In this document: piece after piece, positions 1 through 64,000 of the stretch
Position numbering within the stretch: the first letter of the stretch is position 1
How the letters are laid out: every line of letters begins with the position of its first letter
IMG/VR virus record: IMGVR_UViG_3300000439_000009
Span: 1-64,000 of that record
Direction: 5' to 3' (one strand)
DNA: 64,000 bases
Source: a virus
Taxonomy: Duplodnaviria > Caudoviricetes
The notes under the pieces: generated by a model
Database searches by the model: none
What the model was told of the DNA's origin: nothing
What the model saw: only the letters and a program-made list of their open reading frames with translations
Position numbers and translations under genes: made by a program

Positions 1-3000
1 AATCTATAGCAATTGTAACTGCTCCTGAACCTGTATAAGAAGTTCCTGACAATCCCGTTCCAATTGTAAGAGCATTAGGATTTGCTGCTGTTATTGTAAT
101 TGCTGCAGAACCATCAAATGCTACACCATTAATATTACGTGCTGTTGCAAGCTTAGTTGCAGTATCAGCATTACCTGTTACGTTACCTGTAAGTGCTCCA
201 GTAAATCCTGTTGAAGTTACGGATGTAAGCCCAGCAAGAGTAGTTGATGATGAACCAAGTGAAATTGCTGTTGTACCAATAGTTGTGCTTGAATTGGTCA
301 ACCCAGCATTTGGAATTGTTGCAACTGAGCTAATTACACCAGAAGATGATGTTGTTACATAGCCAGCAGTTGTTAGCGGAAGAGTAACAGTTCCAGTAAA
401 TGTTGGAGATGCTGTTGTTGCAATTCCTGTTACTGCACCTGTTGAACCATTCACACTAAGTACACCAGTGTTAGCAATTGTTACTGCTCCCGAACCATTA
501 TATGAGGTTCCTGAAAGACCCGTTCCGATTGTAAGTGAATTTAAGTTAGATCCAAGCGAAACTCCTGAAATTGTTGAGTTTGAAAGCTTGCTATTTGCAA
601 TTGAACCTGCAAGCATTGTATTTGTAACAGTTGATGTATCTGCTTGAGTTACTGCAGTACCTGAAATTTTTGTTTTAGCAATTGCAGCAGATGCATTAAT
701 GTCTGCATCAACAATTGTTCCATCTGCAATCATTGTAGATGTTACTGTACCTGTATCTGTAGTATAGACACCATTTGTTACAGTTCCCGCATTTCCTGAT
801 ACGTTACCAGTTACGTTACCAGTAACATTACCCGTAACATTACCAGTAAGATTACCGATTACATGATCGAGCTTTAGTGCATCAAATGTTACTGTTGAAA
901 GATCTACTGTTGCATTTCCTGGTTCTATTCCATTTGAGAATAAATACCAAGTTTTATCAGAGTGGTTTCTAATAAGACCAGTATGCTTATGGTTACTTGC
1001 GTTTCCGCCAGTTGTTCCGTATGCTCCATAGAATCCAATTTCTACAGCATCAGCAGAATACTGACCATCTGACAAATATATAATTGAATCTGTTATCTGC
1101 AGATTTGTTGCTTCTACTGTTGTTGTTGTTCCTTTAATATCAACATTGCCAGTAATGGTAGCATTTCCACTAATTATAAGGTTTCCACCAACACTCATGT
1201 CTCCAGAAGTTTCAATGGTTGAAACAGAAACATCTGTAACGGTATCTCCAAGGTTAACGGCGGTAGATCCAAGTGTGATGCCAGGGTGTGCAAGGCTTGA
1301 ATTAGCAATATTTGTAATAGTATTGCTTGAACCTGAAATTGTTTTATTTGTTAATGTTTGTGTATCTGAAGTTCCTACAATAGTTCCAGAAACTCCGTGA
1401 GTTCCCGTTGACTTTGCAGCGTGAGTATCAGTATATCCTTCTGCAGTTGTAAGTGAAGTTGCTATAGCAGAGTTGCGATTTGTAACTTCTGTACTAATTG
1501 CGGTGTCTGTGTAGCTTTCTGAAGTAGAAATTGCTTCTGACTTAGCAGTAGCAATTGCCGAATTGCGATTTGTGACTTCATTTGATACAGCAGTATCTGT
1601 ATATCCTTCTGAAATAGAAATTGCAGATGACTTTGCGGTATCTGCATAGTTTTCTGCAGTAGTTAAAGATGTTGCAATAGCTGAGTTACGGTTTGTAACT
1701 TCTGTGCTAATTGCCGTATCTGTGTAACCTTCTGCGGTAGAAATAGCTTGATTTTTAGCAGTCAGTATAGCCGAATTACGATTTGTGACTTCAGTGCTGA
1801 TAGCGGTATCTGTGTAAGTTTCAGATGTTGAAATCGCTGCATTTTTAGCTGTGTCTGTGTAAGATTCGGCGGTAGAAAGAGATGTTGCAATGGCAGTATT
1901 TCTATTAGAAACTTCATTTGATATAGCAGTATCAGTGTAAGCCTCAGATGTTGATATGGCCTGTGCTTTACCAGTTGCAACGGCTGAAGATATAGCAGAA
2001 TTACGTGCAGTAACTTCTGTTGCTATACTTGAATCTGTGTATGCCTCTGCATCTGCTTTAGCTGTAGCAATATGAGAAGAAACTGTTGTAGCAAAATTAG
2101 GGTCGTCACCAATTGCATCCGCCAATTCTTTTAATGTATCTAATGTAGCTGGAGAAGCATTTACAAGATTGCTAATTGCATTATCTGTATACCCTTCTGC
2201 GGTTGATACTGCTTGGTTTTTAGCAGTTAATATAGCTGAATTTCTGTTTGTTACTTCTATAGAAATTAATCCATCAGCATAAGTTTTAGCATCTGCAGAT
2301 GAACCTACAGGATCATAATTTGTTGCAAGGCCATCCGCATAAGATTCTGCAGCAGTAATTGCTTGCGACTTGGCAGTGGCTATAGCAGAATTGCGATTTG
2401 TAACTTCGGTTGATATAGCAGTATCTGTATAAGATTTGGCATCATTTTTAGCAGTTGCTGCTGATCCTGCTGCGTCATAATTTGATGCTAGACCGCTTGC
2501 ATAGGATTCTGCAGCAGTAATAGCTTCTGATTTAGCAGTTGCAATTGCTGAGTTACGGCTTGTTACCTCTGTTGAAATTGCAGAATCTGTGTAAGATTCA
2601 ATTGTTGATGTTGCAGAAGATACGGAAGAATTTGTATAGCTTTCAGCTGTTGAAAGTGCTGTTGCTATAGCAGAATTTCTATTTGTAACTTCTGTTGAAA
2701 TTTTAGAATCAGTATAAGATTCTGCATTAGTTAAAGATGTAGAAATTGCTGAGTTACGATTTGTAACTTCTGTTGCTATAGCAGTATCGGTGTAATTTTC
2801 TGCTGCTGTAATCGCTTCCGTTTTAGCAGTGGCTACAGCAGAATTTCTATTACTAATTTCAGTATTTATTTTTGAATCAGTATATGATTCTGATGAAGAA
2901 AGAGTTGAAGAAGCTTGAGTAGAAATTGCTGAGTTACGAGATGAGACTTCAGTTGCAATAGCTGCATCTGTATATGACTCTGCAGATGAAATTGCTTGAG

Positions 3001-3868
3001 TTTTTGCAGTTAAAATTGCATTATCTCTATTTGTAGTTTCTATTGCTATGGCTGAATTACGATCTGTTACTTCATTAGAAATTGCATCATCTGTATAAGC
3101 TTTTGCAGATGTTAATGTGGTTGTTGCGGAATTTGTTATAGCTGAATTTCTATCTGTAACCTCTGTAGAAATTTTACTATTTGTATAAGAATTTGCATTT
3201 GCTTGAGCATTTGTAATTTCCTGCAAAATAGTTGCTCCAAAGGATGCGTCATTGCCCAAAGCATCATCAATTTTCTTTAATGTATCTAATGTAGATGGAG
3301 CAGTAGAAACTAAAGCAGATATAGCGGAATCAGTATATCCTTCTGCTGTAGACAAAGATGCTGAAATAGCTGCATTTCGATTTGTAACTTCAGTAGCGAT
3401 TGCAGAAGATATTGCTGAGTTGCGATTTGTTACCTCTGTAGCAACTTTTGAATCAACATATCCTTCAGCAGTTGTTATAGCATTTGTTACGGCTGTTGCT
3501 CTTGCTGATGCTTCTGCAGAAACTGAATTATCTGTGTAAGACTCTGCAGTTGTAATTGCATTAGATATATCAGATGAAGTTTGTGATCCTAATGATGAAA
3601 GATCTGCAGCATTTGCTGCTGTGTAGCCTAAAGCTGTATTCACATCAGATGCTGTAAGCTGTGATCCTATACCAGATGCAACTGCATCTGCCAACTCTGT
3701 TGGGGTAACGGTAGAATAAGGAAGTGCTGTCCAAACTGCTGATCCCGTTCCAATTTTAATTTTATGAGTATCTGTCTCATAACCAGCTTCTCCAGCTGCT
3801 AATGTGGGATTTACGGAAGTCCAATCTGATGCTGTACCTCTACGTAGTTGAATTCTTACTGTTGACAT
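1..3868 (-). CDS. Long tail fibre/receptor-binding protein (partial, runs off window) with Mtd-N-like N-terminus and coiled-coil repeats
   Basis: Not in ORF track (no stop in window). ATG at 3866-3868 gives MSTVRIQLRRGTASDWTSVNPTLAAGEAGYETDT (major tropism determinant N-terminal-like motif), then many ~29-aa ESYTDSAISTEVTNRNSAIATAK repeats and G/T/S-rich fibre repeats; the frame at position 2 matches the start. Confidence 0.85.
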   Translation of the reverse strand, partial: MSTVRIQLRRGTASDWTSVNPTLAAGEAGYETDTHKIKIGTGSAVWTALPYSTVTPTELADAVASGIGSQLTASDVNTALGYTAANAADLSSLGSQTSSDISNAITTAESYTDNSVSAEASARATAVTNAITTAEGYVDSKVATEVTNRNSAISSAIATEVTNRNAAISASLSTAEGYTDSAISALVSTAPSTLDTLKKIDDALGNDASFGATILQEITNAQANANSYTNSKISTEVTDRNSAITNSATTTLTSAKAYTDDAISNEVTDRNSAIAIETTNRDNAILTAKTQAISSAESYTDAAIATEVSSRNSAISTQASSTLSSSESYTDSKINTEISNRNSAVATAKTEAITAAENYTDTAIATEVTNRNSAISTSLTNAESYTDSKISTEVTNRNSAIATALSTAESYTNSSVSSATSTIESYTDSAISTEVTSRNSAIATAKSEAITAAESYASGLASNYDAAGSAATAKNDAKSYTDTAISTEVTNRNSAIATAKSQAITAAESYADGLATNYDPVGSSADAKTYADGLISIEVTNRNSAILTAKNQAVSTAEGYTDNAISNLVNASPATLDTLKELADAIGDDPNFATTVSSHIATAKADAEAYTDSSIATEVTARNSAISSAVATGKAQAISTSEAYTDTAISNEVSNRNTAIATSLSTAESYTDTAKNAAISTSETYTDTAISTEVTNRNSAILTAKNQAISTAEGYTDTAISTEVTNRNSAIATSLTTAENYADTAKSSAISISEGYTDTAVSNEVTNRNSAIATAKSEAISTSESYTDTAISTEVTNRNSAIATSLTTAEGYTDTHAAKSTGTHGVSGTIVGTSDTQTLTNKTISGSSNTITNIANSSLAHPGITLGSTAVNLGDTVTDVSVSTIETSGDMSVGGNLIISGNATITGNVDIKGTTTTVEATNLQITDSIIYLSDGQYSADAVEIGFYGAYGTTGGNASNHKHTGLIRNHSDKTWYLFSNGIEPGNATVDLSTVTFDALKLDHVIGNLTGNVTGNVTGNVTGNVSGNAGTVTNGVYTTDTGTVTSTMIADGTIVDADINASAAIAKTKISGTAVTQADTSTVTNTMLAGSIANSKLSNSTISGVSLGSNLNSLTIGTGLSGTSYNGSGAVTIANTGVLSVNGSTGAVTGIATTASPTFTGTVTLPLTTAGYVTTSSSGVISSVATIPNAGLTNSSTTIGTTAISLGSSSTTLAGLTSVTSTGFTGALTGNVTGNADTATKLATARNINGVAFDGSAAITITAANPNALTIGTGLSGTSYTGSGAVTIAID

Positions 3869-3917
3869 TTTGTTACCCCTTTTTATATTTTATTTTTTTA
3901 TTATACCAGTTAATGGC

Positions 3918-4286
3918 TTAAACCTGAATTGCACCAGCATCAAACACATAATCTATATAAGAATATGGAGTTTGAGTTCCTGCATCTACAAATTTGCTAT
4001 CTCCGCTAATTGTAACGCCATTACCCTGTACTATATATGTAGGTTGTCCGTTATAATCAATTGATAGGCCGATATCCATAAAGGATAAATTGCCTCCAAT
4101 ATCTGCTAAGGTAGCAATAGAAACCCAAGCATCATTTATATATACTTGAAGTCTATTTGTTGTTGTATCAAAAGCTAAAGGGGTTGTTCCTAAAATAACA
4201 TTGGACTCAAACGTTGCATCTCCCGCAACATTAAGTCCGTTTTTAACTTTAAAATCTTTATCCGTAGTTACACTACTTGTTGTCAT
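3918..4286 (-). CDS. Small virion/tail protein
   Basis: N-terminal DKDFKVKNGL motif shared with 4359..5900 (DKNFRIKNGL); located in tail module. Confidence 0.6.
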   Translation of the reverse strand: MTTSSVTTDKDFKVKNGLNVAGDATFESNVILGTTPLAFDTTTNRLQVYINDAWVSIATLADIGGNLSFMDIGLSIDYNGQPTYIVQGNGVTISGDSKFVDAGTQTPYSYIDYVFDAGAIQV

Positions 4287-4358
4287 TTTCGGTTCACTAT
4301 CCCCTAAAATTTATATTTTGTGTGGGGGATTTTAAGGATCCCCCTAACCTTTAAATTA

Positions 4359-5900
4359 CTAGTCTGCCCAGACTATTACTGAACCAGATGCTACAGCTTC
4401 AACACTTGTATGTCCAGCTGTTGGTGCAACTGTTAATGAAACAATTCCACCTGAATATATTGCTGAAATATCAGCAAGCGATCCATTTGTTGTAACAATT
4501 GCATATTCTGTAATGGCAATATTATTTGCTGAATCACGAGCAATCAAAACCTCTGATGCCTGTGAATGAACGCCATCTCTTACGTGAACAGTTAATTTAG
4601 CTGTTCCATAATTTGAATTCCAAGCTACTGGAACAAATGTTGCACCAGTTGATGTGCTGTTCCAACCAGAAATTAACTCTGTGTATCCGCCAACATTTAA
4701 AGCTTGGTATGTTGGTGTTGCACTTGAATTACCATTTGAAACAAGGCTATCTGCATAACTTTCTGCAGCTGATTGAGCTGAAGAAGCAGATCCTGCTGCA
4801 TCATAATTTGATGCTAGTCCGTCTGCATATGATTTTGCAGCATTTTCGGCTGTTGTAATGGCAGAATTACGATTTGAAACTTCTGTGCTGATTGCTGAGT
4901 CTGTGTAAGACTCGGCTGCTGTGATAGCTTCTGATTTAGCTGTAGCAATTGCCGAATTGCGGCTTGATACCTCTGTTGAAATTGCAGAATCGGTGTAAGA
5001 CTCAGCGGTAGCCTGTGCTGTTGCAATATCTGTAAGAAGAGTTGTTGAAAAATTAGCATCATTTGCTATTGCAGCATCAATTTTTGCCAAAGTGTCAAGC
5101 ATTGATGGAGCCATACCAACAAGATCAGAAACTTTTCCGTCTGTGTAAGTATTTGCAGCAGAAATTGCTTCTGTCTTCTTGGTGTCAGCATAAGATTCTG
5201 CATTTGCTTGCGCATTTGAAGCTGCTGTATCAGCATATCCTTCTGCATTAGACTGTGCGGTTGAAGCAGCCCCTGCTGGATCATAGTTGCCAGCTAGTGA
5301 ATCTGCATAACCCTGAGCAGCTGACTGTGCAGCTGATGCTGCACCTGCTGCGTCGTAATTAGATGCTAATGAATCTGCATAAGATTTTGCATCATTTTTT
5401 GCAGTTGTAGCTACGCCATCTGCATAAGACTGAGCTGCTGATTGAGCTGCTGATGCAGCACCATTTGAATCATAATTTGAAGCAAGAGAATCAGCATAGC
5501 TTTGGGCAGCTGACTGTGCAGCTGATGCTGCGCCTGCTGCGTCGTAGTTTGATGCTAATCCATCTGCGTAAGACTGTGCTGCAGATTGGGCTGCTGATGC
5601 TGCGCCTGCTGCGTCGTAGTTTGATGCTAATCCATCTGCGTAAGACTGTGCTGCAGATTGGGCTGCTGATGCTGCGCCATATGCATCAAATACGTTTGAA
5701 TTGACTGAAAGTTTGCCTGAGCCATCTACGTTAAATACTGCTGTATCAACTGATTTAACAAGAGTTGTACCGCCAATAAGACTTAGGATGTATGAATCGC
5801 TTGCTGATTCTGTAAGAATATTATTACCATTGATTGTACCTGTGGTACCTTCAACAATTAACCCATTCTTAATTCTAAAATTTTTATCTACTGTTGCCAT
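4359..5900 (-). CDS. Tail fibre-like protein with Ala/Ser-rich coiled-coil repeats
   Basis: 24-aa AAGAASAAQSAAQSYADGLASNYD repeats; APSMLDTLAKIDAAIAND motif typical of phage fibres. Confidence 0.75.
   Translation of the reverse strand: MATVDKNFRIKNGLIVEGTTGTINGNNILTESASDSYILSLIGGTTLVKSVDTAVFNVDGSGKLSVNSNVFDAYGAASAAQSAAQSYADGLASNYDAAGAASAAQSAAQSYADGLASNYDAAGAASAAQSAAQSYADSLASNYDSNGAASAAQSAAQSYADGVATTAKNDAKSYADSLASNYDAAGAASAAQSAAQGYADSLAGNYDPAGAASTAQSNAEGYADTAASNAQANAESYADTKKTEAISAANTYTDGKVSDLVGMAPSMLDTLAKIDAAIANDANFSTTLLTDIATAQATAESYTDSAISTEVSSRNSAIATAKSEAITAAESYTDSAISTEVSNRNSAITTAENAAKSYADGLASNYDAAGSASSAQSAAESYADSLVSNGNSSATPTYQALNVGGYTELISGWNSTSTGATFVPVAWNSNYGTAKLTVHVRDGVHSQASEVLIARDSANNIAITEYAIVTTNGSLADISAIYSGGIVSLTVAPTAGHTSVEAVASGSVIVWAD
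5521..5678. repeat. Exact 72-bp tandem repeat (2.2 copies) inside fibre gene
   Basis: gctgatgctgcgcc recurs at 5521, 5593 and 5665 with identical intervening sequence. Confidence 0.9.
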
Positions 5901-5926
5901 GTGGGGTGTTGCTCCTTGTTTTTATT

Positions 5927-6472
5927 TTATTTTTTTAAAGCTGTTCTGAGAAACCTTACGGATACAGAACCTGATATTGGGGTTACTACTAAACTTATTA
6001 TACTTCCATTATACACAAAATCAAAGTTAGCGGGATTTGCAAGATTATCTCTAGAAGATATAATATTTGATTCTGATACATTTGCTCCACTTGGAGTAAA
6101 CAAAACATTTAAATCTGCAGCATAAACATCTGAGCCTTTAGTTGCTTGAATTTTATACTGTGCAGATTGCCAATGATTTGTATCTAAAGTATCTATAACT
6201 GTTGGGTTTTCTATGCCATAAACTTCTAAATCATTATTGCCCTGAAGACCAAGAACTTCTACTGTAGTAGTCCCGCCAGCTGCTTCAAGTTGTGCAACTT
6301 TATAATCAAGTGAATTTGGGTTTGTTGATCCGTCAACACCAACTTTTGCTTCTAAAGCTTGTATTGCAGTATTTGCAATTATATGTTGTTCTGAATGTGA
6401 AGGATTTGATAAATTATCTGTAGCGTTAGGATTAACTATTGAATCTAAATTTTGAGGGAATTGACTAGTCAA
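5927..6472 (-). CDS. Virion/tail protein
   Basis: HSEQHIIANTAIQALEAKVG motif; C-terminal beta domain similar to the C-terminus of 4359..5900. Confidence 0.6.
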   Translation of the reverse strand: MTSQFPQNLDSIVNPNATDNLSNPSHSEQHIIANTAIQALEAKVGVDGSTNPNSLDYKVAQLEAAGGTTTVEVLGLQGNNDLEVYGIENPTVIDTLDTNHWQSAQYKIQATKGSDVYAADLNVLFTPSGANVSESNIISSRDNLANPANFDFVYNGSIISLVVTPISGSVSVRFLRTALKK

Positions 6473-6809
6473 CTATTCCACCATCCAAGGGTAATGAATT
6501 TGTAAAGCCTGGAAGCATAGTAGGCGGAGAAGAAACTGTTCCACCATCTGCACTTAGCTCTATGTTATCATTAATCTCAGATAAAGGCAAAGCAATTGGG
6601 AATATTGTTGAAACATCTCCATCGTAATTATGTGTATGTTCGTAAAATGGAATTGGATCATCTGATTTAATTATTGTAACCCAAACTGTACCATTGTGAA
6701 TTCTAATGCTTTTATCTTGAGTATTAAAATACATGTCGCCTTCTTTTCCAACACTTGGGTCATTTGATGCTGTCATCAAATTTAAAGGCGTTAAGAATTT
6801 TTTAGACAT
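6465..6809 (-). CDS. Small tail-associated protein
   Basis: GDMYFNT...IRIHNGTVW fibre motif. Confidence 0.55.
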   Translation of the reverse strand: MSKKFLTPLNLMTASNDPSVGKEGDMYFNTQDKSIRIHNGTVWVTIIKSDDPIPFYEHTHNYDGDVSTIFPIALPLSEINDNIELSADGGTVSSPPTMLPGFTNSLPLDGGIVD

Positions 6810-6861
6810 GTATCTCCAAAGATGGGGGGAATTAGCTTTCCCCCCATTATATCATTTTTTA

Positions 6862-8583
6862 TTATCCTACGATTACTACTTCGTAGGTTGTTCCAGCTGT
6901 TGGCGGTACACCCATTCCAATTGTAATTGCATTTGTAGATATTCTAGTCATATCTACTTCTACATCCGCCCATTGTGTATCTGGGGAACCAGAAGATTGA
7001 TAAACTTGAACCATAACAGAACGCTTACCTAAATTATGAGTAATTGTAAATGTATCTGTTGTTCCATCGCCAGAAATAGATCCTACATATTTAGATGTAA
7101 GAGCAAGAGATGTAACTAAATTATCAGCATAATTTTCTGCAGTTGTGATTGCATTAGATATATCTGTAGAAGTTTGATTTCCAAATGTTGAAAGCTGAGA
7201 ATCTGTATATCCTTCTGCTTCTGTAATAGCTTCTGATTTGGCTGTTGCTATAGCAGAATTTCTGCTTGTTACCTCTGTAGAAATTGCTGAATCTGTATAG
7301 CTTTCTGCTGTTGCTTGAGCAGTAGCAATATCAGTTAAGAGGGTTGTTGAAAAATTAGCGTCATTAGCTATAGCATTATCAATTTTTTCTAATGTGTCAA
7401 GAAGAGATGGTGCCATTCCGACAAGATCTGCAACCTTTGTATCTGTATAAGATTTTGCATTGTTTTCAGCTGTTGTTGCCGATCCTGCTGGATCGTAATT
7501 TGATGCTAGTGAATCTGCATAAGACTTTGCAGAATTTTCAGCATTTGTTGCTGCTGTATCTGCATAAGATTGTGCAGCTGTTTGAGCTGATGATGCGGAA
7601 CCTGCTGGATCATATGCGGAATTTGCACGAGAAACTTCTGAAGAGATTGCTGCATCTGTGTAAGAATTTGCTGAATTTAAAGCATTTGTTGCAGCTGTGT
7701 CTGCATATCCCTCAGCATTTGACTGTGAGTTTGAAATATCACTAATTGTTGCAATGCGGTTGTTTGCATTTTTTGAACCAATATAAGCAGTTCCATCTGG
7801 ATTGATAACAATATCTCCAGAAGATGATGTAATATTTACATCATTAACAGAAATAAGTTCTAATTCATAGCCAGAGGCTATTGCCATATGACCAGTGTTA
7901 TTATCTACACTGATTGTGTTTAGATTACCACCTGCTCCGCCACCAGACTGGAAGTAAACATCACCTAAGAAAGTTTTATTAGAAAGGTTTTGTGTTCCAG
8001 TTTCTGTTACATAACCAGTTAAATCTGAATTTATGTCTCCGAGTGTTGCAATTTTATTGCTTCCATCAATTAATGGTGTTCCAAGATATGCATAGTCACT
8101 TCCTGGAAGAAGTACAATATCATTATTTGCGGTAAGTGTTAAATTATTTCCATCTGTAGAAATAGTTTCTGTTTTTGCACTACCAAACTTAATACCGCCT
8201 TTTGTACCATCTGTAAAACCTCTAATGCCAACAAAATTTGCAACATTTATATCACCAATATAAGCATCGTTGCCTACAAGAATATTTGTTCCATTACCAT
8301 CGTCATTTGTAGTAATTCTGCTGAACACTGGAGTAGTTGTGAAATCTAACGATCCATTTGTTACTGTAAAGAAATCAGAATTAACTGCTGATATATATTG
8401 AACTCCAACTGGTTCCCAGTTTCCTGTTCCAGATCCTGTTGAGAAGTAAAAAATACCATCTACGGTATTGTAGTATAGCTGACCTGCCGTCAAAGCACTA
8501 GGAGCAGAGGCGGAAGGTTGGATAGCAGCATTTAAAAGCTGATTACCCTTAAGATTAATATTTGTTAAGTAAGTTTTTGCCAT
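6862..8583 (-). CDS. Tail fibre-like protein, paralogue of 4359..5900
   Basis: GQLYYNT motif; near-identical VADLVGMAPSLLDTLEKIDNAIANDANFSTTLLTDIATAQATAESYTDSAISTEV block; C-terminal ITHNLG...VQVY domain. Confidence 0.75.
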   Translation of the reverse strand: MAKTYLTNINLKGNQLLNAAIQPSASAPSALTAGQLYYNTVDGIFYFSTGSGTGNWEPVGVQYISAVNSDFFTVTNGSLDFTTTPVFSRITTNDDGNGTNILVGNDAYIGDINVANFVGIRGFTDGTKGGIKFGSAKTETISTDGNNLTLTANNDIVLLPGSDYAYLGTPLIDGSNKIATLGDINSDLTGYVTETGTQNLSNKTFLGDVYFQSGGGAGGNLNTISVDNNTGHMAIASGYELELISVNDVNITSSSGDIVINPDGTAYIGSKNANNRIATISDISNSQSNAEGYADTAATNALNSANSYTDAAISSEVSRANSAYDPAGSASSAQTAAQSYADTAATNAENSAKSYADSLASNYDPAGSATTAENNAKSYTDTKVADLVGMAPSLLDTLEKIDNAIANDANFSTTLLTDIATAQATAESYTDSAISTEVTSRNSAIATAKSEAITEAEGYTDSQLSTFGNQTSTDISNAITTAENYADNLVTSLALTSKYVGSISGDGTTDTFTITHNLGKRSVMVQVYQSSGSPDTQWADVEVDMTRISTNAITIGMGVPPTAGTTYEVVIVG

Positions 8584-8620
8584 GTGTTGTTAACACTCCT
8601 TTTATTTATTTTTTTTTGCC

Positions 8621-9268
8621 TTACGACAGATAAGCATGTCCAGAGACGGGCTCTGAAAATGTTAATTGCAAATTATTTGAATCAACATGCCTTATATCAC
8701 ATTCTACATTATTATAGCCATAATCAATAACTGTTACATTTGGCATAAAATTAAGATTATGTGGTATATCCCATACTGTTCCATTAGTTCTTTTTTCATA
8801 TACAAATGAAACAAGTGCTACATCAAAATTTGTTATTGTTCCTGCTGGACCTTGTGGACCAGTTGCACCAGTATCACCTTTTGGTCCCGTTGGACCTTGT
8901 GAACCTTGTGGTCCTGGAACGCCTTGAGGTCCTTGTGAACCTGCTGGGCCTTGTAAGCCAACACCTGTTAGGCCTTGTGGACCAGTTGCACCTGCTGGGC
9001 CTTGTGGGCCTTGTGGGCCAGTTGCACCAGTATCACCTTTTGGTCCTTGTACTGGACCAACATTAATCCAACTATTTGTTGTTAAATCCCAAATATACAA
9101 ATTTAATGATATTAAATAACCTTGACCAGTTTGACCTGTTGGGTGTGCGGATTGAAGTGCTGCTAAATTAGCATAAGTTCCAAGTACAGTAATACCAGTT
9201 CCTGCGGGGCCTTGCGCACCTGCGGGACCTCTAGCACCTACTCCACGAACAATTATTTTTTCTGTCAT
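8621..9268 (-). CDS. Collagen-like (Gly-X-Y) tail protein
   Basis: Long GPQGPxG runs; C-terminal [13 protein letters not shown] domain. Confidence 0.8.
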
Positions 9269-9645
9269 TAGTTTATAACTCCTGGATTTACTTTAAACCA
9301 ACCTTGGATCCAAGTATCTTGTGCTCCATATTGATCTGTAGCTTGTATTTGATAAGCAGACCTTGGGTAAACAAAATTTTTTGTTTTATCTGGGGAGATT
9401 TCAACATCAATAATTCCATTTATTGCATCTACTATTGTTATACCGTCACCAATTGTGCATACGGCACAAAGAATTTTTCCTGCAGGTCTATCTCTTACTT
9501 CTAATCTAAATGTCATTCCTGATATATTAGTTGGATAAAAGGTTTCATCATCAAGTTCATCTTGATAGCCATATTGTAACTGTTGTGCCCAAGTATCACC
9601 CTGAACAATGTCATAATTAATGCTATCTTTAGAAGTAATAGACAT
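9268..9645 (-). CDS. BppU-like baseplate/tail protein
   Basis: IVQGDTW...[12 protein letters not shown]...YQIQATD pattern. Confidence 0.5.
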
Positions 9646-9748
9646 GATCCCCCCAGAAAATAATCTTAATTGGATTATATCATTTTAAATTGATAAAACA
9701 TAAGAAACCCCGCCACTAGTGACGGGGAAAATCTTATATTTTTTATAA

Positions 9749-11680
9749 TTAAGCGTTTATATCTACTATTTCACATTCTCCAGAAACACAAGCTAAAGCC
9801 TGTGATCCAGTTGTAGAGTCTTCTAGCTCATACAGGGATAAGCCCTGCCATTGAATAGTTTTTGGCATCTTCTCCAAAAGATTATTATATCCATCTTCAT
9901 CAATTTCTTGATACGGAGCCTGAACATATGTGTGTTCTGAATAAGGTAGGAATGAAATTCCAGATACCTCATCAAAATGCTTATATACCCATGCTCCAAC
10001 TTCCATCCACTCATCTTCTTTTACAGAAACTGTAATAGAAGGTTTATGCTCACACCAATGACGCTGATATACCAACCAAATTTCTAATTGTTGAATAGCA
10101 GTTAACTTATCTCTAGTAATTGCATTTGATGGTGCTTTTACTGGAAATGAAAATACAGAAGTATCATTAGGTTTCATAACGTCATCTTCAGTTGGAATAC
10201 CTGAATCTTTTAAGAACTGAGTAATAGGATCTTTTTTATCTCCACGAACTGTTCTAATGTAATAATCTGAATGCCATGGATGCATTCCTGAACTCACCCC
10301 GACCAATTGGGACACTGTGCCTGATGGCTTAACGCATGTTACTGCTGCTGAAGCGGGAATCCCAATTTTCTCTGCTTCTTCAATATTAATTTCAACTGCA
10401 TACTCACGAAGTCTATCAAGAACAGTTCCAAGTTTATCTAATCCATCTTGACCAGAGAAAAACTTATTGCCAAACTGACCAGTTAAAGAAACTCCAAGAA
10501 GTCTTTCTTCTTCAGTATTGTCTTTCCAAATTTTCCTAATATATTTAAAGTCTGTAAGTGTTGACTGCCATGTTCCAAGAATAGAAGCAAGTCTTACTTT
10601 TTCAGCAACTGTTTCTGGAGTATCTTCTTCACGCAAAACAACTTCTGAAAGATTACAGAACTGATAAGGGCGAAGAATAATTTCAGAACAAGGATTTGTG
10701 CCATAATGAATATCTGCACTTCTTCTTCCGTATTTAGCTGCTTGCTTCTGAGCTGCTGCTACATTGTAAATACCACGCTCTCCAGATTTTGAATCATAAA
10801 GAGATTTCCATTCTGCAATAAACTGCTGCATCTCTGGCTTACGTGAATATGCAACAGAATTGTTAGACAATGCACGTTGTGAGTTCTTCTCCCACCAATT
10901 ACCAGCTTTTGCTTGAGCCATTTCAATATCATTAATGTTTGAAAGAGAAATCATTGCTGAGCGACGTACGCCACCAACAACTACAACTTCACCAATCTTA
11001 CACATAATGTCATGAGCTTCAATTGGTTTTAATTGACGACCAAGTGCGCCTTTAAAAATCTGAATTGTAAAATCAAAAAGATTTACTAATGGTTGAGGAC
11101 CAGATGATCTTCCACCCATTGTCTTTAAACGTGCACCTGATGGACGAACTTTGCTAATATCAATCTGAGGTATCTGTCCTGCCCAAAGCAATCCAAGAAG
11201 TTCACGATATGCTTTTGCCCAACCTTCTTTTGAATCTCCAACAATAACTGTTGTTGATGACTTTTCAAGTGTTTCAGGAAGAGACGGGAGTTTATTAATG
11301 TACTTATATTCAACAGAGAATCCAACACCAGTACCACACATAAGAATGTACATTGCTTCATCAAATGATCTTGCATTGTCTACTGGAAGAAATGCGCAGT
11401 TATATCCAGAAACATTTTCTCTTTCTAATGCAGGACCTGCTGTCATAACAGAACGCATAGATGGCATAACATTACGATTAAAAACTGCTTTGCGTAAATC
11501 CTCTAAATCTTTATCATTAGGAACATAACCATGTTTTTCACGCAATTGAATAACCATAAAGTTAAAATAACGATCAACAGTCTCCTGCCAAGTTTCTCTA
11601 CGATTTTCTTTTTCTAACCATCTTGCATAACGAGATAGTGCAATAAAATTTTCATACGGATTTTCAATTGTTCCAGACAT
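9749..11680 (-). CDS. nrdJ: Class II (adenosylcobalamin-dependent) ribonucleotide reductase
   Basis: YNCAF, LMCGTGVGFS, VVVGGVRRSA, GTNPCSEI, TCVKPSGTVSQL motifs and C-terminal ACVSGECE. Confidence 0.95.
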   Translation of the reverse strand: MSGTIENPYENFIALSRYARWLEKENRRETWQETVDRYFNFMVIQLREKHGYVPNDKDLEDLRKAVFNRNVMPSMRSVMTAGPALERENVSGYNCAFLPVDNARSFDEAMYILMCGTGVGFSVEYKYINKLPSLPETLEKSSTTVIVGDSKEGWAKAYRELLGLLWAGQIPQIDISKVRPSGARLKTMGGRSSGPQPLVNLFDFTIQIFKGALGRQLKPIEAHDIMCKIGEVVVVGGVRRSAMISLSNINDIEMAQAKAGNWWEKNSQRALSNNSVAYSRKPEMQQFIAEWKSLYDSKSGERGIYNVAAAQKQAAKYGRRSADIHYGTNPCSEIILRPYQFCNLSEVVLREEDTPETVAEKVRLASILGTWQSTLTDFKYIRKIWKDNTEEERLLGVSLTGQFGNKFFSGQDGLDKLGTVLDRLREYAVEINIEEAEKIGIPASAAVTCVKPSGTVSQLVGVSSGMHPWHSDYYIRTVRGDKKDPITQFLKDSGIPTEDDVMKPNDTSVFSFPVKAPSNAITRDKLTAIQQLEIWLVYQRHWCEHKPSITVSVKEDEWMEVGAWVYKHFDEVSGISFLPYSEHTYVQAPYQEIDEDGYNNLLEKMPKTIQWQGLSLYELEDSTTGSQALACVSGECEIVDINA

Positions 11681-11728
11681 TTTTTGGTTCCTCTTTTTTT
11701 CTTTAGAATTTAATAGAACCTAATTCTA

Positions 11729-12772
11729 TCACGAATTCTTTTTTAATTCTGAAAAGTTAAAATATTCTTTTTCTAACAACATATTTGCATAAATCATACG
11801 CAATCTTGCTACTGCAGGTTTTGTTACTTCTAACCAATCATACTCTCTATGGATATCAAAAGCATTTTTAAATACTTGTGGTAAAACATTTTTGTAATTT
11901 TTTATACTGTTTAACATTTGTTTCTTAAGATGTTCTTTTTCTGGTTTCATCATCATTCCTTGATGAATGTCGGGCCATGGACTATTATGCCATCTAGAAT
12001 TTAATGGAAAAGTAATATATTTTGCATAGTCTGCCCAACCATCAGTTGATATTGAGGGCATTCCAGATGCTTCTGCTTGTAAAGGTTGAAAACCAAATCC
12101 TTCTCCCCAGCTTGGATATACAAAAACATCACAAAGCCCATATAATTCAACCATTTGCTCTGGGGATAAGGCTCCATTTATTTCAACAATGTTATCGTGA
12201 ACTGTTGTTGGGTTTACCAACCAACCTTGACCAACTTTAATTTTTGTTGTATTCATTTTTGTGCATTTTAAAACTAATCTGTAATCAGGATTATTTTCAA
12301 AAAGATCTAAAAAACAATCAACTACTAGTTGAGCATCTTTTCTTGAATATGGCTCTCCTATATGTAAAAATGTAAATGGTTTATGTGCTTCTTTTCTTAA
12401 TTGTGGAACCCACATTTCGTTAATGCCATGTTTGTAAGTAAATATTTTTTTATTTGGAAATATTTCACGGTAAACATTTGCAACCCAATCTGATGTTGCC
12501 CAAATTTCATCTGCTAATTCCATTTTTGCTTTAAAAGTTGGACTTACATCTGTGCTTTCCCAAGCAGTGTAACATATTTTATAACTAAGCGGGTCATTAA
12601 AATTATAATTTCTTGGATCAGCAAAACAAATTTCAATATCAGCCTGTTTAGCTTCTATTTCTACATCTAATTTTAACTTTTTAAATGAATTATATATATT
12701 CCAAGAAGCTTCTCCGTACCCCACACCTCTATCCATATTTCTAAAAGCGGGTCCAGTTAATGATATTTTCAA
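11729..12772 (-). CDS. Glycosyltransferase family 4 (GT-B)
   Basis: YTAWEST, RKD, DVFVYPSWGEGFGFQPLQA motifs. Confidence 0.9.
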   Translation of the reverse strand: MKISLTGPAFRNMDRGVGYGEASWNIYNSFKKLKLDVEIEAKQADIEICFADPRNYNFNDPLSYKICYTAWESTDVSPTFKAKMELADEIWATSDWVANVYREIFPNKKIFTYKHGINEMWVPQLRKEAHKPFTFLHIGEPYSRKDAQLVVDCFLDLFENNPDYRLVLKCTKMNTTKIKVGQGWLVNPTTVHDNIVEINGALSPEQMVELYGLCDVFVYPSWGEGFGFQPLQAEASGMPSISTDGWADYAKYITFPLNSRWHNSPWPDIHQGMMMKPEKEHLKKQMLNSIKNYKNVLPQVFKNAFDIHREYDWLEVTKPAVARLRMIYANMLLEKEYFNFSELKKNS

Positions 12773-12846
12773 AATTGCTCCTTGTTTTTCTTATTATATC
12801 ATGATACACTATATATTACCTGTCAGTAAAACGAGGAGGTAAGGGA

Positions 12847-13488
12847 ATGAATTTAAAAAATAAGTTCCATCTAACACTAGTTGTATTGATAACTTTAGGA
12901 AGTACGTTGTGGGGAATACCTCATACTGTATTTTCTACAGATACAGCGCAGGCACTTGACTTTAAAAATCAAGCTGTCTATAATAAAAATATATCTAATA
13001 TATATAATAATATAAATATAAAATATATATCTATAAAATTATATAATATAAATATATATAATAATAATAAAAGAATAAAAATGAAATTGAGTAACTCACT
13101 CAACTTCAAAGAAAAAGTTGAAATCTTAATGTATTCCATTAAGCAAGTAGAATCACATGGCAGGTACAAAGCTAAATCAAAGTGGTCAGATGCTTGTGGA
13201 GCATATCAGTATATGCCAATAACTTGGAATAACTATAAAGGTTTCAAAACAGCTTGTCTAGCTCCCGAATGGGCGCAGGACTCTCGCATGAGAGGCGAGA
13301 TACAATATCTCTGGACTAAGTACCATGATTGGGAAAAAGTCATCGCAAGCCATTACTTGCCAGGATATGCTGCTAATAAGGCTAAGTGGAATACTCGTTA
13401 TTACCGCAACCAGCCTACTATTAGAGAATATGTTAGTAATGTAGAAACAACTATGAGCAATGTAGTGCAAAGCTTAGCGACTACATAA
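12847..13488 (+). CDS. Membrane-anchored lytic transglycosylase-like protein with low-complexity N/I/Y/K linker
   Basis: N-terminal hydrophobic segment; IKQVES...ACGAYQYMPITW...AQD lysozyme-fold motif. Confidence 0.75.
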   Translation: MNLKNKFHLTLVVLITLGSTLWGIPHTVFSTDTAQALDFKNQAVYNKNISNIYNNINIKYISIKLYNINIYNNNKRIKMKLSNSLNFKEKVEILMYSIKQVESHGRYKAKSKWSDACGAYQYMPITWNNYKGFKTACLAPEWAQDSRMRGEIQYLWTKYHDWEKVIASHYLPGYAANKAKWNTRYYRNQPTIREYVSNVETTMSNVVQSLATT

Positions 13489-13494
13489 TTTAAA

Positions 13495-13519
13495 ATGGGG
13501 GGATTAAAAATCCCCCCAT
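13495..13519. terminator. Hairpin terminator
   Basis: atggggggatt-aa-aaatccccccat inverted repeat just after the stop codon. Confidence 0.65.
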
Positions 13520-13538
13520 CACTATTAGAAAGTTTATT

Positions 13539-13745
13539 ATGAGATTAGAAGTATTTCAAAAATATCAAAATGAATCTGATAACCCATTTATGTGTTCAAA
13601 TCCAGATCATGAAATGAACTTAGTCCCTTTTATAAATAATGATTTACAAATTGAATTAAAATGTTTTTTTCCAGAATGTAGTTTTAATTTAAAACCTGGT
13701 TTAACGACGTACCAAAAAATTTTAGATAAGCAATCTCATGACTAG
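13539..13745 (+). CDS. Hypothetical Zn-ribbon protein
   Basis: CSNPDH...CFFPEC. Confidence 0.55.
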   Translation: MRLEVFQKYQNESDNPFMCSNPDHEMNLVPFINNDLQIELKCFFPECSFNLKPGLTTYQKILDKQSHD

Positions 13746-14196
13746 ACAATGTGGCGAATGCACTAAATGCTGTGAAGGGTATTTGCATGGAGAATCTGAT
13801 CTCATTATGCGAGATGGTAAAACATTTAAACTTGGTGGTAAGCCTTGTCCAGTATTGCAGATAGGCAAGGGATGTGGGGAGTATGAAAATCGGCCTCAGA
13901 ACCCCTGTGCAGGCTTTGAATGCGAATGGTTGAGACAACCCGACGTATACCCCGAAGAAATGCGTCCTGACCGCATTGGAGCCATTTTTTCATTGCAGGA
14001 TGTCGAAGGTGTGCAATACCTAAGAATCACAGAAGCGGGACAAAGATTAGATGCCGAAGTTTTATCCCATGCAATTAAAATAACATTAATAAATAGATAT
14101 AACCTTTACTGGGAAATAGAAGGCAAAATGCATTGGTTTGGTAATAAAGACTTTGTTACAATTATGAACAAGCATAAGGTGGAAAATCTCAAATGA
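13738..14196 (+). CDS. YkgJ-like cysteine-cluster (CxxCxxCC) protein
   Basis: CGECTKCC...CP...CGEYENRP..C..FEC. Confidence 0.75.
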   Translation: MTRQCGECTKCCEGYLHGESDLIMRDGKTFKLGGKPCPVLQIGKGCGEYENRPQNPCAGFECEWLRQPDVYPEEMRPDRIGAIFSLQDVEGVQYLRITEAGQRLDAEVLSHAIKITLINRYNLYWEIEGKMHWFGNKDFVTIMNKHKVENLK

Positions 14197-14381
14197 GCGA
14201 CGAACAGATACAAGCATTTCAAGAAATGATCGCAGGCATTTATATTCAGCAGTTAAGAATATATGATTTGCTAGCTATGATGATAAGTCTACAAAATCCA
14301 GATAAAATGGATGAATTAGAAAAATTACATGCGGAAGGTAAAGTTCTGGGTCCAGATCCAGCTTTGAAATTTGAAGATTGA
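14193..14381 (+). CDS. Hypothetical protein
   Basis: Overlapping start/stop coupling with neighbours. Confidence 0.6.
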   Translation: MSDEQIQAFQEMIAGIYIQQLRIYDLLAMMISLQNPDKMDELEKLHAEGKVLGPDPALKFED

Positions 14382-14409
14382 TATAATAGGGCTATATGGA
14401 ATCGCACCT

Positions 14410-14688
14410 ATGACTCCGCAAGAAATTCGGAAACGAATAGATAAAATTAAAATGACCGCAGGTTGCGAGATTTGCGGATATAACTCTCATCCAGCAGCGT
14501 TATCATTTGATCATTTTAATCCAGAGAACAAGTACAAAACCAAATCGGGTAAAAAAGTACATGTCGCAGACATGGTAAAAGGCGGGAGATACGCATGGAA
14601 AACAATCGCAGAGGAAATAAGCAAATGCAGAGTGTTATGCATGAATTGTCACATGGAAGTAACGCACCCAAGAAAAGACTTGGCATAG
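14410..14688 (+). CDS. HNH-type endonuclease
   Basis: GCEICG...ALSFDH...EISKCRVLCMNCH. Confidence 0.8.
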   Translation: MTPQEIRKRIDKIKMTAGCEICGYNSHPAALSFDHFNPENKYKTKSGKKVHVADMVKGGRYAWKTIAEEISKCRVLCMNCHMEVTHPRKDLA

Positions 14689-14962
14689 CACCACTTCTTT
14701 TAATAATTCCTATCTTTTCATTCCTTCCACTAAAAACAGCAGAGATGATATGTGGCATTACTTTTTTAATTTATTATTTATTTAACTATAAGGTCGAAAA
14801 CAATGAGCCGAAAACTGAAAACAAGAATAATATATTGTTAAATTTTGATATGCCAAAGCGAGATATAGCAAGAAGAGATCAAATTTTAGTTAACTTAAAA
14901 AATCGTAAGCATCTATATCCAGAAGAGATAGTAAATTCAATTATAGTGGGCAGAAGATTATA

Positions 14963-15514
14963 ATGTCTGAATTCTGGGAAAGCTTAGAAGATCATGATGA
15001 AGCCCTAGATGCAATCCTTACAGGATATAAGGGCGATGCGATCAATATGCCTGTCTATGGCGAGGTTATAGATAATTTACGACATGCGGGATCTATATTA
15101 GATTTCGGATGCGGGGCGGGGCGTAATTTAAAGTACCTCATTGATCAATATGAAGTCGTATATGGCTATGATTATCCTAATATGCTTAAGTTTATACCAG
15201 ATGAGATAAAGAGAGCTAATAAGCTCTTATTGTTGGATAATATAGATAGCGTCCTTATAAGGAATTATGATGAAGTATTATGTTCATTGGTATTGCAGCA
15301 TATACATCCTGATGAGCTGCATGAAATATTGAGAGAGCTGTCGCTACACTCCCGCCGATTTATTATTCATTCAAGAACATGGATAGATTTTACATTTGAA
15401 GATATTTTACCTATCTTGGAAAAATACTTTATTGTTGATACAATAGAATATCAGATAGATCCTAATTCTGATCGAGATGATCATTTTATAGGAGTATTTT
15501 TACCAAGGAGTTAA
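14963..15514 (+). CDS. Class I SAM-dependent methyltransferase
   Basis: ILDFGCGAGRN, VYGYD, LVLQHI. Confidence 0.85.
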   Translation: MSEFWESLEDHDEALDAILTGYKGDAINMPVYGEVIDNLRHAGSILDFGCGAGRNLKYLIDQYEVVYGYDYPNMLKFIPDEIKRANKLLLLDNIDSVLIRNYDEVLCSLVLQHIHPDELHEILRELSLHSRRFIIHSRTWIDFTFEDILPILEKYFIVDTIEYQIDPNSDRDDHFIGVFLPRS

Positions 15515-15515
15515 T

Positions 15516-15674
15516 ATGTCACCTAGACACTTTTCAAAACAAATGATGTCCCCGCATTTTCATTCACATCATATAGAAGTACCTAGAAAAGATCTAGAGA
15601 TTGAAGCTAAAATTGAAGGCTTCTTTAAACGTATTATATGTACTTTAACTTTTCACAAGTTCTTTAACACTTGA
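15516..15674 (+). CDS. Small hypothetical protein (52 aa)
   Basis: AAGGAG RBS; MSPRHFSKQMMSPHFH... Confidence 0.55.
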   Translation: MSPRHFSKQMMSPHFHSHHIEVPRKDLEIEAKIEGFFKRIICTLTFHKFFNT

Positions 15675-15913
15675 TTCTTTAATCTTTTGAACACAAGGTA
15701 AACAGTATCTTACGGTATCCCCGTCTTTAATCATCAAAAATTTAGCTACATTAGCACAATACTTAGTGGTGCATGTATTCATTCTGAATTATGCTCCGTT
15801 AGGTGTTTTAGGCATACAGATATTTCAATGCCATCTACCCAGTCAGTATAAGATCCTATACGATAGCAGTAATTGCACTTATATGTATCAACAATGTTTT
15901 TTACAATACCCAT
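15645..15913 (-). CDS. Two coupled small Cys-rich ORFs (15779..15913 and 15645..15782)
   Basis: ATGA overlap, Cys pairs, extended -10 TGATATAAT upstream at ~15938-15946. Confidence 0.45.
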
Positions 15914-16150
15914 TTTTATCCCGCCTTTTTAGATCCTAATTATATCATATGTCGTTTTTGTACCCCCTACGTCGTATTTCAAATTCAGAAAATGTTAATA
16001 TTTTTTTTATTTGTATGATCCACGTTTCAAAGCAAAAAGCAATTAGACATAGTGTGCCCATTTGTCTAATCAATTCGGACATTTCGGACACAAATGACTA
16101 GTCAAAGAAAAAATAAATTTCGATTTGTCCTGATATGTCCGTTTTGCGAC

Positions 16151-16179
16151 TTGATTTTTTGGGATTTTTCTGCCATACT
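16151..16179 (+). promoter_or_regulatory. SigA-type promoter opening the early region
   Basis: TTGATT-17-CATACT with TG extension. Confidence 0.55.
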
Positions 16180-16228
16180 TAAGGTATTAGAAAGTTAAGA
16201 AAGGTTCTTAACAAGAAAGGATCAGAAA

Positions 16229-16369
16229 ATGATCACTGTAGAATATGTAGAGTATCTAGATTGCCCTACCTGTAAGGTTCCTGTCCTAGTAGATCAGGAA
16301 TACACTTCACCCGCCCGAATTCTGATAGAATGTCGGAATTGTCTAGATGTGAGCGGAATCACACTCTAG
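16229..16369 (+). CDS. Small Zn-finger protein (46 aa)
   Basis: GAAAGGA RBS; CPTC...CRNC. Confidence 0.55.
   Translation: MITVEYVEYLDCPTCKVPVLVDQEYTSPARILIECRNCLDVSGITL
16348..16363. promoter_or_regulatory. CRP/GlxR box 1
   Basis: TGTGA-GCGGAA-TCACA; promoter TTGATT-17-TAGTAT at 16385-16413. Confidence 0.75.
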
Positions 16370-16529
16370 ATACGGCGTGTCGAGTTGATTTTCCCGACTT
16401 AGTGTGATAGTATTCCACTATACAAATTAAATATAGAAAAATCCTAGTGAGCCTCTAGCAATAGAGCAAATAATCTAGGCAAGGAAAATAGTTAGCACAA
16501 GGCTAACGAATTAAAGAAAGGTTCATAAT

Positions 16530-17401
16530 ATGAACACTATAAATAAGAGTAACAGCCTCCATACTGTTCCCGCCAATTCTACTACCTGCTTATTCTGTAA
16601 AGAATCAGTAGTATTTAGTAAAGGTCTGCGTGCTTGGCAGACTACTAACGGACAAGGTAATGTCCGTTGTTACTTCACTGTGGAGGTAAATAACTAATGA
16701 TTATTCTAACCTATATTGTCCGTACTGTTATGGCACTAGCGTTTGTGCCAATGTGTTACCTAGTGTATGCTATGTATCAAGATTTAAAAACTATTGGAAA
16801 GGATAACTAAATGACTATGACTTACTCATTTGAAAAAAAGTTTGACCCTTGGGCTATCGAGCCCGATGTATTTGATCTGCTTATGGCAGAAGAAGCCGAG
16901 GCAGAAAATGCCAAGGTTAATAATGAAATCTCTATTGAAGATATAGAGGATAGTGAAGTAGAGTTTGATGAGGAATTCGATCTCTAATGCTACACTTCAT
17001 AACTAAAGCACACTACTATGCCCCGCACTTAGTACACGCCCCGCATCATATTGCTTGGCTAAAATCCTCAATTAAACTAACCCACCACTACACACGATAG
17101 GAATTAAATAAATGATGAGCCGTAAAGACTACATAAATGTAGCCGATATTCTAAACGAAAACAAAAATCGAATTGACTCAGAAGTTTTTCACGATCTAGT
17201 AATTGACTTCTCGGATTTCTTTTTTGCAGATAATCCCAACTTCTCGCCAAATCGTTTTGAATTGGCTTGCTATGGAAATGATGAGGGAGGGGATGTAAAG
17301 TAATGGAAGACATTCTCGGATTCTCAAATGCAATCGAGCTGGATCACTTAAATGATGAACAGTTAAAAATCGTTGAAGATATTTTCAAAGATTTTAAATA
17401 A
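16530..17401 (+). CDS. Run of six small early genes (16530..16697, 16697..16810, 16811..16987, 16987..17100, 17112..17303, 17303..17401)
   Basis: Mostly TAATG-coupled ORFs, several with RBSs; 16811..16987 is strongly acidic; 16697..16810 is hydrophobic. Confidence 0.6.
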
Positions 17402-17503
17402 ATAAAAAATGCTCTGAAGTAGGTATAAAATACTTACTTCAGGGCAGGGGCGCGGCCCGATTTGTACCCTTTGTTACGATATGTCCGAATTTCTCCCGAG
17501 TTT

Positions 17504-17519
17504 TGTGAATTTAATCACA
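17504..17519. promoter_or_regulatory. CRP/GlxR box 2
   Basis: TGTGA-ATTTAA-TCACA; promoter TTGATA-17-GATAAT at 17561-17589. Confidence 0.75.
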
Positions 17520-17622
17520 TAGTCTGAGCGTCTCACTATTTAAGATACTCCCGAGTATACTTGATAGTAGCGATATTTTGTGAGATAATACTATTATTAG
17601 AAAATAAAGAAAGGTGGTCAAA

Positions 17623-17817
17623 ATGACTACACTAAATAAAGTAAATATCGGAAAAACCCTTGGAATTTCCGCTAAATTAGAAAATCAAATCGTTCACGAA
17701 TTTAACAATGGTGGATGTACTTCTTCTTATGGCTTATCTACGCCTCAGCGTATAGCCTTATTAAAAATCCTATTGGGTGGAAATGCCCCTAAGTGTGAGT
17801 GTATTCTCTGCCTCTAA
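17623..17817 (+). CDS. Hypothetical early protein
   Basis: GAAAGGTGG RBS; C-terminal CECILC. Confidence 0.6.
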   Translation: MTTLNKVNIGKTLGISAKLENQIVHEFNNGGCTSSYGLSTPQRIALLKILLGGNAPKCECILCL

Positions 17818-17833
17818 AGCTTTCCCCGCCCAA

Positions 17834-17855
17834 TGTCAGTGGGCTATGCTATAAT
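17834..17855 (+). promoter_or_regulatory. PafBC-type (RecA-NDp) promoter 1
   Basis: TGTCAGTG-GGCTATGC-TATAAT. Confidence 0.8.
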
Positions 17856-17886
17856 AAATCCGTTAAACAAAAGAAAGGAAGTTAAA

Positions 17887-18442
17887 ATGACTTCACTAAA
17901 AATAAATTGCCAAGAGTGTGGCAAATCCTGCGGAGAGATTTCCGTATATGACGCTCCTTATACTGGGGCAACTACTTGCTGGGAATGCACTTTTAAAAAT
18001 TGCGATCTCTGCTATGGTCAAGGTATCACTGGCTGGGTTAGCCCTGATGGTGATTTTGATTTTGATTATTGCGAATGCAACCCACTTTGCCTAACACTAG
18101 AGGAGGTCAGATAATGACTAATAAAACTACTTTTGAAGTTGCTTGCTTATACTATGAAATTTGTGGTGCAAGCCAAACTTTTGACTCTGCTGAAGAGTAT
18201 GACATCTATGGCGATGACTATGTCTGCCCTGAATGCTATGACCAACAAGAAATGGGAATGTATGGGTGGGCAGACTCAAGCGATGCCTTTCCAATGTCTC
18301 TAGAATATGACGAAGGGTGATATATATGAATCTAGACGAATTTAAAACTTATGTCCAAAACAAGCGTGAGGAATCACGCCTTAAAGGAATGTCAGTGCTA
18401 TCTGCTACAATAACAACCTCAAACCCGAAAGAAGGAAAATAA
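17887..18442 (+). CDS. Three small early genes (17887..18114 Cys-rich, 18114..18320 Cys-rich acidic, 18326..18442)
   Basis: RBSs GAAAGGA and GGAGG; CxxC motifs. Confidence 0.65.
18390..18411 (+). promoter_or_regulatory. PafBC-type promoter 2
   Basis: TGTCAGTG-CTATCTGC-TACAAT. Confidence 0.8.
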
Positions 18443-18443
18443 T

Positions 18444-19265
18444 ATGAAAATGCACGAACTCGATACAACAAACTGGAATGCTTATCCTTTCACAGTTAAT
18501 GGAATTAATTATGTCTCCAAGGTAAAGCCTGATTCTACAATGGCTATGCGAATTTCTCGTGTGCCTGCTCAGATCTTTATTTCTATGAATGAAGATTGTG
18601 TCCGAGAGTTAATCGGTAATGTAACTTCTCCGTCTCTATTAGTTGCAAAACTCTATGAGGTAAATGAAAATGCTAGCGAAGCCGTTATCGAAATTGTCTG
18701 ATAAAGTCCGCCGTATACAGGAGTTAAGGCGTAGCAATTCTGCTACGCCCATCCGCAACAAGAAAAAATATACCCGTAAAACAAAATACAAAAAGGAATA
18801 CTAATATGTCAAATATCTCTACCGCCCTTGCTATCCAAGAAGCCTGCTCTAATGCTGTTTATGCATATGAGTCAATGGAAGTTGCTGCAGAAATTGCACA
18901 ACAAACTGATTTTAATCCTGCCGTCTTGCAATTGTTAATGAAGTACACTGCAATTTTAACTGCAGGCGTTGCAACTAATATGACACAGGTTCTGATGAGT
19001 GAATCTGATTTTAATCATATGATGTCAGAAATGCGTGAACTCGGAGCATTCGAAGGGATCGAAGATGAAAACTAAACTACAGGGCCAAAACATTTTTACA
19101 GAAATTATTTCTGATTATCTTGGCGTAACAATGGACGTTGCATTAATTGTACAAGATGAAATTGATGAAGGTGATTATTTAGATTGGTCCGAAGCATCCA
19201 TTGAAGAAATTGAATTTGCTGCAATGTTAGCTTTTGAAAATTTAAATGTAGATCATAAATTTTAG
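18444..19265 (+). CDS. Four small early genes (18444..18701, 18694..18804, 18806..19075, 19065..19265)
   Basis: Closely coupled ORFs, several with RBSs. Confidence 0.65.
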
Positions 19266-19408
19266 CTGCGACGGGTAGAGAGAATGCAATGGGTCCAGGG
19301 TGGGCCCATTGTTTAAATATGCAAAGCAATGCATAAAGATGCAGGGGCCGCGCCCCGTCAAGCCGACACGCCGTTACGAATGGTCAAAAAAAACTCTGAC
19401 CAGTCAAA

Positions 19409-19424
19409 TGTGATGTGATTCACA
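19409..19424. promoter_or_regulatory. CRP/GlxR box 3
   Basis: TGTGA-TGTGAT-TCACA. Confidence 0.75.
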
Positions 19425-19473
19425 CAACCTGAGCGTCTCATATGCTGGAATTACTGGCTAGTAGGTAGAAAAA

Positions 19474-19495
19474 TGTCGGTGGTGTCGTGTATAAT
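19474..19495 (+). promoter_or_regulatory. PafBC-type promoter 3
   Basis: TGTCGGTG-GTGTCGTG-TATAAT. Confidence 0.8.
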
Positions 19496-19531
19496 TCCAA
19501 CTATTAGAAACAAAGAAAGAAGGTAGCACTT

Positions 19532-20577
19532 ATGCTAATCTCACAAGCCCTAGAAGGCAAATATGTAAAGTCCTCAAAAGGACAAGGCATAATCCAATAT
19601 GCGGATTTCCGTAGAGATATGGAACACTCAACACCCGAAGGTTATCTTGCGTTTGCTTGCAAGGTTCGCCCTACTTATAATCCATCTGTGCATAGATTTA
19701 TTCCAGAAGATTTTTGGACAACAGTTTATGTAGGCATTGACTCAGAATTGGTGGACTAATATGACTATTAAACTTGGTGGGCTAGGGCAGACTATTTCTG
19801 CCTATTGCCCAGTATGCTCAGAAAAGATGACCCATATGTGTATTGCTACACTTGGTGGATTTTCTACTAAAGGTACTATTCGCTATGCGTGGGAATGTAA
19901 TGCTTGCGAATTATCTCTAAAGTCTGACTCAACAGGCTATGCTCACTTACTAACAGAAATGGCTTACTATGCTTAATGAATTAGATAAATTGTGGGAAGA
20001 CTATAAAGAAGCCACTTGGAATACAATGTCGGTGGCTCCTGCTACAATATGGGAAACAAAGGAGAATGACTAATGTATAAACTCACTACCGCCTATGATG
20101 GACAAGCCCCGCATCATACTATCCAATTAGCCGATGCACTCGAAGCGTTTAACTCTTTCGCTAGATGTGTAGACTGGGGGTTCGCTAATGAATATGCGAC
20201 CTATAATCTATCTATGCCAGATGGCAAAATGTATACAAAGAACTTCTATCGTCCGAAAGGTAAATAATTAAATGGGAATAAATATGGCAACAGAACTAGC
20301 AGATGGAACACTTGGATTAGATATGGAAAGTGCTATTGCTATGCACTTGCGTGTTAATCACTATCCTCCCGTACCGACTTCTATGGTGCAGCCTTGCATT
20401 GATGCTATTGATGCATATTGGGAAGAAGACTTGGATCGTAATATCGAATTGCCCGAAGGCGTACTATGGCGAGGAGAAACTTATGCCCCCGCTTATGCAA
20501 TTATCGAAAGTCATCATCTCCAAGCTTGGTGCTCAGAAGATGAGTACCTTAATGAAGTAGACCCAGAGGACTACTAA
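19532..20577 (+). CDS. Five small early genes (19532..19759, 19761..19976, 19969..20073, 20073..20267, 20272..20577)
   Basis: Closely coupled ORFs, several with RBSs. Confidence 0.65.
20027..20048 (+). promoter_or_regulatory. PafBC-type promoter 4
   Basis: TGTCGGTG-GCTCCTGC-TACAAT. Confidence 0.8.
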
Positions 20578-20594
20578 ACTAAATATAATTGTCG

Positions 20595-20610
20595 TGTGAT
20601 GTAACTCACA
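20595..20610. promoter_or_regulatory. CRP/GlxR box 4
   Basis: TGTGA-TGTAAC-TCACA; promoter TGGACA-18-TAAAAT at 20632-20661. Confidence 0.75.
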
Positions 20611-20695
20611 CACGACACGCCCATAGCCAGTTGGACAAAGGTTGGCTGGCTATGGTAAAATACCACCTATAACAACAACAGAAAAGGAAAAAACA

Positions 20696-20860
20696 ATGAC
20701 AATCGGAACAAACACATATCAGGTAGGCGACCTCTTTACCACACAGAAGTCAAAGGTAACTGGCGTTATCAAGGCTATCGAGCCTATCAGCGACACAATG
20801 ACTCGTGTCTTGCTTGATGTAGACGGCGTAGAGCGTTTTACAACAGTTACACTTGCTTAA
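20696..20860 (+). CDS. Small SH3/KOW-like beta protein, paralogue A
   Basis: TYQVGDLFTT...VTG.I...PIS...TRV shared with 21440..21610. Confidence 0.7.
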   Translation: MTIGTNTYQVGDLFTTQKSKVTGVIKAIEPISDTMTRVLLDVDGVERFTTVTLA

Positions 20861-20888
20861 TTAAATAAGTATCGGCTACCCCCACCAA

Positions 20889-20910
20889 TGTCGGTGGGGG
20901 GTGCTATAAT
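20889..20910 (+). promoter_or_regulatory. PafBC-type promoter 5 (overlaps a hairpin)
   Basis: TGTCGGTG-GGGGGTGC-TATAAT; accccccacc...ggtggggggt inverted repeat. Confidence 0.8.
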
Positions 20911-20951
20911 AATCTCTCAAACAACAAACCCGAATAGAAAGTAGAAAACAA

Positions 20952-21368
20952 ATGGCTAGAGCAATCTCCGTTAAAGTAGCAACACCAAAAGTAATTGCTG
21001 CACTAGAATCAAAGTTAGCAGAACTAGAGGCTAAACTTGCAACATCAACTGCAAACGAGGAAGCATACCAAACTGCTTACAAGCAATATCAGACACAGTT
21101 ACAGAACTATTGTGTTGCAAATATCTCACAGGCAACTAACTTCCGTGTATCACACCGAGCATATAATAGTCTAGTGAACATTGACTATGATGTTCCAACT
21201 AACTTGGCTGGATTCCCAGTAGAGCCAAAGCGTGATTTCGAGGTTGTGTATGAACACACAATTACTTCTGCAAGAGAAGAAATCACCAATGCACTTAACA
21301 TCTTGCGTATGACCGACGAGGAATATGTTTCTGCCTCAACTATGAAGTCAATCGCTTCATACCTCTAA
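20952..21368 (+). CDS. Hypothetical early protein
   Basis: 138-aa ORF directly after promoter. Confidence 0.75.
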   Translation: MARAISVKVATPKVIAALESKLAELEAKLATSTANEEAYQTAYKQYQTQLQNYCVANISQATNFRVSHRAYNSLVNIDYDVPTNLAGFPVEPKRDFEVVYEHTITSAREEITNALNILRMTDEEYVSASTMKSIASYL

Positions 21369-21439
21369 ATAAGTAACGACCTGAGCCAAGTCGCTAAACT
21401 GGCTCACACTATAACCCGAATATAGAAAAGGAAAAAACA

Positions 21440-21610
21440 ATGACACTACAAGGATACACATATCAGATAGGTGATCTATTCACAACATCTCGCACAGGTG
21501 TTACAGGTCGCATCACAAAGTTTGCACCAATCTCAAATAAAGTAACACGAGTTCAGTTGCAATTAGCAAATGGCGCAAAGCGTTTTGCAATGGTAAAAAC
21601 TTCTGCGTAA
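21440..21610 (+). CDS. Small SH3/KOW-like beta protein, paralogue B (56 aa)
   Basis: MTLQGYTYQIGDLFTTSRTGVTG...; same agaaaaggaaaaaacaATG leader as 20696. Confidence 0.75.
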   Translation: MTLQGYTYQIGDLFTTSRTGVTGRITKFAPISNKVTRVQLQLANGAKRFAMVKTSA

Positions 21611-21821
21611 ATAAATAATTAGCGGGTCGTGAGTGATAACAGGTAAGTGTCTAAGTAGCCTTAGACCACCCGCTTAATTTTAATTTGACAAAATGTGCAG
21701 CTGGGGGCGCGGCCCGCCCGAAATGTCCGTTTTACGAAGACACTCCCAAATCTCTGAGTTTGACAATGACCAGTCAAACATTGTATACTTCTCCGATGTC
21801 CATAATAATCATAGTGCCCCT

Positions 21822-21837
21822 TGTGATGTTAATCACA
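21822..21837. promoter_or_regulatory. CRP/GlxR box 5
   Basis: TGTGA-TGTTAA-TCACA. Confidence 0.75.
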
Positions 21838-21896
21838 CCCATTGTCTTAGTTGTCGGATTTGTCGCTTTTGTTAAGACTCTCCGTATTAAATAGAT

Positions 21897-21926
21897 TTGA
21901 CTAATGTCGGTGGGTTATGCTAGAAT
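21897..21926 (+). promoter_or_regulatory. PafBC-type promoter 6 with additional -35
   Basis: TTGACT-AA-TGTCGGTG-GGTTATGC-TAGAAT. Confidence 0.8.
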
Positions 21927-21955
21927 AAGGCTTCAACAACAGAAAGAAGGTTCAC

Positions 21956-22990
21956 ATGAACAACACCGTTCATAAGTCCGAAGTAGAGAATGGTTCTGTA
22001 TCATTCGCTCTTGTGGATTCCCGCTCTAATCCTGCATGGCACTCTTATGCAAATAAGATTTTCGATGCAGATACAGAAACCCCAACAGTATCAGAAATTA
22101 TGGATGCTGCTAAACTATCTAATTGGAATGTACGCCTTGAGCCTATCTCCGAATTAGTCCCCGACTATAAGATGGTTACAGAATCTTATCTTGTCGTGCG
22201 TGATAACCCTTACACCGACGGGCAGAAAGATGTTCTCGCCACAGTAGGTTCACGCTATAAAGAAGTGCAGAATGAAGATTTGTTTGCATTCGCACAGAAT
22301 CTTCATGACTCTAATCCAGAAGTCAAAATTGACTCTGCTGGTTCATTCAAGAATGGTCGTGTAGTTTATGGCTCATGGTCTATTCCTAACCAGTTAGTTC
22401 TTGATCCATCTGGTGCTAATGATATAACTAATCTTTATTTAGTTGTTCACACTTCACACGATGGTTCTGTCGCTATTCAAGCAGGTATCACGCCTGTGCG
22501 TGTTAAGTGCCAAAATACACTTAATTTCGCTATGCGTCGTGCTAAGCAATCTTTCAAGATTCGCCACACCGCTACTGTTGATGGCAAGATCGCTGCTGCT
22601 CGTGAGGCTCTAGGTATGTCGGTTGCATACTTCGATGAGTTCTCTAAGCAGGCTAACGAATTGTTCACTCGTGAAGTAACGAATGCACAATTCAGCAACA
22701 TCATCAACACTCTTTACCCTAAGCCAGAAGAAGATAAAAAGGGTGCTATCACTAAGTGGGAAAATAAAGTTGTCCTGCTTGATGAGTTGTACCATAACTC
22801 TCCTACTAATGCTAACATCAAGGGTACAGCATGGGGCGTTGTTAATGCTCTAACTGAGCGTCTTGATTACTTCCGCACTGCTCGTAAAGGTTCTAACGAA
22901 TCTCTCGTTTATTCTGCTTCAGGATTTGATCCTGTTATCACGGCAGAAAAAAATAAAATTGTTAAGCAAGTGTTATCACTAACCGCTTAA
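21956..22990 (+). CDS. DUF932 / TIGR03299-like phage-plasmid protein
   Basis: PAWH, VGSRYKEVQNEDLF, SHDGS, TPVRVKCQNTL, IRHT, GTAWGVVNALTE motifs. Confidence 0.85.
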   Translation: MNNTVHKSEVENGSVSFALVDSRSNPAWHSYANKIFDADTETPTVSEIMDAAKLSNWNVRLEPISELVPDYKMVTESYLVVRDNPYTDGQKDVLATVGSRYKEVQNEDLFAFAQNLHDSNPEVKIDSAGSFKNGRVVYGSWSIPNQLVLDPSGANDITNLYLVVHTSHDGSVAIQAGITPVRVKCQNTLNFAMRRAKQSFKIRHTATVDGKIAAAREALGMSVAYFDEFSKQANELFTREVTNAQFSNIINTLYPKPEEDKKGAITKWENKVVLLDELYHNSPTNANIKGTAWGVVNALTERLDYFRTARKGSNESLVYSASGFDPVITAEKNKIVKQVLSLTA

Positions 22991-22996
22991 TAAATC

Positions 22997-23018
22997 GTGA
23001 GGGGCGAAAGCCCCTCAC
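22997..23018 (+). terminator. GNRA hairpin after DUF932 gene
   Basis: gtgaggggc-gaaa-gcccctcac. Confidence 0.6.
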
Positions 23019-23025
23019 CTCTCTT

Positions 23026-23099
23026 GATTCTATAGATCAATTGGTTAGATCGCTACCCTGTCACGGTAGAGGTTGCGGGTTCAAGTCCCGTTAGAATCG
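23026..23099 (+). tRNA. tRNA-Asp(GUC), copy in early region
   Basis: Acceptor GATTCTA/TAGAATC, anticodon arm CTACC-ctGTCac-GGTAG, T-arm GCGGG-TTCAAGT-CCCGT. Confidence 0.92.
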
Positions 23100-23100
23100 C

Positions 23101-23208
23101 ATGGAAAATAAAAAAGTTGTAATATGTCCAAAGTGCAAAGCTGAAATCCAGGTGCGATCAAACTTTGCACACGACACGCTGAATAATCACTTGACAAAAT
23201 GTAAGTGA
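23101..23208 (+). CDS. Tiny Zn-finger-like ORF (35 aa)
   Basis: CPKC...H...H...C; starts immediately after the tRNA. Confidence 0.4.
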   Translation: MENKKVVICPKCKAEIQVRSNFAHDTLNNHLTKCK

Positions 23209-23221
23209 TGGGGGCGCGGGG

Positions 23222-23237
23222 TGTGAGTAAAATCACA
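23222..23237. promoter_or_regulatory. CRP/GlxR box 6
   Basis: TGTGA-GTAAAA-TCACA. Confidence 0.75.
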
Positions 23238-23324
23238 ATTACGAAGGGGTATAAAATCTCCCTAAAGTTAGACATTAAGATGATATATGTCAAACCCTTT
23301 ACGATTAAACAAGTATAGGCTATG

Positions 23325-23354
23325 TGGACAAATGTCAGTGGGGTATGCTAGAAT
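23325..23354 (+). promoter_or_regulatory. PafBC-type promoter 7 with additional -35
   Basis: TGGACA-AA-TGTCAGTG-GGGTATGC-TAGAAT. Confidence 0.8.
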
Positions 23355-23385
23355 ATGCCCTATAACTACGAACAAAGGAGATATA

Positions 23386-24102
23386 ATGCCAAACTGGGTT
23401 TATAATGGTCTTACTATTGAAGGTAACCCTGAATCTGTAACTAAATTAGTTAATCAGATGAATCAACCATATACACGTCATTTTGAAGATGCGTGGGATA
23501 TGAAGACTAAGACTATGGGTCCACAGGATGTTACTTATTCTAATCCTGTATTTGCTTTCTGGAATATCATTAGTCCCACCGACCTTGATGCATATGTAAA
23601 GCAACCTGACCATTCCCTGCCTATTCAAGAAGCATTGCTATTTAAAGGCGACCATTGGTACGACTGGAATGTACGTAACTGGGGCACCAAGTGGGATGTA
23701 GCCGTATCTGATGACAACGAGCATCCTGAGACATATATGGAGGGCCCTACAGAAAACGGTGAGAATCTAGTAGTCTACTATAACTTTAATACTGCTTGGT
23801 CTCGCCCAATTTCTGCTTTAGAGAATTTATCTGCACAGTACCCTGACCTTCTACTTACTTTATCTTATGAAGAAGAGACAGGCTGGGGTGGGGAATGTGA
23901 ATTCCTGCGTGGTAAATATATTGCTGGTTTAGAATATGAAACCAAGTGCAATGAATGTGATGCATATGACTGTATGGAGTATTGCGAAGATTGCGAAAAT
24001 GATGTATGCTCTGTTTGTAGTTTTGGGGCAGAGGAAGAGTGTCAGTCCCATATGGTAGAATCAGAACTTCCGCCTAAAGTACAAGTTACGAAGAATGCAT
24101 AA
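23386..24102 (+). CDS. YubB/DUF1281 ferredoxin-like domain protein
   Basis: MPNWVYN, WYDWNVRNWGTKWD, FNTAWS, YEEETGWGG; AAGGAG RBS. Confidence 0.8.
   Translation: MPNWVYNGLTIEGNPESVTKLVNQMNQPYTRHFEDAWDMKTKTMGPQDVTYSNPVFAFWNIISPTDLDAYVKQPDHSLPIQEALLFKGDHWYDWNVRNWGTKWDVAVSDDNEHPETYMEGPTENGENLVVYYNFNTAWSRPISALENLSAQYPDLLLTLSYEEETGWGGECEFLRGKYIAGLEYETKCNECDAYDCMEYCEDCENDVCSVCSFGAEEECQSHMVESELPPKVQVTKNA
24040..24061 (+). promoter_or_regulatory. PafBC-type promoter, one-mismatch copy
   Basis: TGTCAGTC-CCATATGG-TAGAAT. Confidence 0.55.
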
Positions 24103-24731
24103 TGGAAAAGCTAGTTTCAACTAAGTATACCTTTGTATGCGATCCTGATTATTGTGATTGTTTAATTGAACTTACTACATCGGATAAGTTTGGATTTCCC
24201 GCCACTGTGACAAACATCACATGCCCTTGCGGGCGTGTCTTGGAACCTTTGTCAGTGGTAGATGCTACAATACTCCCTATAACCGAACAGAAAGAAGAAA
24301 CAATGGAAACCATGCAGGAGACCTACAACCCAAATGCTTTGGTCACTTACAAGAAGATTGTAGATGGTCAGGCTGAATATGTTACTACCAAGGTAACAGA
24401 ACTTGACTGGGCTATGGAACGTGCCCGTCAAGATGCAAAGATGGCTATGATTAGTTATGAGAAGGAAGTAGCACTCGAAGAACTAATTAAAGAGAACTAC
24501 CTTGAATCTGGTGATCAGGGAACTCTTCTGCAGATTGCAGAACTCTTTAGTATCTCATTAACTAAAGATGTTGAGTTTGTTGCAACTATCGAAATCTCAG
24601 GAACTGTTACAGTTGATCTAACTGATGAGGATGCTTTGCAGACTCTATTGGAAAATAGCGTACATGTTTCTTCATATGATGGAGATCTAGATGTATCTGA
24701 TTATGTATTAGTCAACTATGAGGAGCGTTAA
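24102..24731 (+). CDS. Hypothetical acidic protein; Cys-rich N-terminus and probable internal start at 24303
   Basis: Internal promoter and purine-rich RBS precede in-frame ATG 24303. Confidence 0.7.
   Translation: MEKLVSTKYTFVCDPDYCDCLIELTTSDKFGFPATVTNITCPCGRVLEPLSVVDATILPITEQKEETMETMQETYNPNALVTYKKIVDGQAEYVTTKVTELDWAMERARQDAKMAMISYEKEVALEELIKENYLESGDQGTLLQIAELFSISLTKDVEFVATIEISGTVTVDLTDEDALQTLLENSVHVSSYDGDLDVSDYVLVNYEER
24206..24271 (+). promoter_or_regulatory. Intragenic cassette: CRP box 7, GGCGTGTC box, PafBC-type promoter 8
   Basis: TGTGA-CAAACA-TCACA (24206), GGCGTGTC (24232), TGTCAGTG-GTAGATGC-TACAAT (24250-24271). Confidence 0.8.
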
Positions 24732-25657
24732 TGGCTATTGTTACAATTGATGCTGGCTCCCGCCAAACGGCGGGAGCATTAATGGTAGAGGCCTGGAAGC
24801 ACGGGGTAGAGGTAGAAATGCTACATGATAACCAGATGGAACTAACATGTGCATATGATGACAAGATGAATAAGGTCTTAAATAAATATAAGGGTGTCAA
24901 AGTCCTACACACAGAACTAATTAAGGAGATATTTGAATGACACTTATAGAACTAATTAATTTAATCTATACCGATATTGACGGGCATGCAAATGAATGTG
25001 ACTGCAACATATGTATAACTATGGATATTGTACAGGAATATATCCAGCGATATCACCTTGACAAGGTGGATGCTGGTGAGGAGATATTTAAATGAATGAT
25101 CCACTAATTGAATATATCAATTTACATATAATTAGTTTAAAACAAGATCTTGAGGATGCTCAAAACAATGTCCCTATTTCAGAAGATGAGTACTATGAAT
25201 CAGATTCTTATTATAACGGGTCTATAGAGACTGCTGAGCATATCCTTGACATGGCCCGTCAATTTGACGAGCAGTCCCTTTATATGGTAGGATAACGCCC
25301 ATGGATATAACAACACAGGAACGTATAGATATGCTAGTGGATGTAGAGATTAGTTTAACTAATTACTCTAATTCAAAAGCCAATTACCGTCCCGCTTTTG
25401 GTGATATTGCCGCTTATCATACATTGTTAAGTTTGTATGAGATGGACTATAGCGATATGGAGCCTGAGTACTTATGGCGCAAGAAGCCTGATGAGATCAT
25501 GACGGTAGTCATTGATGAGAATCATATCTTCTCACTTGAATACGGGTGGGATGACTTATATGAATCAGTCCGTGAATGGATTGTAGAAAAGGGTTTCGTC
25601 GTACATTGCGACGAATTAGATGAAGAAGAATACCAACAACTAATGGAGGCAAAATAA
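24731..25657 (+). CDS. Small early genes (24731..24940, 25092..25295, 25301..25657; the latter two acidic)
   Basis: ORF track; TTGACG-18-TAGGAT promoter at 25264-25293. Confidence 0.65.
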
Positions 25658-25658
25658 T

Positions 25659-25856
25659 ATGGCAACAAAGGCAAAGTCAACAGCAGTACAAACAACACCA
25701 GCACAGTCCCCACGTGAATTCCTAGTTTCAAAGGGCTTTACACCAGGGGCTCGTGGTCGCTTTAGCAAAGACATGGTCCTGGCCCTACAGGCTGCAGGTT
25801 ATCCTGTCAAGGCTCCAAAGGAGCGTTCAAAGGTGGTTTCAACCCCTTTAGCGTAA
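25659..25856 (+). CDS. Lsr2 C-terminal DNA-binding-domain-like protein
   Basis: PREFLVSKGFTPGARGRFSKDMVLAL matches the Lsr2 RE(W)...G..V..RGR AT-hook pattern. Confidence 0.65.
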   Translation: MATKAKSTAVQTTPAQSPREFLVSKGFTPGARGRFSKDMVLALQAAGYPVKAPKERSKVVSTPLA

Positions 25857-26059
25857 ACCCTTACCAAGATGTGCCCCCAGTCAGAGTCTCTCGTACACTT
25901 TACGGTATGGACAATCTGGGGGTACGCATTGGGTACGTAATGTGCGGGGATTGCGAAAAGCACATGTCAAATTGTAATTGTGAAGGTGGAGTAAAGGCTC
26001 CATCTCAAATAGTGAGAGCACTAGACAAACTCGTTAGAATATGATAGGATAGGGGACTT

Positions 26060-26765
26060 ATGCAAAGTATAAACCAAAAGTATGTTAAACAGACTAATGA
26101 TATGTTACTTAACGCAGAGTCTAATCTAGAACTAATTGCTACTCAAATACACAGATTACCTGTTAGAGAGCAGCATAGATATCTTAGACTTGTTTTAAGT
26201 TATATAGATGTATTGTCTAAAGCCAAGTTGGCTACTATGCGTGATTCTATTGCGCTATGCAAGGAACTAATGGAAGTAATTAACCTATACTATGAGGAGA
26301 CAGAATAATGGGAGCAAGAACTAATTATACAATCATCACTACATCTAACCCCGCCCAAAACCTAAACGTTTATGCACACTGGGATGGCACAGAGTCAGTG
26401 GCGATTATGCAGGCTGCTATCAAGGCCGCTATGCCCCGTATCAAGACACGTGATACATCCTATGCCACTCGTATCCTAGTGGACCAGCTGACCAAACACG
26501 GGCGGGATTCTGAGACAGGCTATGGTATCTACATTGGAGAAGAAGTAGATCATGAAGAGCAATATGAATATAAGGAGATTAACTTAATTAATAATACAGT
26601 TACAGTTGGCTCTATGACATTCGAACTTAATCAATTTGTTGAGGTGCTAGTATGAGCCATAACCATAGTTGGGAATGCTCAGATGTCCCCGCAAATTATT
26701 ACTGTGCTTGTGGATCAGAGGGATACTATAACTCAGTTGACAAGACTATAAATGCAGTGGTATAA
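26060..26765 (+). CDS. Last early genes (26060..26308, 26308..26655, 26652..26765)
   Basis: Coupled ORFs; TAGACA...TAGGAT promoter at 26022-26050. Confidence 0.65.
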
Positions 26766-26849
26766 TTATACAACGAGATAGGGCGTTCAGGCAAGTCTGC
26801 CAAGTCCATTATAACCTCCACAGGTTCGGGTCCTGTGGAGGTTTTTTTT
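26737..26849 (+). ncRNA. Candidate ~75-nt small RNA with own promoter and terminator
   Basis: TTGACA-18-TATAAT (26737-26766), no ORF, strong terminator 26813-26849. Confidence 0.45.
26813..26849 (+). terminator. Intrinsic terminator closing the early region
   Basis: aacctccacagg-ttcgggt-cctgtggaggtt followed by a T run. Confidence 0.85.
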
Positions 26850-26949
26850 CTTACGAGTTTTTTTTTAAAATGGGATTACGATGGGGGCTAAAAATCTCCA
26901 CGACTTTTATTGGCGGGACATTACGAAGAAGCTTAAAATCTCCCAACAA

Positions 26950-27420
26950 GTACTGGTAATATACCCTATATAAAACATATCAATAATCAAACAATATGTA
27001 TAATAAACTAAAGAAACATAAACACTTATGGACATTTATATAGACATTCTGTCTATTTTTGTCCATTTTTGTGTAGCATATAAAATATGACCACATATGA
27101 CCACATAAACACTTGACACATATAATTTTATGTGTACATGTGGATATACCTGTGGATAACTATATTACGATTTGACACGCCTTATATTATATGGTTTATA
27201 TCATGATATCTATATCTGTGGATAACCTGTGTATAAATTGTGGATAAGGGTATATGTATTCTCCACTATACTCCACTATGCTCCACTTCTATAGGGTCTA
27301 TATGGCTCTATGAAGGGTTATCTATGGGTATTGGGGACGGGACTATGCACAATCCGTACAATAATTGATAGCCCTTATATGCTCGATAGAGCGATATATG
27401 GGTCTACCACAACTTGAACA
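26950..27420. other. oriC-like element: DnaA-box cluster, AT-rich tract, 10-bp direct repeats
   Basis: TGTGGATAA at 27151, 27217, 27239; TGTGTATAA at 27228; near-match at 27139; ATATGACCAC x2 (27085); CTCCACT x3 (27261); no ORF. Confidence 0.7.
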
Positions 27421-27518
27421 TCTTAAATCTATAAGGTCTGATTTGGCTATATTGATCTTATAGCTTCTTGTATAATATAGTTTGGTTATATACCATAGTA
27501 ATACTAGTAGTAGAAGTG

Positions 27519-28079
27519 TCATCTTAATCCCGCCCCTTTTTTAATATTGCATTTGCCATGTGATGGCCTTATATTCTCTATGGTGTCATCTCCACCTTTG
27601 GATAATGGAATAACATGATCCAAATGTAATCCATATTCCCAGCCCTTATATCCAACCCTTTTAGGTAAAGTTAGATCAATTGGCTCTTGACATAAATGAC
27701 AGATTGAGCCATATCTATCCAATACCTCTTCTCTGGTATATGGGCTTTGTATGGCATTTCCTCTAACTTCTCTAAGTCCTCTGCCTCTATCTTTAATTGT
27801 TCTTTCATGTACCCAATGGGCTTTCATGGCTTCTCTACATTCATTACAAGGATCTTCAAACATTCCCCGAACATGCCAATCATAGCCATTTTTAGTTCCA
27901 TGCGTAGGTATATAATTAATTGAATATCTACCCAATTTTAGCATCCTTCGTTTATTAGATTTTTTAGATTCATTCATCTGCCCTTTAGAGGTATTACGAT
28001 ACCGCTTGGTTTTCTCTGCATCTGCTCCTGGATGGCGTTCACGCCATAATCTTGAGCGTTCTGTAGAAGTTAAGGCCAT
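27519..28079 (-). CDS. HNH endonuclease
   Basis: CHLC...LDHVIPLSKGGDDTIENIRPSHGKCN. Confidence 0.9.
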   Translation of the reverse strand: MALTSTERSRLWRERHPGADAEKTKRYRNTSKGQMNESKKSNKRRMLKLGRYSINYIPTHGTKNGYDWHVRGMFEDPCNECREAMKAHWVHERTIKDRGRGLREVRGNAIQSPYTREEVLDRYGSICHLCQEPIDLTLPKRVGYKGWEYGLHLDHVIPLSKGGDDTIENIRPSHGKCNIKKGAGLR

Positions 28080-28294
28080 TTAGATATCTAAATCTTCTTT
28101 ATCTATATCCTCTGTAGCATCCCATTCCCACATAGTTCCCCACCACATATGAGGCTTTAGGAATATGGCTGATATTCTCCCGCAGATATTGCCTATGGTA
28201 TTTAAGATCGGGTTATCCGATCCTTTGATCTGGTTCCAGTTTTCGCTCATTTTTTCTCCCTATGTAGTAATATATGTTGGTGTATAATTACTGT

Positions 28295-28855
28295 ATGACT
28301 GCTATTACAATAATACCAAACTTTATATCTGATGACCAATGCAAAACCCTAATGGATTTTATTGATTCAAATCTTAATTCATTTGAATTTTTAACCGATA
28401 GGCATATTAAACTCTATGGTGAAGATAATTATCATAAAGAAAATAGTCCAGAAATAGATTGGGATTTTCTAAATTCAATTAAAGGTTTAGTTGAATTTAT
28501 AGGAAAAAAAGTTGAAGATGCTGCAAAACTACAGTATGAAGATGACGATGTTCATTTATGTAATCTTTGGTTGTCCAAGCATGTTCCTGGTGCTAAATTA
28601 GCTTTCCATCATGATATAGATCATGGTTTAAATCCATTTATTAAATATAGTTTAGTTCTTTATTTAAATACTATTGAAGATGGTGCTTTAAAGTTTCCAT
28701 TTAGACGATATTCATACAAACCTAATGGTGGAGATTTAGTTATGTTTAAAAGTGGAGATATGTTAAATGGACATCAAGTTGATAAAATAAGCGATTATAG
28801 ATATTCTATACCTATGTTTTTATCAGATAAAACTCACGCTTTATTTAACGTATAG
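28295..28855 (+). CDS. 2OG-Fe(II) oxygenase (prolyl-4-hydroxylase-like)
   Basis: HHD...SLVLYLN...HQV...RYS. Confidence 0.85.
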   Translation: MTAITIIPNFISDDQCKTLMDFIDSNLNSFEFLTDRHIKLYGEDNYHKENSPEIDWDFLNSIKGLVEFIGKKVEDAAKLQYEDDDVHLCNLWLSKHVPGAKLAFHHDIDHGLNPFIKYSLVLYLNTIEDGALKFPFRRYSYKPNGGDLVMFKSGDMLNGHQVDKISDYRYSIPMFLSDKTHALFNV

Positions 28856-29059
28856 CTTTATAAAAGTTACTATGATTACTTCTGCTATAAGGATAGCAAT
28901 TAGGCCTTTGGGCATTCCCGCCATTTTATTCATATTTAAATTTTTGTTTCTTTCTAAATCTTGCCAAATAGGTCTTTAGTTTCCACCTATTGGTGGTTAT
29001 CTCATATAGACTGTGTATAAATGCATCGTGGTTTTCCACGTTTTCGCCCTCTTTTTTGC

Positions 29060-29314
29060 TCATTTTTCTGGGTGATCGTTTCTATGTTCATATTGAATAG
29101 GTTCGAGCTTTAGGATCTTTTCTTTTAATTTTTTGTTTTCTAATTGCAAGAAGGTATAGTGTTCAGCATTGTTAGATCCTCTGGCTATACTTAATGCTCT
29201 CTTGTAGTCTTCGGCCATTACCTTATAATTATTTACTTTTTGCTCTGTATAGTGGATAAACCCTACAATAAATAGGCTTAAAAAGCCTAAATAAACTATT
29301 AATAATGTTGTCAT
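29060..29314 (-). CDS. Membrane-anchored hypothetical protein
   Basis: N-terminal transmembrane helix. Confidence 0.55.
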   Translation of the reverse strand: MTTLLIVYLGFLSLFIVGFIHYTEQKVNNYKVMAEDYKRALSIARGSNNAEHYTFLQLENKKLKEKILKLEPIQYEHRNDHPEK

Positions 29315-29520
29315 GCATTGTCCCTTTCATACATAATACCTCTGAGATATACACAAAGATCTAAGGCTTCTTCATAAGCGTCTTGTAGCATATCTCTGCC
29401 ATTATCTGCTTGAAGTCCCGTCCCGTAACGCTCTATGCCTAATTCTAGGCGTTTAGCCATGTCTTCCATGACTAGTTCTTGAAGAATTGGGTTTTTATTT
29501 ATTATTGGTGATGGTTGCAA
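29311..29520 (-). CDS. All-alpha NTP pyrophosphatase-like small protein
   Basis: GIERYG...DAYEEALD...YL. Confidence 0.5.
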   Translation of the reverse strand: MQPSPIINKNPILQELVMEDMAKRLELGIERYGTGLQADNGRDMLQDAYEEALDLCVYLRGIMYERDNA

Positions 29521-29703
29521 TTATTTAACCTTAGCTGCTGCCAAATGCCAAGAACAATCACAACTGTTGTTTTCTGGTTTATTCCATAAACAATTTGATG
29601 CAATGCTAATTTTTAAATCTTCTTTAACTTTTTTTACTACTTTATGAGTTCCGTTACAGTTTTTATCTGGATCTGTTGTATATCCACAACTACATGTTCC
29701 CAT
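29521..29703 (-). CDS. CDGSH-type iron-sulfur domain protein
   Basis: CSCGYT.....CNGTH. Confidence 0.6.
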   Translation of the reverse strand: MGTCSCGYTTDPDKNCNGTHKVVKKVKEDLKISIASNCLWNKPENNSCDCSWHLAAAKVK

Positions 29704-30047
29704 TAGTATCCTCCCAAACAATTAATTGATTTAGTGTGTTTTTTATATTGCATTAAATACTCAGATTTACTAGGAGCATAAAATTCTTTATAACACGCAC
29801 CACAATTTCCTGACCATTCTTCTTCAAAGAAGTTAAAGGTCATAATTTTAATACGTGGATTTGTTGTTATTGGCGATGTCTTTTTTTGTTTCCGTATTTT
29901 TTCTCTACGTCTTGTTTGCATTTTTCTACAATCGCTTTCGTTAGTAGTTCAATACGACGGGATGATTCAAGAGCACGTATATCATCCCAGTCCATAGGAT
30001 CTTCTTGTTGATTCATACCTTATACTATCAAATTTATATATTGTTTG

Positions 30048-30494
30048 TCAATCTCTTAAGTAAAAAAATATTGACTTTCTTGTACCCTTAGTTATTGGTA
30101 GCACTTGATGCTCGTAATCGTTTGTTCCTATATGACAGACTAAAGATCTTTTTTTAGGTTTATATGTTATATTTTTTTTAATATAATTAATTTGCCCGCC
30201 TTCAAAATCTTCATTTAAATATATTACTAATCCATATTTACATGTAAGAAGGCCATCCCTAACACACACAGAGCATTCGCAACCTTCATCGTGAGTATCT
30301 GAATGTGGCTCTAAATAATCACCCTCAAGCATTGTCCTAAGCATGCCAGTGCCTAAAAGTTTATATTCATCATTAAATAATTTACTTATTTTATTTTTTA
30401 TTTCTGTTATATTATTGGGGTGTTGAGATATTTCATCTTCTGATAAAAAATCATATATTATAAATATGCCTTCATCTAAATATTCTTTTTCCAT
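30048..30494 (-). CDS. 2OG-Fe(II) oxygenase
   Basis: HSD...VIYLNEDFEGG...HQV...R. Confidence 0.85.
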   Translation of the reverse strand: MEKEYLDEGIFIIYDFLSEDEISQHPNNITEIKNKISKLFNDEYKLLGTGMLRTMLEGDYLEPHSDTHDEGCECSVCVRDGLLTCKYGLVIYLNEDFEGGQINYIKKNITYKPKKRSLVCHIGTNDYEHQVLPITKGTRKSIFFYLRD

Positions 30495-30949
30495 TAATTA
30501 GTTTCTTCTATCCAAAAGAATACAGATTTTCTTTCGCCTTCTTTAATTTTAGAAACTCTATGGGTATATTCTGAAGTTCCTAAATGACAAATTAAAGATC
30601 CTTTTTCTGGTTGATAAACTATATTTTGATAAAAATAAGTAATTTCTCCACCACCTGAAAAATCATCATTTAAATATATTACAAATGCGTATTTTGATCT
30701 TAACTGACCATTTTTGCTGCACCATTCACAAACACAAGTTAATCTGTGGCTATCATAATGTATATAATCAAAATCTTCTGGAAGTTGCGTTCTTACAAAT
30801 CCTAAGCCTTTTATTAAATATTCATCATTAAATAAACTACTTACTCTAGATCTTACTTCTTTTAAATTTTTTGGAAATTTAGAAATTTCATCATCTGATA
30901 AAAAGTTTTTTATAACAAATATGTCTTTGTCTAAATATACTCTTTCCAT
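30494..30949 (-). CDS. 2OG-Fe(II) oxygenase, tandem paralogue
   Basis: HYD...VIYLNDDFSGG...HRV...R. Confidence 0.85.
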   Translation of the reverse strand: MERVYLDKDIFVIKNFLSDDEISKFPKNLKEVRSRVSSLFNDEYLIKGLGFVRTQLPEDFDYIHYDSHRLTCVCEWCSKNGQLRSKYAFVIYLNDDFSGGGEITYFYQNIVYQPEKGSLICHLGTSEYTHRVSKIKEGERKSVFFWIEETN

Positions 30950-30956
30950 TATTTAT

Positions 30957-31742
30957 TTAGTTCTTAGGATTAATGATTGATTTTTTGCCAGCTATTAATT
31001 CTTCAATGTTGTTACATATAATTGACCATTCTTCATCAAAAACATTTTTTGATCTTCCAGGACCAACATTTATTTTTCTGCCTTCTTTTTCTGCCATTTC
31101 TTTAACAGTTTTTTCAGAATCCCAGTTTAATACTGTGCATTGGTAGTGTTTGTCAACAAATCCATCTTTATCAACTAAATATTTTTCAAAATTTCCACCC
31201 ATTGATTGTCCATTATACGGACCAGCATTTAACCAATATGAAAAATATCTATTTTTATAAATTTCATCAGTATCAAAACCAAATTCAGCATACTTATCTT
31301 TTGCAGCAAACTGGTGGGTTCTTATTTCTTTATAAAGATCATGGGGTTCACCAAAAGGTTGACCTAAACCATTGTACCCAGCTGGCTGACCTAATGTTGA
31401 ACTAACTGCTTCGTTAGGATTTGAACTTACCATTTCTGAAAATTGAAATGTTGTTCCATATACGTCTTTGCCGTAGTTTGCAGAATCTGCTCCACATGTA
31501 ATACCCTGTGACCACTTGCCATGGGTTATTCCTGGCCCGCAGTAATCATTTGTTGGTATAGCTACAACTTGAAAATTATCTCCGCCATATTTATCTTGAA
31601 GCCATTGTAAGACTTCCATCTGATTTGCATTTCCACAACCAACAGTTGTGTTTACAATTAAAGTTGCTTTTCCTTTAAATTGATCTAAAAAATTTGGCTT
31701 CCCATCGGAAGAATTTAAAGATATATCGTAAATTGATTTCAT
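30957..31742 (-). CDS. Glutathione peroxidase-like protein (Cys type)
   Basis: SIYDI..., LIVNT..GCG, VAIPTNDY, NFEKYLVDKDG. Confidence 0.8.
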   Translation of the reverse strand: MKSIYDISLNSSDGKPNFLDQFKGKATLIVNTTVGCGNANQMEVLQWLQDKYGGDNFQVVAIPTNDYCGPGITHGKWSQGITCGADSANYGKDVYGTTFQFSEMVSSNPNEAVSSTLGQPAGYNGLGQPFGEPHDLYKEIRTHQFAAKDKYAEFGFDTDEIYKNRYFSYWLNAGPYNGQSMGGNFEKYLVDKDGFVDKHYQCTVLNWDSEKTVKEMAEKEGRKINVGPGRSKNVFDEEWSIICNNIEELIAGKKSIINPKN

Positions 31743-31755
31743 GTTGTTTTACCCC

Positions 31756-31950
31756 TTATGGGAATAGTTTAGCATCTATTCTTTCAGAGACCAAATGAGC
31801 CATATGGTTAACTCCCTGTACATTGTCAGAAATAAGCTTATCAACATCTTCTGGTGACATATTGTTCATTGTGCCATATTGTCTATAATTTTCAACCATG
31901 GTATCAATAATTATACCCTCAATTGCTGTTAATCTATCTTGCCGTTCCAT
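31756..31950 (-). CDS. Hypothetical protein
   Basis: AGGAG RBS; TTGACT...TATAAT promoter upstream. Confidence 0.6.
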   Translation of the reverse strand: MERQDRLTAIEGIIIDTMVENYRQYGTMNNMSPEDVDKLISDNVQGVNHMAHLVSERIDAKLFP

Positions 31951-32159
31951 TTTTTTCTCCTTTTTGAGTTCTATTTTATATTATATCAAAAAATATATTT
32001 ACTAGTCAACAACCAAAATGGCCCCGCAGGGCCATTCTGGCTTATCATATTTATGAGATTTTAGTATTTATTTATCTTGTTTAAGATTTTTATATTTACA
32101 ATATAATCTCATATTGGATTGTATGAGTACAATGATGATACCTAAGAGAAGAAGATTGA

Positions 32160-32528
32160 TCATGTTTCAGATCCCTCCCCTTCCCCTGTAACATATTCTT
32201 TGATCTGACTTAATTCTTCATGCATATGCTGTAATAACTTTTGAGTATCTAAAGATACTCGCAAGTCTCTGTTCATAACCTTACGGTCACGCTCAGATTC
32301 CCTGTCAGTTGCAGATAAAATTAAACCAGATAGCAGGATAGCTTCTAATGAAACTATCATTGTTAAAAGTCCATATGGGAACGGTTCTACTTTGAACAGC
32401 ACCCAAGATGCAAACCAAATCAGATGCGTAATAAGAAACCACGGGCTTCCAGCTACGTGTGCTGACCAATCTGCTAGACTTTCTATGCTTTTTTCTATAT
32501 GCTTTATTGCTTTTTTGATATCCATCAC
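32160..32528 (-). CDS. DUF1003 membrane protein
   Basis: GSPWFL..H..WF..W...PFPYGLLTMIVSLEAI. Confidence 0.85.
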   Translation of the reverse strand: MMDIKKAIKHIEKSIESLADWSAHVAGSPWFLITHLIWFASWVLFKVEPFPYGLLTMIVSLEAILLSGLILSATDRESERDRKVMNRDLRVSLDTQKLLQHMHEELSQIKEYVTGEGEGSET

Positions 32529-32597
32529 CTCTTTGTAGCAGTAATGAGAGATACCGCTACAAGATAATTATATCATTATTTAACTACTTATAGATAA

Positions 32598-32825
32598 TTA
32601 TTTAAGTTCTATTTTTGGTGTTTGTGCTAAACGTTGTGTGTCCATTAATGAATTAATGTAATACATGTAACGCTCAACAATAAAAATAACTTCATCTAAA
32701 ACTTCAGCAGAAATTTCTTCTGTGATCGTTTCGATCTTCCCGTCAATTGCACGTTGTTCAGCTACATCACGAGCAACATTATAAACTACTTCATTTAAAT
32801 CATTTGGGCTTACTGGAATTTCCAT
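32598..32825 (-). CDS. Hypothetical protein
   Basis: AGGAG RBS before MEIPVSP. Confidence 0.55.
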   Translation of the reverse strand: MEIPVSPNDLNEVVYNVARDVAEQRAIDGKIETITEEISAEVLDEVIFIVERYMYYINSLMDTQRLAQTPKIELK

Positions 32826-32826
32826 T

Positions 32827-33252
32827 TTATTCTCCTGTTGATCCGAATCCATCTGTGCCACGCACAGAATTAGATAATTCTTTTACTTCTTTAAATACTG
32901 CTTCATGATAAACCTGAAACACAAGCTGTGCTATTTTATTGCCTTTTGCAACATAAAAATCTTCATCTGTGTTATTAACTAAGATTACTTTAATCTCTCC
33001 ACGATATCCAGAATCAATAGTTCCTGGTGCATTTAAGATTCCTATACCCTTCATAGCCATGCTTGATCTAGGATTTACATATGCTACATACGATTTAGGA
33101 AGTTCTATAGCAATACCAGTTGGCACCGCACCTACACGATGTGCTTTTACTATAAAATCTTGTGAAGCATACAAATCAGCTCCCGCATCTCCTGGATTTG
33201 CATAATGCGGAACAATTGCATCTTTTGAAACTTTCTTAAAATTAACAAACAT
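32827..33252 (-). CDS. dut: Trimeric dUTPase
   Basis: AGADL, PRSS, GTIDSGYRGEI, RGTDGFGSTG. Confidence 0.95.
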   Translation of the reverse strand: MFVNFKKVSKDAIVPHYANPGDAGADLYASQDFIVKAHRVGAVPTGIAIELPKSYVAYVNPRSSMAMKGIGILNAPGTIDSGYRGEIKVILVNNTDEDFYVAKGNKIAQLVFQVYHEAVFKEVKELSNSVRGTDGFGSTGE

Positions 33253-33390
33253 ATTAATCTCTTTCTAACTCTTCTTTAATCTTTTTTCTTAAAAGATATA
33301 ATGTGTATGGGGCATCGTCATCTTGTTCATTCAAAAAATCTAGTATCTCTTGAAATACTTTTTTTCTAATTAACTTGACAGCTCCCAATT

Positions 33391-33711
33391 TTAATCAGAC
33401 AATCCTTCTAATGCACCTTGCACTAAACTTCTTATCTTTCTTGCTCTACGTTCTTCTTTTACCATTTGCAATGTTTCAAAGTATCCAGCCCCATCTACGA
33501 TGTTATCTCTCTTAGGACGATTTACTTCACGACTAATCTTAAGTCCAACCATGCACAATGCTACATCTTCTGGAGTAACTTTTGTTCCCAGAATTGCTGA
33601 CCAGATTTGAGCGGTACGAGAAAAGTCCTCAAAAGGATGACCATAGTTTTCTCCACGATCACCATGCACAATTCTTTTAGCTTCATCTAAAATTGATTCA
33701 TTTTTAGGCAT
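33391..33711 (-). CDS. DUF6378-like protein
   Basis: GDRGENYGHP...F.RTAQIWS...KISR...DNIVDGAGY. Confidence 0.75.
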   Translation of the reverse strand: MPKNESILDEAKRIVHGDRGENYGHPFEDFSRTAQIWSAILGTKVTPEDVALCMVGLKISREVNRPKRDNIVDGAGYFETLQMVKEERRARKIRSLVQGALEGLSD

Positions 33712-33890
33712 TTAAATAATCCTTGAGATATCTTTCGCCTGCCTTAAGATTTGTTTTCAAATTAAGTTCACGTCCATACTTAAACATAAGCTTTGATACG
33801 TACATTAAATTATTTAATTTGTTTTGCTTTCTTGCAATAGTCTTTGCTCTACGCTTATGACCTCTTGCTTGTGCTTTTGCGCCTAAACCC

Positions 33891-34205
33891 TTATGCATTA
33901 TTATCCTCATATCCAAATAGTACTCCGCTATTAACAAAGTAGAACTTTTCTCCAACTGCATCTTTAATCTCAGTTGCGTGGTTTGGAGAATAGTATACTA
34001 CCATGCCCTCTTTAATTGTGTCAACTGGGTACAAGGTTCCGTTAAATGAACTAACCTCTCCTGGCCCCACCTTTACTACTGTACCTCTTTTGAGATCTTG
34101 CTCCGTTGCAGTAGCAGTTAAAACTAAACCAGAAGCAGTTTTTGATTCTGTAGTTTCTATTTCCTTAACAAGCAAAAGCTTGCCTAAAGGATTAATACTC
34201 GTCAT
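33891..34205 (-). CDS. groES: Co-chaperonin GroES
   Basis: INPLG..LLVK...KTASGLVL...GTVVKVGPG. Confidence 0.9.
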   Translation of the reverse strand: MTSINPLGKLLLVKEIETTESKTASGLVLTATATEQDLKRGTVVKVGPGEVSSFNGTLYPVDTIKEGMVVYYSPNHATEIKDAVGEKFYFVNSGVLFGYEDNNA

Positions 34206-34407
34206 CTTCCATATCCATTTCTATTTTGTCTGGGCTATCCATAGGGGTTCCTATAGTGTATTTTGTATGACATTCAAAACATTCACCGTTTATCCCGTAC
34301 ATACCAATTTCATAATCATTTGGATCAACGATGATCCAAGTTAAAAATCTTGAACTACTGCAAGCAGGACACACTGGAGAAGGTATACCAGTATAATCTA
34401 TGCTCAT
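34192..34407 (-). CDS. Zn-ribbon hypothetical protein
   Basis: CPAC...CFEC. Confidence 0.55.
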   Translation of the reverse strand: MSIDYTGIPSPVCPACSSSRFLTWIIVDPNDYEIGMYGINGECFECHTKYTIGTPMDSPDKIEMDMEDDEY

Positions 34408-34582
34408 CCAAGATAACTTATTCTAGTTACTGTCATGCATGGGTCTCCGCCATCTTCCCATTCTTTAACTTCTTCTTCAGTCATAACATCGTATCCTCCG
34501 TCATGAGTTTGACAAAATGGATTAGTTACCCACCCCTTGTGAACTCCAATATTAAACCAATCCCAAAATTCTGTATCTGACA

Positions 34583-35137
34583 TTATTTAGCCTTCACTAT
34601 CTTATTTGCTTTTTGTTGCCTTACAATCTGAAATGGTCCAGAAGTGTAAACATCATTGTTAGCAGCAATCTCTAGAGCTTTTTCTACATTAGCCCCAGCG
34701 TACAACGCACCAATAGCGAATGATGAGCCACTGCCCACCCCATATATGCCGTCGCTATTCAGCAAAACACTAAAATCATTACCTATATCAAACACTTCTC
34801 CATTATAAGCAAAAAGCATATTGAAGCCAGCATCTTTATCGTTTGGATCTTCTTTCCAATTATTCTCTTCTAAAACTTCTTTCATAGCTGGAACAAATTT
34901 AGTTATCATAAACTTGTAAAGATCTTCTCGCTCTTTTGCATTGGGAACTGGTGGTACAAAAATATGTTGCAGAATGTCACATGGCTGAGAATCACCACTT
35001 CCTGCAATAAGCCACCCATTATTTTTGGTAATCTTTTCCATTTGAGCATGCTTATGCGGTCTTGCTCCATCAGTTACCTGAGAATCAGCACCAATAGTTA
35101 CATTACCGTTTTTTACAACAGCAACAATGCTTGTCAT
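34583..35137 (-). CDS. HslV/proteasome beta-like Ntn protease
   Basis: M-TSIVAV...ADSQ...KI...AGSG...GVGSGS.FAIGAL...DVYT. Confidence 0.85.
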   Translation of the reverse strand: MTSIVAVVKNGNVTIGADSQVTDGARPHKHAQMEKITKNNGWLIAGSGDSQPCDILQHIFVPPVPNAKEREDLYKFMITKFVPAMKEVLEENNWKEDPNDKDAGFNMLFAYNGEVFDIGNDFSVLLNSDGIYGVGSGSSFAIGALYAGANVEKALEIAANNDVYTSGPFQIVRQQKANKIVKAK

Positions 35138-35430
35138 CCATTTACCTGTTCTATGATTTCATCTGAATTTTTTGCAGTAATCTTTGTTCCAAGAATACCT
35201 TTATTAATTTTATATACTTGGGGTATGCTTTGAATCGAGTATTGCTTAAGATAATCTGGATCAACTTTATCAACATCAACAAAAAAATAATCACGAGATT
35301 CATCTTGCATAGCAGCTTTAGCCATTTGAGGCTTTAATTGCTTGCAGGGGCCACACCATTCAGCACTAAAATAGACTACAGCATCTTTAGCAGCTATTAC
35401 CTCTGCCATATCATTTGTGATCTTAATCAT
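35134..35430 (-). CDS. trxA: Thioredoxin
   Basis: WCGPC active site; SIP cis-Pro motif. Confidence 0.9.
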   Translation of the reverse strand: MIKITNDMAEVIAAKDAVVYFSAEWCGPCKQLKPQMAKAAMQDESRDYFFVDVDKVDPDYLKQYSIQSIPQVYKINKGILGTKITAKNSDEIIEQVNG

Positions 35431-35439
35431 TTTTTTCTC

Positions 35440-35670
35440 CTATGCAATCAATTCGTTAGCAAGAATTTCTTTGCCAATGTATCTGCGTTTAATTATAAAG
35501 TCTCTAACTGAATCTGGACCCTTAGATCTTGCACAAAGTACAACTACCCACCTAGGCTCAAACTTAGAATCAATACATAATTGACACATAAGAGATGATA
35601 CACCATCAATTAATTCTGACTTCTTTGGATGCAATTCATTCTTTTGTTTTCCACAAGAATAACATTTCAT
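35440..35670 (-). CDS. Zn-finger hypothetical protein
   Basis: CYSC...CQLC. Confidence 0.55.
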   Translation of the reverse strand: MKCYSCGKQKNELHPKKSELIDGVSSLMCQLCIDSKFEPRWVVVLCARSKGPDSVRDFIIKRRYIGKEILANELIA

Positions 35671-35808
35671 TCTTCGTTCTCCCAATCATCATAAAGCATT
35701 TCATAATCATCGTTTTCGACAACTACATCGTACATAACACCACCATATATATATCTAACTCTAGAAGCATAAGCTCCCTCTGCAATTAAATCGGCATAAA
35801 CGCCTTCT

Positions 35809-36078
35809 TTAATTAAGAATACTTTTCTGTGTAGGGACATATTTTATTCCTTCTATTTCACATCGAACCCCAAAGGATTCAATTAACTGTCTGCAAAGTA
35901 ACAAGTACTCCATGATATCTGCTCTCTTATCAATTTCGTATTGCATTATGTTTTCTTCGTATACAGTTAAAGCTAGATAATTTGGCCTGGCTCTTACATC
36001 CATTCTAAGATCTTTAACAGGCATCTTAACTTTTCTAATGGCTTTAGCCATAGATACGTTATAAAATATTTTTTCCAT
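35809..36078 (-). CDS. Hypothetical protein
   Basis: Coupled to whiB. Confidence 0.6.
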   Translation of the reverse strand: MEKIFYNVSMAKAIRKVKMPVKDLRMDVRARPNYLALTVYEENIMQYEIDKRADIMEYLLLCRQLIESFGVRCEIEGIKYVPTQKSILN

Positions 36079-36379
36079 GAATTTTCTTTAGAGTATCCCA
36101 AGTTTCTTTAGTCTTATGTGCATTATTTTGTTTATCTACACGACCAAGATCCATAAAGATCCCGCCACGTACGCCAAATTCTTTCATGGAAACACCCTCT
36201 TTGTAACATTGCTTAATTACTGGACAACTTAAACATACTTCATCAGCAGTTTGTGCCGTAATCTTATCATTTTCGTAATCATCATAAAACCAATTAATGC
36301 TCATGCCTTTGCATGCAGCAAGATGATACCACTTTAGGTCTTCTTCATCAATACCTAATTCTTTAAGAATGCTTGACAT
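36059..36379 (-). CDS. whiB: WhiB-family Fe-S transcription regulator
   Basis: W...AAC...F...VCLSCPVIKQC...FGVRGG. Confidence 0.88.
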   Translation of the reverse strand: MSSILKELGIDEEDLKWYHLAACKGMSINWFYDDYENDKITAQTADEVCLSCPVIKQCYKEGVSMKEFGVRGGIFMDLGRVDKQNNAHKTKETWDTLKKIHGKNIL

Positions 36380-36596
36380 ATTTAGATGGAATTAACCATG
36401 TACCCTTACTTGTTAGTGGGTACTTATTTGCATAGCCCCATTTATTGTTTTTAAACATGCCATTGGTTTGAGTATAACCATTATGTCCTGGGGACCACTT
36501 TACAATTGTGTATCCATCCCAGTAAAATCCAGCCTTTTTGTTTGATTCAACAAAATCGTGGGCTTGCTTGTAACTTAGCTCTTCTAGATTTTTCAT
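36363..36596 (-). CDS. Hypothetical protein
   Basis: ORF track; coupled to whiB. Confidence 0.6.
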   Translation of the reverse strand: MKNLEELSYKQAHDFVESNKKAGFYWDGYTIVKWSPGHNGYTQTNGMFKNNKWGYANKYPLTSKGTWLIPSKYVKHS

Positions 36597-36721
36597 ATCT
36601 GTCTTGGTAACTTGCTTTCTCTTTTTGTTTTTTGTTCTTTTAACATGTCTTTAATTTCTGTTAAAAGGCTTACTATCTGAGTAAGCTGAACTTCTATTGT
36701 ATCATTTTTAGGCATTATCTG

Positions 36722-37093
36722 TCAAGCACTTTCTACTAAAAGATATGGGATTCCATATTCTTTTAATACCTTCATTGAAGATTTTGTTCTAGCACAACCC
36801 GTTGAAAATATAATTGCATACTCTAAGCCCGATTCAATCACAGCCATATCATTGATGACTGGAGACTTCCCACGATGCAATTCTTCTTTTAATTTAAAAT
36901 TCTTTTGTTTTAAAAACTTTTCAGTTTTTCCCACATATTCCGTGATCATATTTTCTGCACCCTTTAGCCCAGTATGGACTAATAAAATGTTATCATGACC
37001 TAGCTCATGCGCTTCTTGAATGAATACGGTCATATTGCGTATAAGATCTGAGTAATCTGTCCAGTCTTTACTGCCGAATATTCCAACCTTCAT
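36722..37093 (-). CDS. SLOG/YspA-like (DUF2493) protein
   Basis: MKVGIFGSKDWTDY...LVHTG.KGAE. Confidence 0.6.
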   Translation of the reverse strand: MKVGIFGSKDWTDYSDLIRNMTVFIQEAHELGHDNILLVHTGLKGAENMITEYVGKTEKFLKQKNFKLKEELHRGKSPVINDMAVIESGLEYAIIFSTGCARTKSSMKVLKEYGIPYLLVESA

Positions 37094-37158
37094 TTTTCTC
37101 CTTTAGAAATAAAACAGCGGAGGTTTTAATCCCCGCTGTTATATAGTTTTAAATAAGA

Positions 37159-37905
37159 TTAAAGCTTACCGTTAATTCTTGGTGCGAATGCTCCGCCCCA
37201 AACAGATTTCTTCATCTCTTTTGCTTCATCTTCCTTAGATTCTGAAGCCTCTTCTTCTGCAGACTCTTCTTCGTCTGCTGCCTTAGCAATGCTATCAAAT
37301 CCTGCTGCTTCATGGTTTGGAGCAGTTTCTGCTGATACTACTGAAGCACCATCTACTGTCTTTTCCATTGGCATTGACTGACCACAATGTGGGCACTTCT
37401 CTGCTGCTGCTTTGGACATACCATCGCACATGCACATAGTCATAGCCTTGCCACAATCTGGGCAATTTGCTGCCTTCTCCATAGGTTCTGTTGTCTCGCC
37501 CTTAGAAGGAGCTTCCTCTGTTGTATTTGCAGTTGTACCTACATGAGTTGTAGGGATCTCTGCTGACTTTGTAATTGCAATTGCACTCTGAGCATCTGGC
37601 TCTGTTGTAGCAGATGCTGGATTAGCATAAGAATTCTCTGTTGTTGTTGATGCGTTAACATCTAGTGTCTTTTCTGTCATTTTTGTTTCACCGCCATTCG
37701 TAAATAAATTTGAGCTAAACATTGATGCAATATCTACATTTTCTGATACCACATGTTGCTTAACATAATGTTCTAAATGGTTATCGCTAACCTCTTGATG
37801 CTGACTGCTTGATGAGGAAAATGGAGAAACAACGCCAGGGTCTGGCTTCCACGACTTTAAAATTTCTGCAGTTAATTTTACTACTTTATCGTAGACGCTC
37901 TCCAT
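37159..37905 (-). CDS. Low-complexity protein, probable internal head protein
   Basis: Repeated [IM]xK[AS] motifs, CxxC pairs, acidic tract, C-terminal SVWGGAF. Confidence 0.5.
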   Translation of the reverse strand: MESVYDKVVKLTAEILKSWKPDPGVVSPFSSSSSQHQEVSDNHLEHYVKQHVVSENVDIASMFSSNLFTNGGETKMTEKTLDVNASTTTENSYANPASATTEPDAQSAIAITKSAEIPTTHVGTTANTTEEAPSKGETTEPMEKAANCPDCGKAMTMCMCDGMSKAAAEKCPHCGQSMPMEKTVDGASVVSAETAPNHEAAGFDSIAKAADEEESAEEEASESKEDEAKEMKKSVWGGAFAPRINGKL

Positions 37906-37919
37906 TATTCCCCCTTAAA

Positions 37920-38177
37920 TTAGTTAGCTGTTGGGCGTGTTGCGTTGTTTACGCTACCCTGCTCTGTTGATACGATTGGGCCACCGAATGCTGCACCTGT
38001 AGTCATTGACTCGTTTGCGCCTGTAAGTGGGCTCTGAACTGAAGCTCCTGCCATTGTCTTTGGCTCGTTAACTCCAAGATTTGTTACTGAAGCTGAAGCA
38101 CCGTGATCTGGAGCTGTTGCTGCTGTTACCTCTGGCTTGCCTGCTGCCTGAGATGGGGTCTGCTGATTGTTATCCAT
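37920..38177 (-). CDS. Low-complexity hypothetical protein
   Basis: GGAGGT RBS. Confidence 0.6.
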   Translation of the reverse strand: MDNNQQTPSQAAGKPEVTAATAPDHGASASVTNLGVNEPKTMAGASVQSPLTGANESMTTGAAFGGPIVSTEQGSVNNATRPTAN

Positions 38178-38223
38178 ATTTCACCTCCATAGTGATTGTG
38201 TTTATATTATATCGTATAAGTGA

Positions 38224-38526
38224 TTAATTTGGGAATGGAAAATCTAAATCGTTATCTTCCATCCACCTTATACCTTTTTCTGTGGCTTTAAACCTTGCGT
38301 TTAGGTCTTCATCATAGTCAATTTCAACAAATCCCTCTTGATAAAGGACCATCAAATCGCTATCAATGTCTGCCATGATTTCTGTATAAAGCTCTGGCAT
38401 GACTACCTTTAGCTTTTCTAAATCGAACTTAAAGATGGCCTCTCCAAATTCGTCCATACCATCCCAAATTAAGGCTTTTTTCTCTTCAAGCCATCCAATA
38501 ATTTCATCATCGCTTTTATCAAACAT
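38224..38526 (-). CDS. Acidic hypothetical protein
   Basis: Probable leaderless start MFDKS. Confidence 0.55.
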   Translation of the reverse strand: MFDKSDDEIIGWLEEKKALIWDGMDEFGEAIFKFDLEKLKVVMPELYTEIMADIDSDLMVLYQEGFVEIDYDEDLNARFKATEKGIRWMEDNDLDFPFPN

Positions 38527-38530
38527 AATA

Positions 38531-39418
38531 TTATTGTACAGCCTTTGCAATATTAATAGCAAGCACATTCTGTTTTACCATAATATTTGTATAATTTGTT
38601 CCAGTAGATTTAATTAGGGCATACTCGTTTGCATAAGATAGGTTTTTAGCATTAAGAATCTTAAGCCATCCCGTCCCAAAAGTTGCTACGGATAAGGATG
38701 TGCCGTAGTCTGATTTATACTGATTGCCTGGAACTGCTACAGTTAGACTTCCTGGAGAAGCAAAATCTACTCTAGAAGAATAGTTGGCATAGAGTGCAAG
38801 GCGACCTTTATCATCTATTGAACTAATTGCTAGCACTCCTGGCAGACATGCTGGATTATCAATGTTAGTATAGTTAAAGTCATTACCAGTTGGGAAGATT
38901 ACAGCAATTCCCAATGCCGTCAACTTGTTAATCGGAGTTGCATATCCTGCTGCAATATTGCAAGATGGTGACAATGAACCTAATGGTGAAACAACTGCGC
39001 CAATATTAAACTTATCTTTATTTAGATATACCCAGTTTAACGCTGTTGTCAACATATCAGGATTGCATCCGATATAGCCATTTGTTCCGATTAATGAAGC
39101 ACAACGAATTTCAATAATCTTTACGCTTGAATCAGTTTGTGTTGCAGCGGATGCAACCTCTGTTCCATGATTCCATGATGCATTTGTATACATTGCTGGA
39201 GTTACTGTTGCTGCTCCAGTTCCCTCCATAAAGTTTTGTTTATTAGGGCAACCATTATATCCAGATACACATACTTCATAAATAATATTATTTTTAATTG
39301 CTGGGTGCTGAATATCAACACCATTATCAATAATTACTAAAACCTTTGGTGTGGCAGCGTGGACTGGGACTGAAATGGCAGCAAACAATACAGCCAAAAT
39401 TGTAATTAACTTTTTCAT
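38531..39418 (-). CDS. Secreted subtilisin-like serine peptidase (S8)
   Basis: Signal peptide (VHA-A); IIDNG, NHGT, GND, GTS catalytic motifs. Confidence 0.88.
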   Translation of the reverse strand: MKKLITILAVLFAAISVPVHAATPKVLVIIDNGVDIQHPAIKNNIIYEVCVSGYNGCPNKQNFMEGTGAATVTPAMYTNASWNHGTEVASAATQTDSSVKIIEIRCASLIGTNGYIGCNPDMLTTALNWVYLNKDKFNIGAVVSPLGSLSPSCNIAAGYATPINKLTALGIAVIFPTGNDFNYTNIDNPACLPGVLAISSIDDKGRLALYANYSSRVDFASPGSLTVAVPGNQYKSDYGTSLSVATFGTGWLKILNAKNLSYANEYALIKSTGTNYTNIMVKQNVLAINIAKAVQ

Positions 39419-39479
39419 TATATTCTTTTCTCTAGTAGTTATAGGTATATTATACAGTTAGAAAATAACCGTGTCAATG

Positions 39480-39923
39480 TTAAACGACTGTTTTTTTAAT
39501 TGTGCTGGAAAGCTGCCAGTTCCACTTTTGATGTGCTGACTCTCTGATCTCAAGATCACTAGCAATACCAATTTGTCCCACTGCTTCTGCAGCAGCATGG
39601 GCAACACGAATATCGTTAATCAAAACTTCATTAGACATTAAGAAGCTTTCGATTTGGTCCAATGCATTGTTTCCAAAATAAATTGATGATATGTTTCTAT
39701 TTTCCATAAATTGCTCTAACATATGCGGGGCGGGAGTGTTAAGTTTTCTTAACATTTCTGAAACATCGTCAATAGACTCATACACATCTTCGTAAATTTC
39801 TAAGAACTTAAGATGAATTTCTGGGAAAAGCATACCTTCAACATTCCAATGATACCCATGAATTTGAAAATAAGCAGTTACTATATCTGCTTGTAGTTTT
39901 TTTAATGCCTCTACTAAATCCAT
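39480..39923 (-). CDS. dps: Dps/ferritin-like DNA protection protein
   Basis: HGYHWNVEG..F..IH..F..IYE....ID...E. Confidence 0.9.
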   Translation of the reverse strand: MDLVEALKKLQADIVTAYFQIHGYHWNVEGMLFPEIHLKFLEIYEDVYESIDDVSEMLRKLNTPAPHMLEQFMENRNISSIYFGNNALDQIESFLMSNEVLINDIRVAHAAAEAVGQIGIASDLEIRESAHQKWNWQLSSTIKKTVV

Positions 39924-40120
39924 TACTTTAATTTCTCCTTAATCCAAATCCACAAATGCTCGTGCCAGTAATAAAGTGCTGTTTCAAATAACATTTCGGC
40001 GGAAGCCAATTTTAATCCTACTGTCCAGTCACTAGTAATAATTGTACCAAGAATTGACACCATTGAAAAATGGAACAAATACCAGCTTAGGGTTTTAAGT
40101 AAGATTATCTTATTTTTCAC
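39923..40120 (-). CDS. DUF2061-like membrane protein
   Basis: KTLSW...LYYWHE.LW. Confidence 0.65.
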   Translation of the reverse strand: MKNKIILLKTLSWYLFHFSMVSILGTIITSDWTVGLKLASAEMLFETALYYWHEHLWIWIKEKLK

Positions 40121-40260
40121 TTTGTTTTTGCGTATCCAGTCTTCTTTTTGTTCATAGATCCTGGAAGCTTGCCTCCTGGACCCTTATGGTTTTTCTGTCT
40201 AATTTCTAATGCTTTTTTAATTTTCTCAGTATTGCTTGGCATGATTCTCCTATTATATCA

Positions 40261-40488
40261 TTAATTGCTAGATTGAGAGGGCTTGTTGTTGATATATTCT
40301 CTCTCATCAATAATTTCATATGCTTGATTGTTTAACTTATCTTGATTCTTAACGTAATGATGTCCACAAAACATCAACTCCCCGCTAATTAATCTAACCA
40401 TTACAAAAGCTTGTGACCCACATGCATCACATCTATCAATTACTTTTAATACACGATCTGCTTTTTCTTGTGTCATAGTCATACTCAT
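40261..40488 (-). CDS. Actinobacterial-type small Zn-binding protein
   Basis: DRCDACGSQAFV...GELMFCGHH. Confidence 0.65.
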   Translation of the reverse strand: MSMTMTQEKADRVLKVIDRCDACGSQAFVMVRLISGELMFCGHHYVKNQDKLNNQAYEIIDEREYINNKPSQSSN

Positions 40489-40524
40489 AGTATATCCTTT
40501 TATGTTAGTAGTTACAAGTTTTAG

Positions 40525-40597
40525 TGTCCCCAGCAGGTTTCGATCCTGCGACCCGTTGCTTAAAAGGCAACTGCTCTACCAACTGAGCTATAGGGAC
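40525..40597 (-). tRNA. tRNA-Lys(UUU)
   Basis: Cloverleaf; GTTGC-ctTTTaa-GCAAC. Confidence 0.9.
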
Positions 40598-40598
40598 A

Positions 40599-40674
40599 TG
40601 GTACCCCAAGTTGGATTCGAACCAACGCTGTATGGATTTTAAGTCCACTATCTCTACCACTGGATTACTGGGGC
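40599..40674 (-). tRNA. tRNA-Leu(UAA), short variable arm, CCA encoded
   Basis: GTGGA-ctTAAaa-TCCAT. Confidence 0.9.
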
Positions 40675-40678
40675 TAAG

Positions 40679-40751
40679 CCCCCTCGGCACGATTCGAACG
40701 TGCGACGCAGGCCTTAGAAGAGCCTCGCTCTATCCTCTGAGCTACGAAGGG
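40679..40751 (-). tRNA. tRNA-Arg(UCU)
   Basis: AGGCT-ctTCTaa-GGCCT. Confidence 0.9.
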
Positions 40752-40758
40752 AAACCTA

Positions 40759-41283
40759 TTAAAGTGTTGCGCCACCAATTGGTCGTGCACACGCTGTCTT
40801 TTCACCAGTTTGCAATGCATCTAGAATACGCAATGTTTCTTCTGGATTACGTCCTGTGTCAAGATTATTAATTGTTACATGCTGAATAACATCATTATCA
40901 TCAACAATAAATGTCGCACGAAGTGCTACTCCGCCAGATGTTAAAATGTTTAACTGCTTTGCCAAGCCAAGTTCAAGATTCTGATCTGCAAACATAGTTG
41001 ATCTAATATTAGTTAATTGTGGGTCAGCTTGCTTCCATGCAATCTTAACATATTCATTATCAACTGATCCAATTAAAAGCTTTGCATTTCTTAAGCCAAA
41101 CTGTTCATGCAAAGAATCATAGCCAACAATTTCTGTTGGGCAAACAAATGTGAAGTCTTTTGGATAAAAAACAATAACTTTCCATTTGCGTCCAAATGTA
41201 TTGTTAGTTATTTCAAAAAAAGAATTATCTGCTCTGACTCCAGTAATCTTAAAGTCAGGCAACTTATTTCCTACTGTGTACAT
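40759..41283 (-). CDS. ahpC: Peroxiredoxin AhpC
   Basis: FYPKDFTFVCPTEI, ALRATFIVD, GRNPEETLRILDALQ; true start MYTVG after GGAG RBS. Confidence 0.93.
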   Translation of the reverse strand: MYTVGNKLPDFKITGVRADNSFFEITNNTFGRKWKVIVFYPKDFTFVCPTEIVGYDSLHEQFGLRNAKLLIGSVDNEYVKIAWKQADPQLTNIRSTMFADQNLELGLAKQLNILTSGGVALRATFIVDDNDVIQHVTINNLDTGRNPEETLRILDALQTGEKTACARPIGGATL

Positions 41284-41315
41284 ACTACTCCTTATATAAG
41301 AAGGCTTGCGCCTTG

Positions 41316-41389
41316 CGATCTCAACGGGACTTGAACCCGCAACCTCCACCGTGACAGGGTGGCGATCTAACCAATTGATCTATGAGATC
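41316..41389 (-). tRNA. tRNA-Asp(GUC), cluster copy
   Basis: CCACC-ctGTCac-GGTGG. Confidence 0.92.
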
Positions 41390-41393
41390 CTAG

Positions 41394-41467
41394 TGGAACA
41401 GGTCAGACTTGAACTGACGATTACCGAATTATGAGTTCGGGGCTTTGACCAACTAAGCTACTGTTCC
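41394..41467 (-). tRNA. tRNA-CAU (Ile2 or elongator Met)
   Basis: CCGAA-ctCATaa-TTCGG; paired 1-72, so not initiator. Confidence 0.85.
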
Positions 41468-41468
41468 T

Positions 41469-41545
41469 TGGTAGAATGTTTGCGAATTGAACGCAACTCT
41501 AGGGAGGATATAAGCCACCATCTGACCACCAGCCAGCCACATTCC
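41469..41545 (-). tRNA. Atypical tRNA-Ile(UAU)
   Basis: Acceptor GGAATGT/ACATTCT-A-CCA; T-arm TTGCG-TTCAATT-CGCAA; anticodon arm GGTGG-ctTATat-CCTCC with a U-U mismatch. Confidence 0.6.
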
Positions 41546-41546
41546 G

Positions 41547-41619
41547 CTGGGGAAACAGGGCTCGAACCTGTGACCTAGGCATTAACAGTGCCCCGCTCTG
41601 CCGACTGAGCTATTCCCCA
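41547..41619 (-). tRNA. tRNA-Asn(GUU)
   Basis: GGGCA-ctGTTaa-TGCCT. Confidence 0.9.
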
Positions 41620-41623
41620 AAAA

Positions 41624-42211
41624 TTAAAATGGAACTTTTTCCATTATTGATTCGTCTATTTCACAAACAATGTTTATTACTACTGAAGATCTAAAATCAG
41701 ATTCTTTTGGATATTCCCAATTGTGAAAAATATCTCCATCAAAAAATAAAGCATACCCAGCTTTTGGTTCAAAAGATTTGAACAATGTTAAACTGTTTGG
41801 ATCAACTTCTTCTCCAGTATATCTTTTATCGTAAAGGTTTGTATTTCCTTCAGAATCATTAACATAATACACGAAAGTGTAATGTTTTTCAACTCTTCTT
41901 AAATCTACGTGAGGATCCATAGGTCTTTGTTCTTTAGATCTAAATGTAAGATTTCCTCTTTGCCTAAGTATTTTTTTAATTTTTACATTATTTTTTTCTG
42001 CAAATTTATTAATTAAAAAGGTAGCAAAATTTAAATCAAGAAAATCAACAACCATTATTCCATTATCAGAAAAATTATTGCTAGTTAAACCAACAACATT
42101 ATCTTTAGCTGCGCCTATTGATTCTATGAATCTATATTTTTGAGAAAATAAAAAATTTCTTGCATATATAACTTCTTCTTCTGTTAAAAAGTTATTTACA
42201 TAAAGATACAT
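41624..42211 (-). CDS. 2OG-Fe(II) oxygenase
   Basis: PHVD...FVYYVNDSEGNT...FDGDIFH...R. Confidence 0.8.
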   Translation of the reverse strand: MYLYVNNFLTEEEVIYARNFLFSQKYRFIESIGAAKDNVVGLTSNNFSDNGIMVVDFLDLNFATFLINKFAEKNNVKIKKILRQRGNLTFRSKEQRPMDPHVDLRRVEKHYTFVYYVNDSEGNTNLYDKRYTGEEVDPNSLTLFKSFEPKAGYALFFDGDIFHNWEYPKESDFRSSVVINIVCEIDESIMEKVPF

Positions 42212-42230
42212 TTTGTTCCTTTAATTAAAG

Positions 42231-42348
42231 GTACGGTAAGCAAATTTCCTAACTGCATGAATGACCCAGATCCACCACGAATCCCATACCAGGTCTCATG
42301 TATGTAATATGTAACTATTCCATCCTAAGAAAGTGTTGCTTACCGTAC
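42231..42348 (-). ncRNA. Candidate 118-nt structured RNA
   Basis: Perfect 13-bp closing stem GTACGGTAAGCAA/TTGCTTACCGTAC with nested stems; TTGACA-18-TATAAT (42385-42356) places +1 at the stem base. Confidence 0.6.
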
Positions 42349-42385
42349 TATGTATATTATACTAGGTGGTTATTTATTATGTCAA

Positions 42386-42802
42386 CTATTTGATTTTGAT
42401 TTGCTTTGGTTTTTTTGCTTCTGGTACTTCTCTTTCAAGCATAATACAAAGCATTCCATTTTCAACTTCTGCACTCTTGACTTCGATATATTCAGCTAAT
42501 GAAAATGTGCGGGTAAATTTACGTGTTGCAATCCCCTTGTGAATAAACTTATCTTCTTTATCTGTTTCAATATCTCCTTTTACAGTAAGAGTTTGATCTT
42601 CTACAGATACGGATAGGTCATCTTTTGAGAATCCCGCCACCGCTATATCAATACAGAAGTTATCATCATCAATTTTAATGATGTTAAATGGTGGGTATGA
42701 TTGATTAATTGCGTTTTGATGAACTTGATTCATCTGTGCTATTTGGCGATTGTAGCCAATAAAAAAAGGATCATTAAAAAGATCCCATAGGTTGTTTGTC
42801 AT
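42386..42802 (-). CDS. Small heat-shock protein Hsp20/IbpA
   Basis: SYPPFNII, AVAGF, HKGIATRKFTRTF, NGML. Confidence 0.92.
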   Translation of the reverse strand: MTNNLWDLFNDPFFIGYNRQIAQMNQVHQNAINQSYPPFNIIKIDDDNFCIDIAVAGFSKDDLSVSVEDQTLTVKGDIETDKEDKFIHKGIATRKFTRTFSLAEYIEVKSAEVENGMLCIMLEREVPEAKKPKQIKIK

Positions 42803-42888
42803 AATTTGCTCCTTTTAAGCGAGTTATTTAAATTCAGGCCCCCATAGGCAACCTGTATATACATTATATCAAACTGTTAGAGTTATTG

Positions 42889-43941
42889 TCAAATAGTTGT
42901 GTTATTAGAAGATCTGTTCCCGTACCCCACAGATGGCTTGCCATCATTTTCATATGTCGCTCTTGACGGGAAATAGTATCTTGCATCTTGATCCTGTGAA
43001 TTAAAATCAGGACCCATTTGACCTTTATTAGATGGAACAAATACACCAGACCAAATTGATTCGCCCTTTTCCATCTTATTTTCTCTTTCAACAATTGCAC
43101 GAGACCATGCAAATCCTGCATCTCCGCCCCATGCGTACCACATAACTTTACCATGTGAAGGCTTATCCCACTCTTTACCCTGCTTGTCAACTTCATGGCG
43201 TGAGAAGAATGAATACATACGCTTTACAGTATCAAGACTTAAAGACTCTCCATTAACAATTTGACGGGCTCTGCCCCAACCTACGGCTGTACCAGCTCCA
43301 GTTGCCTTGCCATCTTCTTTCCATTTAATTGCTTTGTGTGCTGCAGCCTTCATACCTGCATTTGGCTTATAGCCAGAATCTGATTTCTTTACTTCTTTAG
43401 GAATGCAATCTGGAACAGTTTTACCATTCTTTTCTTTTGTACCCGCATACTCATAACCATCCCAGCAAGGACCTTGACCCTTGGTCATGCAACTTAAACA
43501 TTTTTCTTCATCAGAAATATAATGATGATCATTTCCTAAATCATCACATCCGCATGTCATACATTTATTCACTACGTTATTCTCCTTATATTCCTCTGGA
43601 GTTTTAGTTGTCCTAACTTCATCGCTGAGTAGGTCTATTTTGGGGTTATCTAGGCCTTTGAGAGCCTCTTCTGCTTCTGCCCTAGTCAAGTAGCAGCCTA
43701 TTGATTGACCCGTTCCAGACTTCATTATAGCATATCCATGCTGACAATCTGGAGTATTAAATTCAATTGACCAGCCGTCTCCACCTGTAAATATCATTTT
43801 CTTTACATCTGGCACGTTTGTATATAAAGCACCTAATTGTGCCTGGGCCTGGGCTTTAGACGGATGTGTTCCAACAACCTTACCAGTAGCAGTAACTACT
43901 ACTTGATACTTGTTACCTTCACGTCTGATATTATATGGCAT
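42889..43941 (-). CDS. Mosaic head-associated protein
   Basis: Modules GTHPSKAQAQAQL, CWDGY...VPDC, GTAVGWGRARQ...TVKRMYSFFSRH...AWGGDAG, which I recall from phage head proteins. Confidence 0.55.
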   Translation of the reverse strand: MPYNIRREGNKYQVVVTATGKVVGTHPSKAQAQAQLGALYTNVPDVKKMIFTGGDGWSIEFNTPDCQHGYAIMKSGTGQSIGCYLTRAEAEEALKGLDNPKIDLLSDEVRTTKTPEEYKENNVVNKCMTCGCDDLGNDHHYISDEEKCLSCMTKGQGPCWDGYEYAGTKEKNGKTVPDCIPKEVKKSDSGYKPNAGMKAAAHKAIKWKEDGKATGAGTAVGWGRARQIVNGESLSLDTVKRMYSFFSRHEVDKQGKEWDKPSHGKVMWYAWGGDAGFAWSRAIVERENKMEKGESIWSGVFVPSNKGQMGPDFNSQDQDARYYFPSRATYENDGKPSVGYGNRSSNNTTI

Positions 43942-43962
43942 ATGACAATTATACCGTATTTA

Positions 43963-44760
43963 CTATAATCCAGCCAATATTTCATCATCTGGAGTATCTG
44001 GGTTATTTTCTGTATAAAGAGCTTTAAGAGTCTTTTTATTTTCTACTCTTTGAACAGATTCTCCCATACCTATGACAAACATAATTGTTGGAATAATTAT
44101 ATCTATGGGTATATTAGGAAAGCTTTTATTTAAATAAATAATTAAAGCAGAAATATACCCAGATACTCGTGAGGGATGTTTTCTAAGATATTTAGATATT
44201 TTATGCAACATTAATCTCCTAATGAAGTTTTATTATCTACTGCTGAAAATGAAGCATTAATTTCATCTATGGTTAATTTACCATCATCCATAAATCCACG
44301 TGCTAAACCTTCAACAACTTTTGCTACACCTAAAGTTCCCGCCATAAAAACAGCTGTTAAAGTTTTAATTCCAAAAATGGAACCTGCCCCTATGACTGAA
44401 AGACCAGTTGCTGCAAATACTGCTAATATTCTCATAATGATATTATTAACACTTGCTATTACACCACTTCCAACTTGTTGTGGGATATCTGCAGGTGTTA
44501 ATGGCTTTGCTGCTATCGCTGCTGCTTCGGCTTTAATTTTATTTATTGCATATGTTGGTTCTAATTGAGACATATTTTTACTCCTTTCCCTTTGGATTTC
44601 TTAATCTAAATGTTGCAATCCACAAGAAGATAGAAATAAGAATTGCATCTCCAACAACTGTCTTTGCGGATCCCGTCAAAACTAGCCACGCAGAGAATAG
44701 ACCAACGAAAGTCCAAATCTGATTGGCTAGGTCTGACATTAAACCTTTAATTAGTTTCAT
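43963..44760 (-). CDS. Three small membrane proteins, holin candidates (43963..44211, 44211..44573, 44578..44760)
   Basis: Two hydrophobic helices each; near the endolysin. Confidence 0.5.
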
Positions 44761-47537
44761 TTGCCGAACCTCCTTCTAAGTGCTGCTATTTGTCCTACGA
44801 CAAGTGTAGTCACTAAGATTTTTTTAGCTTTCTTTCTTGTTACAGGCGACATATCATTGCCAATATTAGCCATTGCAACAAATGCTTGATTGATTGCTTG
44901 CACTCCAGGAACTGAAGCAAGTGTACCAGTTATTGGGGTTAATACCACAGGGACAGCAACATCTGGAGCATTAAAACTATCTCCCCCTGGTTGACCGATA
45001 AATGTATCAGCAGTAGTGATTGCATCTGCAGGAATAGGTAAACCAGATCCTGGAGGTGGGGCAGGAGGTGTAAGATGACCATCTTCTCCAACAACTTGAG
45101 GTGCACTTTGTGTACCAAAGAATTGAATACCGCCATTTTCTACTCCTTTTACATCTACTTGAATATGTGGAACTAAAACTTCTGCTGGAGCAGGCTTTGG
45201 AATGTCAGTTGGCAGTTGTGCGGGATTGTTTGGAACGACGCCAGTTGATGCCACTAACGCTTTGTCTGCTGCTACTTTGTCTGCTGCTACTTTGTCTGCT
45301 GCTTGATGTGCAGCTTTATCTGCTTCTGCTTTAGCAGCATCAGCTTTTGCCTGTGCATCTTTTTGTGCTTGTATAGCAGCATCCTGTGCGGCTTTTGCAT
45401 CTTTTGCTTGTTGCTCTTTAGCTGCTTGTTCAGCAGCAATTCTATCCGCTTCTGCTTTTTGTTTATCTGCTTCTGCTTTAGCATTTGCAGATTCTTGTGC
45501 AGCTTTTGCTGCCTCATCTTTAGCTTTTTGTTCTGCTAGTGCAGCATCTTGTTCGGCTTTTGCTTTTGCGTCCGCCTCTGCTTTAGCAGCGTCTGCTGCT
45601 GCTTGAGCATCTTTTGCTGCTTGAATTTTTGCGTCTTCTGCTGCTTTGTCTGCTGCTGCTTGTGCTTCTTTGGCTGCTTGTTCAGCAGCAATACGTGCAT
45701 CTTCTGCAGCCTTGGCTTCCGCTGCTGCTTTTTCATTTGCTGCTTGCTGTGCAGTTGCTGCTGCATCTGCTGCAGCTTTATCTGCTGCTGCTTGTTCTGC
45801 CAATGCTTGTGCTCTTGCTGCCCTAGCTTCTGCATCTGCTTTTTGTTGTGCAGCTAATGCTGCGTCAGATGCTGCTTTATCGGCTGCTGCTTGTGCTATT
45901 GCAGCTTGACGATCTGTTTCTGCTTTAATTGCTGCTTGTCTTGCAGCCTCTGCCTCTGCAGCAAGTCTTGCTTGTTCTGCATAATAATCTTGTGTAACAG
46001 TAACTGCATTTCCAGTAGCAGTATTTGCATCTTGAACAGCAACAGTTGCAGTATCTGCAAGAGAGTTAGCAGTTTGCAATGTAGCATTTGCTGTATTTTG
46101 AGCATCTGTTAAATTTTGTTTTTGTATAGACAAATTTTCCTGTGCTGTTGTTAGATCTCTTTGTGCTAAATTATATGCTTGTTGTGCTGCATCTATAACA
46201 GATTGTTGGGCATTTACATCATTAACTGCATCGTGAAGTGCTTGTACTGCTTGTGCTACTACCTGTGCTTGTGCATCATATGCATTTTGAGCAGAAGTTA
46301 AATTAATTTGTGCTGTAGATACTGAAGCGGTCAATGTTGGATTTGGAGCAGAAGTAGTAGATATTACATGACTAAAATTAGTTGATGTAGGGGATGTAAA
46401 ATATTGATTATTAATCATATAACCTAAAGTTACTCCAGCACCTCCGCCATTTTCATAATACCAAAGAATAATATCTTGCGTTGTGCCAGCGGTAATATCA
46501 AATGATTGACTATAAGGACTCCAAGCTAATCCTTGATCTCTCCAGTTATTAATAACTAAATTACCATCAATATAAAGTTTTGATCCATCGTCTGAGTAAA
46601 CAGCATATTTAACAACTGTTGCATCTGACGGTAATGTAATCTTGCCTTCAAATTTTACAATTACATGATCTGATAATCCAGAATTAAGTATTTGACCACT
46701 TCCCCAATTATAAGTAATCTGAGGTACTGTCAGAACCTCTACTGGAGTAGCATTTGCAGCGGGGAGTGCAGGAGAGGCACCATTTGCTGCATGATAAACT
46801 GTTGCTATAAGTCCTGGTTGAGTAACATCAACAGTTGTTAATGGAGCAGAATTCAGTGCAGTTTGGGCATTTGTTAAATCAGTTTGGGCATTATTTAGGT
46901 CTGTTGATTTTTGATCAAAGGTAGAATTTTCAGCATTTGCTGTAGATTGTGCATTTGATGCAGTAGATTGTAAATCTGGCAACTTAGCAGTTTCGGTTGT
47001 TAGAATAGTTTGAGCATCAACCGCTTTAACTGTAGCGGTATCTACAGTAGTAACGGCTTGCGTTACTATTGCTGTTTGTGTATCCACTGTAGCAATTGCT
47101 GTTTGTGCAACCTGTGTTGCAGCTGTAGCAGAATCAATTGTTTGTTGAGCTATTTGAATTTTAGTATTTGCTTCAGCAACAGCAGATGCCATGGGTTCTT
47201 GTGTAGTAGCTATAGAAATTGCTGTTGAGGTATCTGTATTGGGAACGTTTGCTTGAATTGTTGAAATTATTGCATTCCCGTTTGCTTCTGAAGTTGTTTG
47301 AAGGCTTGAAATGGCTGCATTAATTTTATTTTCTATAACAGCAACTGTAACAGTTGATGTATCAATAACAGCATTTACTGTTGAAGTATCTGTTATAGCA
47401 ATTGGAATATCTGAGACGGGTTGGGAAGTATCTGTGGCAACGGGTGCATCATCGGCATGTGCTTTATTAGACGGGAAAAGAAATAGCAACCCTGTTATAA
47501 ACAAGGCTGCTATTATAAATTTAATCTTTCTGGTCAT
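44757..47537 (-). CDS. Secreted/membrane-anchored PA14-domain protein with TolA-like Ala-rich coiled coil
   Basis: Signal peptide (AHA-D); YSDDGSKLYIDG...WYYENGGGA PA14 motif; AEQAAK repeats; hydrophobic/basic C-terminus. Confidence 0.8.
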   Translation of the reverse strand: MTRKIKFIIAALFITGLLFLFPSNKAHADDAPVATDTSQPVSDIPIAITDTSTVNAVIDTSTVTVAVIENKINAAISSLQTTSEANGNAIISTIQANVPNTDTSTAISIATTQEPMASAVAEANTKIQIAQQTIDSATAATQVAQTAIATVDTQTAIVTQAVTTVDTATVKAVDAQTILTTETAKLPDLQSTASNAQSTANAENSTFDQKSTDLNNAQTDLTNAQTALNSAPLTTVDVTQPGLIATVYHAANGASPALPAANATPVEVLTVPQITYNWGSGQILNSGLSDHVIVKFEGKITLPSDATVVKYAVYSDDGSKLYIDGNLVINNWRDQGLAWSPYSQSFDITAGTTQDIILWYYENGGGAGVTLGYMINNQYFTSPTSTNFSHVISTTSAPNPTLTASVSTAQINLTSAQNAYDAQAQVVAQAVQALHDAVNDVNAQQSVIDAAQQAYNLAQRDLTTAQENLSIQKQNLTDAQNTANATLQTANSLADTATVAVQDANTATGNAVTVTQDYYAEQARLAAEAEAARQAAIKAETDRQAAIAQAAADKAASDAALAAQQKADAEARAARAQALAEQAAADKAAADAAATAQQAANEKAAAEAKAAEDARIAAEQAAKEAQAAADKAAEDAKIQAAKDAQAAADAAKAEADAKAKAEQDAALAEQKAKDEAAKAAQESANAKAEADKQKAEADRIAAEQAAKEQQAKDAKAAQDAAIQAQKDAQAKADAAKAEADKAAHQAADKVAADKVAADKALVASTGVVPNNPAQLPTDIPKPAPAEVLVPHIQVDVKGVENGGIQFFGTQSAPQVVGEDGHLTPPAPPPGSGLPIPADAITTADTFIGQPGGDSFNAPDVAVPVVLTPITGTLASVPGVQAINQAFVAMANIGNDMSPVTRKKAKKILVTTLVVGQIAALRRRFGK

Positions 47538-47600
47538 TTAGACCTCCACGTAGAAGCGTCTACATGGCTATTATACCAGAATGACTACTTAATTAGTTAT

Positions 47601-48149
47601 TTATGCTGAATACTTTGGACGACCAAAGCCAACAACAGTTGCCCATAGGTGTTTTCCATTATTTACTCTGTAACCACGAACATTAGAACATACTTCTCCA
47701 CCATTATCAGGGCTTCCTGAAGGCTTATGATCTGGAGATGTATTTCCTTCTACAGTTGTAATTGTACCGTCTCCATTATTGTGCAGAACAACACCTACAT
47801 GCTGTACTGGACTTGTTGGCAATGCATGTGGAATAAACGAGAAGAAGATTAAATCTCCTGGTTGCGGGGTGCCAGTATTGGGATCAATAATTTCTCCTGC
47901 TGTTTTGAAAGCAGCATACCCTGCTGGTGTATAAACAACATTTGGGATTGTTACGCCCGACTGGTGGGCGCACCAGTTCATGAAACTTCCGCACCATGCC
48001 TGTCCGTCATGTCCTGTAAACTTGCCATAATCTGTTTCGTTATCTTTTGGTCCTTCAACAACGCCAACTTGCGACATTGCTACTTCTAAAAATCTTGCAG
48101 CAGATCCTTGTGGATGTACTGTTACTGGTGGAACTGGTCTTGATGCCAT
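47601..48149 (-). CDS. CHAP-domain endolysin
   Basis: AWCGSF...PGDLIFF...HVGVV...TVEGNT. Confidence 0.88.
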   Translation of the reverse strand: MASRPVPPVTVHPQGSAARFLEVAMSQVGVVEGPKDNETDYGKFTGHDGQAWCGSFMNWCAHQSGVTIPNVVYTPAGYAAFKTAGEIIDPNTGTPQPGDLIFFSFIPHALPTSPVQHVGVVLHNNGDGTITTVEGNTSPDHKPSGSPDNGGEVCSNVRGYRVNNGKHLWATVVGFGRPKYSA

Positions 48150-48424
48150 TATTTTACCTCTTTCGTGTGAAATACATTCACTTTAATTTTATTTTTAAAC
48201 GATTTAGCTTCTGATATCCACTTATTAATATTAAATAAATATACAGAAATATAAATTGTGGAGCCAAATATAAAGCCCCACTGTTTAGTTTGAATACTAT
48301 ATGCTACCCAAGCACATTCTGTACAGATACCGACTGCGTATCCCCGCCAATTTTTACGTCCAGTAAGATATATACCAACAACTCCGATTGCTGATAAAGC
48401 CCATGACCATATTTGTGTATTCAT
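48149..48424 (-). CDS. PnuC-like small membrane protein
   Basis: WSWAL..IGVVGIYLTGRK.WRG...W..Y. Confidence 0.5.
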   Translation of the reverse strand: MNTQIWSWALSAIGVVGIYLTGRKNWRGYAVGICTECAWVAYSIQTKQWGFIFGSTIYISVYLFNINKWISEAKSFKNKIKVNVFHTKEVK

Positions 48425-48485
48425 TCTACCTCCTATTATACCAAAAGGGCGGAACAATTAAGTTCCGCCCCCAAGGTTGTATTAT

Positions 48486-49607
48486 TTACTTAACTGCTGC
48501 AAACTTGTACTTCTTAGCCTGAGCGTTATACTTAGCAACTAGTGCAAGATAAGCCTTATTAAGAGTAGCAAGGTCAGAAGCATGTGTTGCCTTCTCGAGT
48601 GTAAGGGCAGTTGTAGCAGCATCTAGGGCAGACTTTGCATCTGCTGATGCCTTATCTGATGCTACCTTATCGGCTGCACGTCCTGCTTTTTCTGCTGTAA
48701 GGGCTGCAAGGTCATTAGCATGTGCCACCTTTTCTGCTGCAAGTGCAGCATCTGAACTAGCCTTTGCAGAATTTGCTGCTGCAAGCTGTGCATTCAATGC
48801 AACAATCTGTGCACCAAGATCAGATACATTAAATGTTGCAATTGCTGACTTGACTGCTGCAGGAAGACCTGTTGCAGTTGCTGCGATTGAAGCATCTGTT
48901 GCAACTACGGTCACTGATCCCGCTACTGCTGTAGCAAGTGTTCCTGTTGCTGATCCTAGTACTGTGACTGGAGTTACTCCTGCTGCAGATGTTACAGAAG
49001 CAGTTGTAAGGGTCTTTGTAATTGATGCATCAGAGAATGTTGCACCGATCAAAGTTACAGAAACAGCCTCAGATGCAACTGGGTTTCCAAATACGTCTGT
49101 TGCTGAAACAGAAATTGTTGGAATAGTTCCGACTGATGTTGCTGAAGGGACTGCGACTGCAACGTTTGCTGCAACGCCTGCTGTACCCTTAATGTAAACA
49201 ATTGTTGAATATGCACCATTTGTAATGGTAACTGATCCAACAGAAGTTGAAGTTGTGTATGCATATACTGTCACTGCAGCACCTGTTGATGTTACAGAAA
49301 TTGATGATGTGCCTGATGCAACAGAAACTGGTGCAAGGGTTGTGTTCAATGCTGAAACAAGCTTTACGCCTGATGCAACAAATGAAACTGATGTTGCAGT
49401 ATCTGCTGTAGCAGCAAGTGCTACGGTATTTGATGAATCAATTACATTTGATACTGGGACGGCTACTGATACTGGAGCAGTCGCTGTTGTTGTGTTTGTT
49501 GATCCAGCAACAGTTACCGCAAGCGGTGCTGCATGTGCTGAAGTTGAGATGCCTGCGATTGCAAGAGCTGCAGCTGCTGCAATAGCGATCTTCTTTGTTA
49601 CGTTCAT
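48486..49607 (-). CDS. Secreted Ig-like/S-layer-like surface protein with coiled-coil tail
   Basis: KKIAIAAAAALA...AHA signal peptide; ATDVFGNPV motif. Confidence 0.6.
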   Translation of the reverse strand: MNVTKKIAIAAAAALAIAGISTSAHAAPLAVTVAGSTNTTTATAPVSVAVPVSNVIDSSNTVALAATADTATSVSFVASGVKLVSALNTTLAPVSVASGTSSISVTSTGAAVTVYAYTTSTSVGSVTITNGAYSTIVYIKGTAGVAANVAVAVPSATSVGTIPTISVSATDVFGNPVASEAVSVTLIGATFSDASITKTLTTASVTSAAGVTPVTVLGSATGTLATAVAGSVTVVATDASIAATATGLPAAVKSAIATFNVSDLGAQIVALNAQLAAANSAKASSDAALAAEKVAHANDLAALTAEKAGRAADKVASDKASADAKSALDAATTALTLEKATHASDLATLNKAYLALVAKYNAQAKKYKFAAVK

Positions 49608-49629
49608 TGTTTTCCTTTTCTTTAGTAGG

Positions 49630-49875
49630 TTATTTTCCTAGGTTTTTACCTAATAGTTTAGGCAAATCTAACATTCCCTGCTTTAGGGCATCAAGCTCTT
49701 TTTTAAGCTTGGCATTTTCTTTGCGAAGGTCTTCCGCAATAGATTCTATTCTATCACATTGTATTTGTTTTGTCTCTATGGCTTCAATATACCAGCTTAA
49801 TTTTTGCTGAGAATCATGATATAAAGACTCATAATCAATCTTAGTTTTATTACTCTTCAGTAACTTAAGTTTCAT
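49630..49875 (-). CDS. Coiled-coil hypothetical protein
   Basis: ORF track. Confidence 0.55.
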   Translation of the reverse strand: MKLKLLKSNKTKIDYESLYHDSQQKLSWYIEAIETKQIQCDRIESIAEDLRKENAKLKKELDALKQGMLDLPKLLGKNLGK

Positions 49876-49880
49876 AATCC

Positions 49881-51722
49881 CTACAATATTGTAAAATTGT
49901 CTACAAAACCAGTTTCTGGATTTGGTTCTTCATCTTCTATACCAAGATAATCTTTTAGGCTTGCTGGCATATATCTGATATTTGGAGCTTTGATAGTGTT
50001 ATCTTGCTTTACATCTGATGGGCTCCCGACCACTTCTTCATCAAATGCATCATAGGAGTAAACTTGGATTTCTCCATCTCCCTTTGGTGTTAATGATATC
50101 GCATTAAAAATTGCACCGCAAGTAGCATCTGCAAGGTCTTTAGAACCTTTGCGTGGGTGATCAACCTTATCCCTTTTAACAATTCTTAATTCAAGTAATT
50201 CATCAATAATTAAAGGTAATCTAGGACCAGTTAATCTTTCTTCCATTACGCATAAAAGCATATCTTCATAGTGTTTTTTAGCCACAGAAAGGACTTCACA
50301 GTTCATTCCGTATGATTTTAACTGCTCCATCATGTCAAAAGAATTCCATCGGTCAAATGTAACTCTACGAATATTAAATCCTCTTTGTTTTAAACTAATT
50401 ATATAGTTCTTAACATCTGTAAAGTCAACAGACTTTTCTTTAGTAGGAGTCCAATATCTGATTGCATCAACAACTACAAATGGTTGTGCATCTGTATATG
50501 CGCCAGATAGTTTCATAGTAACCCACTTATCTACATGTGCCATTGATACTGCACAATGGTCATGCTTTTGTGCTAAGTCAACGTGTATATAATATGACTT
50601 TTCTGGATCTGGCACAAACCATTCTTTAAATGCATTATTTTCATCAAGGGCTATGTTTAAATTGCTAAATGCAGTTTCAACTTTTTCACGGGAATGGAAA
50701 AGTGCATCAATAGCTTCAGGAGGCATACATGCAAAACGAGATAGGGCATCTATAGGATCTGAATAGAAGTTCATAGCTAAATCTTCAATTTTAATTGTTG
50801 GGTTAATCTCCCATGTGGGACGCTTTAATGCAAATACTCTAGGCACATTATAGTTAAGGATATGATCTTCTTCCCATTCAATTGAGAATTCATTACCTTC
50901 AGTCCCCTCTGGTAAATCTTCATCTACTTTAAAAGTATGTGTACGAACTATAACTTCTTTATCTGCAACTACTTCATTATATCTTTGTTGAATATAATCA
51001 TTTTTAAAACGTGGGAATGAAAGAAGAATTACCTTTCCAAATTGTGGAAAACGAGAGTCTACAGATCCTCTAAACATCTTATAGATTGCAGAAGCAGTTT
51101 TAGATTGTTCATTACCGCTTGTTGAATCTAAATCAAAACCTGAAATTTCGTCAAGCACTGCAAATAAAAGGTTGTAACCCTCCCAAGATTCTCTTTGAGA
51201 GTGACCAGAGTGAACGGTAATTGCTTTGTCAAAAGCAATACTTCCCATCTTTGCTTCATATTTGCCATCAAACCAACGGCATCGTGTTATTCTGTTTTTA
51301 AAACCTTTAAAAAAAACCTGTTGTGCCTGTATAGCGTTTACCGCAACGTTAATAATATCAATGGAGTCTCCTGGAGGTTTGCCATAATATCTGGCTGGAT
51401 CTTTAAGACAAAGCAATAAATAAACTACATACGAACACGCAATAGTTGAAGTATAGTCTTTTCCAGAACCTTTTCCCAGCTGGAAGATAACTTCATTACA
51501 AGTTTGCCCCCATCTTTTTGCTCCATCTTCTTCTCCGTATAACTTAATTAATGTTTCTTTTTTATAAATTTGAGTTGATGCTTTGATCATTTGATATTGA
51601 TATTGTGAAAGTGGTGGCAAAGCAAGATAGTCTTTTGAAGTTACAAACTCCTCAATTTCTACTGGGGTTTCTTCAAAAGCATCTTCTTCAAGAGCACCTA
51701 AAAATTCACTAAAATCAGTCAA
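49881..51722 (-). CDS. terL: Terminase large subunit
   Basis: LGKGSGKD Walker A, VLDEI Walker B, HVDLA and KDLADA nuclease motifs. Confidence 0.9.
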   Translation of the reverse strand: MTDFSEFLGALEEDAFEETPVEIEEFVTSKDYLALPPLSQYQYQMIKASTQIYKKETLIKLYGEEDGAKRWGQTCNEVIFQLGKGSGKDYTSTIACSYVVYLLLCLKDPARYYGKPPGDSIDIINVAVNAIQAQQVFFKGFKNRITRCRWFDGKYEAKMGSIAFDKAITVHSGHSQRESWEGYNLLFAVLDEISGFDLDSTSGNEQSKTASAIYKMFRGSVDSRFPQFGKVILLSFPRFKNDYIQQRYNEVVADKEVIVRTHTFKVDEDLPEGTEGNEFSIEWEEDHILNYNVPRVFALKRPTWEINPTIKIEDLAMNFYSDPIDALSRFACMPPEAIDALFHSREKVETAFSNLNIALDENNAFKEWFVPDPEKSYYIHVDLAQKHDHCAVSMAHVDKWVTMKLSGAYTDAQPFVVVDAIRYWTPTKEKSVDFTDVKNYIISLKQRGFNIRRVTFDRWNSFDMMEQLKSYGMNCEVLSVAKKHYEDMLLCVMEERLTGPRLPLIIDELLELRIVKRDKVDHPRKGSKDLADATCGAIFNAISLTPKGDGEIQVYSYDAFDEEVVGSPSDVKQDNTIKAPNIRYMPASLKDYLGIEDEEPNPETGFVDNFTIL

Positions 51723-52239
51723 CTGATATTACCTCTACCTGATTGGTTGCGGAGGATAGCCTTCTGGCAACTTCTTGCTTGCAGTTAGGACAAGATGAAG
51801 TAACATCTCTTAATATCCCTACAAGTATCTCTTGCTTGCGTTCTGTTTCAAGTATCTGATCTGCCATCTCATTCTTTTCAAGCACACCAGCTTTTTGTAG
51901 CATGTCAATTCTTTTTCCTTCTACATCCGCTATAAGCTTGAGGGATTGGGCTTTTACATTTAAAGCTTCTTGAGCATCTGCTTGCTCTACAGTATTCCAA
52001 GCCTCTTTAATAATCATCGAGTAATGTTGGTCCGCTGCACCAAGAGCTTCTCTGGCTCTTTCACGAATACCGCTATCTCCCTGCATAAGATCACGCCAAT
52101 TTGATAGCATTTGATTTACTTGCATAGGCTTTAACGAGAATGATTTTGCAATCTGATTTACATTGTTGCCTTTAATAAACTCAGCAACAACCTTATTCAT
52201 TTGCTCAAAATGATCTGAAAGTTCTATTACATTATCCAT
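51715..52239 (-). CDS. Probable terminase small subunit (HTH)
   Basis: N-terminal HTH, helical, overlaps the terL start. Confidence 0.5.
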   Translation of the reverse strand: MDNVIELSDHFEQMNKVVAEFIKGNNVNQIAKSFSLKPMQVNQMLSNWRDLMQGDSGIRERAREALGAADQHYSMIIKEAWNTVEQADAQEALNVKAQSLKLIADVEGKRIDMLQKAGVLEKNEMADQILETERKQEILVGILRDVTSSCPNCKQEVARRLSSATNQVEVISVD

Positions 52240-52422
52240 TTATCTACCATTATCTGTTTTATAAAAGCCAGAACCTTTAAATTGGATCCCAGCTGGCGTA
52301 TATACTCTTACCATCTTATAACCGCAAGATTGACATGGCGGAATAACTTCAGGATCACTAAATGATCTAGTAACTTCTATTTTTTCTTCACACTCTACAC
52401 AGTTATATTCATAAACTGGCAC
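52240..52422 (-). CDS. FmdB-family zinc-ribbon protein
   Basis: MPVYEYNC..C...C..CG...FKGSGFYKTD. Confidence 0.85.
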   Translation of the reverse strand: MPVYEYNCVECEEKIEVTRSFSDPEVIPPCQSCGYKMVRVYTPAGIQFKGSGFYKTDNGR

Positions 52423-52574
52423 TATCTGTTCCCTCTTTTTTGTATCCCGTATTTTTCTAAATATCTAACTATTGTCATATGGCTACATCCAGCTTCTTTT
52501 GCAAGTGTAACAATATCTTTACGCTCAACTACATAACGTTTGTAAAGCCAATCTTTAGATTCATATAGCTTCAT
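52422..52574 (-). CDS. Small HTH protein (50 aa)
   Basis: WLYKRYV...LAKEAGCSHMTIVRYLEKYGI. Confidence 0.65.
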   Translation of the reverse strand: MKLYESKDWLYKRYVVERKDIVTLAKEAGCSHMTIVRYLEKYGIQKRGNR

Positions 52575-53101
52575 ATAGCTTCATTTACTGCCCACCAAGC
52601 AATACCCACTGAGTCTGTAACGTTATTGTTATCAGTATTAACTCCTAGAGTTTTAGCAAACTCAATAGTTTTTTGCTTCCTTAGTTCTCTAACTTTGTTT
52701 TTATACCAAGATTCTGTTTTTCCTGGAAAATCTTTCTTGACTGATTCTTTTTCAGCTTTTGTAAAATTAGGATTGTTGATGTAGCCCTGCCACTTAAGTG
52801 GGTGGACTTCAATAACTGTTGTATCATCGTCCATCAACTCCCCCATTATTGTACCAAACATGTAAGCCATCTTTAGTCCAGTAGCCACAGACTTAACAGA
52901 AACTGCAGCCTCTATACATATTATATCATAATCTAACTTACTTTTTAATGCTCTGACTTTGCGTTTAGCATCTAAGATTCTTTCATAAACACTAGATCCA
53001 TGAAAAACAATCTCTCCCCATTTAACTGGCTTCTTTCCTGACATTAAGCAGAAAGCTATGCTATTTGTGCTTGAGTCTATACCTAGAACTCTACTTTCCA
53101 T
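52571..53101 (-). CDS. ruvC: RuvC-like Holliday junction resolvase
   Basis: VLGIDSS...CIE...TDSVGI. Confidence 0.75.
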   Translation of the reverse strand: MESRVLGIDSSTNSIAFCLMSGKKPVKWGEIVFHGSSVYERILDAKRKVRALKSKLDYDIICIEAAVSVKSVATGLKMAYMFGTIMGELMDDDTTVIEVHPLKWQGYINNPNFTKAEKESVKKDFPGKTESWYKNKVRELRKQKTIEFAKTLGVNTDNNNVTDSVGIAWWAVNEAI

Positions 53102-53372
53102 TTAACATATCCAATAAGCCCTGACGTTCTTTTTCTTTATCTTTAGCCTTGCATACTTCACAAACTTCATCAGTAGTAAATCTATTTAATACCTGCTTAC
53201 ACCCACGTGTTTTGCAAGTAAACTTTTCTCCTGAAAGTCTAGCTTTTTTATAGTAATACTTTTCTTTTATTTTAATATTAGTAGCAATCTTGCAGCATTC
53301 GTCTGAGCAATATTTCTGATTGTGTGTCTTAGGCTTAAATTCATTTACGCAACCATTATTAGAACATATCAT
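53091..53372 (-). CDS. Cys-rich Zn-finger protein
   Basis: C...C...KYCSDEC and further CxxC pairs. Confidence 0.6.
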   Translation of the reverse strand: MICSNNGCVNEFKPKTHNQKYCSDECCKIATNIKIKEKYYYKKARLSGEKFTCKTRGCKQVLNRFTTDEVCEVCKAKDKEKERQGLLDMLNGK

Positions 53373-54151
53373 AAAGATGTCTCCATGGCGGGATACTCAA
53401 CTTCTCCCTCATCATTTTTCATATCTTTCCAGCAAACCTTTTTAACTGGACAATACTTGCAAGCACTTTGAGTTTTAGTAAAGGCTCTATTTGGCAATGT
53501 TTCAGCCAAATAAATATCATAGACACCACGAAGCCAATCAAAAACATAATCAATAAGCTTTTGGTTTTCTTCATTCATCTGAATGTTTATAAGAAGCAAA
53601 GATTGATCATTTTTGTTTTCATAAACAAAAACACCCTGATTATAACCCCACACTTTCATGTATGTTAAAAGTTGAATTCTATGGTTGTCCGACGGCTCTA
53701 GATCATATCTTTTAATAGAGTATTGTTCATCTTTAGCTGATTTAATTTCAAATGGAATCATAAGATCATTTTCAATATCTTGAACAAGACTATCCATATA
53801 TCCATGGATAGGAGGATCTTCATGCCAAGTATCTATTTCGTGAGCAATTACTTTGTAATTACCCGCCATTTTACTCATCCTGGACTGAATTCTGTCGTGA
53901 ACAAAGTTACCGTTCTCCATAGCAGCCTTTGCAGCGGGACCAGCAGTGTCTTCAAACTCTGCACCACTAAATGCTATGTACCAATATCTAGCACATTTGC
54001 CATGACCATAGCCTAAAGTGCTGGGAGAGAATGTTTTCTTTTCAGTAAACCCTGCTTTACTTTCATAAGTATTATTAAACTCTTCAATGAATCTTTTAGT
54101 ATCAAATCCATTTGGCTTCTTATGAATTTGCAGTGTTGTTATGCTTGCCAA
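53369..54151 (-). CDS. Cas4-like PD-(D/E)XK exonuclease
   Basis: SPS...C; G..VH; GYMD; EIKS; QLLTY; CKYCP....C. Confidence 0.85.
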   Translation of the reverse strand: MASITTLQIHKKPNGFDTKRFIEEFNNTYESKAGFTEKKTFSPSTLGYGHGKCARYWYIAFSGAEFEDTAGPAAKAAMENGNFVHDRIQSRMSKMAGNYKVIAHEIDTWHEDPPIHGYMDSLVQDIENDLMIPFEIKSAKDEQYSIKRYDLEPSDNHRIQLLTYMKVWGYNQGVFVYENKNDQSLLLINIQMNEENQKLIDYVFDWLRGVYDIYLAETLPNRAFTKTQSACKYCPVKKVCWKDMKNDEGEVEYPAMETSL

Positions 54152-54478
54152 TTAAACCCCATATCTGGCTGAATACTTTAAAGCATCAACTAGTTTATCT
54201 ACTGCTTCTGCTGCTGTGTAATATGCATTTTTCCTCTTAGAGGATTCCCCGCCTTTTTCAAAGGTGGTGTAGTAACGTGCTTGAATTGCAAACTTAGAAC
54301 TTATAGCCTGAAGTTTAACAATTAAGTCTGGAGCTTTGGTTGAAGGAACATCTGGCTTTGCAATTAGTTTAATTATTAAAGACATAGCTTCATCTAAATC
54401 TTTATCCTGCATATACTCAGAAAGATCGTTAAATTCCGTTACAGCACTTAGCTGCTCTAAGATTGTTGTTTCCGCCAT
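54152..54478 (-). CDS. Hypothetical helical protein
   Basis: ORF track; GGAGG RBS. Confidence 0.65.
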   Translation of the reverse strand: MAETTILEQLSAVTEFNDLSEYMQDKDLDEAMSLIIKLIAKPDVPSTKAPDLIVKLQAISSKFAIQARYYTTFEKGGESSKRKNAYYTAAEAVDKLVDALKYSARYGV

Positions 54479-54765
54479 GCTTCCTCCATCTGCTCAAATA
54501 ATGCCCATTCAATTACTGCAAGTCTTGTTTTTTGACCAGTCTCACCAAGTATAAGTTTAAGAACTGGATATTTTTCTCTAGAAACTTTGAACGTATCTGT
54601 ACATATCTTTGCCCAAATTTCTTTGCTAATAGAGATGGACTTTGAATATTCTTTATAGTCAACCACAAAATCATGCCATGTAGCATCTCCCTTTTGATAG
54701 TCCCCACGTCCAGAATTTTTTTGCGCTTTAGCACCATCTCTTTTTACTTCTCCACGCTCTGACAT
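54457..54765 (-). CDS. Small PD-(D/E)XK nuclease/resolvase
   Basis: NSG...KGD...VVDYK. Confidence 0.6.
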   Translation of the reverse strand: MSERGEVKRDGAKAQKNSGRGDYQKGDATWHDFVVDYKEYSKSISISKEIWAKICTDTFKVSREKYPVLKLILGETGQKTRLAVIEWALFEQMEEAWRKQQS

Positions 54766-54935
54766 TTTATCCTAACTGATGTTCTGATCTATGACCTTGA
54801 GAGCATATCCAAAAAAACATTGCTTTGTTGTTGTCCCACCAAGCGTGATCCATATCTTCTTTGCAGTACTTACACCCGTAAGTACCAAATATCTTTTCAC
54901 ATCCTGGCTGATCTTTGCTTACAAAATTACTAAAC

Positions 54936-55934
54936 TTACCCATAAATATCTTCTTTTAACTTTTCTACCACATCGGGATTTTCTCTTAGATACTCCAAAG
55001 CTTTATTTCTTCCTTGGAATCTTTCTTCACCTATAGTATACCATGCGCCACCTTTTTGAATTTTGCCCATCATTTCAGCGCAATCTAAAACTTCTCCGAT
55101 GGCGTCAATGCCAAGGTTATCTCCTTGATAGTAAAAGTCGTATTGACCGCTCTGGCCCATCGGTCCAAGTTTATTATAGTCAACGATCCAGTTAACTGGC
55201 CTGCCAACCTTCTGTTCAATAATCTTGTCACCAACTTGGATTCCAGATTTAATAGCATTTGCTTCTGCTTCAGAAGACCAAAGCTTAACAATCGTACTGG
55301 AGAAAAACTTAACTGCCATGCCCCCAGTCGGGATATGCGACGCATGCATAGTACCAAACTGGTTTCTCTGCTGAGAAATAAGGACGAGTAGCGTATTTTT
55401 ATTTGCGTAGTTAAGCATTTTGACTGCATGTGTCATATCCTTTGCCTCAGCACCAATCTGTTTGGTATCTTCTAGCTTTTTAAGATCATTGCTATCTTTT
55501 TCAAAATAGATTGCTGGTAGCAACGCTGATATAGAATCAACTACAATTATATCAACACCTGCTGCCATAAGTTGGGTTGCAACGTCTACCATATCATTAA
55601 TACTTTTTGCAGAAGAATAAATAAGGGAAGATGAATCTACTCCTAATTCCGCTGCCCATGCTGGATCATAAGAAGACTCAGCATCAATCCAAGCACAAGT
55701 CTTTCCTTCTTTTTGAGCCATACCAATCATCTGCAAACAGAAAGAAGATTTACCAGCAGATTTATTTCCCCATATAAGAACTTGTCTGCCAAACCCCAAA
55801 CCACCCTTTAAAGCTAAAGTTAAACCAATACTTGGAGTTTTTTGTCTTTCTGAACTGACATCTGTAGCAAGCTGAATCCTTTGTCTAGTTTTTGGATCTA
55901 GACTTGCTAGTATCTTATCTGCTACTAATGTCAT
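54936..55934 (-). CDS. recA: RecA/UvsX-like recombinase
   Basis: GNKSAGKS, WIDAE, IVVDSISAL, PTGG.AVKF, GGAWY. Confidence 0.93.
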   Translation of the reverse strand: MTLVADKILASLDPKTRQRIQLATDVSSERQKTPSIGLTLALKGGLGFGRQVLIWGNKSAGKSSFCLQMIGMAQKEGKTCAWIDAESSYDPAWAAELGVDSSSLIYSSAKSINDMVDVATQLMAAGVDIIVVDSISALLPAIYFEKDSNDLKKLEDTKQIGAEAKDMTHAVKMLNYANKNTLLVLISQQRNQFGTMHASHIPTGGMAVKFFSSTIVKLWSSEAEANAIKSGIQVGDKIIEQKVGRPVNWIVDYNKLGPMGQSGQYDFYYQGDNLGIDAIGEVLDCAEMMGKIQKGGAWYTIGEERFQGRNKALEYLRENPDVVEKLKEDIYG

Positions 55935-55937
55935 ATT

Positions 55938-56210
55938 TTATTCTGCTAGCTCTTCAGCTGGTACTGAAGCAATGTCAACAAGATTGAATGTTACAGACTT
56001 ATCCTCAAGTTGATTTACTGCGATTGTTTTGTCTGCATAATTAGCAACTAAAGTATCTAGAGGAATATTAACTTCCCCAGTCTTACTAAGAATGGCTGCT
56101 AAAATCTGTTCAACACTAATGTTGACACCATCATTTGATGGCTGTGGCTGTGCTTCTACTGCATCTGCAATAGTAGATTCTACTGCTGACTGTGTTGTTT
56201 CATCTGTCAT
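55938..56210 (-). CDS. Hypothetical protein
   Basis: Coupled to dnaE. Confidence 0.6.
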   Translation of the reverse strand: MTDETTQSAVESTIADAVEAQPQPSNDGVNISVEQILAAILSKTGEVNIPLDTLVANYADKTIAVNQLEDKSVTFNLVDIASVPAEELAE

Positions 56211-59200
56211 TTTATATCCTTTACGAATTTAGTACCGTCATCCAATTCTGAAATAACGGGGGAACAGAAAGATCCTGCTTTCATCTTTCCTAATGCCAAC
56301 GTATAAGCTTTTGGAAAAGCTATTACACGGAACATCTCTTTTTGCCCATTGCAATATATGATGTGGGCCATCATCTTTTTTTGTTTTGTTTGATAGTGGG
56401 TAAAGTCAACCACATATGAGTCCTTATTATCTGGAATCTCAAATTCCTTAGTATGTAAATAGTTAATAAACGGATCATCTTTTTTCTCCACTACATCCAC
56501 TATTGTAACATATCTATGAATTCTATTATCGCCAACAAGGAAGAAATACATATTTCCCGTTTCAATTTGAGTATTCTCGCTATGAAAAATACCAATTGCT
56601 CCTGTGTCATCAACCAGCTCTACACGTGACCAACCCTTACCCTTTTTAATGGATTTAACCATTGCACAAAGAATAAACGTTCCTTCTTCAAGGAACTCTT
56701 CTAATGGAGTCACCTGAGATTTAATATGAGCTGTTATTCCACGAGTATCAAACTTTGGAATATTTAAATACTCATAATAATTTTCAGATTCTTTGCCAGT
56801 TCTCTGATTATCATCAAAAGTTGCTGCCCCTATAGCATTTAATGAATCTATTGCTCTTGAATTAATACCAGATTTCTTTTCCTGTGCCACTTCTAAAAGA
56901 TGAGCATAAGATTTATAAGGTCTAGCATTTATAAGTTTTTTGCCAATGGTTTCAGAAATAAACTTAATATCTGACAAACCAAATCTAATTGAGTTACCTT
57001 GAATTGTAAAATCTAATCCAGATTCATTTACATGGGGTAGTAATACCTTAATTCCCAATCGCTTAGCTTCGATGAGGTATTCTGTTCTGGTATCTTTATT
57101 TCCTTCATTTTTAAGGAGCGCAAATACAAACTCAGTTGGATAGTAATGCTTAAGCCAAGCAGTCCAATAGCTGACCATAGAATAAGCAACAGCGTGAGAA
57201 CGGTTAAAGGAATAACCAGCATGAGCTTCAAAATCATGCCATAGATGCTCAGCATCTTCCTTAGAAATATAACTTCTTGCCCCTTCGATGAACTTATCTT
57301 TGAATACATCAAATTCCTTTGCATCTTTCTTCTTACCAATAATCTTTCTAACTTTATCAGCCTCAGACCATGACATCCCGCCCAAGTGTACGCAAGCCTG
57401 CATAACCTGCTCCTGATAAATAATAACTCCGTATGTACGCTCTGTAAACGGCTTCATAATTGGATGTACGTAAGTCACCATCTTCTCACCACGCTTACGT
57501 GCTAGATACTCTGCACCCACAGTATTCATAGCTCCTGGTCTAACAAGAGCGTTTGATGCAACTAGATCTTCAAATGTATCAACACCCATTTTAATTAATA
57601 GGTTTGTGTACGGCGTTGCTTCAGCTTGGAATACACCCTTTGTAAAACCACCAGTTAGATCATCAAATACAAACTTATCATCTAAGGGCAACGCATTAAG
57701 ATCAATTGAAACCTTGTGCCTTTCCTTAACCATGTTAACTGTATCTTGAATTACTGATAATGTTTTTAAACCAAGAACGTCAAATTTAATAAGACCAATA
57801 TCTGCTGCCTGATCCATATCATAAGCAACTACTGGAACACGACCTGAAACATCTTCATCCTTGTCGCTTCTAGATTCGATTGGTGCGTACTTAGAAATAG
57901 GTTCTTTAGCAACTACAACTCCAGCAGCGTGAATTCCAACTGAACGGATTCTACCACGCAGTTCGGATGCAAACTTTAAAACTTCTGGATACTTTTGTTT
58001 AAACCAGTCTACATTCTTATTAGACTCAAACTCTTCAAATGTTTCTACACCCTTAAGTGCTTTGTTGATTTCTCCAAGCGGTACATCAAATACTCTTCCC
58101 GCATCTCTAACTACACCCTTATCTTTGAAATATTGATAGGTGGAGATTGAGGCAACATTCTTGAATTTCTTTCTCAAGAATTCTTTTACTTCTCCACGAC
58201 GGCGATCCATAAAATCTGTATCAATATCGGGGAAGTCATTACGTTCTGGGTTAATAAATCTAAAGAACAATAGATCATACTTAATAGGATCTACTTCTGT
58301 TATTCCTAGCAGGTAACAGACTAACGATCCTGCTGCTGATCCTCGCCCTGGACCAACCATGATTTCGTTTTCTTTAGCCCAACGTACCATGTCGCCAACA
58401 ACAAGAAAATAACTACTAAACTCTTTATCTTTGATGACTTGAAGCTCTTCTTCCAGTCTCTCTTTATATTGATCATTTTCTAATCCTTTTTCTTTTAATG
58501 TGTCATTACACATTTGAATTAACTGCTTGTGTGCATCTTTTTTAGGGTTAGGTAGTAACTGTAGGTTCTGATGGAACTCGTACTCTTCTACCTTATTAGC
58601 AATTTCTTGAGTATTGCTGTATATACTTTGATCCCAGCCATCGCCAAAATCAGATGAAATTTCTTTAAAACTTTGGATATAAACATTTATATCTTGAAAT
58701 GAAATAGGACGATCTGGATAAAGATGGTTTAATCTTTCAAAAACATCCTTGATCTTTTTACCAGATTCATAGTTAACACCTTCGGCAAGGTTTGGTTTAG
58801 TTGAAAGGATTAACAAAACTTCTTCTAAAGCTTTTTGATCTTTTGTTGCATAGTGGCAGTCACCAGTAGCAACCATCTTGATGCCGAGATCTTTAGATAT
58901 TAAAATTTGTCCATCATTAATTTCTTTATCATTGTGCGATTGCATCTCTAGATAGAAATCATCACCAAATCTATTCTTAAACCATCGGGCATATTCAAAA
59001 GCTTTATCCATATCATTGCGCTGGATAGCCTTTGCTATAAGTCCATTCATGCAACCAGACAAAACAATAAGACCATTGCCGTACTCATCTAGTACTTCAA
59101 GGTCAATTCTAGGCTTGCGGTAATAACCCTCTGTCCAAGCAATTTCAGATAGCTTCTGTAAATTCTTTAGACCTTCAGTATTTTTTGCAAGTAAAATGAT

Positions 59201-59479
59201 GTGGTTAAATACCTGTGTATTATCATCACGCTTTTTAATATCACGCTTGTCAAAGCGATCTGTTGCTGATATATATGCTTCTAAACCAAGTATTGGCTTC
59301 ATTCCCAGCTTTTTAGCTGCAACTTGCATTTCTCTATGAGATGACAGTGTTCCGTGATCTGTAATAGCCATTGCTGTTTGTCCCGCATTTTTTGCAGCAG
59401 TCAATAACTCTTCAGGGGAACACAAGCCATCCATAAGTGAATAGTGCGAGTGCACATGTAAATGTGTGAAATTCACCAA
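56207..59479 (-). CDS. dnaE: DNA polymerase III alpha subunit
   Basis: PHP motif HLHVHSHYSLMDG, GPGRGSAAGS, FPDIDTDF, YSFNRSHA. Confidence 0.97.
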   Translation of the reverse strand: MVNFTHLHVHSHYSLMDGLCSPEELLTAAKNAGQTAMAITDHGTLSSHREMQVAAKKLGMKPILGLEAYISATDRFDKRDIKKRDDNTQVFNHIILLAKNTEGLKNLQKLSEIAWTEGYYRKPRIDLEVLDEYGNGLIVLSGCMNGLIAKAIQRNDMDKAFEYARWFKNRFGDDFYLEMQSHNDKEINDGQILISKDLGIKMVATGDCHYATKDQKALEEVLLILSTKPNLAEGVNYESGKKIKDVFERLNHLYPDRPISFQDINVYIQSFKEISSDFGDGWDQSIYSNTQEIANKVEEYEFHQNLQLLPNPKKDAHKQLIQMCNDTLKEKGLENDQYKERLEEELQVIKDKEFSSYFLVVGDMVRWAKENEIMVGPGRGSAAGSLVCYLLGITEVDPIKYDLLFFRFINPERNDFPDIDTDFMDRRRGEVKEFLRKKFKNVASISTYQYFKDKGVVRDAGRVFDVPLGEINKALKGVETFEEFESNKNVDWFKQKYPEVLKFASELRGRIRSVGIHAAGVVVAKEPISKYAPIESRSDKDEDVSGRVPVVAYDMDQAADIGLIKFDVLGLKTLSVIQDTVNMVKERHKVSIDLNALPLDDKFVFDDLTGGFTKGVFQAEATPYTNLLIKMGVDTFEDLVASNALVRPGAMNTVGAEYLARKRGEKMVTYVHPIMKPFTERTYGVIIYQEQVMQACVHLGGMSWSEADKVRKIIGKKKDAKEFDVFKDKFIEGARSYISKEDAEHLWHDFEAHAGYSFNRSHAVAYSMVSYWTAWLKHYYPTEFVFALLKNEGNKDTRTEYLIEAKRLGIKVLLPHVNESGLDFTIQGNSIRFGLSDIKFISETIGKKLINARPYKSYAHLLEVAQEKKSGINSRAIDSLNAIGAATFDDNQRTGKESENYYEYLNIPKFDTRGITAHIKSQVTPLEEFLEEGTFILCAMVKSIKKGKGWSRVELVDDTGAIGIFHSENTQIETGNMYFFLVGDNRIHRYVTIVDVVEKKDDPFINYLHTKEFEIPDNKDSYVVDFTHYQTKQKKMMAHIIYCNGQKEMFRVIAFPKAYTLALGKMKAGSFCSPVISELDDGTKFVKDIK

Positions 59480-59497
59480 TACTCCGTTTAGTTTAGA

Positions 59498-60169
59498 TTA
59501 CCACTCAACAGATGTTGACGTGGTTGATTCTTGAGACGAGTCTGATACTACGCCCATGTAAAAGTTTTCCTGATCAGCGTATGCAACTGTTCTAACAGCT
59601 GTCTTTGGCAAATCAAAAAGCTCATACTTTGAAAAATCAAGAGGCTTGACTTCTGCAGTTGGGAGTGGGATGATACTGTAATTAGTATCTGTCTTTTCTC
59701 CTGTGCGCTTTAACTTCCATACAAGGTTTGTAATGCTGCCAGTCTCTGATGCATAAGATCCAATTTCTGGTGTAGCTGATTTTGCGCCAGTTCCCTGTGA
59801 CAAAATAGCAACATAAGGATCTTCATTGCCATCTTCTACAAGGACGTTTACGTAGAAACGTGGACGTGCCTTCCATCCAGCCTTCGGATCACGGCGATGC
59901 TGCTCACAACCAAAGCACTGACCTTCGTCTTCAAATGTGCAAACTGCCTTGCGCTTGTAATCTCTTGGATTTGTATGTTCAATGCCTACAATACCTAGGC
60001 CTGCTTCTTTATTATAATTTGCTGAGTCAGGATCAATCTCCTGAAGAAAACGGATCTTTACTGATTGTCCGTCTTTAAGTTGTAGCCATCTTCCCTTTTG
60101 TGAATCTGAAGATGTGTGTGTTGGTTCCATTGCTTTGTTCATAGCTGCTAAGCCTGTAACGATTCCCAT
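59498..60169 (-). CDS. Single-stranded DNA-binding protein (gp32-like)
   Basis: LKDGQSVKIRFL, C...CFGC, KRTG..TDTNY, acidic/aromatic tail; lies between primase and polymerase. Confidence 0.65.
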   Translation of the reverse strand: MGIVTGLAAMNKAMEPTHTSSDSQKGRWLQLKDGQSVKIRFLQEIDPDSANYNKEAGLGIVGIEHTNPRDYKRKAVCTFEDEGQCFGCEQHRRDPKAGWKARPRFYVNVLVEDGNEDPYVAILSQGTGAKSATPEIGSYASETGSITNLVWKLKRTGEKTDTNYSIIPLPTAEVKPLDFSKYELFDLPKTAVRTVAYADQENFYMGVVSDSSQESTTSTSVEW

Positions 60170-60224
60170 ATATGTTCTCCTAAGTGTTTGGGGCTATAGA
60201 ATGCCCTGTAGTACTATTATACCA

Positions 60225-61178
60225 TTAATTAATATACTCAAAATGCGTTATTGCATTTTTAATACATTGTTTTATTTCTTTATCTGTGAGATCTCCCACA
60301 TCTTTTGCACCATTTGGATATATGACTCCATCATCAAATGAAGCCCAAGATATACTTTTGTTAGGAAGCTTACCCACAATTTCCATTCCAAGCTTTCTTC
60401 CCGCTTCGTCAGCATCTGTTGCTATGATGATTGACGACGAATATTTATTTAAATTATGTATGTTCTGCTTAGATATACCGCCACCCAAAGTTGCTACAAC
60501 ATTTGGATAACCAGCTTGATGTATTCGAATAGCATCAAAAGAAGATTCACAAACAATAATTGTTGGACTTACCTTCTTTGCCCTGTGAAGATTAAACATA
60601 GTTAAACTTCTTGGAAGGTTGTCGCTATTCTTAAAACGCTTTCCCTCTATTGATCTGCCGATGATTCCTACTGGCATACCTGTAGGACTATGAAGCGGAA
60701 CAGTTACCATTCCTTGTTTTTGTGAATATCCCAAATAAAAATAATCAATAGACTCATCGTTAATGCCACGACCATTAAAGTAACTCCTAGACTCTTCGTT
60801 TAAACCACTGTGCAATGCATCAAGTGTATCCTGCGGGAACTCAACAAAGTCTGGCTTTTCATCAAACAACTCTTCAAGATCTTTATCAAAAGTATCTGGA
60901 CGATTTTTTTGTAGCATGCGAAGAAATCTTGCTGCTTCAAACTGCCCCATAGATCCTTTTTGAATTATAAGATCTTCTAAGCCACCCCTCACATCACAAG
61001 AAGGATTAAAGCAGATATACGCACCTGTCTCTTTACTAATAGTAAAAGATGGCGTGTGAGTGTTATTATGAAATGGACAAAAGCAAAAGTAATTTGTTGA
61101 GGATTGATTCTGAATCTTAATGCCAATGCCTTCAAGTATTTCTTTAATTTGTCCTGGAGCATATCTTTGCATTAACAT
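60225..61178 (-). CDS. dnaG: DNA primase (CHC2 zinc finger + TOPRIM)
   Basis: CPFH...CF..C; VCESSFDA; DADEAG; KDVGD. Confidence 0.9.
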   Translation of the reverse strand: MLMQRYAPGQIKEILEGIGIKIQNQSSTNYFCFCPFHNNTHTPSFTISKETGAYICFNPSCDVRGGLEDLIIQKGSMGQFEAARFLRMLQKNRPDTFDKDLEELFDEKPDFVEFPQDTLDALHSGLNEESRSYFNGRGINDESIDYFYLGYSQKQGMVTVPLHSPTGMPVGIIGRSIEGKRFKNSDNLPRSLTMFNLHRAKKVSPTIIVCESSFDAIRIHQAGYPNVVATLGGGISKQNIHNLNKYSSSIIIATDADEAGRKLGMEIVGKLPNKSISWASFDDGVIYPNGAKDVGDLTDKEIKQCIKNAITHFEYIN

Positions 61179-61211
61179 CTTTACATTATATCAAAAATGT
61201 ATATTACCTGT

Positions 61212-61559
61212 CTATACTACTGCAAAGTAGGGAGGGATGTTTACTGTAAATGAAGGAGGTGGACTAATAACTTGCTTGGTATGTCTTTTATAAAATTGTT
61301 GCCCAGAAAAACCTTCTATTTCTTGCGCTTTCTTTTTACCAACATAGACACCAAACATTTCTAAATTAAAACTATACGTGTCTTTATTTTCATTATATTT
61401 AATTGAGAACTGTGGCTCTAAATCAAGAACTGGAACATAGCCTCTATCACGCATATCTTGTAATAATATTCTTTCATACATTAAACGTGAATTGCCAATT
61501 GACGAGTCATCTTTGATAACCCCGCCAATTAGAAATGCTCTGATAGTTCTCTTTAACAT
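61212..61559 (-). CDS. Hypothetical protein
   Basis: ORF track. Confidence 0.65.
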   Translation of the reverse strand: MLKRTIRAFLIGGVIKDDSSIGNSRLMYERILLQDMRDRGYVPVLDLEPQFSIKYNENKDTYSFNLEMFGVYVGKKKAQEIEGFSGQQFYKRHTKQVISPPPSFTVNIPPYFAVV

Positions 61560-61612
61560 ATTAGCCTTACTGTCTATCTAATTATACTAGACAGTAAGGC
61601 TATTACATAGAC

Positions 61613-62845
61613 TTAAAGCTGAGGAATGTCCATTTCATAAATTTCTTGGACTATACCACGATTAAGATCCCAATCTAGATAAAATGCAAAATCAGTACCA
61701 TGACGATTTTTTCTACTTACAATTTCCATGATATTTGTATCTGGTCGTTTGTGGATTGCCATCGCCATATCCGCATCGTATTCAATAGCCTTGGACCATG
61801 CAACTTGTGAAAGCAATGGTGGAGATTCTTGATCCGATACATCATCCATAGTAGCAGCAGTAATATCAATAATTGGAATAGCGTTTCGGACAGCAAGCAA
61901 TTTAAAGTCACGAGAAATATTTCTATTTCTTTCTACTTCTGATTTGGCTCCAGATGAATCATTAAATAACTGATGATAATCAAGGATAACTAGATCAGGC
62001 TTATACTGATCAATTTTAGCCTGTACTGTATTTGGAGTTACTTGACCAGCACCCTCATTTGATATAAGAATAAATCCTTGCTTATCTGTAAACTTGTCTG
62101 ATGCCCATGTGTGAAAATCATCTGTATTTACCATACCCTTTTGAAAGTCTGAAGCCTTAAACAATCCCGACCCCATCATAGTATAAATACGATCTCTCAT
62201 ATTTTCTGGAGACATTTCAAGGGATATAATCATAGGCTTAAAACCCTGTTCCCAAGCCTTACAAGCCAAATAAGAAGACATCCAAGTTTTACCCCTACCC
62301 GCCCATCCAATCATGACTATAAGGTGCCCTGGAGCCATTCCAGTGGGGTAAGCAAGGTCAATGGCTTTAAACCCCGTCTTAATTCCTGGGCTACCGCCCA
62401 TGGCAAGAGATCTTTCACGAACAGACTCAAAATGCTTTTCTGCAGTTTCAAAATCTGTAAGGTCAACATCTCGAACATTGCCCGTCATTCTTGTAAGGTT
62501 AGATATTTCAGTCTGCATCTCCATAAGGACTCTCGTTGCAGAATCTGTTTTTAAACGGGATCCGTTTTTTAAAAGAAGATCTTTAATTCTACTTGTAAGA
62601 AATTCATTCTTAAGATTATCTAAATAATATCCAGTCTCACCTTTGACTACTTCTGGCTCAAAATCTTTAAACTTTTCTTGAAGTACACTTACATCTGGAA
62701 CCGCTCTAAATTTAAGATAATAAGATTTAAGACCTTCCCATACATCACGGTGAGAAAGAAAAATATCATCAACATTATCTGCTAAAATAGTTGCTATATC
62801 TTTATTCTTACATACAGCTGATAGTACCGCTGCTTCACTATTCAT
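61613..62845 (-). CDS. dnaB: Replicative DnaB-like helicase
   Basis: GWAGRGKT, SLEM, ILDY, IEYDAD, KNRHG. Confidence 0.93.
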   Translation of the reverse strand: MNSEAAVLSAVCKNKDIATILADNVDDIFLSHRDVWEGLKSYYLKFRAVPDVSVLQEKFKDFEPEVVKGETGYYLDNLKNEFLTSRIKDLLLKNGSRLKTDSATRVLMEMQTEISNLTRMTGNVRDVDLTDFETAEKHFESVRERSLAMGGSPGIKTGFKAIDLAYPTGMAPGHLIVMIGWAGRGKTWMSSYLACKAWEQGFKPMIISLEMSPENMRDRIYTMMGSGLFKASDFQKGMVNTDDFHTWASDKFTDKQGFILISNEGAGQVTPNTVQAKIDQYKPDLVILDYHQLFNDSSGAKSEVERNRNISRDFKLLAVRNAIPIIDITAATMDDVSDQESPPLLSQVAWSKAIEYDADMAMAIHKRPDTNIMEIVSRKNRHGTDFAFYLDWDLNRGIVQEIYEMDIPQL

Positions 62846-63596
62846 TAGATTCCGTCTCTACTAAAATTCTTGTCTGCTCCATAAGCATTCTTCTACGCTC
62901 TTTATCTGCTTCAGATTTTACCATAACGTCATCTATTCTGTCAAAGTTGTATAGGAACCAGTTTAAAGGATGGCCTGGCTTGTTACATTTAAAATAATAT
63001 TCTATCAATTGCTTAGCACGATCAAATCCAACAGTATCAATAACATCCTGCATGGCCCACTTCTCTCTATACCGATTTACAACTGGTTGTCTAGAGTAAT
63101 GTGTTTTGTACAGGGCAATGTACAGAGATACGAGTGCGTATGCCTGCTGAGCATCTTGCTTTGCCATTATTTCTTACCTTTAATCTCAGATTCTATTTGA
63201 TTAACTTTTTCAATTAGTTGATTTTCAACAAACTTATAAACACGATCTGTTGCAGTGGTGGTGTTTTCACCTTCTCGAACCCAGTCTTCAATACCTAGAC
63301 CGACCTTAACGCTTTCAAAGTTTCCAAGATTGCGTGTAAAGTGTAGTTCTACTTTAATCTTCGTCTGATCCATCTTGTTCATCTTCCTTCTTTAAAGGTG
63401 GGAAGCCAAAGCCAGTCTTAAACTTCTTAGTATTCTTATCTGCTAAGTGCTGGTATAGCAACATCATTCTGTCTGATATTGCAATTATAGCATCCAGCTC
63501 TTCCTTTTGTAAAGCCAATTCCATAGCATGCTCTAATACAGTTAAAGACATATCTAATGCATGCTTAGCTTCTTTACTTAATTTATTATCTACCAT
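62838..63596 (-). CDS. Three hypothetical replication-module genes (62838..63167, 63167..63382, 63354..63596)
   Basis: Coupled ORFs upstream of dnaB. Confidence 0.6.
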
Positions 63597-63790
63597 TCTG
63601 GTTGTTTCCAAACTGGGATAAACTCCCCATCGTTGTCTTTAACATATATTGTACAGCCAATTCCATTGTAAATTCCAACACTTTAAATGCTTGATGTAAC
63701 ACATGGGTTGCTTCTTTATTTGATTTCTTATCTACCATTCAGGTTGCTTCCAAACTGGGACAAATGCCCCATCGTTGTCCTTTACGTATA
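63507..63790. repeat. Divergent 142-bp tandem duplication
   Basis: 63507-63648 and 63649-63790 both encode YVKDNDG.F.PVWKQPEW* overlapping MVD.K..KEA.H.L...VLE..MELA.Q. Confidence 0.85.
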
Positions 63791-64000
63791 AGACGGTCTC
63801 ATTACGCAGTAGGGCTTCTAATTCTACCTTACTTGGAATATTACTTGCAGTTACATTTCCGTCATTTCTAGGTCTACCTATATGAACGGTTTTAAAAAAT
63901 TCTCTAATGTTTCTTATATCTTCATCTGTAAAATAATATCTGCTCAATTTAGTTTTATCATCTAATGCATGAGCTTGCTGTGGCTTGGGAATGTCCCCAG
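63732..64000 (-). CDS. MerR-like HTH protein (partial, 5' end outside window)
   Basis: Frame open to window end: GDIPKP...RYYFTDEDIRNI...GRPR. Confidence 0.5.
   Translation of the reverse strand, partial: GDIPKPQQAHALDDKTKLSRYYFTDEDIRNIREFFKTVHIGRPRNDGNVTASNIPSKVELEALLRNETVLYVKDNDGAFVPVWKQPEW

Follow-up and report, generated by a model that had tools for sequence, protein, structure and literature searches.

Positioned operator-like words form mosaic promoter cassettes, with candidate CRP and PafBC sites, in the probable early region of an actinophage

In cluster A mycobacteriophages such as L5, stoperators are copies of one asymmetric 13-bp word that occurs genome-wide in one orientation and is read by the immunity repressor, and cyanophage promoters carry NtcA and PhoB boxes, each a site for a single factor ahead of an individual gene. 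In the lytic Bacillus phages phi29 and Nf, early promoters carry Spo0A sites, the effect of which was shown experimentally (PMC2731898), and T4-type phages contain promoter-early stem-loop elements (PeSLs), which are mobile regulatory cassettes (PMC2839356, PMC4122927). PafBC-dependent (RecA-NDp) promoters of mycobacteria and other actinobacteria are read by sigma adaptation (PMC5656591, PMC8635444, PMC11804915). Their consensus, tTGTCRgtg-8nt-TannnT (PMC5656591), is equivalent to tGTCgg(N10)tA(N3)T, in which the -26 element spans -23 to -28 (PMC8635444); that of CRP/GlxR is TGTGA-N6-TCACA (PMC7999487, PMC10187061).

We analysed a 64,000-nt stretch of viral DNA (the window) from the 106.9-kb genome of an uncultured lake actinophage, in which about ten short DNA words at fixed positions build promoter cassettes in the gaps between small ORFs (Table 1). 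No published description of such cassettes was found in the literature searched. All seven perfect TGTGA-N6-TCACA palindromes (CRP boxes) of the genome, all eight TGTCRGTG-N8-TAnnnT promoters, all four GC boxes and both copies of TGAGCGTCTCA were confined to the same 8.5 kb, whose genes are probably early, a timing that we infer. CRP boxes were likewise confined in five other near-complete genomes, and the reversed-pattern control gave 0 hits. When the early 8.5 kb was dinucleotide-shuffled 200 times, observed counts exceeded the shuffled mean for the CRP box (7 vs 0.01), TGTCRG-N10-TAnnnT (9 vs 0.18), the GC box (4 vs 0), TGACYAGTCA (3 vs 0.03), TGAGCGTCTCA (2 vs 0) and TACT-N4-AGTA (3 vs 0.11). 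TTACGA (8 vs 3.8) was not significant alone in this region; its support lies at the family level, where TTACG within 60 nt of CRP boxes had 116 + strand copies against six in reverse complement and was most frequent 5-7 nt 5' of the box.

Table 1. Promoter cassettes and bare promoters of the window, with positions counted from its first nucleotide.
Feature	Span	Strand	Hairpins and candidate operator words	Core promoter and leader
Cassette 0	15940..16228	+	CGGACAT 16076-16082 (- strand); TGACTAGTCA 16095-16104; ATGTCCG 16135-16141	sigma-A-type: TTGATT 16151-16156, 17-nt spacer, CATACT 16174-16179; then RBS, ATG 16229
Cassette absent from preliminary description	16348..16413	+	CRP box 16348-16363; GGCGTGTC 16374-16381	TTGATT 16385-16390, 17-nt spacer, TG-n-TAGTAT 16405-16413
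Cassette A	17403..17622	+	terminator-like hairpin 17410-17446; GC box 17447-17459 (4-bp stem, 3-nt loop); TTACGA 17474-17479; ATGTCCG 17481-17487; CRP box 17504-17519; TGAGCGTCTCA 17525-17535; two abutting TACT-N4-AGTA palindromes 17546-17557, 17558-17569	TTGATA 17561-17566, 17-nt spacer, TG-extended -10 GATAAT 17584-17589
Bare PafBC-type promoter	17834..17855	+		TGTCAGTG-N8-TATAAT, TG-extended -10
Similar promoter, embedded in small ORF	18390-18411			
Cassette B, canonical form (all six listed words in the order described, then promoter)	19266..19531	+	terminator hairpin 19286-19312; near-palindrome TGCAAAGCAATGCA 19320-19333; GC hairpin 19344-19356; GACACGCC 19365-19372; TTACGA 19374-19379; TGACCAGTCA 19397-19406; CRP box 19409-19424; TGAGCGTCTCA 19430-19440; TACT-N4-AGTA 19452-19463	TGTCGGTG-N8-TATAAT 19474-19495; then RBS, ATG 19532
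Similar promoter, embedded in small ORF	20027-20048			
Gap 4	20578..20695	+	CRP box 20595-20610 within 28-nt palindrome 20590-20617; GACACGCC 20614-20621; second hairpin 20621-20655	TGGACA 20632-20637, 18-nt spacer, TG-n-TAAAAT 20653-20661
Bare PafBC-type promoter (unit)	20874..20910	+		promoter 20889-20910
Cassette C, 5' of DUF932 gene	21611..21955	+	terminator-like long inverted repeat ~21621-21675; TTGACAAA 21685; GC box 21704-21716; ATGTCCG 21723; TTACGA 21732; TGACCAGTCA 21767-21776 (within spacer of first core); CRP box 21822-21837; TTGTC repeats 21842, 21851, 21861	near-consensus TTGACA 21760, 18-nt spacer, TATACT 21784-21789; TTGACT 21897, then TGTCGGTG-N8-TAGAAT 21905-21926
Cassette D, 3' of tRNA-Asp	23101..23385	+	CGACACGC ~23172; TTGACAAA 23191; GC box 23211-23219; CRP box 23222-23237; TTACGA 23239 and 23299; TTGTCCACA (- strand) 23323-23331, overlapping -35	-35 TGGACA; TGTCAGTG-N8-TAGAAT 23333-23354
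Cassette E, absent from preliminary description, inside ORF 24102-24731	24195..24271	+	CRP box 24206-24221; GGCGTGTC 24232-24239	TGTCAGTG-N8-TACAAT 24250-24271; in-frame ATG 24303

A preliminary description of the window had proposed that its early gaps share little linear homology and reuse the same words in similar order (GC box, TTACGA, TGACYAGTCA, CRP box, TGAGCGTCTCA, TACT-N4-AGTA, then the promoter). Each word that it named was found where it had been placed. The near-full set occurred in 17410-17600, which lacks TGACYAGTCA and a TGTCRG element, and in 19330-19500, and a subset elsewhere: of these words, TGACTAGTCA alone was present in 16040-16200 and the CRP box alone in 20590-20665, and 21680-21930 had neither TGAGCGTCTCA nor the TACT palindrome. 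The similar order failed at 23190-23360, where TTACGA comes after the CRP box. Linear homology was indeed low: aligned ungapped from the CRP box, cassettes A and B matched at 21/29 motif positions and at 16/63 other positions, a non-motif identity (25%) at the random level.

The same words are kept in more than 130 related IMG/VR contigs. The canonical frame spans ~90 bp and consists of the CRP box, N5, TGAGCGTCTCA, N10-11, TACT-N4-AGTA, a PafBC-type -26 element and the -10; from CRP box to -10, the frame of cassette B aligned without gaps in 25, and later in 133, distinct cassettes from related phages. Among these 133, all with TCACA-N5-TGAGCGTCTCA, the full CRP box was present in 120, TACT-N4-AGTA in 120 and the TGTCRG core in 98, with invariant half-sites and variable spacers. 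The double-TACT, TGTCRG-less variant seen in cassette A is conserved in relatives L001, L005, L021, L022 and L024, and the block TGACCAGTCA-AAGAAAAAATAA...ATGTCCGTTTTGCGACTTGA of cassette 0 recurs in L001, L016, L020 and L022.

Certain slots admitted alternative words. The slot ~32 nt 5' of the -10 holds TACT-N4-AGTA, GGCGTGTC/GACACGCC or ATGTCCG, and that at ~55 nt holds TGAGCGTCTCA, for which the alternative CGGACAT starts 66 nt 5' of the -10. In orthologous cassettes of L041 and L046, TTACGGCGTGTCG stands in place of TACT-N4-AGTA. A looser distal zone contains TTACG, TGACYRGTCA, DnaA-box-like words and CGACACGCC, which may point either way; this lineage adds a GC hairpin. The GC box is restricted to the lineage and is not an operator shared by the whole family. 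CRP boxes lie ~42, 52.5, 63, 73, 84.5 and 95.5 nt from the -10, roughly one helical turn apart. Their best period was 10.25-11.25 nt, a statistic inflated because orthologous copies were counted, and the periodicity was not significant when each distinct distance was counted once. The CRP centre lies 52.5 nt 5' of the -10 in the cassette at 16348..16413, which is the family's commonest class, and also in cassette E, where GGCGTGTC starts 34 nt 5' of the -10, a recurrent family geometry; in gap 4 it lies at 53.5 nt.

Fixed spacing, free spacers and slots with alternative words point to selected operators and not to recent duplication, and support the view that the gaps are mosaics assembled from short words that keep their positions and are maintained by selection. 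Across 472 distinct TGTCRG-type promoters from the family, more than 40 combinations occurred, in keeping with the proposal that different operons carry different combinations, and orthologous promoters retained their own combination across phages (those of cassette C were compared in 50 relatives). A TGTC core is common to several words, so inputs may be fewer than words.

The promoter core is the exact actinobacterial PafBC consensus in word and spacing (TGTCRGTG, 8 nt, TAnnnT), with an invariant GTC triplet; the phage element spans roughly -28 to -21 when the start of the -10 is set at -12, and, as in PafBC promoters, several copies lack a -35 hexamer. Unlike PafBC promoters, the phage copies number 8-9 per genome on one strand in one block, most have a TG-extended -10, some have a fair -35 at 18 nt, and many are preceded by positioned candidate operators. 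The palindrome is the exact CRP/GlxR consensus. It resembles sites of CRP/GlxR class I type promoters in its perfect symmetry, T at position 6, A at position 11 and A/T-rich centre, and in its discrete distances, about a helical turn apart, 5' of promoters. The phage sites differ in that all are perfect consensus, are paired with a -26-element core instead of a -35, and in some cases lie in coding sequence (the box at 16348-16363 overlaps the 3' end of ORF 16229-16369) or within longer palindromes. Under the usual numbering, with the -10 starting at -12, their distances are ~3 nt off the classical class I positions of E. coli. A Rex-type box was rejected for this word, as position 6 is T in 52%, G in 29% and A in 3%, and position 11 is A in 63%.

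Its encoded WhiB groups this phage with the actinophages (PMC10202952). Pfam profile searches of the phage gave no match to WYL, Crp-HTH, cNMP-binding or sigma-70 region 4 domains, and 30 early ORFs showed no Pfam DNA-binding domain. Given the two consensus matches and the absence of phage CRP, WYL and sigma-70 region 4 domains, the CRP and PafBC words are likely read by host proteins, and the phage's first genes appear wired to host state through these candidate sites. The earlier idea of a multi-input host-state sensor is thus partly supported: the words are combinatorial and positioned, and two of them are host-regulator consensus sequences. As with Spo0A in phi29 and Nf, candidate sites for host master regulators stand at the putative early promoters of a lytic phage, so that infection would track host physiology; those phages use one host regulator and no slot architecture, whereas several distinct words are seen here. 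The likeness to NtcA and PhoB boxes is that lytic aquatic phages borrow host nutrient-state regulators, and the difference is the stacked multi-word cassettes of this phage.

We consider it probable that host RNA polymerase uses the gaps as composite promoters, and that these are conserved in a large family of ~100-110-kb freshwater actinophages. Each cassette would begin immediately 3' of the previous operon's terminator hairpin and close with a core promoter and a common ribosome-binding leader. The usual core would be a hybrid of the PafBC-type -26 element TGTCRGTG, exactly 8 nt 5' of a TAnnnT -10, and a TG extension that could supply basal activity, and some cores look like ordinary -35/-10 promoters. 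Dimer-type candidate operators stand 5' of the core in fixed register. The output of each operon would be set by two host regulators, CRP/GlxR (cAMP signal) and PafBC (single-stranded-DNA signal, sigma adaptation), readers of TGAGCGTCTCA, TACT-N4-AGTA, TGACYRGTCA, CGACACGCC, ATGTCCG, TTACG and the GC box would add activation or repression, and operons would differ in their response to host state according to the words that they carry. The repeated cassettes probably also serve as junctions for operon reshuffling between phages.

It is possible, but in our judgement unlikely, that phage early proteins use most words, especially TGAGCGTCTCA, TACT-N4-AGTA, TGACYRGTCA and the CGACACGCC box, as operators in a temporal programme, and would time or shut off early transcription like phi29 p4 or a stoperator-bound repressor. 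The second TACT palindrome of cassette A extends over the -35 hexamer, where repressors typically sit, and ~30 small early ORFs are without a recognisable domain, several having zinc-ribbon-like CxxC pairs. In 185,579 species-representative genomes, the composite CRP-N5-TGAGCGTCTCA occurred on two contigs only, both misbinned phage, and thus gave no sign of host use. Yet the words are invariant across phages whose DUF932 proteins are just 50-63% identical, which is easier to reconcile with a host reader that evolves slowly than with phage pairs that co-evolve, and the exact CRP and PafBC matches would be left unexplained. The likeness to L5 stoperators is that many copies of a short word occupy short intergenic stretches in an actinophage; unlike stoperators, the words here are many, some in both orientations, and lie in one block, and no integrase, recognisable repressor or HTH protein was found in the phage.

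A primarily recombinational role is improbable as a replacement for the composite-promoter reading, with which it is compatible and which it complements. The shared words would then be kept mainly because cassettes spread by recombination, as mobile promoter-plus-hairpin units whose short homologies allow operon swaps, for which the PeSLs of T4-type phages are a precedent (PMC2839356, PMC4122927). Breakpoints of block rearrangements, a feature absent from the preliminary description, do fall inside cassettes B and C: the window at 19420-21681 matches L006 4301-6313 and that at 18326-19313 matches L006 6506-7712, a different block order. The same cassette precedes at least five unrelated gene families, and hairpin-promoter composites are present, such as that at 20889-20910, where the -26 element occupies the loop and 3' arm of hairpin 20874-20905, so that promoter and stem-loop form one unit. 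Like PeSLs, these are repeated promoter-plus-hairpin units between small variable early ORFs, with coinciding indel and rearrangement junctions and one cassette before unrelated genes; unlike PeSLs, which are simple sigma-70 early promoters with a terminator, they span 100-350 nt and hold up to seven positioned operator words. Recombination would, however, conserve spacers too, yet spacer identity is at the random level, and positional slots, TTACG strand bias and CRP phasing to the -10 indicate a transcriptional function.

We regard it as quite improbable that the clusters are decoys that titrate host regulators during phage replication, blunting host DNA-damage or catabolic responses, with phage genes not the regulated target. 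The number of sites (7 CRP boxes and 8-9 PafBC-type sites per genome) would suit this role, as would the perfect consensus of all the CRP boxes, which is unusual for regulated promoters (PMC10187061). A decoy needs no fixed register, yet the boxes stand at discrete distances from the -10, exclusively upstream of genes on the transcribed strand, and every PafBC-type word is followed by a -10 at a spacing of exactly N8/N10. Very improbable is a reading of the gaps as leaders or small RNAs, with palindromes as RNA stems: inverted repeats are numerous and strong hairpins mark the 5' gap edges, but these hairpins resemble terminators of upstream operons, the only Rfam match in 15-28 kb is tRNA-Asp, most words lie 5' of predicted start sites, and the 133 cassettes combine invariant half-sites with variable centres and show no compensatory changes. 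Chance or recent duplication of one cassette, the latter already raised in the preliminary description, has a negligible probability and in its favour only the frame shared by cassettes A and B, being refuted by the shuffle tests, the random-level (25%) spacers between conserved words, the 133-cassette alignment and the conservation of the words in more than 130 contigs.

The TG-extended -10 boxes could make the promoters PafBC-independent. In the bare promoter at 17834..17855, ATGTCAG is flanked by an inverted repeat, GCCCA upstream and TGGGC inside the promoter word, and gap 4 had a fold z-score of -6.3.

The short words named in the preliminary description, which had proposed that six gaps of the early region reuse the same operators in similar order, were all present at their positions and were concentrated in 15.9–24.4 kb of the window. 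In dinucleotide shuffles of this early 8.5 kb, the mean number of copies was 0 to 0.6 for each word with a count in the first table, and seven perfect CRP boxes were observed against 0.01 expected, whereas TTACGA on its own was not significant in the window (8 vs 3.8 in shuffles). The full element series was near-complete in the gaps 17410–17600 and 19330–19500. Elsewhere only subsets were found: four of the listed words at 21680–21930, three at 23190–23360 (with TTACGA downstream of the CRP box), and one apiece at 16040–16200 and 20590–20665. For two of the six gaps the original claim was overstated. Two cassettes lay outside the original list, one beginning with a CRP box and one inside an ORF (second table). 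When k-mers of the gaps were screened without bias, these words emerged again, together with CGACACGC(C) and ATGTCCG. The 8.5 kb of small ORFs contains approximately 12 cassettes.

Words of the cassettes, with copies in the early 8.5 kb and in the genome, and distance upstream of the first base of the -10
Word	Early 8.5 kb / genome	Distance before -10 (nt)
TGTGA-N6-TCACA (CRP box)	7 / 7	centre ~42, 52.5, 63, 73, 84.5, 95.5
TGTCRGTG-N8-TAnnnT	8 / 8	
GGGGCGCGG	4 / 4	
TGAGCGTCTCA	2 / 2	centre 55
TGACYAGTCA	3 / 4	
TACT-N4-AGTA	3 / 6	centre 32.5
GACACGCC	4 / 5	start 41
ATGTCCG	5 / 6	start 39–40 or 49
GGCGTGTC		start 34
CGGACAT		start 66

Coordinates of features in the window
Feature	Position	Strand
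Gene for Mtd_N-domain protein	2–3868	-
Small-ORF block	12.8 to 27 kb	+
Class I SAM-dependent methyltransferase gene	14963–15514	
Additional cassette, from its CRP box	16348 onward	
Cassette A	17403–17622	+
Cassette B	19266–19531	+
Cassette C	21611–21955	+
Cassette D	23101–23385	+
Cassette E (additional cassette, inside an ORF)	24195–24271	+
Terminator-like hairpins preceding cassettes	17410–17446; 19286–19312; 22997–23018	
Bare promoter fused with a hairpin	20874–20905	
Complete PafBC-type promoters within small-ORF coding sequence	18390–18411; 20027–20048; 24195–24271	
14-nt palindrome, window form TGCAAAGCAATGCA	19320–19333	
Paralogous small genes (54 and 56 aa)	20696–20860; 21440–21610	
TTGTC run	21842–21870	
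DUF932 gene	21956–22990	
tRNA-Asp(GTC)	23026–23100	
DnaA-box-like word TTGTCCACA	23323–23331	-
WhiB gene	36059–36379	-
Second tRNA-Asp and six further tRNAs	40524–41619	-

Recent duplication of one cassette, with flanks as conserved as the words, would speak against the mosaic reading. In an ungapped alignment of cassettes A and B from the CRP box, 21/29 motif positions matched, as against 16/63 (25%) non-motif positions, which bears out the little linear homology described between gaps, and BLAST of the gaps against each other returned short words only. Since the words are conserved and the flanks are not, the cassettes are not a duplication, and the description of the gaps as mosaics of positioned operators with differing word sets held.

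Fifty related IMG/VR loci (99–50% identity) were retrieved with the DUF932 protein, and in nearly all of them several perfect CRP boxes were found together with promoters of the TGTCRG type. Anchored on TGAGCGTCTCA, the cassettes followed a rigid frame: TGTGA-N6-TCACA, 5 nt, TGAGCGTCTCA, 10–11 nt, (T)TACT-N4-AGTA(AGTAGA), then ATGTCRGTG-N8-TAnAnT and a AAAGAAAGG-type ribosome-binding leader. In a scan of the whole collection, TCACA-N5-TGAGCGTCTCA occurred on at least 119 viral contigs. Among the matches listed, which gave 133 distinct cassettes, the full CRP box was present in 120/133, the TACT palindrome in 120/133 and the TGTCRG core in 98/133, with information content close to its maximum in the half-sites and close to zero across the spacers. 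Cassette B is the canonical family form; in cassette A, which is of another conserved form, two TACT palindromes abut each other and the promoter is an ordinary TG-extended one. Perfect CRP boxes were confined to one segment of at most 7 kb in 5/5 other near-complete genomes. The observation is real and, at the family level, stronger than first stated. Among 185,579 species-representative genomes, the composite CRP-N5-TGAGCGTCTCA occurred on only two contigs, JBBALJ010000057.1 (L051, in a ‘Bacteroidia’ MAG) and CAIMCP010000002.1 (L052, in a ‘Saccharibacteria’ MAG). Both carry the phage cassette, give tblastx matches to early genes and have a GC of 34–35%, with identity of L052 to window positions 13.1–15.9 kb reaching 89%; both would seem to be phage sequence that was binned into bacterial MAGs in error.

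Within this frame, the words kept characteristic distances to the -10 (first table). The best period of the CRP positions was 10.25–11.25 nt, a value inflated by orthologous copies and not significant when each distinct distance was counted once. The slot at approximately -45 takes alternative words in otherwise orthologous cassettes, the TACT palindrome being swapped for TTACGGCGTGTCG in two loci (L041 and L046). Among 472 distinct TGTCRG-type promoters of the family, 254 were bare and the others occurred in more than 40 combinations. The orthologous DUF932 promoters keep a core of CRP box, CGGACAT 26 nt downstream and TGTCRG, with variable distal words: CGACACGCC in either orientation, TTATCCACA-like boxes, TGACYRGTCA and TTACG. 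TTACG showed an orientation bias of 116 vs 6 and peaked 5–7 nt upstream of CRP boxes; TGACYRGTCA was found family-wide, frequently abutting the CRP box. The GC box, limited to a few lineages, lies at the 5' edge of the cassette directly past the upstream terminator, adjoins CGGGCGTGTCG and can fold into a 4–5-bp stem with a 3-nt loop. The TTATCCACA words resemble DnaA boxes (99 copies in 45 loci) and lie in the distal zone of relatives’ cassettes (L010, L039, L046, L050 and others); the early cassettes of the window hold a single DnaA-box-like word, TTGTCCACA, over the -35 of cassette D. A 14-nt palindrome, TGCATTGCAATGCA, recurs 5' of cassettes in several relatives (L024, L030, L039), and its window form is a further candidate operator outside the original list.

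The eight exact TGTC[AG]GTG copies lie between 17834 and 24271, every one of them on the + strand. They have the invariant GTC triplet, and in 8/8 the -10 follows at the spacing of PafBC promoters (10 nt from tGTCgg to tA(N3)T, that is, 8 nt after TGTCRgtg). The published consensus is tTGTCRgtg-8nt-TannnT for RecA-NDp/PafBC (PMC5656591) and tGTCgg(N10)tA(N3)T for PafBC, with the -26 element at -23 to -28 contacted by PafB and sigma region 4 by PafC (PMC8635444); PafBC is described as turned on by single-stranded DNA (PMC11804915). The phage core matches exactly this consensus, which comes from cellular actinobacteria. A -35 was absent at the copies at 17834 and 20889 and present 18 nt away as TTGACT or TGGACA at those at 21905 and 23333; most copies have a TG-extended -10. 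A simple sigma-70 scan of the region gave 21 -35/-10 promoters against 26.5 expected; with no excess, these promoters are not captured by the ordinary consensus. No paper in the literature searched connected phage promoters with promoters of RecA-NDp or PafBC type. One of the complete PafBC-type promoters embedded in small ORFs carries a CRP box and GGCGTGTC in standard register, so that the same bases encode protein and putative operators.

TGTC was 3.8-fold enriched in the gaps (37 vs 9.8 expected) and is common to the -26 element, ATGTCCG, GTGTCG (the CGACACGCC word on the opposite strand) and TTGTCAAG. Because several words share it, distinct readers may be fewer than words. In cassette C, the TTGTC run between CRP box and promoter consists of three TTGTC at 9–10 nt intervals followed by one TTGTT, which form a small phased array built on the TGTC core. 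The same cassette also has a near-consensus promoter, TTGACA-18-TATACT, with TGACCAGTCA inside its spacer. One of the two TACT palindromes of cassette A runs into the -35 hexamer, an overlap that points to a repressor.

The phage palindrome equals the CRP/GlxR consensus TGTGA-N6-TCACA (PMC7999487, PMC10187061), and the inner positions of 156 distinct family boxes were of CRP type (position 6, T 52%, A 3%; position 11, A 63%). Rex as the reader was ruled out by these CRP-like preferences at positions 6 and 11. To our knowledge, none of the consensus sequences of DasR, LexA, FNR, Rex and NrdR fits the palindromes other than the CRP box. The GACAC core of the WhiA box, bound by WhiA with its partner WhiB, lies within CGACACGCC, the family’s top multi-copy word (248 copies in 45 loci), and the phage has a WhiB gene; the conserved word is 9–12 nt long and far more specific than GACAC. 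No known consensus or literature was found for TGAGCGTCTCA, TACT-N4-AGTA, TGACYRGTCA, CGACACGCC, ATGTCCG or TTACG, and searches for the literal motif strings returned primer matches only. Profile searches of the phage found no WYL, Crp-HTH, cNMP-binding or sigma-70 region 4 domain, and Pfam found no DNA-binding domain and no HTH protein among 30 early ORFs. Any cAMP-CRP-type reader would therefore be host-derived, and host readers would be the simplest reading for both the CRP and the PafBC words. The proposed interpretation is supported in part: host CRP and host PafBC are very probably two of the inputs, and we infer the other inputs as well as a function as host-state sensor.

An immunity repressor/stoperator system of a temperate phage, with integrase, repressor and one oriented word genome-wide, is unlike this phage, in which neither an integrase nor an early HTH protein was found and which keeps its words in one block and carries CGACACGCC in both orientations. 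The published analogues each match a part only: the PafBC promoter type; phi29/Nf, with sites for a host regulator (Spo0A) at lytic-phage early promoters (PMC2731898); and the PeSLs of T4-type phages, composites of promoter and stem-loop repeated between small variable ORFs (PMC2839356, PMC4122927). Like PeSLs, the cassettes coincide with junctions of gene gain, loss and rearrangement. A terminator-like hairpin stands before each of them (second table), and some bare promoters, such as the one at 20874–20905, are fused with a hairpin. Operon blocks are permuted between relatives with breakpoints in cassettes B and C, as in a block transposition between the window and L006, a related locus, and the canonical cassette stands upstream of at least five unrelated small-gene families. 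A second, putative role at operon reshuffling is, by analogy, parallel to that of PeSLs. The two paralogous small genes are approximately 80% identical over the first 64 nt, leader included, and each gene has its own upstream gap; in other phages a homologue lies behind a canonical cassette (MSVATATYKVGD... class). This cassette architecture was not found described in the literature searched.

The full record is 106,853 bp, with its first 64 kb forming the window, and is 99% complete (CheckV). The small-ORF block is flanked by - strand genes for ribonucleotide reductase, a DnaE-type polymerase and structural proteins, and gene size and promoter type would make it early-expressed. Neither a tyrosine nor a serine integrase was found in the phage, which fits a lytic phage. 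WhiB is in accepted use as an actinophage marker (PMC10202952, PMC10914622), and the homologues of the phage WhiB were without exception phage or metagenome proteins. The low phage GC (32–42%) and the lake source of relatives suggest a low-GC freshwater actinobacterium as host, probably one of a group like ‘Ca. Nanopelagicales’. A megablast search of the region found no match among 50,697 GenBank phages; the DUF932 protein matched GenBank phages only at 50% identity, from Streptomyces and Mycobacterium, and Streptomyces phage Samisti12 was without the cassette architecture (a single TGTCRG-type match in 14 kb).

Lytic-phage early promoters are usually described as simply strong. We tentatively propose, with rather less than even confidence, that in a whole family of abundant lytic lake actinophages the takeover genes are under enhancer-like slot promoters, whose PafBC-type core would sense single-stranded DNA or DNA damage. 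They would be gated by cAMP-CRP and at least three further dimeric regulators approximately two helical turns apart, with operons rewired by word swaps in a rigid frame and none of the readers phage-encoded. If the cassettes do work in this way, the energy and DNA-damage status of the host, for example under starvation or UV exposure in surface water, would gate the infection of bacteria that are among the most abundant in fresh water, with a bearing on lake phage–host dynamics. The cassettes would also be the first PafBC-type promoters to occur naturally beyond the DNA-damage regulons of cells. They are compact and defined by sequence, and so suited as a test bed for sigma adaptation in combination with classical activators, and the palindromes that have no known consensus point to undescribed actinobacterial or phage regulators. 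The combination of slots and shuffling junctions indicates that cis-regulatory logic and gene content can co-evolve in phage genomes.

Rfam over 15–28 kb returned nothing except tRNA-Asp(GTC), which lies within the small-gene block, past the DUF932 terminator and ahead of cassette D; the second tRNA-Asp lies with six further tRNAs elsewhere (second table). The methyltransferase gene stands at the start of the small-gene block. The protein of at least 1289 aa with an N-terminal Mtd_N domain (major tropism determinant, E 2e-13) is possibly a diversity-generating receptor-binding protein.

What the first reader, a model, noticed from the sequence alone, without database searches (positions are those of the whole stretch)
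16374..27181. WhiA-type GACAC(GCC) boxes at fixed promoter positions, with a phage-encoded WhiB
Seen: GACACGCC or its complement at 16374, 19365, 20614, 24232 and 27174, and GACACGC at 23173. At 16374 and 24232 the geometry is identical in otherwise unrelated sequence: 26 bp after the CRP box start and 34 bp before the -10. Established: WhiA binds GACAC and co-activates cell-division promoters with WhiB from just upstream of the -35. The phage carries whiB (36059..36379). Inference: host WhiA plus host or phage WhiB provides a cell-cycle input, and later-made phage WhiB could feed back on early promoters and on the origin-like region.
Basis: partly seen in the sequence, partly recalled or inferred. 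Interest (0 to 1): 0.7.

Follow-up and report, generated by a model that had tools for sequence, protein, structure and literature searches.

The report
Host WhiA-type boxes on phage promoters
A large family of uncultured lake phages that infect actinobacteria has built the exact DNA site of the host cell-division regulator WhiA into its early promoters, just upstream of the -35, so early phage genes are probably wired to a host growth and division signal, though no binding has been tested.

Summary
GACACGCC occurs exactly five times, plus GACACGCT once, at the stated coordinates. All sites are intergenic, and the stated geometry is exact. In this genome alone the count is modest: the 8-mer ranks about 60th-80th, and GACAC alone is not enriched. 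Across 44 dereplicated related phages, though, the box core GCGTGTCG is the most over-represented of all 8-mers (177 vs 4). It is strand-biased and lies 2-3 bp upstream of TTGAC-N17-TAnnnT in more than 60 different promoters. The family consensus C-GACACGCC-G equals the published M. tuberculosis WhiA ChIP-seq and in-vitro consensus at 10 of 10 positions. No WhiA-like, sigma-region-4-like or Cro/CI-type protein is detectable in the phage. Host WhiA binding is therefore the best reading (about 0.55), but it is untested and the host lineage is unknown. The phage WhiB-like gene is real and conserved, but it is not in the WhiB/WhiB2 clade. Cultured Streptomyces phages with the same Wbl lack the boxes. 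The Wbl operon has its own plain consensus promoter, so the proposed feedback loop is speculation. The origin-region site is the weakest match. The scan has flagged the same motif in at least 10 other phage genomes. I found no published report.

The parts
16348..16363 (.). CRP/GlxR-type palindrome TGTGAGCGGAATCACA of early promoter P1
16373..16382 (-). WhiA-type box, full 10-mer CGACACGCCG on the minus strand (reads CGGCGTGTCG in the direction of transcription); the 8-mer core is 16374-16381
16385..16413 (+). P1 core promoter: -35 TTGATT (16385-16390), 17-bp spacer, extended -10 TGaTAGTAT (-10 hexamer 16408-16413). The -35 starts 3 bp after the 8-mer core.
   Evidence: the same spacing occurs in 63-67 distinct promoters of relatives
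19364..19373 (+). WhiA-type box, full 10-mer CGACACGCCG. It is preceded by GTCAAgc and a GC hairpin (GGGGCCGCGCCCC), so it is the composite box-nn-TTGAC read backwards. It lies 36 nt upstream of the P3 CRP-type box (19409-19424).
20613..20621 (+). WhiA-type box CGACACGCC, 3 nt after the P4 CRP-type box (20595-20610) and 9 nt upstream of TTGGAC (20631-20636); putative -10 TAAAAT at 20656. This P4-type cassette is conserved in relatives.
23172..23179 (+). Near-box CGACACGC(T), a 7 of 8 match, between tRNA-Asp (23026-23100) and the P6 CRP-type box (23222-23237)
24206..24221 (.). CRP/GlxR-type palindrome TGTGACAAACATCACA of promoter P7
24232..24239 (-). WhiA-type box (GACACGCC on the minus strand). 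Its flanks depart from the extended consensus (A on the 5' side, C on the 3' side).
24250..24271 (+). P7 core promoter of RecA-NDp (PafBC) type, TGTCAGTG-N8-TACAAT, starting 10 nt after the box. The same offset (9-11 nt) occurs in 20 promoters of relatives.
27174..27181 (+). GACACGCC inside the ORF-free convergent gap that holds DnaA-box-like repeats (27151, 27217, 27228, 27239). It is the weakest match to the extended consensus (T on both flanks).
36059..36379 (-). Phage WhiB-like (Wbl) protein, 106 aa, with four Cys (C23, C49, C52, C58) and GVRGG in place of GVWGG
36696..36725 (-). Consensus-like sigma-A promoter TTGACA-18-TACAAT heading the Wbl operon, with no box, CRP or NDp element

Best explanation
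The boxes are binding sites for the host's WhiA, built into the early promoters of a large lineage of low-GC freshwater actinobacterial phages. The functional unit is TAC-GGCGTGTC-G, then 2 nt, then TTGAC(A). In this unit the WhiA C-terminal helix-turn-helix domain would read GACAC(GCC) on the template strand, in the major groove next to the one where sigma-A region 4 reads the -35. The two sites share GACA, which gives a TGTC-N5-GACA quasi-palindrome. A Wbl protein bound to sigma-A region 4 would bridge to WhiA as in the S. venezuelae sepX complex, raising or gating early transcription. That Wbl could be the host's WhiB2 type or possibly the phage's own.

Together with the CRP/GlxR-type, RecA-NDp (PafBC)-type and DnaA-type elements in the same cassettes, this would tie early phage expression to host physiological state, here growth and division.

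Shown: the element, its conservation, its fixed position and orientation bias, and its identity to the WhiA consensus. Inferred: that WhiA binds it, the sign of the effect, and the involvement of any Wbl.
For: (1) Motif identity. The family consensus from 273 distinct contexts is (T)(A)C-GGCGTGTC-G. Its reverse complement, CGACACGCCG, equals the M. tuberculosis WhiA consensus: GACACGCC by ChIP-seq and by in-vitro IDAP-seq with pure WhiA, and CGACACGCCGn in an earlier dataset (PMC13473873). The element TCGACACGC is required for WhiB2-dependent activation of mcdR (PMC9040748).
(2) Unbiased enrichment. It is the top 8-mer across 44 relatives, with 6-9 copies per complete genome confined to one 5-8 kb early region, against 0-2 for the reversed control.
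(3) Position. 67 of 275 boxes are followed by TTGnnn at +2/+3 and TAnnnT after 17 bp, against 1.9% of random positions, and 65 of the 67 lie on the transcribed strand. Only 11% lie in ORFs of at least 90 aa, against 49% of the sequence.
(4) Host context. The boxes co-localise with other actinobacterial host-factor motifs: a CRP-type box nearby in about 22% against 2.2%, a DnaA box in 14% against 1.9%, and RecA-NDp at a fixed offset. In Mtb the WhiA peak lies 42 bp upstream of the RecA-NDp promoter recA P1, which matches P7.
(5) No phage-encoded mimic was found. There is no WhiA HTH, sigma70 r4 or r4_2, or HTH_3 in six frames, and no DNA-binding Pfam domain in 30 early ORFs.
(6) An actinobacterial host is indicated. 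Wbl is found only in actinobacteria and their phages (PMC6282962, PMC13013590), and all 142 phage hits to the Wbl are actinophages.
(7) The composite recurs in at least 119 further IMG/VR stretches. Of the 80 fetched, 69 share proteins with this phage at 31-66% identity.
Against: No binding or expression data exist. The host lineage is unknown, so its WhiA and that protein's specificity were not examined. The exact 10-mer is not enriched in the smallest low-GC actinobacterial genomes sampled (0-1 copies, all inside ORFs), although these may not be the host clade.

The promoters already have near-consensus -35 and -10 elements with 17-bp spacing, so an activator may be unnecessary, and WhiA can also repress (PMC3781837). 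The box lies only 2-3 bp from the -35, in the orientation opposite to sepX. This is where WhiB contacts the minor groove in the sepX complex, and steric compatibility was not tested.

About 38% of antisense-oriented boxes also carry TTGA at +2/+3 but have no -10, so TTGAC may be part of a longer site for some other protein. Most early ORFs are ORFans that could hide a novel DNA-binding protein.
Confidence: 0.55

Rival explanations
1. The box is the operator of a phage-encoded, probably monomeric, site-specific regulator. This could be an early-gene shut-off repressor, or a stoperator-like roadblock comparable to gp71 of cluster A mycobacteriophages. The match to the WhiA consensus would then be coincidence or deliberate mimicry.
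For: The site is asymmetric, 10-12 bp long, present in many copies and orientation-biased (197:77). It abuts or nearly overlaps the -35. Copies also sit just after hairpins at operon ends without a -10, where a roadblock would make sense. Nearly all early ORFs are of unknown function.
Against: No HTH of WhiA, sigma-4, Cro/CI or excisionase type passes threshold anywhere in the phage. A 10 of 10 match to an independently determined host-factor consensus is unlikely by chance (about 1e-6 per motif compared; inference). The sites are confined to the early region rather than spread genome-wide as stoperators are.
Confidence: 0.2
2. The box is read directly by RNA polymerase, with no separate transcription factor. 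It would act as an upstream extension of the -35, recognised by sigma-A region 4 or an alpha C-terminal domain.
For: The distance to TTGAC is very strict (2-3 bp) in 108 of 265 boxes, against 1.2% by chance. The box and the -35 share GACA in inverted orientation (sequence). The WhiA C-terminal domain and sigma-4 recognise near-identical bases (PMC10243135).
Against: More than half of the boxes have no TTGA beside them (157 of 265). Boxes also occur upstream of CRP-type boxes, in either orientation, and next to DnaA boxes. No such sigma-A or alpha element is known in actinobacteria (my knowledge).
Confidence: 0.1
3. The recurrence reflects shared descent and shuffling of mobile promoter cassettes, like the promoter-early stem-loop (PeSL) cassettes of T4-type phages. 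The box would be a hitch-hiking or recombination-guiding sequence rather than a protein site.
For: The early region is a mosaic of hairpin, box, CRP-type box and core promoter modules whose sub-blocks are reshuffled between promoters. Examples are CTGAGCGTCTCA shared by P2 and P3, and AATGTCGGTGG shared by P3 and P5.
Against: The sequence flanking the box is unrelated between P1 and P7 (21 of 83 identical) and across 273 contexts (information content below 0.45 bit outside the box). Selection therefore acts on the box itself. This rival is also not exclusive of a binding function.
Confidence: 0.05

Closest known systems
WhiA/WhiB co-activated sigma-A promoters of Actinobacteria (S. venezuelae sepX complex, PMC10243135; the M. 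tuberculosis WhiA/WhiB2 regulon, PMC13473873; M. smegmatis mcdR, PMC9040748)
   Same: The DNA element is identical (GACAC core, 8-mer GACACGCC, 10-mer CGACACGCCG). It is located just upstream of the -35 of sigma-A-type promoters. It occurs in both orientations. It is associated with a RecA-NDp promoter, as at Mtb recA P1.
   Different: Here the sites are on a phage genome and head early genes of unknown function, rather than cell-division or replication genes. The spacing to the -35 is strict (2-3 bp), whereas it is described as variable in Streptomyces. The template-strand orientation dominates. The core promoters are near-consensus. Binding is untested.
T4 sigma appropriation (AsiA bound to sigma-70 region 4, plus MotA bound to MotA boxes at middle promoters); from my own knowledge, and the analogy is drawn for Wbls in PMC13013590
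   Same: A small phage-encoded protein that binds sigma region 4 (here a Wbl), combined with a sequence-specific factor that reads a box near the -35.
   Different: In T4 both proteins are phage-encoded, and the MotA box replaces the -35. Here the DNA reader would be a host protein, the -35 is intact, and a role for the phage Wbl is unproven. Streptomyces phages with the same Wbl lack the boxes.
Stoperators of cluster A mycobacteriophages (the L5 gp71 repressor); my own knowledge
   Same: Many copies of an asymmetric site of about 13 bp, orientation-biased relative to transcription, in intergenic DNA and at a promoter's -35.
   Different: Stoperators are spread over the whole genome and are bound by a phage HTH repressor of a temperate phage. 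Here the sites are confined to the early region, no repressor-type HTH was found, and the sequence equals a host-factor site.
Host global-regulator sites in phage promoters (for example NtcA and PhoB boxes in cyanophages, or LexA sites in CTX-phi); my own knowledge
   Same: The phage ties its gene expression to a host physiological signal by carrying host transcription-factor sites. In this phage, CRP-type, RecA-NDp-type and DnaA-type elements sit in the same cassettes.
   Different: I found no report of WhiA being used in this way. The density and positional precision of the boxes are also unusually high.

Membership tests
WhiA binding site / WhiA-WhiB dependent promoter | The sequence matches the experimentally defined WhiA motif (GACAC core; Mtb GACACGCC / CGACACGCCGn) | tested here: met
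   The family consensus is C-GACACGCC-G, from 273 contexts, compared with PMC13473873. In the window, 2 of 5 sites are full 10-mers (16373-16382 and 19364-19373).
WhiA binding site / WhiA-WhiB dependent promoter | The site lies in promoter DNA, upstream of the -35 of a sigma-A-type promoter | tested here: met
   P1 and P7 in the window. In relatives, 63-67 distinct promoters have the -35 at +2/+3 and a 17-bp spacer. TSSs are predicted, not mapped.
WhiA binding site / WhiA-WhiB dependent promoter | The site is occupied by WhiA (ChIP, EMSA or footprint) | not testable with these tools
   This needs experiments. There are no data for this uncultured phage or its host.
WhiA binding site / WhiA-WhiB dependent promoter | Transcription depends on WhiA together with a WhiB2-type Wbl | not testable with these tools
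   This needs in-vitro transcription or genetics.
WhiA binding site / WhiA-WhiB dependent promoter | The host encodes WhiA | tested here: inconclusive
   The host could not be identified. The WhiA HTH domain is present in 121 of 201 sampled Actinomycetota, including many 1.3-1.6 Mb genomes. The exact 10-mer is not enriched in the smallest low-GC genomes.
WhiB-like (Wbl) family, ORF 36059-36379 | Pfam PF02467 scores above the gathering threshold, with four Cys in the pattern C-Xn-C-X2-C-X5-C | tested here: met
   38.2 bits against a cut-off of 23.6. C23, C49, C52 and C58 are invariant in 6 family members.
WhiB-like (Wbl) family, ORF 36059-36379 | G[V/I]WGG turn and an aromatic patch for sigma-A region 4 binding (PMC13013590) | tested here: inconclusive
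   AP1 (W17) and AP2-3 (W30, F31, Y32) align with WhiB1 W3, F17 and F18. AP4 is R (GVRGG) in this phage and in two relatives, and W in three others. The published criterion (at least 2 aromatic residues, including AP2-3) is met by sequence alignment only.
WhiB/WhiB2 subfamily (the WhiA partner) | Phylogenetic placement inside the WhiB2 clade | tested here: not met
   FastTree of 9 phage and 27 cellular Wbls: the phage clade (0.93) lies outside the WhiB2 clade (0.94) and outside WhiB1, WhiB3, WhiB4-like and WhiB7. Sven WhiB is only the fifth-best PDB match. Caveats: the alignment is short, and only three reference genomes were used.
WhiB/WhiB2 subfamily (the WhiA partner) | Conservation of the 14 WhiB residues that contact the WhiA N-terminal domain | not testable with these tools
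   The residue list is in supplementary data that are not held. No multimer prediction tool is available.
Stoperator-type phage repressor system | A phage-encoded HTH repressor, with sites spread over the genome | tested here: not met
   No HTH_3 is found, and HTH_17 gives only a sub-threshold match near the structural genes. There is no DNA-binding domain in 30 early ORFs. Sites are confined to the early region. A novel fold cannot be excluded.

The most novel reading that the evidence does not exclude
The phage Wbl is a sigma appropriator. Made from its own consensus promoter at the start of infection, it would occupy sigma-A region 4 in place of the host's WhiB2 and recruit host WhiA to the boxes. 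Phage early promoters would then fire whatever the host's own WhiB2 level. This would be an AsiA/MotA-like takeover assembled from one phage protein and one essential host factor, and it would give a function to the Wbl genes that are among the commonest regulators in actinophages.
Probability: 0.15. Interest if true: 0.85.

Novelty: new variant of a known kind. Interest (0 to 1): 0.66.

Why it matters
WhiA and WhiB2 are essential cell-division and replication regulators in actinobacteria, including M. tuberculosis, and how promoter geometry governs their action is still being worked out. If WhiA binds these boxes, this phage lineage offers three things.

- **A first example.** It would be the first case of phages plugging early genes into the WhiA/WhiB circuit.
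- **A natural promoter set.** The lineage holds more than 60 sequence-diverse promoters with one fixed box-to-(-35) spacing, plus variants with other spacings and orientations. These could be used to test the structural model.
- **A lead on phage Wbl function.** It gives a concrete, testable hypothesis for the long-unexplained role of phage Wbl proteins.

The result also suggests that the extended WhiA motif is conserved from mycobacteria to the low-GC hosts of lake phages. Finally, these phages appear to read several host states at once (cAMP-CRP, DNA damage via PafBC, DnaA, and WhiA).

Tried and rejected
- **Gene calls and DNA similarity.** Megablast of 16-28 kb against cultured phages found nothing.
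- **Host identification failed.** The `genome contigs` scan with the Wbl alignment returned phage contigs mis-binned in MAGs labelled Bacteroidetes, cyanobacterium and Omnitrophota, plus distant Actinomycetota Wbls. Genomes reached this way carry no taxon names.
- **Host-side motif test.** CGACACGCCG in 21 small actinobacterial genomes was uninformative. The apparent enrichment is confined to 78-80% GC genomes and coding DNA, and the two low-GC hits lie inside ORFs.
- **Cultured model.** Stanwilliamsviridae phages with the orthologous Wbl show no box enrichment, so they are not a ready model.
- **Curated families.** NCBIfam has no model matching the phage Wbl.
- **Published geometry.** The sepX promoter sequence, the WhiA-WhiB interface residues and Mtb motif-to-TSS distances are only in figures or supplements that are not held. 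A base-by-base geometric comparison was therefore not possible.
- **Alternative sigma factor.** I rejected the idea that the box is the -35 of an alternative sigma factor, because no conserved -10-like positions follow it at 16-20 bp other than those of the TTGAC promoter.
- **Restriction-modification.** I rejected a restriction-modification or methylation site, because the motif is asymmetric, orientation-biased and limited to promoters.
- **Unpublished genome.** No claim in this report rests on the unpublished genome G006.


Full report
**What the window is.** The window is the first 64 kb of a 106,853-bp IMG/VR virus record that is about 99% complete and about 37% GC. From 13.7 to 26.7 kb it carries small plus-strand genes, almost all of unknown function. 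A convergent ORF-free gap with DnaA-box-like repeats follows at about 26.7-27.3 kb.

**The observation.**
- GACACGCC occurs at exactly the five stated places. That is 5 sites against 0.21 expected, and 0 of 100 shuffles reached 5.
- It occurs nowhere else in the 107-kb genome, and GACACGCT lies at 23173.
- All six sites are intergenic.
- The geometry claim is exact. At 16374 and 24232 the box starts 26 bp after the start of a perfect TGTGA-N6-TCACA palindrome and 34 bp before a -10 (TAGTAT, TACAAT; both with an extended TGn).
- Identity outside the motifs is 21 of 83, which is the random level.

There are two cautions. GACAC alone is not enriched (51 against 66.5 expected). When every 8-mer of the genome is ranked, GACACGCC is only 58th-80th. 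On this genome alone the case therefore rests on position, not count.

**Relatives settle the matter.**
- Using the DUF932 protein (21956-22990) I fetched 50 related loci at 50-99% protein identity. GGCGTGTC/GACACGCC is abundant in them, with up to 9-11 copies in 14-21 kb.
- In an unbiased, strand-specific ranking of all 65,536 8-mers over 44 dereplicated loci (748 kb), the top word is GCGTGTCG (177 against 4.1). GGCGTGTC scores 197 against 10.3 and is present in 42 of 44 loci. The strand ratio is 197:77 in favour of GGCGTGTC on the transcribed strand. The runner-up is TGTCAGTG, the RecA-NDp-like promoter element.
- Five near-complete relatives (105-112 kb) have 6-9 boxes each, almost all inside one 5-8 kb early region. 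The reversed-pattern control gives 0-2.
Of the 80 fetched, 69 share proteins with this phage at only 31-66% identity. Their median GC is 38%, and they hold 382 boxes in 741 kb.

The box is therefore a hallmark of a large, diverse lineage. The window's phage is a box-poor member of it.

**Anatomy.**
- From 273 distinct contexts, the consensus in the direction of transcription is (T)(A)C-GGCGTGTC-G. There is little conservation further out, apart from a following TTGAC.
- Of 275 boxes, 67 are followed by TTGnnn at +2/+3 and by TAnnnT after a 17-bp spacer (64 of the 67). Random positions give 1.9%. Sixty-five of the 67 lie on the transcribed strand.
- Twenty boxes are followed at 9-11 nt by TGTC[AG]GTG-N8-TAnnnT, as at P7.
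- Only 11% of boxes lie in ORFs of at least 90 aa, which make up 49% of the sequence.
- A CRP-type box lies within about 50 nt of 22% of boxes (2.2% at random). A DnaA box lies within 100 nt of 14% (1.9% at random).

**A refinement on orientation.** Boxes in the opposite orientation are mostly the same composite read backwards: [hairpin]-TGTCAA-gc-CGACACGCCG-tttacgg-[CRP box]. The window's site at 19365 is one of these.
- On the transcribed strand, TTGA follows the box at +2/+3 in 80 of 192 boxes, and 56 of those have a -10.
- On the other strand, TTGA follows in 28 of 73 boxes, and only 2 of those have a -10.
- Chance gives 1.2%.

So box-nn-TTGAC is a unit in its own right, a TGTC-N5-GACA quasi-palindrome. 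What the backward-facing copies do at operon ends is unexplained.

**What it matches.**
- In S. venezuelae, WhiA binds the asymmetric GACAC in either orientation, and acts as both activator and repressor (PMC3781837).
- In the sepX cryo-EM complex, WhiB bridges sigma-A region 4 and the WhiA N-terminal domain and contacts the minor groove just upstream of the -35. The WhiA C-terminal domain reads GACAC much as sigma region 4 reads TTGACA. Orientation and spacing vary between promoters (PMC10243135).
- In M. tuberculosis, the primary WhiA motif is the 8-mer GACACGCC, both by ChIP-seq and by in-vitro IDAP-seq with pure protein. The same motif emerges from WhiB2 ChIP, an earlier dataset gave CGACACGCCGn, and the WhiA peak at recA lies 42 bp upstream of the RecA-NDp promoter P1 (PMC13473873).
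- In M. smegmatis, TCGACACGC is required for WhiB2-dependent activation of mcdR (PMC9040748).

The phage family consensus read on the other strand is C-GACACGCC-G, a 10 of 10 match. P7 reproduces the recA P1 arrangement. This identity, not the 5-mer, is the core of the argument.

**Is there a phage-encoded binder instead?**
- Six-frame searches of the whole phage find no WhiA HTH, sigma-70 region 4 or r4_2, or HTH_3.
- They find only a sub-threshold HTH_17 match at about 64 kb, beside the structural genes.
- Thirty early ORFs have no DNA-binding Pfam domain.

This lowers the rival but does not remove it, because the ORFans could hide a new fold.

**The phage Wbl.**
- ORF 36059-36379(-) passes Pfam WhiB and has the four cluster cysteines. 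It keeps aromatic-patch positions AP1 and AP2-3 but has GVRGG instead of GVWGG; three of six family members keep the W (PMC13013590).
- All five complete relatives encode one Wbl.
- It is 45-52% identical to Wbls of the 125-134 kb Streptomyces phages of the family Stanwilliamsviridae, and all 142 phage hits are actinophages. Local synteny is shared (tRNA-Lys, Wbl, tRNA-Ile).
- In a tree with 27 cellular Wbls from three genomes, the phage clade (support 0.93) lies outside the WhiB2/WhiB clade (0.94) and outside WhiB1, WhiB3, WhiB4-like and WhiB7.
- The Stanwilliamsviridae genomes show no box enrichment: 5 against 4, 1 against 3, and 0 against 0.
- The Wbl operon has its own TTGACA-18-TACAAT promoter without any box.

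A role for the phage Wbl at the boxes is therefore possible, but nothing I could compute supports it. The description 'later-made' is not established either.

**The host.** An actinobacterial host is indicated by the Wbl, which is found only in actinobacteria and their phages (PMC6282962, PMC13013590). It is also indicated by the RecA-NDp-type promoters (eight in the window) and by the CRP/GlxR-type boxes (seven perfect). The lineage could not be named. The best 'genome' hits to the Wbl are phage contigs mis-binned in MAGs. WhiA is present in 121 of 201 sampled Actinomycetota, including many streamlined genomes. The exact 10-mer is not enriched in the smallest low-GC genomes, where the only two hits lie inside ORFs. 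I count that result as uninformative, because these may not be the host clade and a small regulon with degenerate sites would not be visible.

**The individual sites.**

| Site | Context | Consensus match and position |
|---|---|---|
| 16373-16382 | P1, consensus sigma-A type | Full 10-mer, canonical promoter position |
| 24232 | P7, RecA-NDp type | Off-consensus flanks, canonical promoter position |
| 19364-19373 | Backward composite after a hairpin | Full 10-mer, 36 nt upstream of the P3 CRP-type box |
| 20613-20621 | P4 cassette, conserved in relatives | Between the CRP-type box and a TTGGAC |
| 23173 | Upstream of P6 | 7 of 8 match |
| 27174 | DnaA-box cluster | Worst flanks (T on both sides); conserved only in relatives at 94-99% identity |

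Box and DnaA-box co-occurrence is nevertheless a family-wide tendency.

**Verdict.** The element is real and its identity with the WhiA site is strong. I put host WhiA binding at about 0.55, a phage-encoded binder at 0.2, direct RNAP recognition at 0.1 and pure cassette ancestry at 0.05. The literature searches found no report of WhiA boxes on phage DNA, and the main survey of phage WhiB genes never mentions WhiA. The scan itself has flagged the same motif with a phage Wbl in at least 10 other phage genomes, and one follow-up reached a similar reading on other DNA. I treat that as recurrence, not as proof.

Noticed in passing
window 19340-19373 and relatives (e.g. L006:2400-2460, L030:4650-4720): The box-nn-TTGAC composite also occurs pointing backwards, directly abutting the GC-rich hairpin that ends the preceding operon, and without a -10 (28 of 73 antisense boxes, of which only 2 have a -10). 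Some relatives have inverted box pairs, GGCGTGTC-N10-GACACGCC, around TTGTCAA. This could be a roadblock, an insulator or an antisense promoter; it is unexplained.
   Followed up: partly
window 17524-17535 and 19429-19440: CTGAGCGTCTCA lies exactly 4 nt after the CRP-type box at P2 and P3, and 'gagcgtctca' recurs after CRP-type boxes in many relatives. This is a further conserved element with no assigned factor.
   Followed up: no
whole genome, e.g. window 6271, 16568, 24197, 24758, 26911, 28916, 36160, 42632, 44337, 53386: TCCCGCCA/TGGCGGGA occurs 17 times against 0.8 expected and is dispersed over the whole genome. It is among the top-ranked 8-mers of this genome and is unexplained.
   Followed up: no
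window 54247 and G000:C1 78604, 81898, 89703, 95494, 99386, 103747, 105188: AGGCGGGG/GGCGGGGA occurs 8 times against about 0.3 expected and is confined to the late (structural) part of the genome. It may be a late promoter or terminator element.
   Followed up: no
relatives L002-L051; window e.g. 16331-16338, 17470-17480: ATGTCCGA / TCGGACAT ('aaatcggacat', 'atgtccgattt') is strongly over-represented in the early regions of relatives (88 against 8.2), on both strands. It is another candidate operator.
   Followed up: no
window 17834, 18390, 19474, 20027, 20889, 21905, 23333, 24250: There are eight TGTC[AG]GTG-N8-TAnnnT (RecA-NDp / PafBC-type) promoters, all on the plus strand of the early region. 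TGTCAGTG is the second most over-represented 8-mer in the family, with extreme strand bias (215 against 2).
   Followed up: partly
L060-L063 (genome contigs): Contigs 62-67% identical in Wbl to this phage, one of them a 109,918-bp contig, sit in public MAGs labelled Bacteroidetes, cyanobacterium, Bacteroidia and Omnitrophota. These are almost certainly phage contigs mis-binned into MAGs, and they would mislead host prediction.
   Followed up: partly
window 23026-23100: A lone tRNA-Asp(gtc) sits inside the early region between the DUF932 operon and promoter cassette P6. A second tRNA-Asp(gtc) lies in the tRNA cluster at 41315-41389.
   Followed up: no
window 36059-36379 and 40524-41619, compared with L057-L059: The Wbl is orthologous to that of Streptomyces Stanwilliamsviridae phages, with shared local synteny (tRNA-Lys(ttt), Wbl, tRNA-Ile(tat)). 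This suggests that the freshwater lineage is a distant low-GC relative of that family.
   Followed up: partly
G000:C1 66720-67100 and 106615-106790 (beyond the window): There are 12-bp tandem repeats (GGTGGGAAGAAT-like) at two places. They probably encode the Pro-Phe repeat proteins noted by another finding on this genome.
   Followed up: no

Follow-up and report, generated by a model that had tools for sequence, protein, structure and literature searches.

A PafBC-type -26 box at the promoters of a small-gene island in an uncultured lake phage and its relatives

Which factor reads the box that recurs near position -26 in the promoters of one gene island of an uncultured lake phage? The phage is of the virulent type, with a genome of 106,853 bp and 36% G+C, and the window, i.e., the whole stretch of DNA that was analysed, spans 64,000 nucleotides. 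The initial annotation had listed eight exact copies of TGTCRGTG-N8-TAnAAT, all on the + strand, at 17834, 18390, 19474, 20027, 20889, 21905, 23333 and 24250. All eight are present, against 0.07 expected, and none of 100 shuffles reached eight. It had seen no copies beyond this region, and indeed, over both strands of the whole genome, the 8-mer TGTCRGTG is confined to these eight places. A weight matrix derived from related phages, scanned over the whole genome, finds nine sites at 24-34 bits, compared with a shuffle maximum of 16.6 bits. The ninth is the one-mismatch copy at 24040 (TGTCAGTCCC with TGGTAGAAT), which scores 26.4 bits; because this variant is frequent among the relatives and thus a normal member of the family, the promoters are counted as nine.

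The nine sites share a near-consensus extended -10 (TGnTAnAAT) and a box of the form TGTCRG-W-S-S centred near -26, in which the GTC triplet is invariant (9/9). An ATG shortly after each site, usually with an RBS, had been described; a purine-rich RBS does follow eight of the nine, but that of the 24040 copy is weak, and the predicted leader to the RBS/ATG measures 18-35 nt at eight of the nine promoters. The two -35-like hexamers reported earlier, TTGACT at 21897 and TGGACA at 23325, are real, each lying 18 nt from its -10. Since the promoters in the rest of the genome are of the extended -10 type without the box, it is the box that distinguishes the island.

The island comprises about 35 small genes on the + strand. 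Its first stretch (16000..17817) holds small genes with ordinary -35/-10-type sites, such as TTGATA-17-GATAAT at 17561, and no -26 boxes. The series of boxes opens with P1 (17834..17855; 33.7 bits), which combines the box TGTCAGTG with the extended -10 TGCTATAAT, has a predicted start of transcription at ~17862, and precedes genes for products of 75 (Cys-rich), 68 and 38 aa (17887..18442); the 75-aa protein, the sole P1 product scanned, has no family match. P2 (18390..18411; 33.4 bits) lies within the 3' end of the 38-aa ORF and heads genes for 85, 46, 89 and 66 aa (18444..19265), of which the very basic 46-aa product is present in 41 of 48 relatives. P3 (TGTCGGTG, -10 TATAAT; 19474..19495; 23.8 bits) heads genes for 75, 70 and 34 aa (19532..20073). 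A long regulatory cassette containing a CRP-type palindrome at 19409 is found ahead of P3. P4 (20027..20048; 32.0 bits) is again embedded in an upstream gene, i.e., the 3' end of the 34-aa ORF, and is followed by genes for 64, 101 and 54 aa (20073..20860), the 64-aa and 54-aa genes each occurring in 46 of 48 relatives; the 54-aa gene has a separate -35/-10-like site at 20632.

P5 (20889..20910; 28.8 bits) precedes genes for 138 and 56 aa (20952..21610). The 138-aa product, whose gene is found in 44 of 48 relatives, gives sub-threshold Pfam matches only, and the 56-aa product resembles the 54-aa one in its opening residues and may be its paralogue. P6 (21905..21926), with TTGACT set at an 18-nt spacer, lies ahead of a gene for a 344-aa DUF932 protein (21956..22990), the most conserved island gene (48/48 relatives), which is followed by a hairpin (22997-23018) and by a tRNA-Asp (GTC) gene within the island (23026..23100, + strand). 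P7 (23333..23354; 32.2 bits), the promoter with TGGACA, precedes the gene for a 238-aa protein (23386..24102) that contains a DUF1281_C domain of the Api92-like, ferredoxin-like kind. P8, the variant copy (24040..24061), sits within the 3' end of that gene, and the next predicted start, ATG 24102, is 34 nt downstream. P9 (24250..24271; 28.4 bits) lies inside the ORF 24102-24731 and is followed by an in-frame RBS and an ATG at 24303. The last island genes (24102..26655) encode 209/142, 69, 52, 67, 118, 65, 82 and 115 aa; no further -26 box occurs among them after P9, and the island is bounded by a gap between convergent genes, which holds a strong terminator (26813-26843). No function emerges for the small island proteins from PHROGs, nor from Pfam for the products scanned, and cultured phages give no match to the island by megablast.

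The element is present in all 50 related lake-phage loci. Its strict form occurs there 299 times, always on the gene strand, and a reversed control gives no match. TGTCRG is followed by TAnnnT at exactly N10 in 469 of 645 distinct gene-strand hexamers, compared with one site on the other strand; all other spacings of the 645 remain at background level. These 469 sites were selected using the hexamer as the anchor and therefore provide no independent test of the hexamer itself. In five near-complete relatives, the sites with an extended -10 form one single-strand block of ~8-14 kb, and the few matches outside it have no extended -10 context; the highest number in any one relative is 21 relaxed matches. 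The P6-type promoter keeps its orthologous place ahead of the DUF932 gene in 44 of the 50 relatives. Conservation is limited to box and -10, and the sequences between and around them drift: in the family logo, the -35 position carries 0.03-0.19 bit, and A prevails over G at the R position of the box (87%). The gene content of the island is a mosaic, in which many genes occur in a minority of relatives only.

The published PafBC motif, tGTCgg(N10)tA(N3)T, is a -26 element without a -35 (PMC8635444). The phage element has the same geometry, its box covering -23 to -28. Compared with PafBC promoters (RecA-NDp, recA P1-type; PMC8635444, PMC11804915, PMC8223512), the phage sites have in common the TGTCRG core with its GTC, the N10 to TAnnnT, a box near -26, the absence of a -35 consensus, a housekeeping -10 and the W-S-S extension. 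They differ in location, being carried by a virulent-type phage instead of preceding chromosomal repair genes, and in number, with nine to ~20 per genome, all in one island. Their -10 is a near-perfect extended TGnTAtAAT, whereas that of PafBC promoters is TAGCGT-like; moreover, phage boxes prefer A at R, and some copies add a -35-like hexamer.

The W-S-S extension brings the likeness beyond the core hexamer. In this 36% G+C phage, G/C makes up 93-94% at box positions +7/+8 and A/T 96% at position +6, and W-S-S at +6 to +8 is also found in 74 distinct recA-linked metagenome sites. In both sets, the preference deviates from the set's own base composition, and the sub-variants TGG, TGC and ACCC are common to both. 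Among the recA clusters that follow such sites are those of aquatic Microbacteriaceae (Aquiluna sp.) and of Actinomycetota MAGs. The two recA matches of lowest G+C (L110, 43%; L104, 46%) were dropped as host evidence because they are Balneolaceae and Chloroflexota-like, not actinobacterial. Stray matches are expected in a scan of metagenome recA genes, since under the proper null every recA gene is a trial. A search for WYL homologues inside 80 recA loci yielded none. Among the supplement entries listed in PMC6789036, the streamlined lake bacterium Rhodoluna lacicola has one HTH-WYL-WCX protein, and Planktophila and Nanopelagicus are absent.

To judge from the phage WhiB and from Streptomyces phages as the closest cultured kin, the host is an actinobacterium. 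The WhiB gene (36059-36379, - strand; E 1.5e-10) finds 142 phage matches, all in Streptomyces, Rhodococcus or Mycobacterium phages, and the protein shares 45-52% identity with WhiBs of other Streptomyces phages; DnaE is 56% identical to that of Streptomyces phage BillNye. Two WhiB-bearing phage-like contigs in 'Bacteroidia' MAGs (3.6-4.2 Mb) were taken as mis-binned, and not as evidence on the host, because these MAGs hold no other WhiB. WhiB-type contacts of the WhiB7 kind involve AT-rich DNA upstream of the -35 and not a G+C-rich -26 box; because of this difference, and because the phage whiB belongs to another, opposite-strand module at 36 kb, a WhiB-dependent promoter class was rejected.

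The family to which these cultured kin belong, the Stanwilliamsviridae (Samisti12, BillNye and their relatives), offers a close comparison. The DUF932 gene is homologous in the two groups (50% identity to Samisti12) and lies in Samisti12, as in the lake phage, within a one-direction block of small genes; the WhiB and DnaE of Moab, Tomas and BillNye are likewise homologous to those of the lake phage. Yet the box, which the lake branch has either gained or retained, is not enriched in the cultured Streptomyces phages Samisti12 and BillNye, and of four further actinophages sampled, three make no use of it. In the cultured Microbacterium phage Appa, a box lies at 28459 in the ssb promoter. As the sampled closest cultured relatives do not use it, the motif is no general trait of the phage lineage.

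These comparisons lead to our preferred reading, namely that the nine sites are probably promoters of the housekeeping RNA polymerase whose box is read by the host's PafBC. It is well supported because the motif geometry and the W-S-S likeness coincide with the absence of a phage-encoded WYL, sigma, AsiA or MotA protein and with the box-less state of the other phage promoters. No WYL domain (PF13280) is found in the phage or its 50 relatives, seven of which are at least 90% complete; over the whole genome, the phage encodes no sigma factor and gives no match to AsiA or MotA (PF09010, PF09158) at E <= 1. The initial annotation had proposed that the phage switches on its takeover genes through PafBC. 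The PafBC part of that proposal gains partial support from the geometry, the recA-like preferences, the mostly missing -35, the housekeeping-type extended -10, the lack of a WYL protein in the phage family and the actinobacterial host. The early, takeover character of the island we infer from the size and orientation of its genes and from their homology to the terminal-repeat block in Streptomyces phages.

Several other readers can be considered, beginning with the phage itself. That a phage protein of unknown fold recognises the -26 box, either as a MotA/AsiA-like activator encoded at 16.0-17.8 kb or as a late-acting repressor, is unlikely. The box-less first 1.8 kb, with its ordinary promoters, could supply such a factor; the 63-aa 'MMTRKDY' family (46 of 48 relatives) and the widespread basic 46-aa protein match no family, and the motif-less cultured relatives also lack most of these genes. 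Most of the island's proteins are of unknown fold, so that a box-binding protein could be among them. However, beyond the missing homologues of WYL, sigma, AsiA and MotA proteins, the conserved candidate upstream is an acidic protein present in several copies, unlike a DNA binder, and the rigid N10 suits a factor docked on RNA polymerase but not a free operator. The likeness of the box to cellular recA promoters furthermore extends past the core hexamer, which a phage-specific factor would have no reason to copy. A different host factor, such as a second, SiwR-like WYL regulator or a lineage-specific sigma/RbpA contact, seems more doubtful still. Many Actinobacteria have several WYL regulators (PMC6789036), and this breadth favours such a factor, as does SiwR of M. 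smegmatis, a WYL activator that likewise acts via the -26 region (PMC10693628), as proposed here for the phage. The SiwR site, which serves a single local operon, is nonetheless an imperfect palindrome of 19 bp in which a GGA triplet is conserved (PMC10693628), in contrast to the phage box, which is non-palindromic and retains the GTC triplet read by PafB (PMC8635444). A general sigma element is also contradicted by the remaining phage promoters, since they have no box.

Two further readings would assign the sites a role other than transcription. With its nine high-affinity sites, the replicating genome could titrate PafBC and blunt a damage or defence response, transcription being secondary; we regard this as very improbable. 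Near-consensus sites are numerous, both here and in the relative with the most relaxed matches, and PafBC has been tied to mycobacteriophage resistance (Rafique 2025, as cited in PMC12848934). On the other hand, every site lies on the coding strand, keeps the register of a promoter and is followed by an RBS and an ATG, none of which a pure decoy needs. Titration and a promoter role are mutually compatible. It is hardly credible that the sites are non-regulatory repeats, i.e., recombination sites or the termini of gene cassettes that have been shuffled, with a chance resemblance to promoters: the mosaic island would suit such an origin, but the conserved part is restricted to box and -10 with freely varying spacer and flanks, and the sites keep to a single strand at a set distance from start codons.

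Returning to control by host PafBC, the following model can be drawn. The host housekeeping RNA polymerase would transcribe the island from the nine extended -10 promoters, and the box would be read by the PafB/PafC heterodimer, a WYL-domain activator of Actinobacteria. PafBC has ssDNA as its ligand (PMC11804915); with ssDNA bound, it inserts itself between the DNA and region 4 of sigma-A, a mode termed 'sigma adaptation'. In this way, the phage would tie its island of ~35 genes, including those for DUF932 and the Api92-like protein, to the ssDNA alarm of the host. The alarm would plausibly be tripped by infection; candidate causes are the resection of the linear phage DNA on entry, the first genes' products and replication of the phage. 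We infer PafBC as the reader, its presence in the host and infection as the trigger. Activator dependence may be partial, since the extended -10 by itself probably gives basal transcription and two of the nine promoters also carry a -35-like hexamer. For the broader proposal, that a widespread group of virulent lake actinophages without an early-gene activator of their own run their entire takeover island via host PafBC, with infection-derived ssDNA as the start signal, we see even chances.

Two known systems help to place this model. T4 middle promoters combine a MotA box at -30 with a -10 and are read through AsiA/MotA 'sigma appropriation'; like the lake-phage promoters, they carry a box in place of the -35, leave the -10 to the host primary sigma and form a distinct temporal class. 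In T4, however, activator and co-activator are both phage-encoded and region 4 of sigma is remodelled, whereas the lake phage encodes no AsiA, MotA or WYL protein and has a box of the host-activator type. SOS-coupled temperate phages (LexA/RecA) resemble the lake phage in coupling their programme to a host ssDNA/DNA-damage signal. Those switches operate in lysogens, through the loss of a repressor, whereas in the lake phage, whose genome contains no integrase, the coupling would be a positive activation of lytic genes.

PafBC is known to protect the DNA of actinobacteria, and WYL regulators are known to switch anti-phage defence. If the proposed reading is true, this usual picture of PafBC would be reversed, the host alarm for foreign or damaged DNA becoming the ignition of the phage. 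The literature searched contains no description of a phage regulon of the PafBC kind; the island would then be the first phage regulon based on sigma adaptation and would represent, after T4 MotA/AsiA, a second class of phage promoters that bypass the -35, by a distinct mechanism and with no phage factor. The promoters are short and portable. As these phages are abundant in lakes and their actinobacterial hosts are difficult to culture, the box is useful by itself as a marker, readable from sequence, for early genes and host phylum.

Eight instances of TGTCRGTG-N8-TAnnnT are found in the window, the first 64 kb of an IMG/VR phage record (106,853 bp, 36% G+C, 99% complete by CheckV), against 0.07 expected from shuffles, all on the + strand and at the positions reported in the initial annotation (17834, 18390, 19474, 20027, 20889, 21905, 23333 and 24250). 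The bare 8-mer TGTCRGTG occurs at only these eight places on either strand of the whole genome, in agreement with the earlier statement that no site lies outside this region. A weight matrix derived from related phages, near-identical ones excluded, retrieves nine sites at 24-34 bits, while the shuffled-genome maximum is 16.6 and the next real site reaches 11. The ninth, at 24040, had been correctly spotted but described as a one-mismatch copy; because its box, TGTCAGTCCC, recurs often among the relatives as a variant, it counts as a full member. As had also been noticed, the sites precede start codons: eight of the nine have an ATG and a purine-rich ribosome-binding site downstream, after a leader predicted at 18-35 nt, and the 24040 site lies 34 nt upstream of the ATG at 24102. 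Several promoters are embedded in the 3′ end of the small ORF before them, and the one at 24250 lies within ORF 24102-24731, upstream of an in-frame internal start.

PafBC, the WYL-domain activator of Actinobacteria, recognizes in vivo the motif tGTCgg(N10)tA(N3)T, in which the SigA -10 forms the 3′ part and the 5′ part is located at -23 to -28 (PMC8635444). PafBC promoters lack a -35 element, the GTC triplet is read by PafB, and PafBC inserts between SigA region 4 and DNA in what is termed 'sigma adaptation' (PMC8635444); it is activated by short ssDNA bound to its WYL domains (PMC11804915). The geometry of the phage element is that of the published motif, base for base, and supports the proposed assignment of the sites to the RecA-NDp/PafBC type.

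The search of related phages proposed along with the genome scan was carried out on 50 IMG/VR lake-phage loci found via their DUF932 protein (50-99% identity), and the element is present in all 50. Strict sites number 299, all on the gene strand, with none on the other strand or in the reversed-sequence control. The published core alone (TGTCRG-N10-TAnnnT) gives 469 distinct sites, and 469 of the 645 distinct gene-strand TGTCRG hexamers are followed by TAnnnT at exactly N10; other spacings account for 3-10 each (6-9, 11, 13 and 14) or 31 (N12), and the opposite strand holds one N10 site. The family logo reads aa-TGTC-(A over G)-G-(T/a)-(G/C)-(C/G)-c ... TG-n-TA-t-AAT, with only 0.03-0.19 bit at the -35 place. 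In five near-complete relatives, the boxed sites that also have the extended -10 are confined to one block of about 8-14 kb, all on one strand, beyond which the few scattered matches have no extended -10 context. Although the spacer and flanks of the DUF932 promoter drift, the promoter keeps its orthologous position in 44 of the 50 loci; of the others, three have TGTCAC, two a TTGACA -35 replacing the box, and one is cut. This pattern reflects selection on a two-part signal rather than a conserved repeat. In the two loci with a plain TTGACA -35 in place of the -26 box (L020 and L021), the -10 is unchanged, which shows that either promoter design can replace the other in evolution.

Cellular counterparts were sought by scanning public metagenome contigs for the core motif, a start codon and codons for RecA GKGS(V/I)M(R/K)LG. 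This gave at least 120 matches, some of them due to chance because every recA gene counts as one trial in the proper null; 80 loci were fetched. The recA-linked sites are mostly above 60% G+C and read TGTCGG(T/A)(G/C)(G/C)c...TAGCGT. At positions left free by the scan pattern, the recA and phage sets agree, each departing strongly from its own base composition: A/T at +6 after TGTCRG (88% and 96%, respectively), G/C at +7 (90% and 93%) and G/C at +8 (96% and 94%). The sub-variants TGG, TGC and ACCC are common to both sets. The two matches of lowest G+C come from one Balneolaceae and one Chloroflexota-like organism. Since the RecA proteins of the lowest-G+C actinobacterial matches (50-53%) cluster with Aquiluna sp., Microbacteriaceae and Actinomycetota MAGs, planktonic actinobacteria do carry the motif upstream of recA; the acI lineage (41-48% G+C) gave no match among the recA-scan loci. 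The good-looking TGTCGGTGG-N..-TACCCT that precedes the Chloroflexota-like recA (L104:1929-1950; RecA of a Chloroflexota MAG at 92% identity) may be a chance match, or Actinobacteria may not be alone in having a related WYL-type promoter.

The boxes span 17.8-24.3 kb of a rightward island: everything from about 12.8 to 26.7 kb points rightward, and the rest of the genome is almost wholly leftward, including the genes for DnaE polymerase, DnaB, class II ribonucleotide reductase and WhiB. The small genes at 16.0-17.8 kb (first 1.8 kb) have ordinary -35/-10-type sites, e.g., TTGATA-17-GATAAT at 17561. Island products are mostly of 35-140 aa and of no family; the few with one are the DUF932 protein (344 aa), an Api92-like DUF1281_C domain protein and, farther left, a methyltransferase. 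No integrase or resolvase is encoded in the phage genome. Seven of the eight tRNA genes in the window are leftward; the eighth, a tRNA-Asp (GTC) at 23026-23100, stands alone in the island close behind the terminator hairpin of DUF932, and another tRNA-Asp belongs to the main cluster (41315-41389). Nearly every relative has one to three island copies of a gene for a small acidic protein of 55-65 aa (MMTRKDY...DNxxF..RF..AC; 17112-17303 in the phage, also relatives L012-L059), a family with no match in Pfam or PHROG. Genes 20696-20860 and 21440-21610 flank a 138-aa gene; their 54- and 56-aa products have similar openings (MTIGTNTYQVGDLFTT... and MTLQGYTYQIGDLFTT..., compared by opening residues only), and each gene is found in 44-46 of 48 relatives.

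The intergenic regions beyond the island contain extended -10 promoters that read TGATATAAT or TGGTATAAT, such as those at 6846, 9674, 12793, 31980, 32567, 42863, 47570 and 60216 on the - strand. TGnTATAAT occurs 21 times in the window versus 6.5 expected, nearly always on the local gene strand (17 of 21 on the - strand). As none of the extended -10 promoters outside the island in the window has a TGTCRG box, the phage uses promoters of two classes, with the box as the distinguishing mark of the island. Seven perfect CRP/GlxR-type TGTGA-N6-TCACA palindromes (0.09 expected) also lie in the island (16348-24221), five of them in cassettes between genes, at 55-90 nt before a promoter; G+C-rich GGGGCGCGGCCC boxes are present in some of these cassettes.

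Among cultured phages, all homologues of the phage-encoded WhiB occur in phages of Streptomyces, Rhodococcus and Mycobacterium, the best matches listed having 45-52% identity. DnaE shares 56% identity with its counterpart in Streptomyces phage BillNye, and the DUF932 protein 50% with that of Samisti12. These homologies identify the phage as a low-G+C aquatic relative of the Stanwilliamsviridae with an actinobacterial host. The host cannot be deduced from the 36% G+C, because the lineage runs far below its hosts in G+C: the Samisti12 and BillNye segments have 53.6%, and Streptomyces about 72%. Phage-like WhiB genes (62-67% identical to the phage WhiB) also lie on L061 (CAILDT010000882.1) and L062 (JBBALJ010000049.1), contigs binned into two 'Bacteroidia' MAGs, which are probably mis-binned low-G+C phage contigs.

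The DUF932 gene of Samisti12, located 1.2-2.2 kb from the genome end, belongs to a one-direction small-gene block, and its presence in two copies in the record can be read as a terminal repeat. In other large virulent phages (SPO1, T5), such blocks act as host-takeover modules, and on these grounds we infer that the lake-phage island is early. Motif enrichment is absent from Samisti12, BillNye and one DUF932-bearing phage each of Mycobacterium, Arthrobacter and Brevibacterium, so the box travels neither with DUF932 nor with the backbone. Microbacterium phage Appa (L190, NC_047972.1) has two good PafBC-type sites, at 22950 (TGTCGGTGGCC...) and 28459 (TGTCGGTGCCC...), the latter 58 nt upstream of ssb and the former inside ruvC, 157 nt upstream of recE/recT, which suggests scattered use of this promoter type by actinophages.

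Host PafBC is the best explanation for how the box is read, and probably the correct one. Its main rivals are a reader encoded by the phage and a different host factor. WYL domains are absent from the phage genome and all 50 relatives (seven at least 90% complete), as are sigma-70 regions 2 and 4, AsiA and MotA from the phage genome; the phage thus brings no reader of known kind, and a phage factor without known family is an unlikely candidate. A host factor other than PafBC seems quite improbable; SiwR, another mycobacterial WYL activator acting at -26, recognizes a palindrome with GGA, unlike the phage box. Full-text literature searches on PafBC and phages did not turn up any account of such promoters in phages, in line with the initial annotation, which knew of none. 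pafBC itself has been linked to mycobacteriophage resistance in work cited in a passage of one recent paper (PMC12848934). The promoter type is known; what is new is its bearer and the use made of it.
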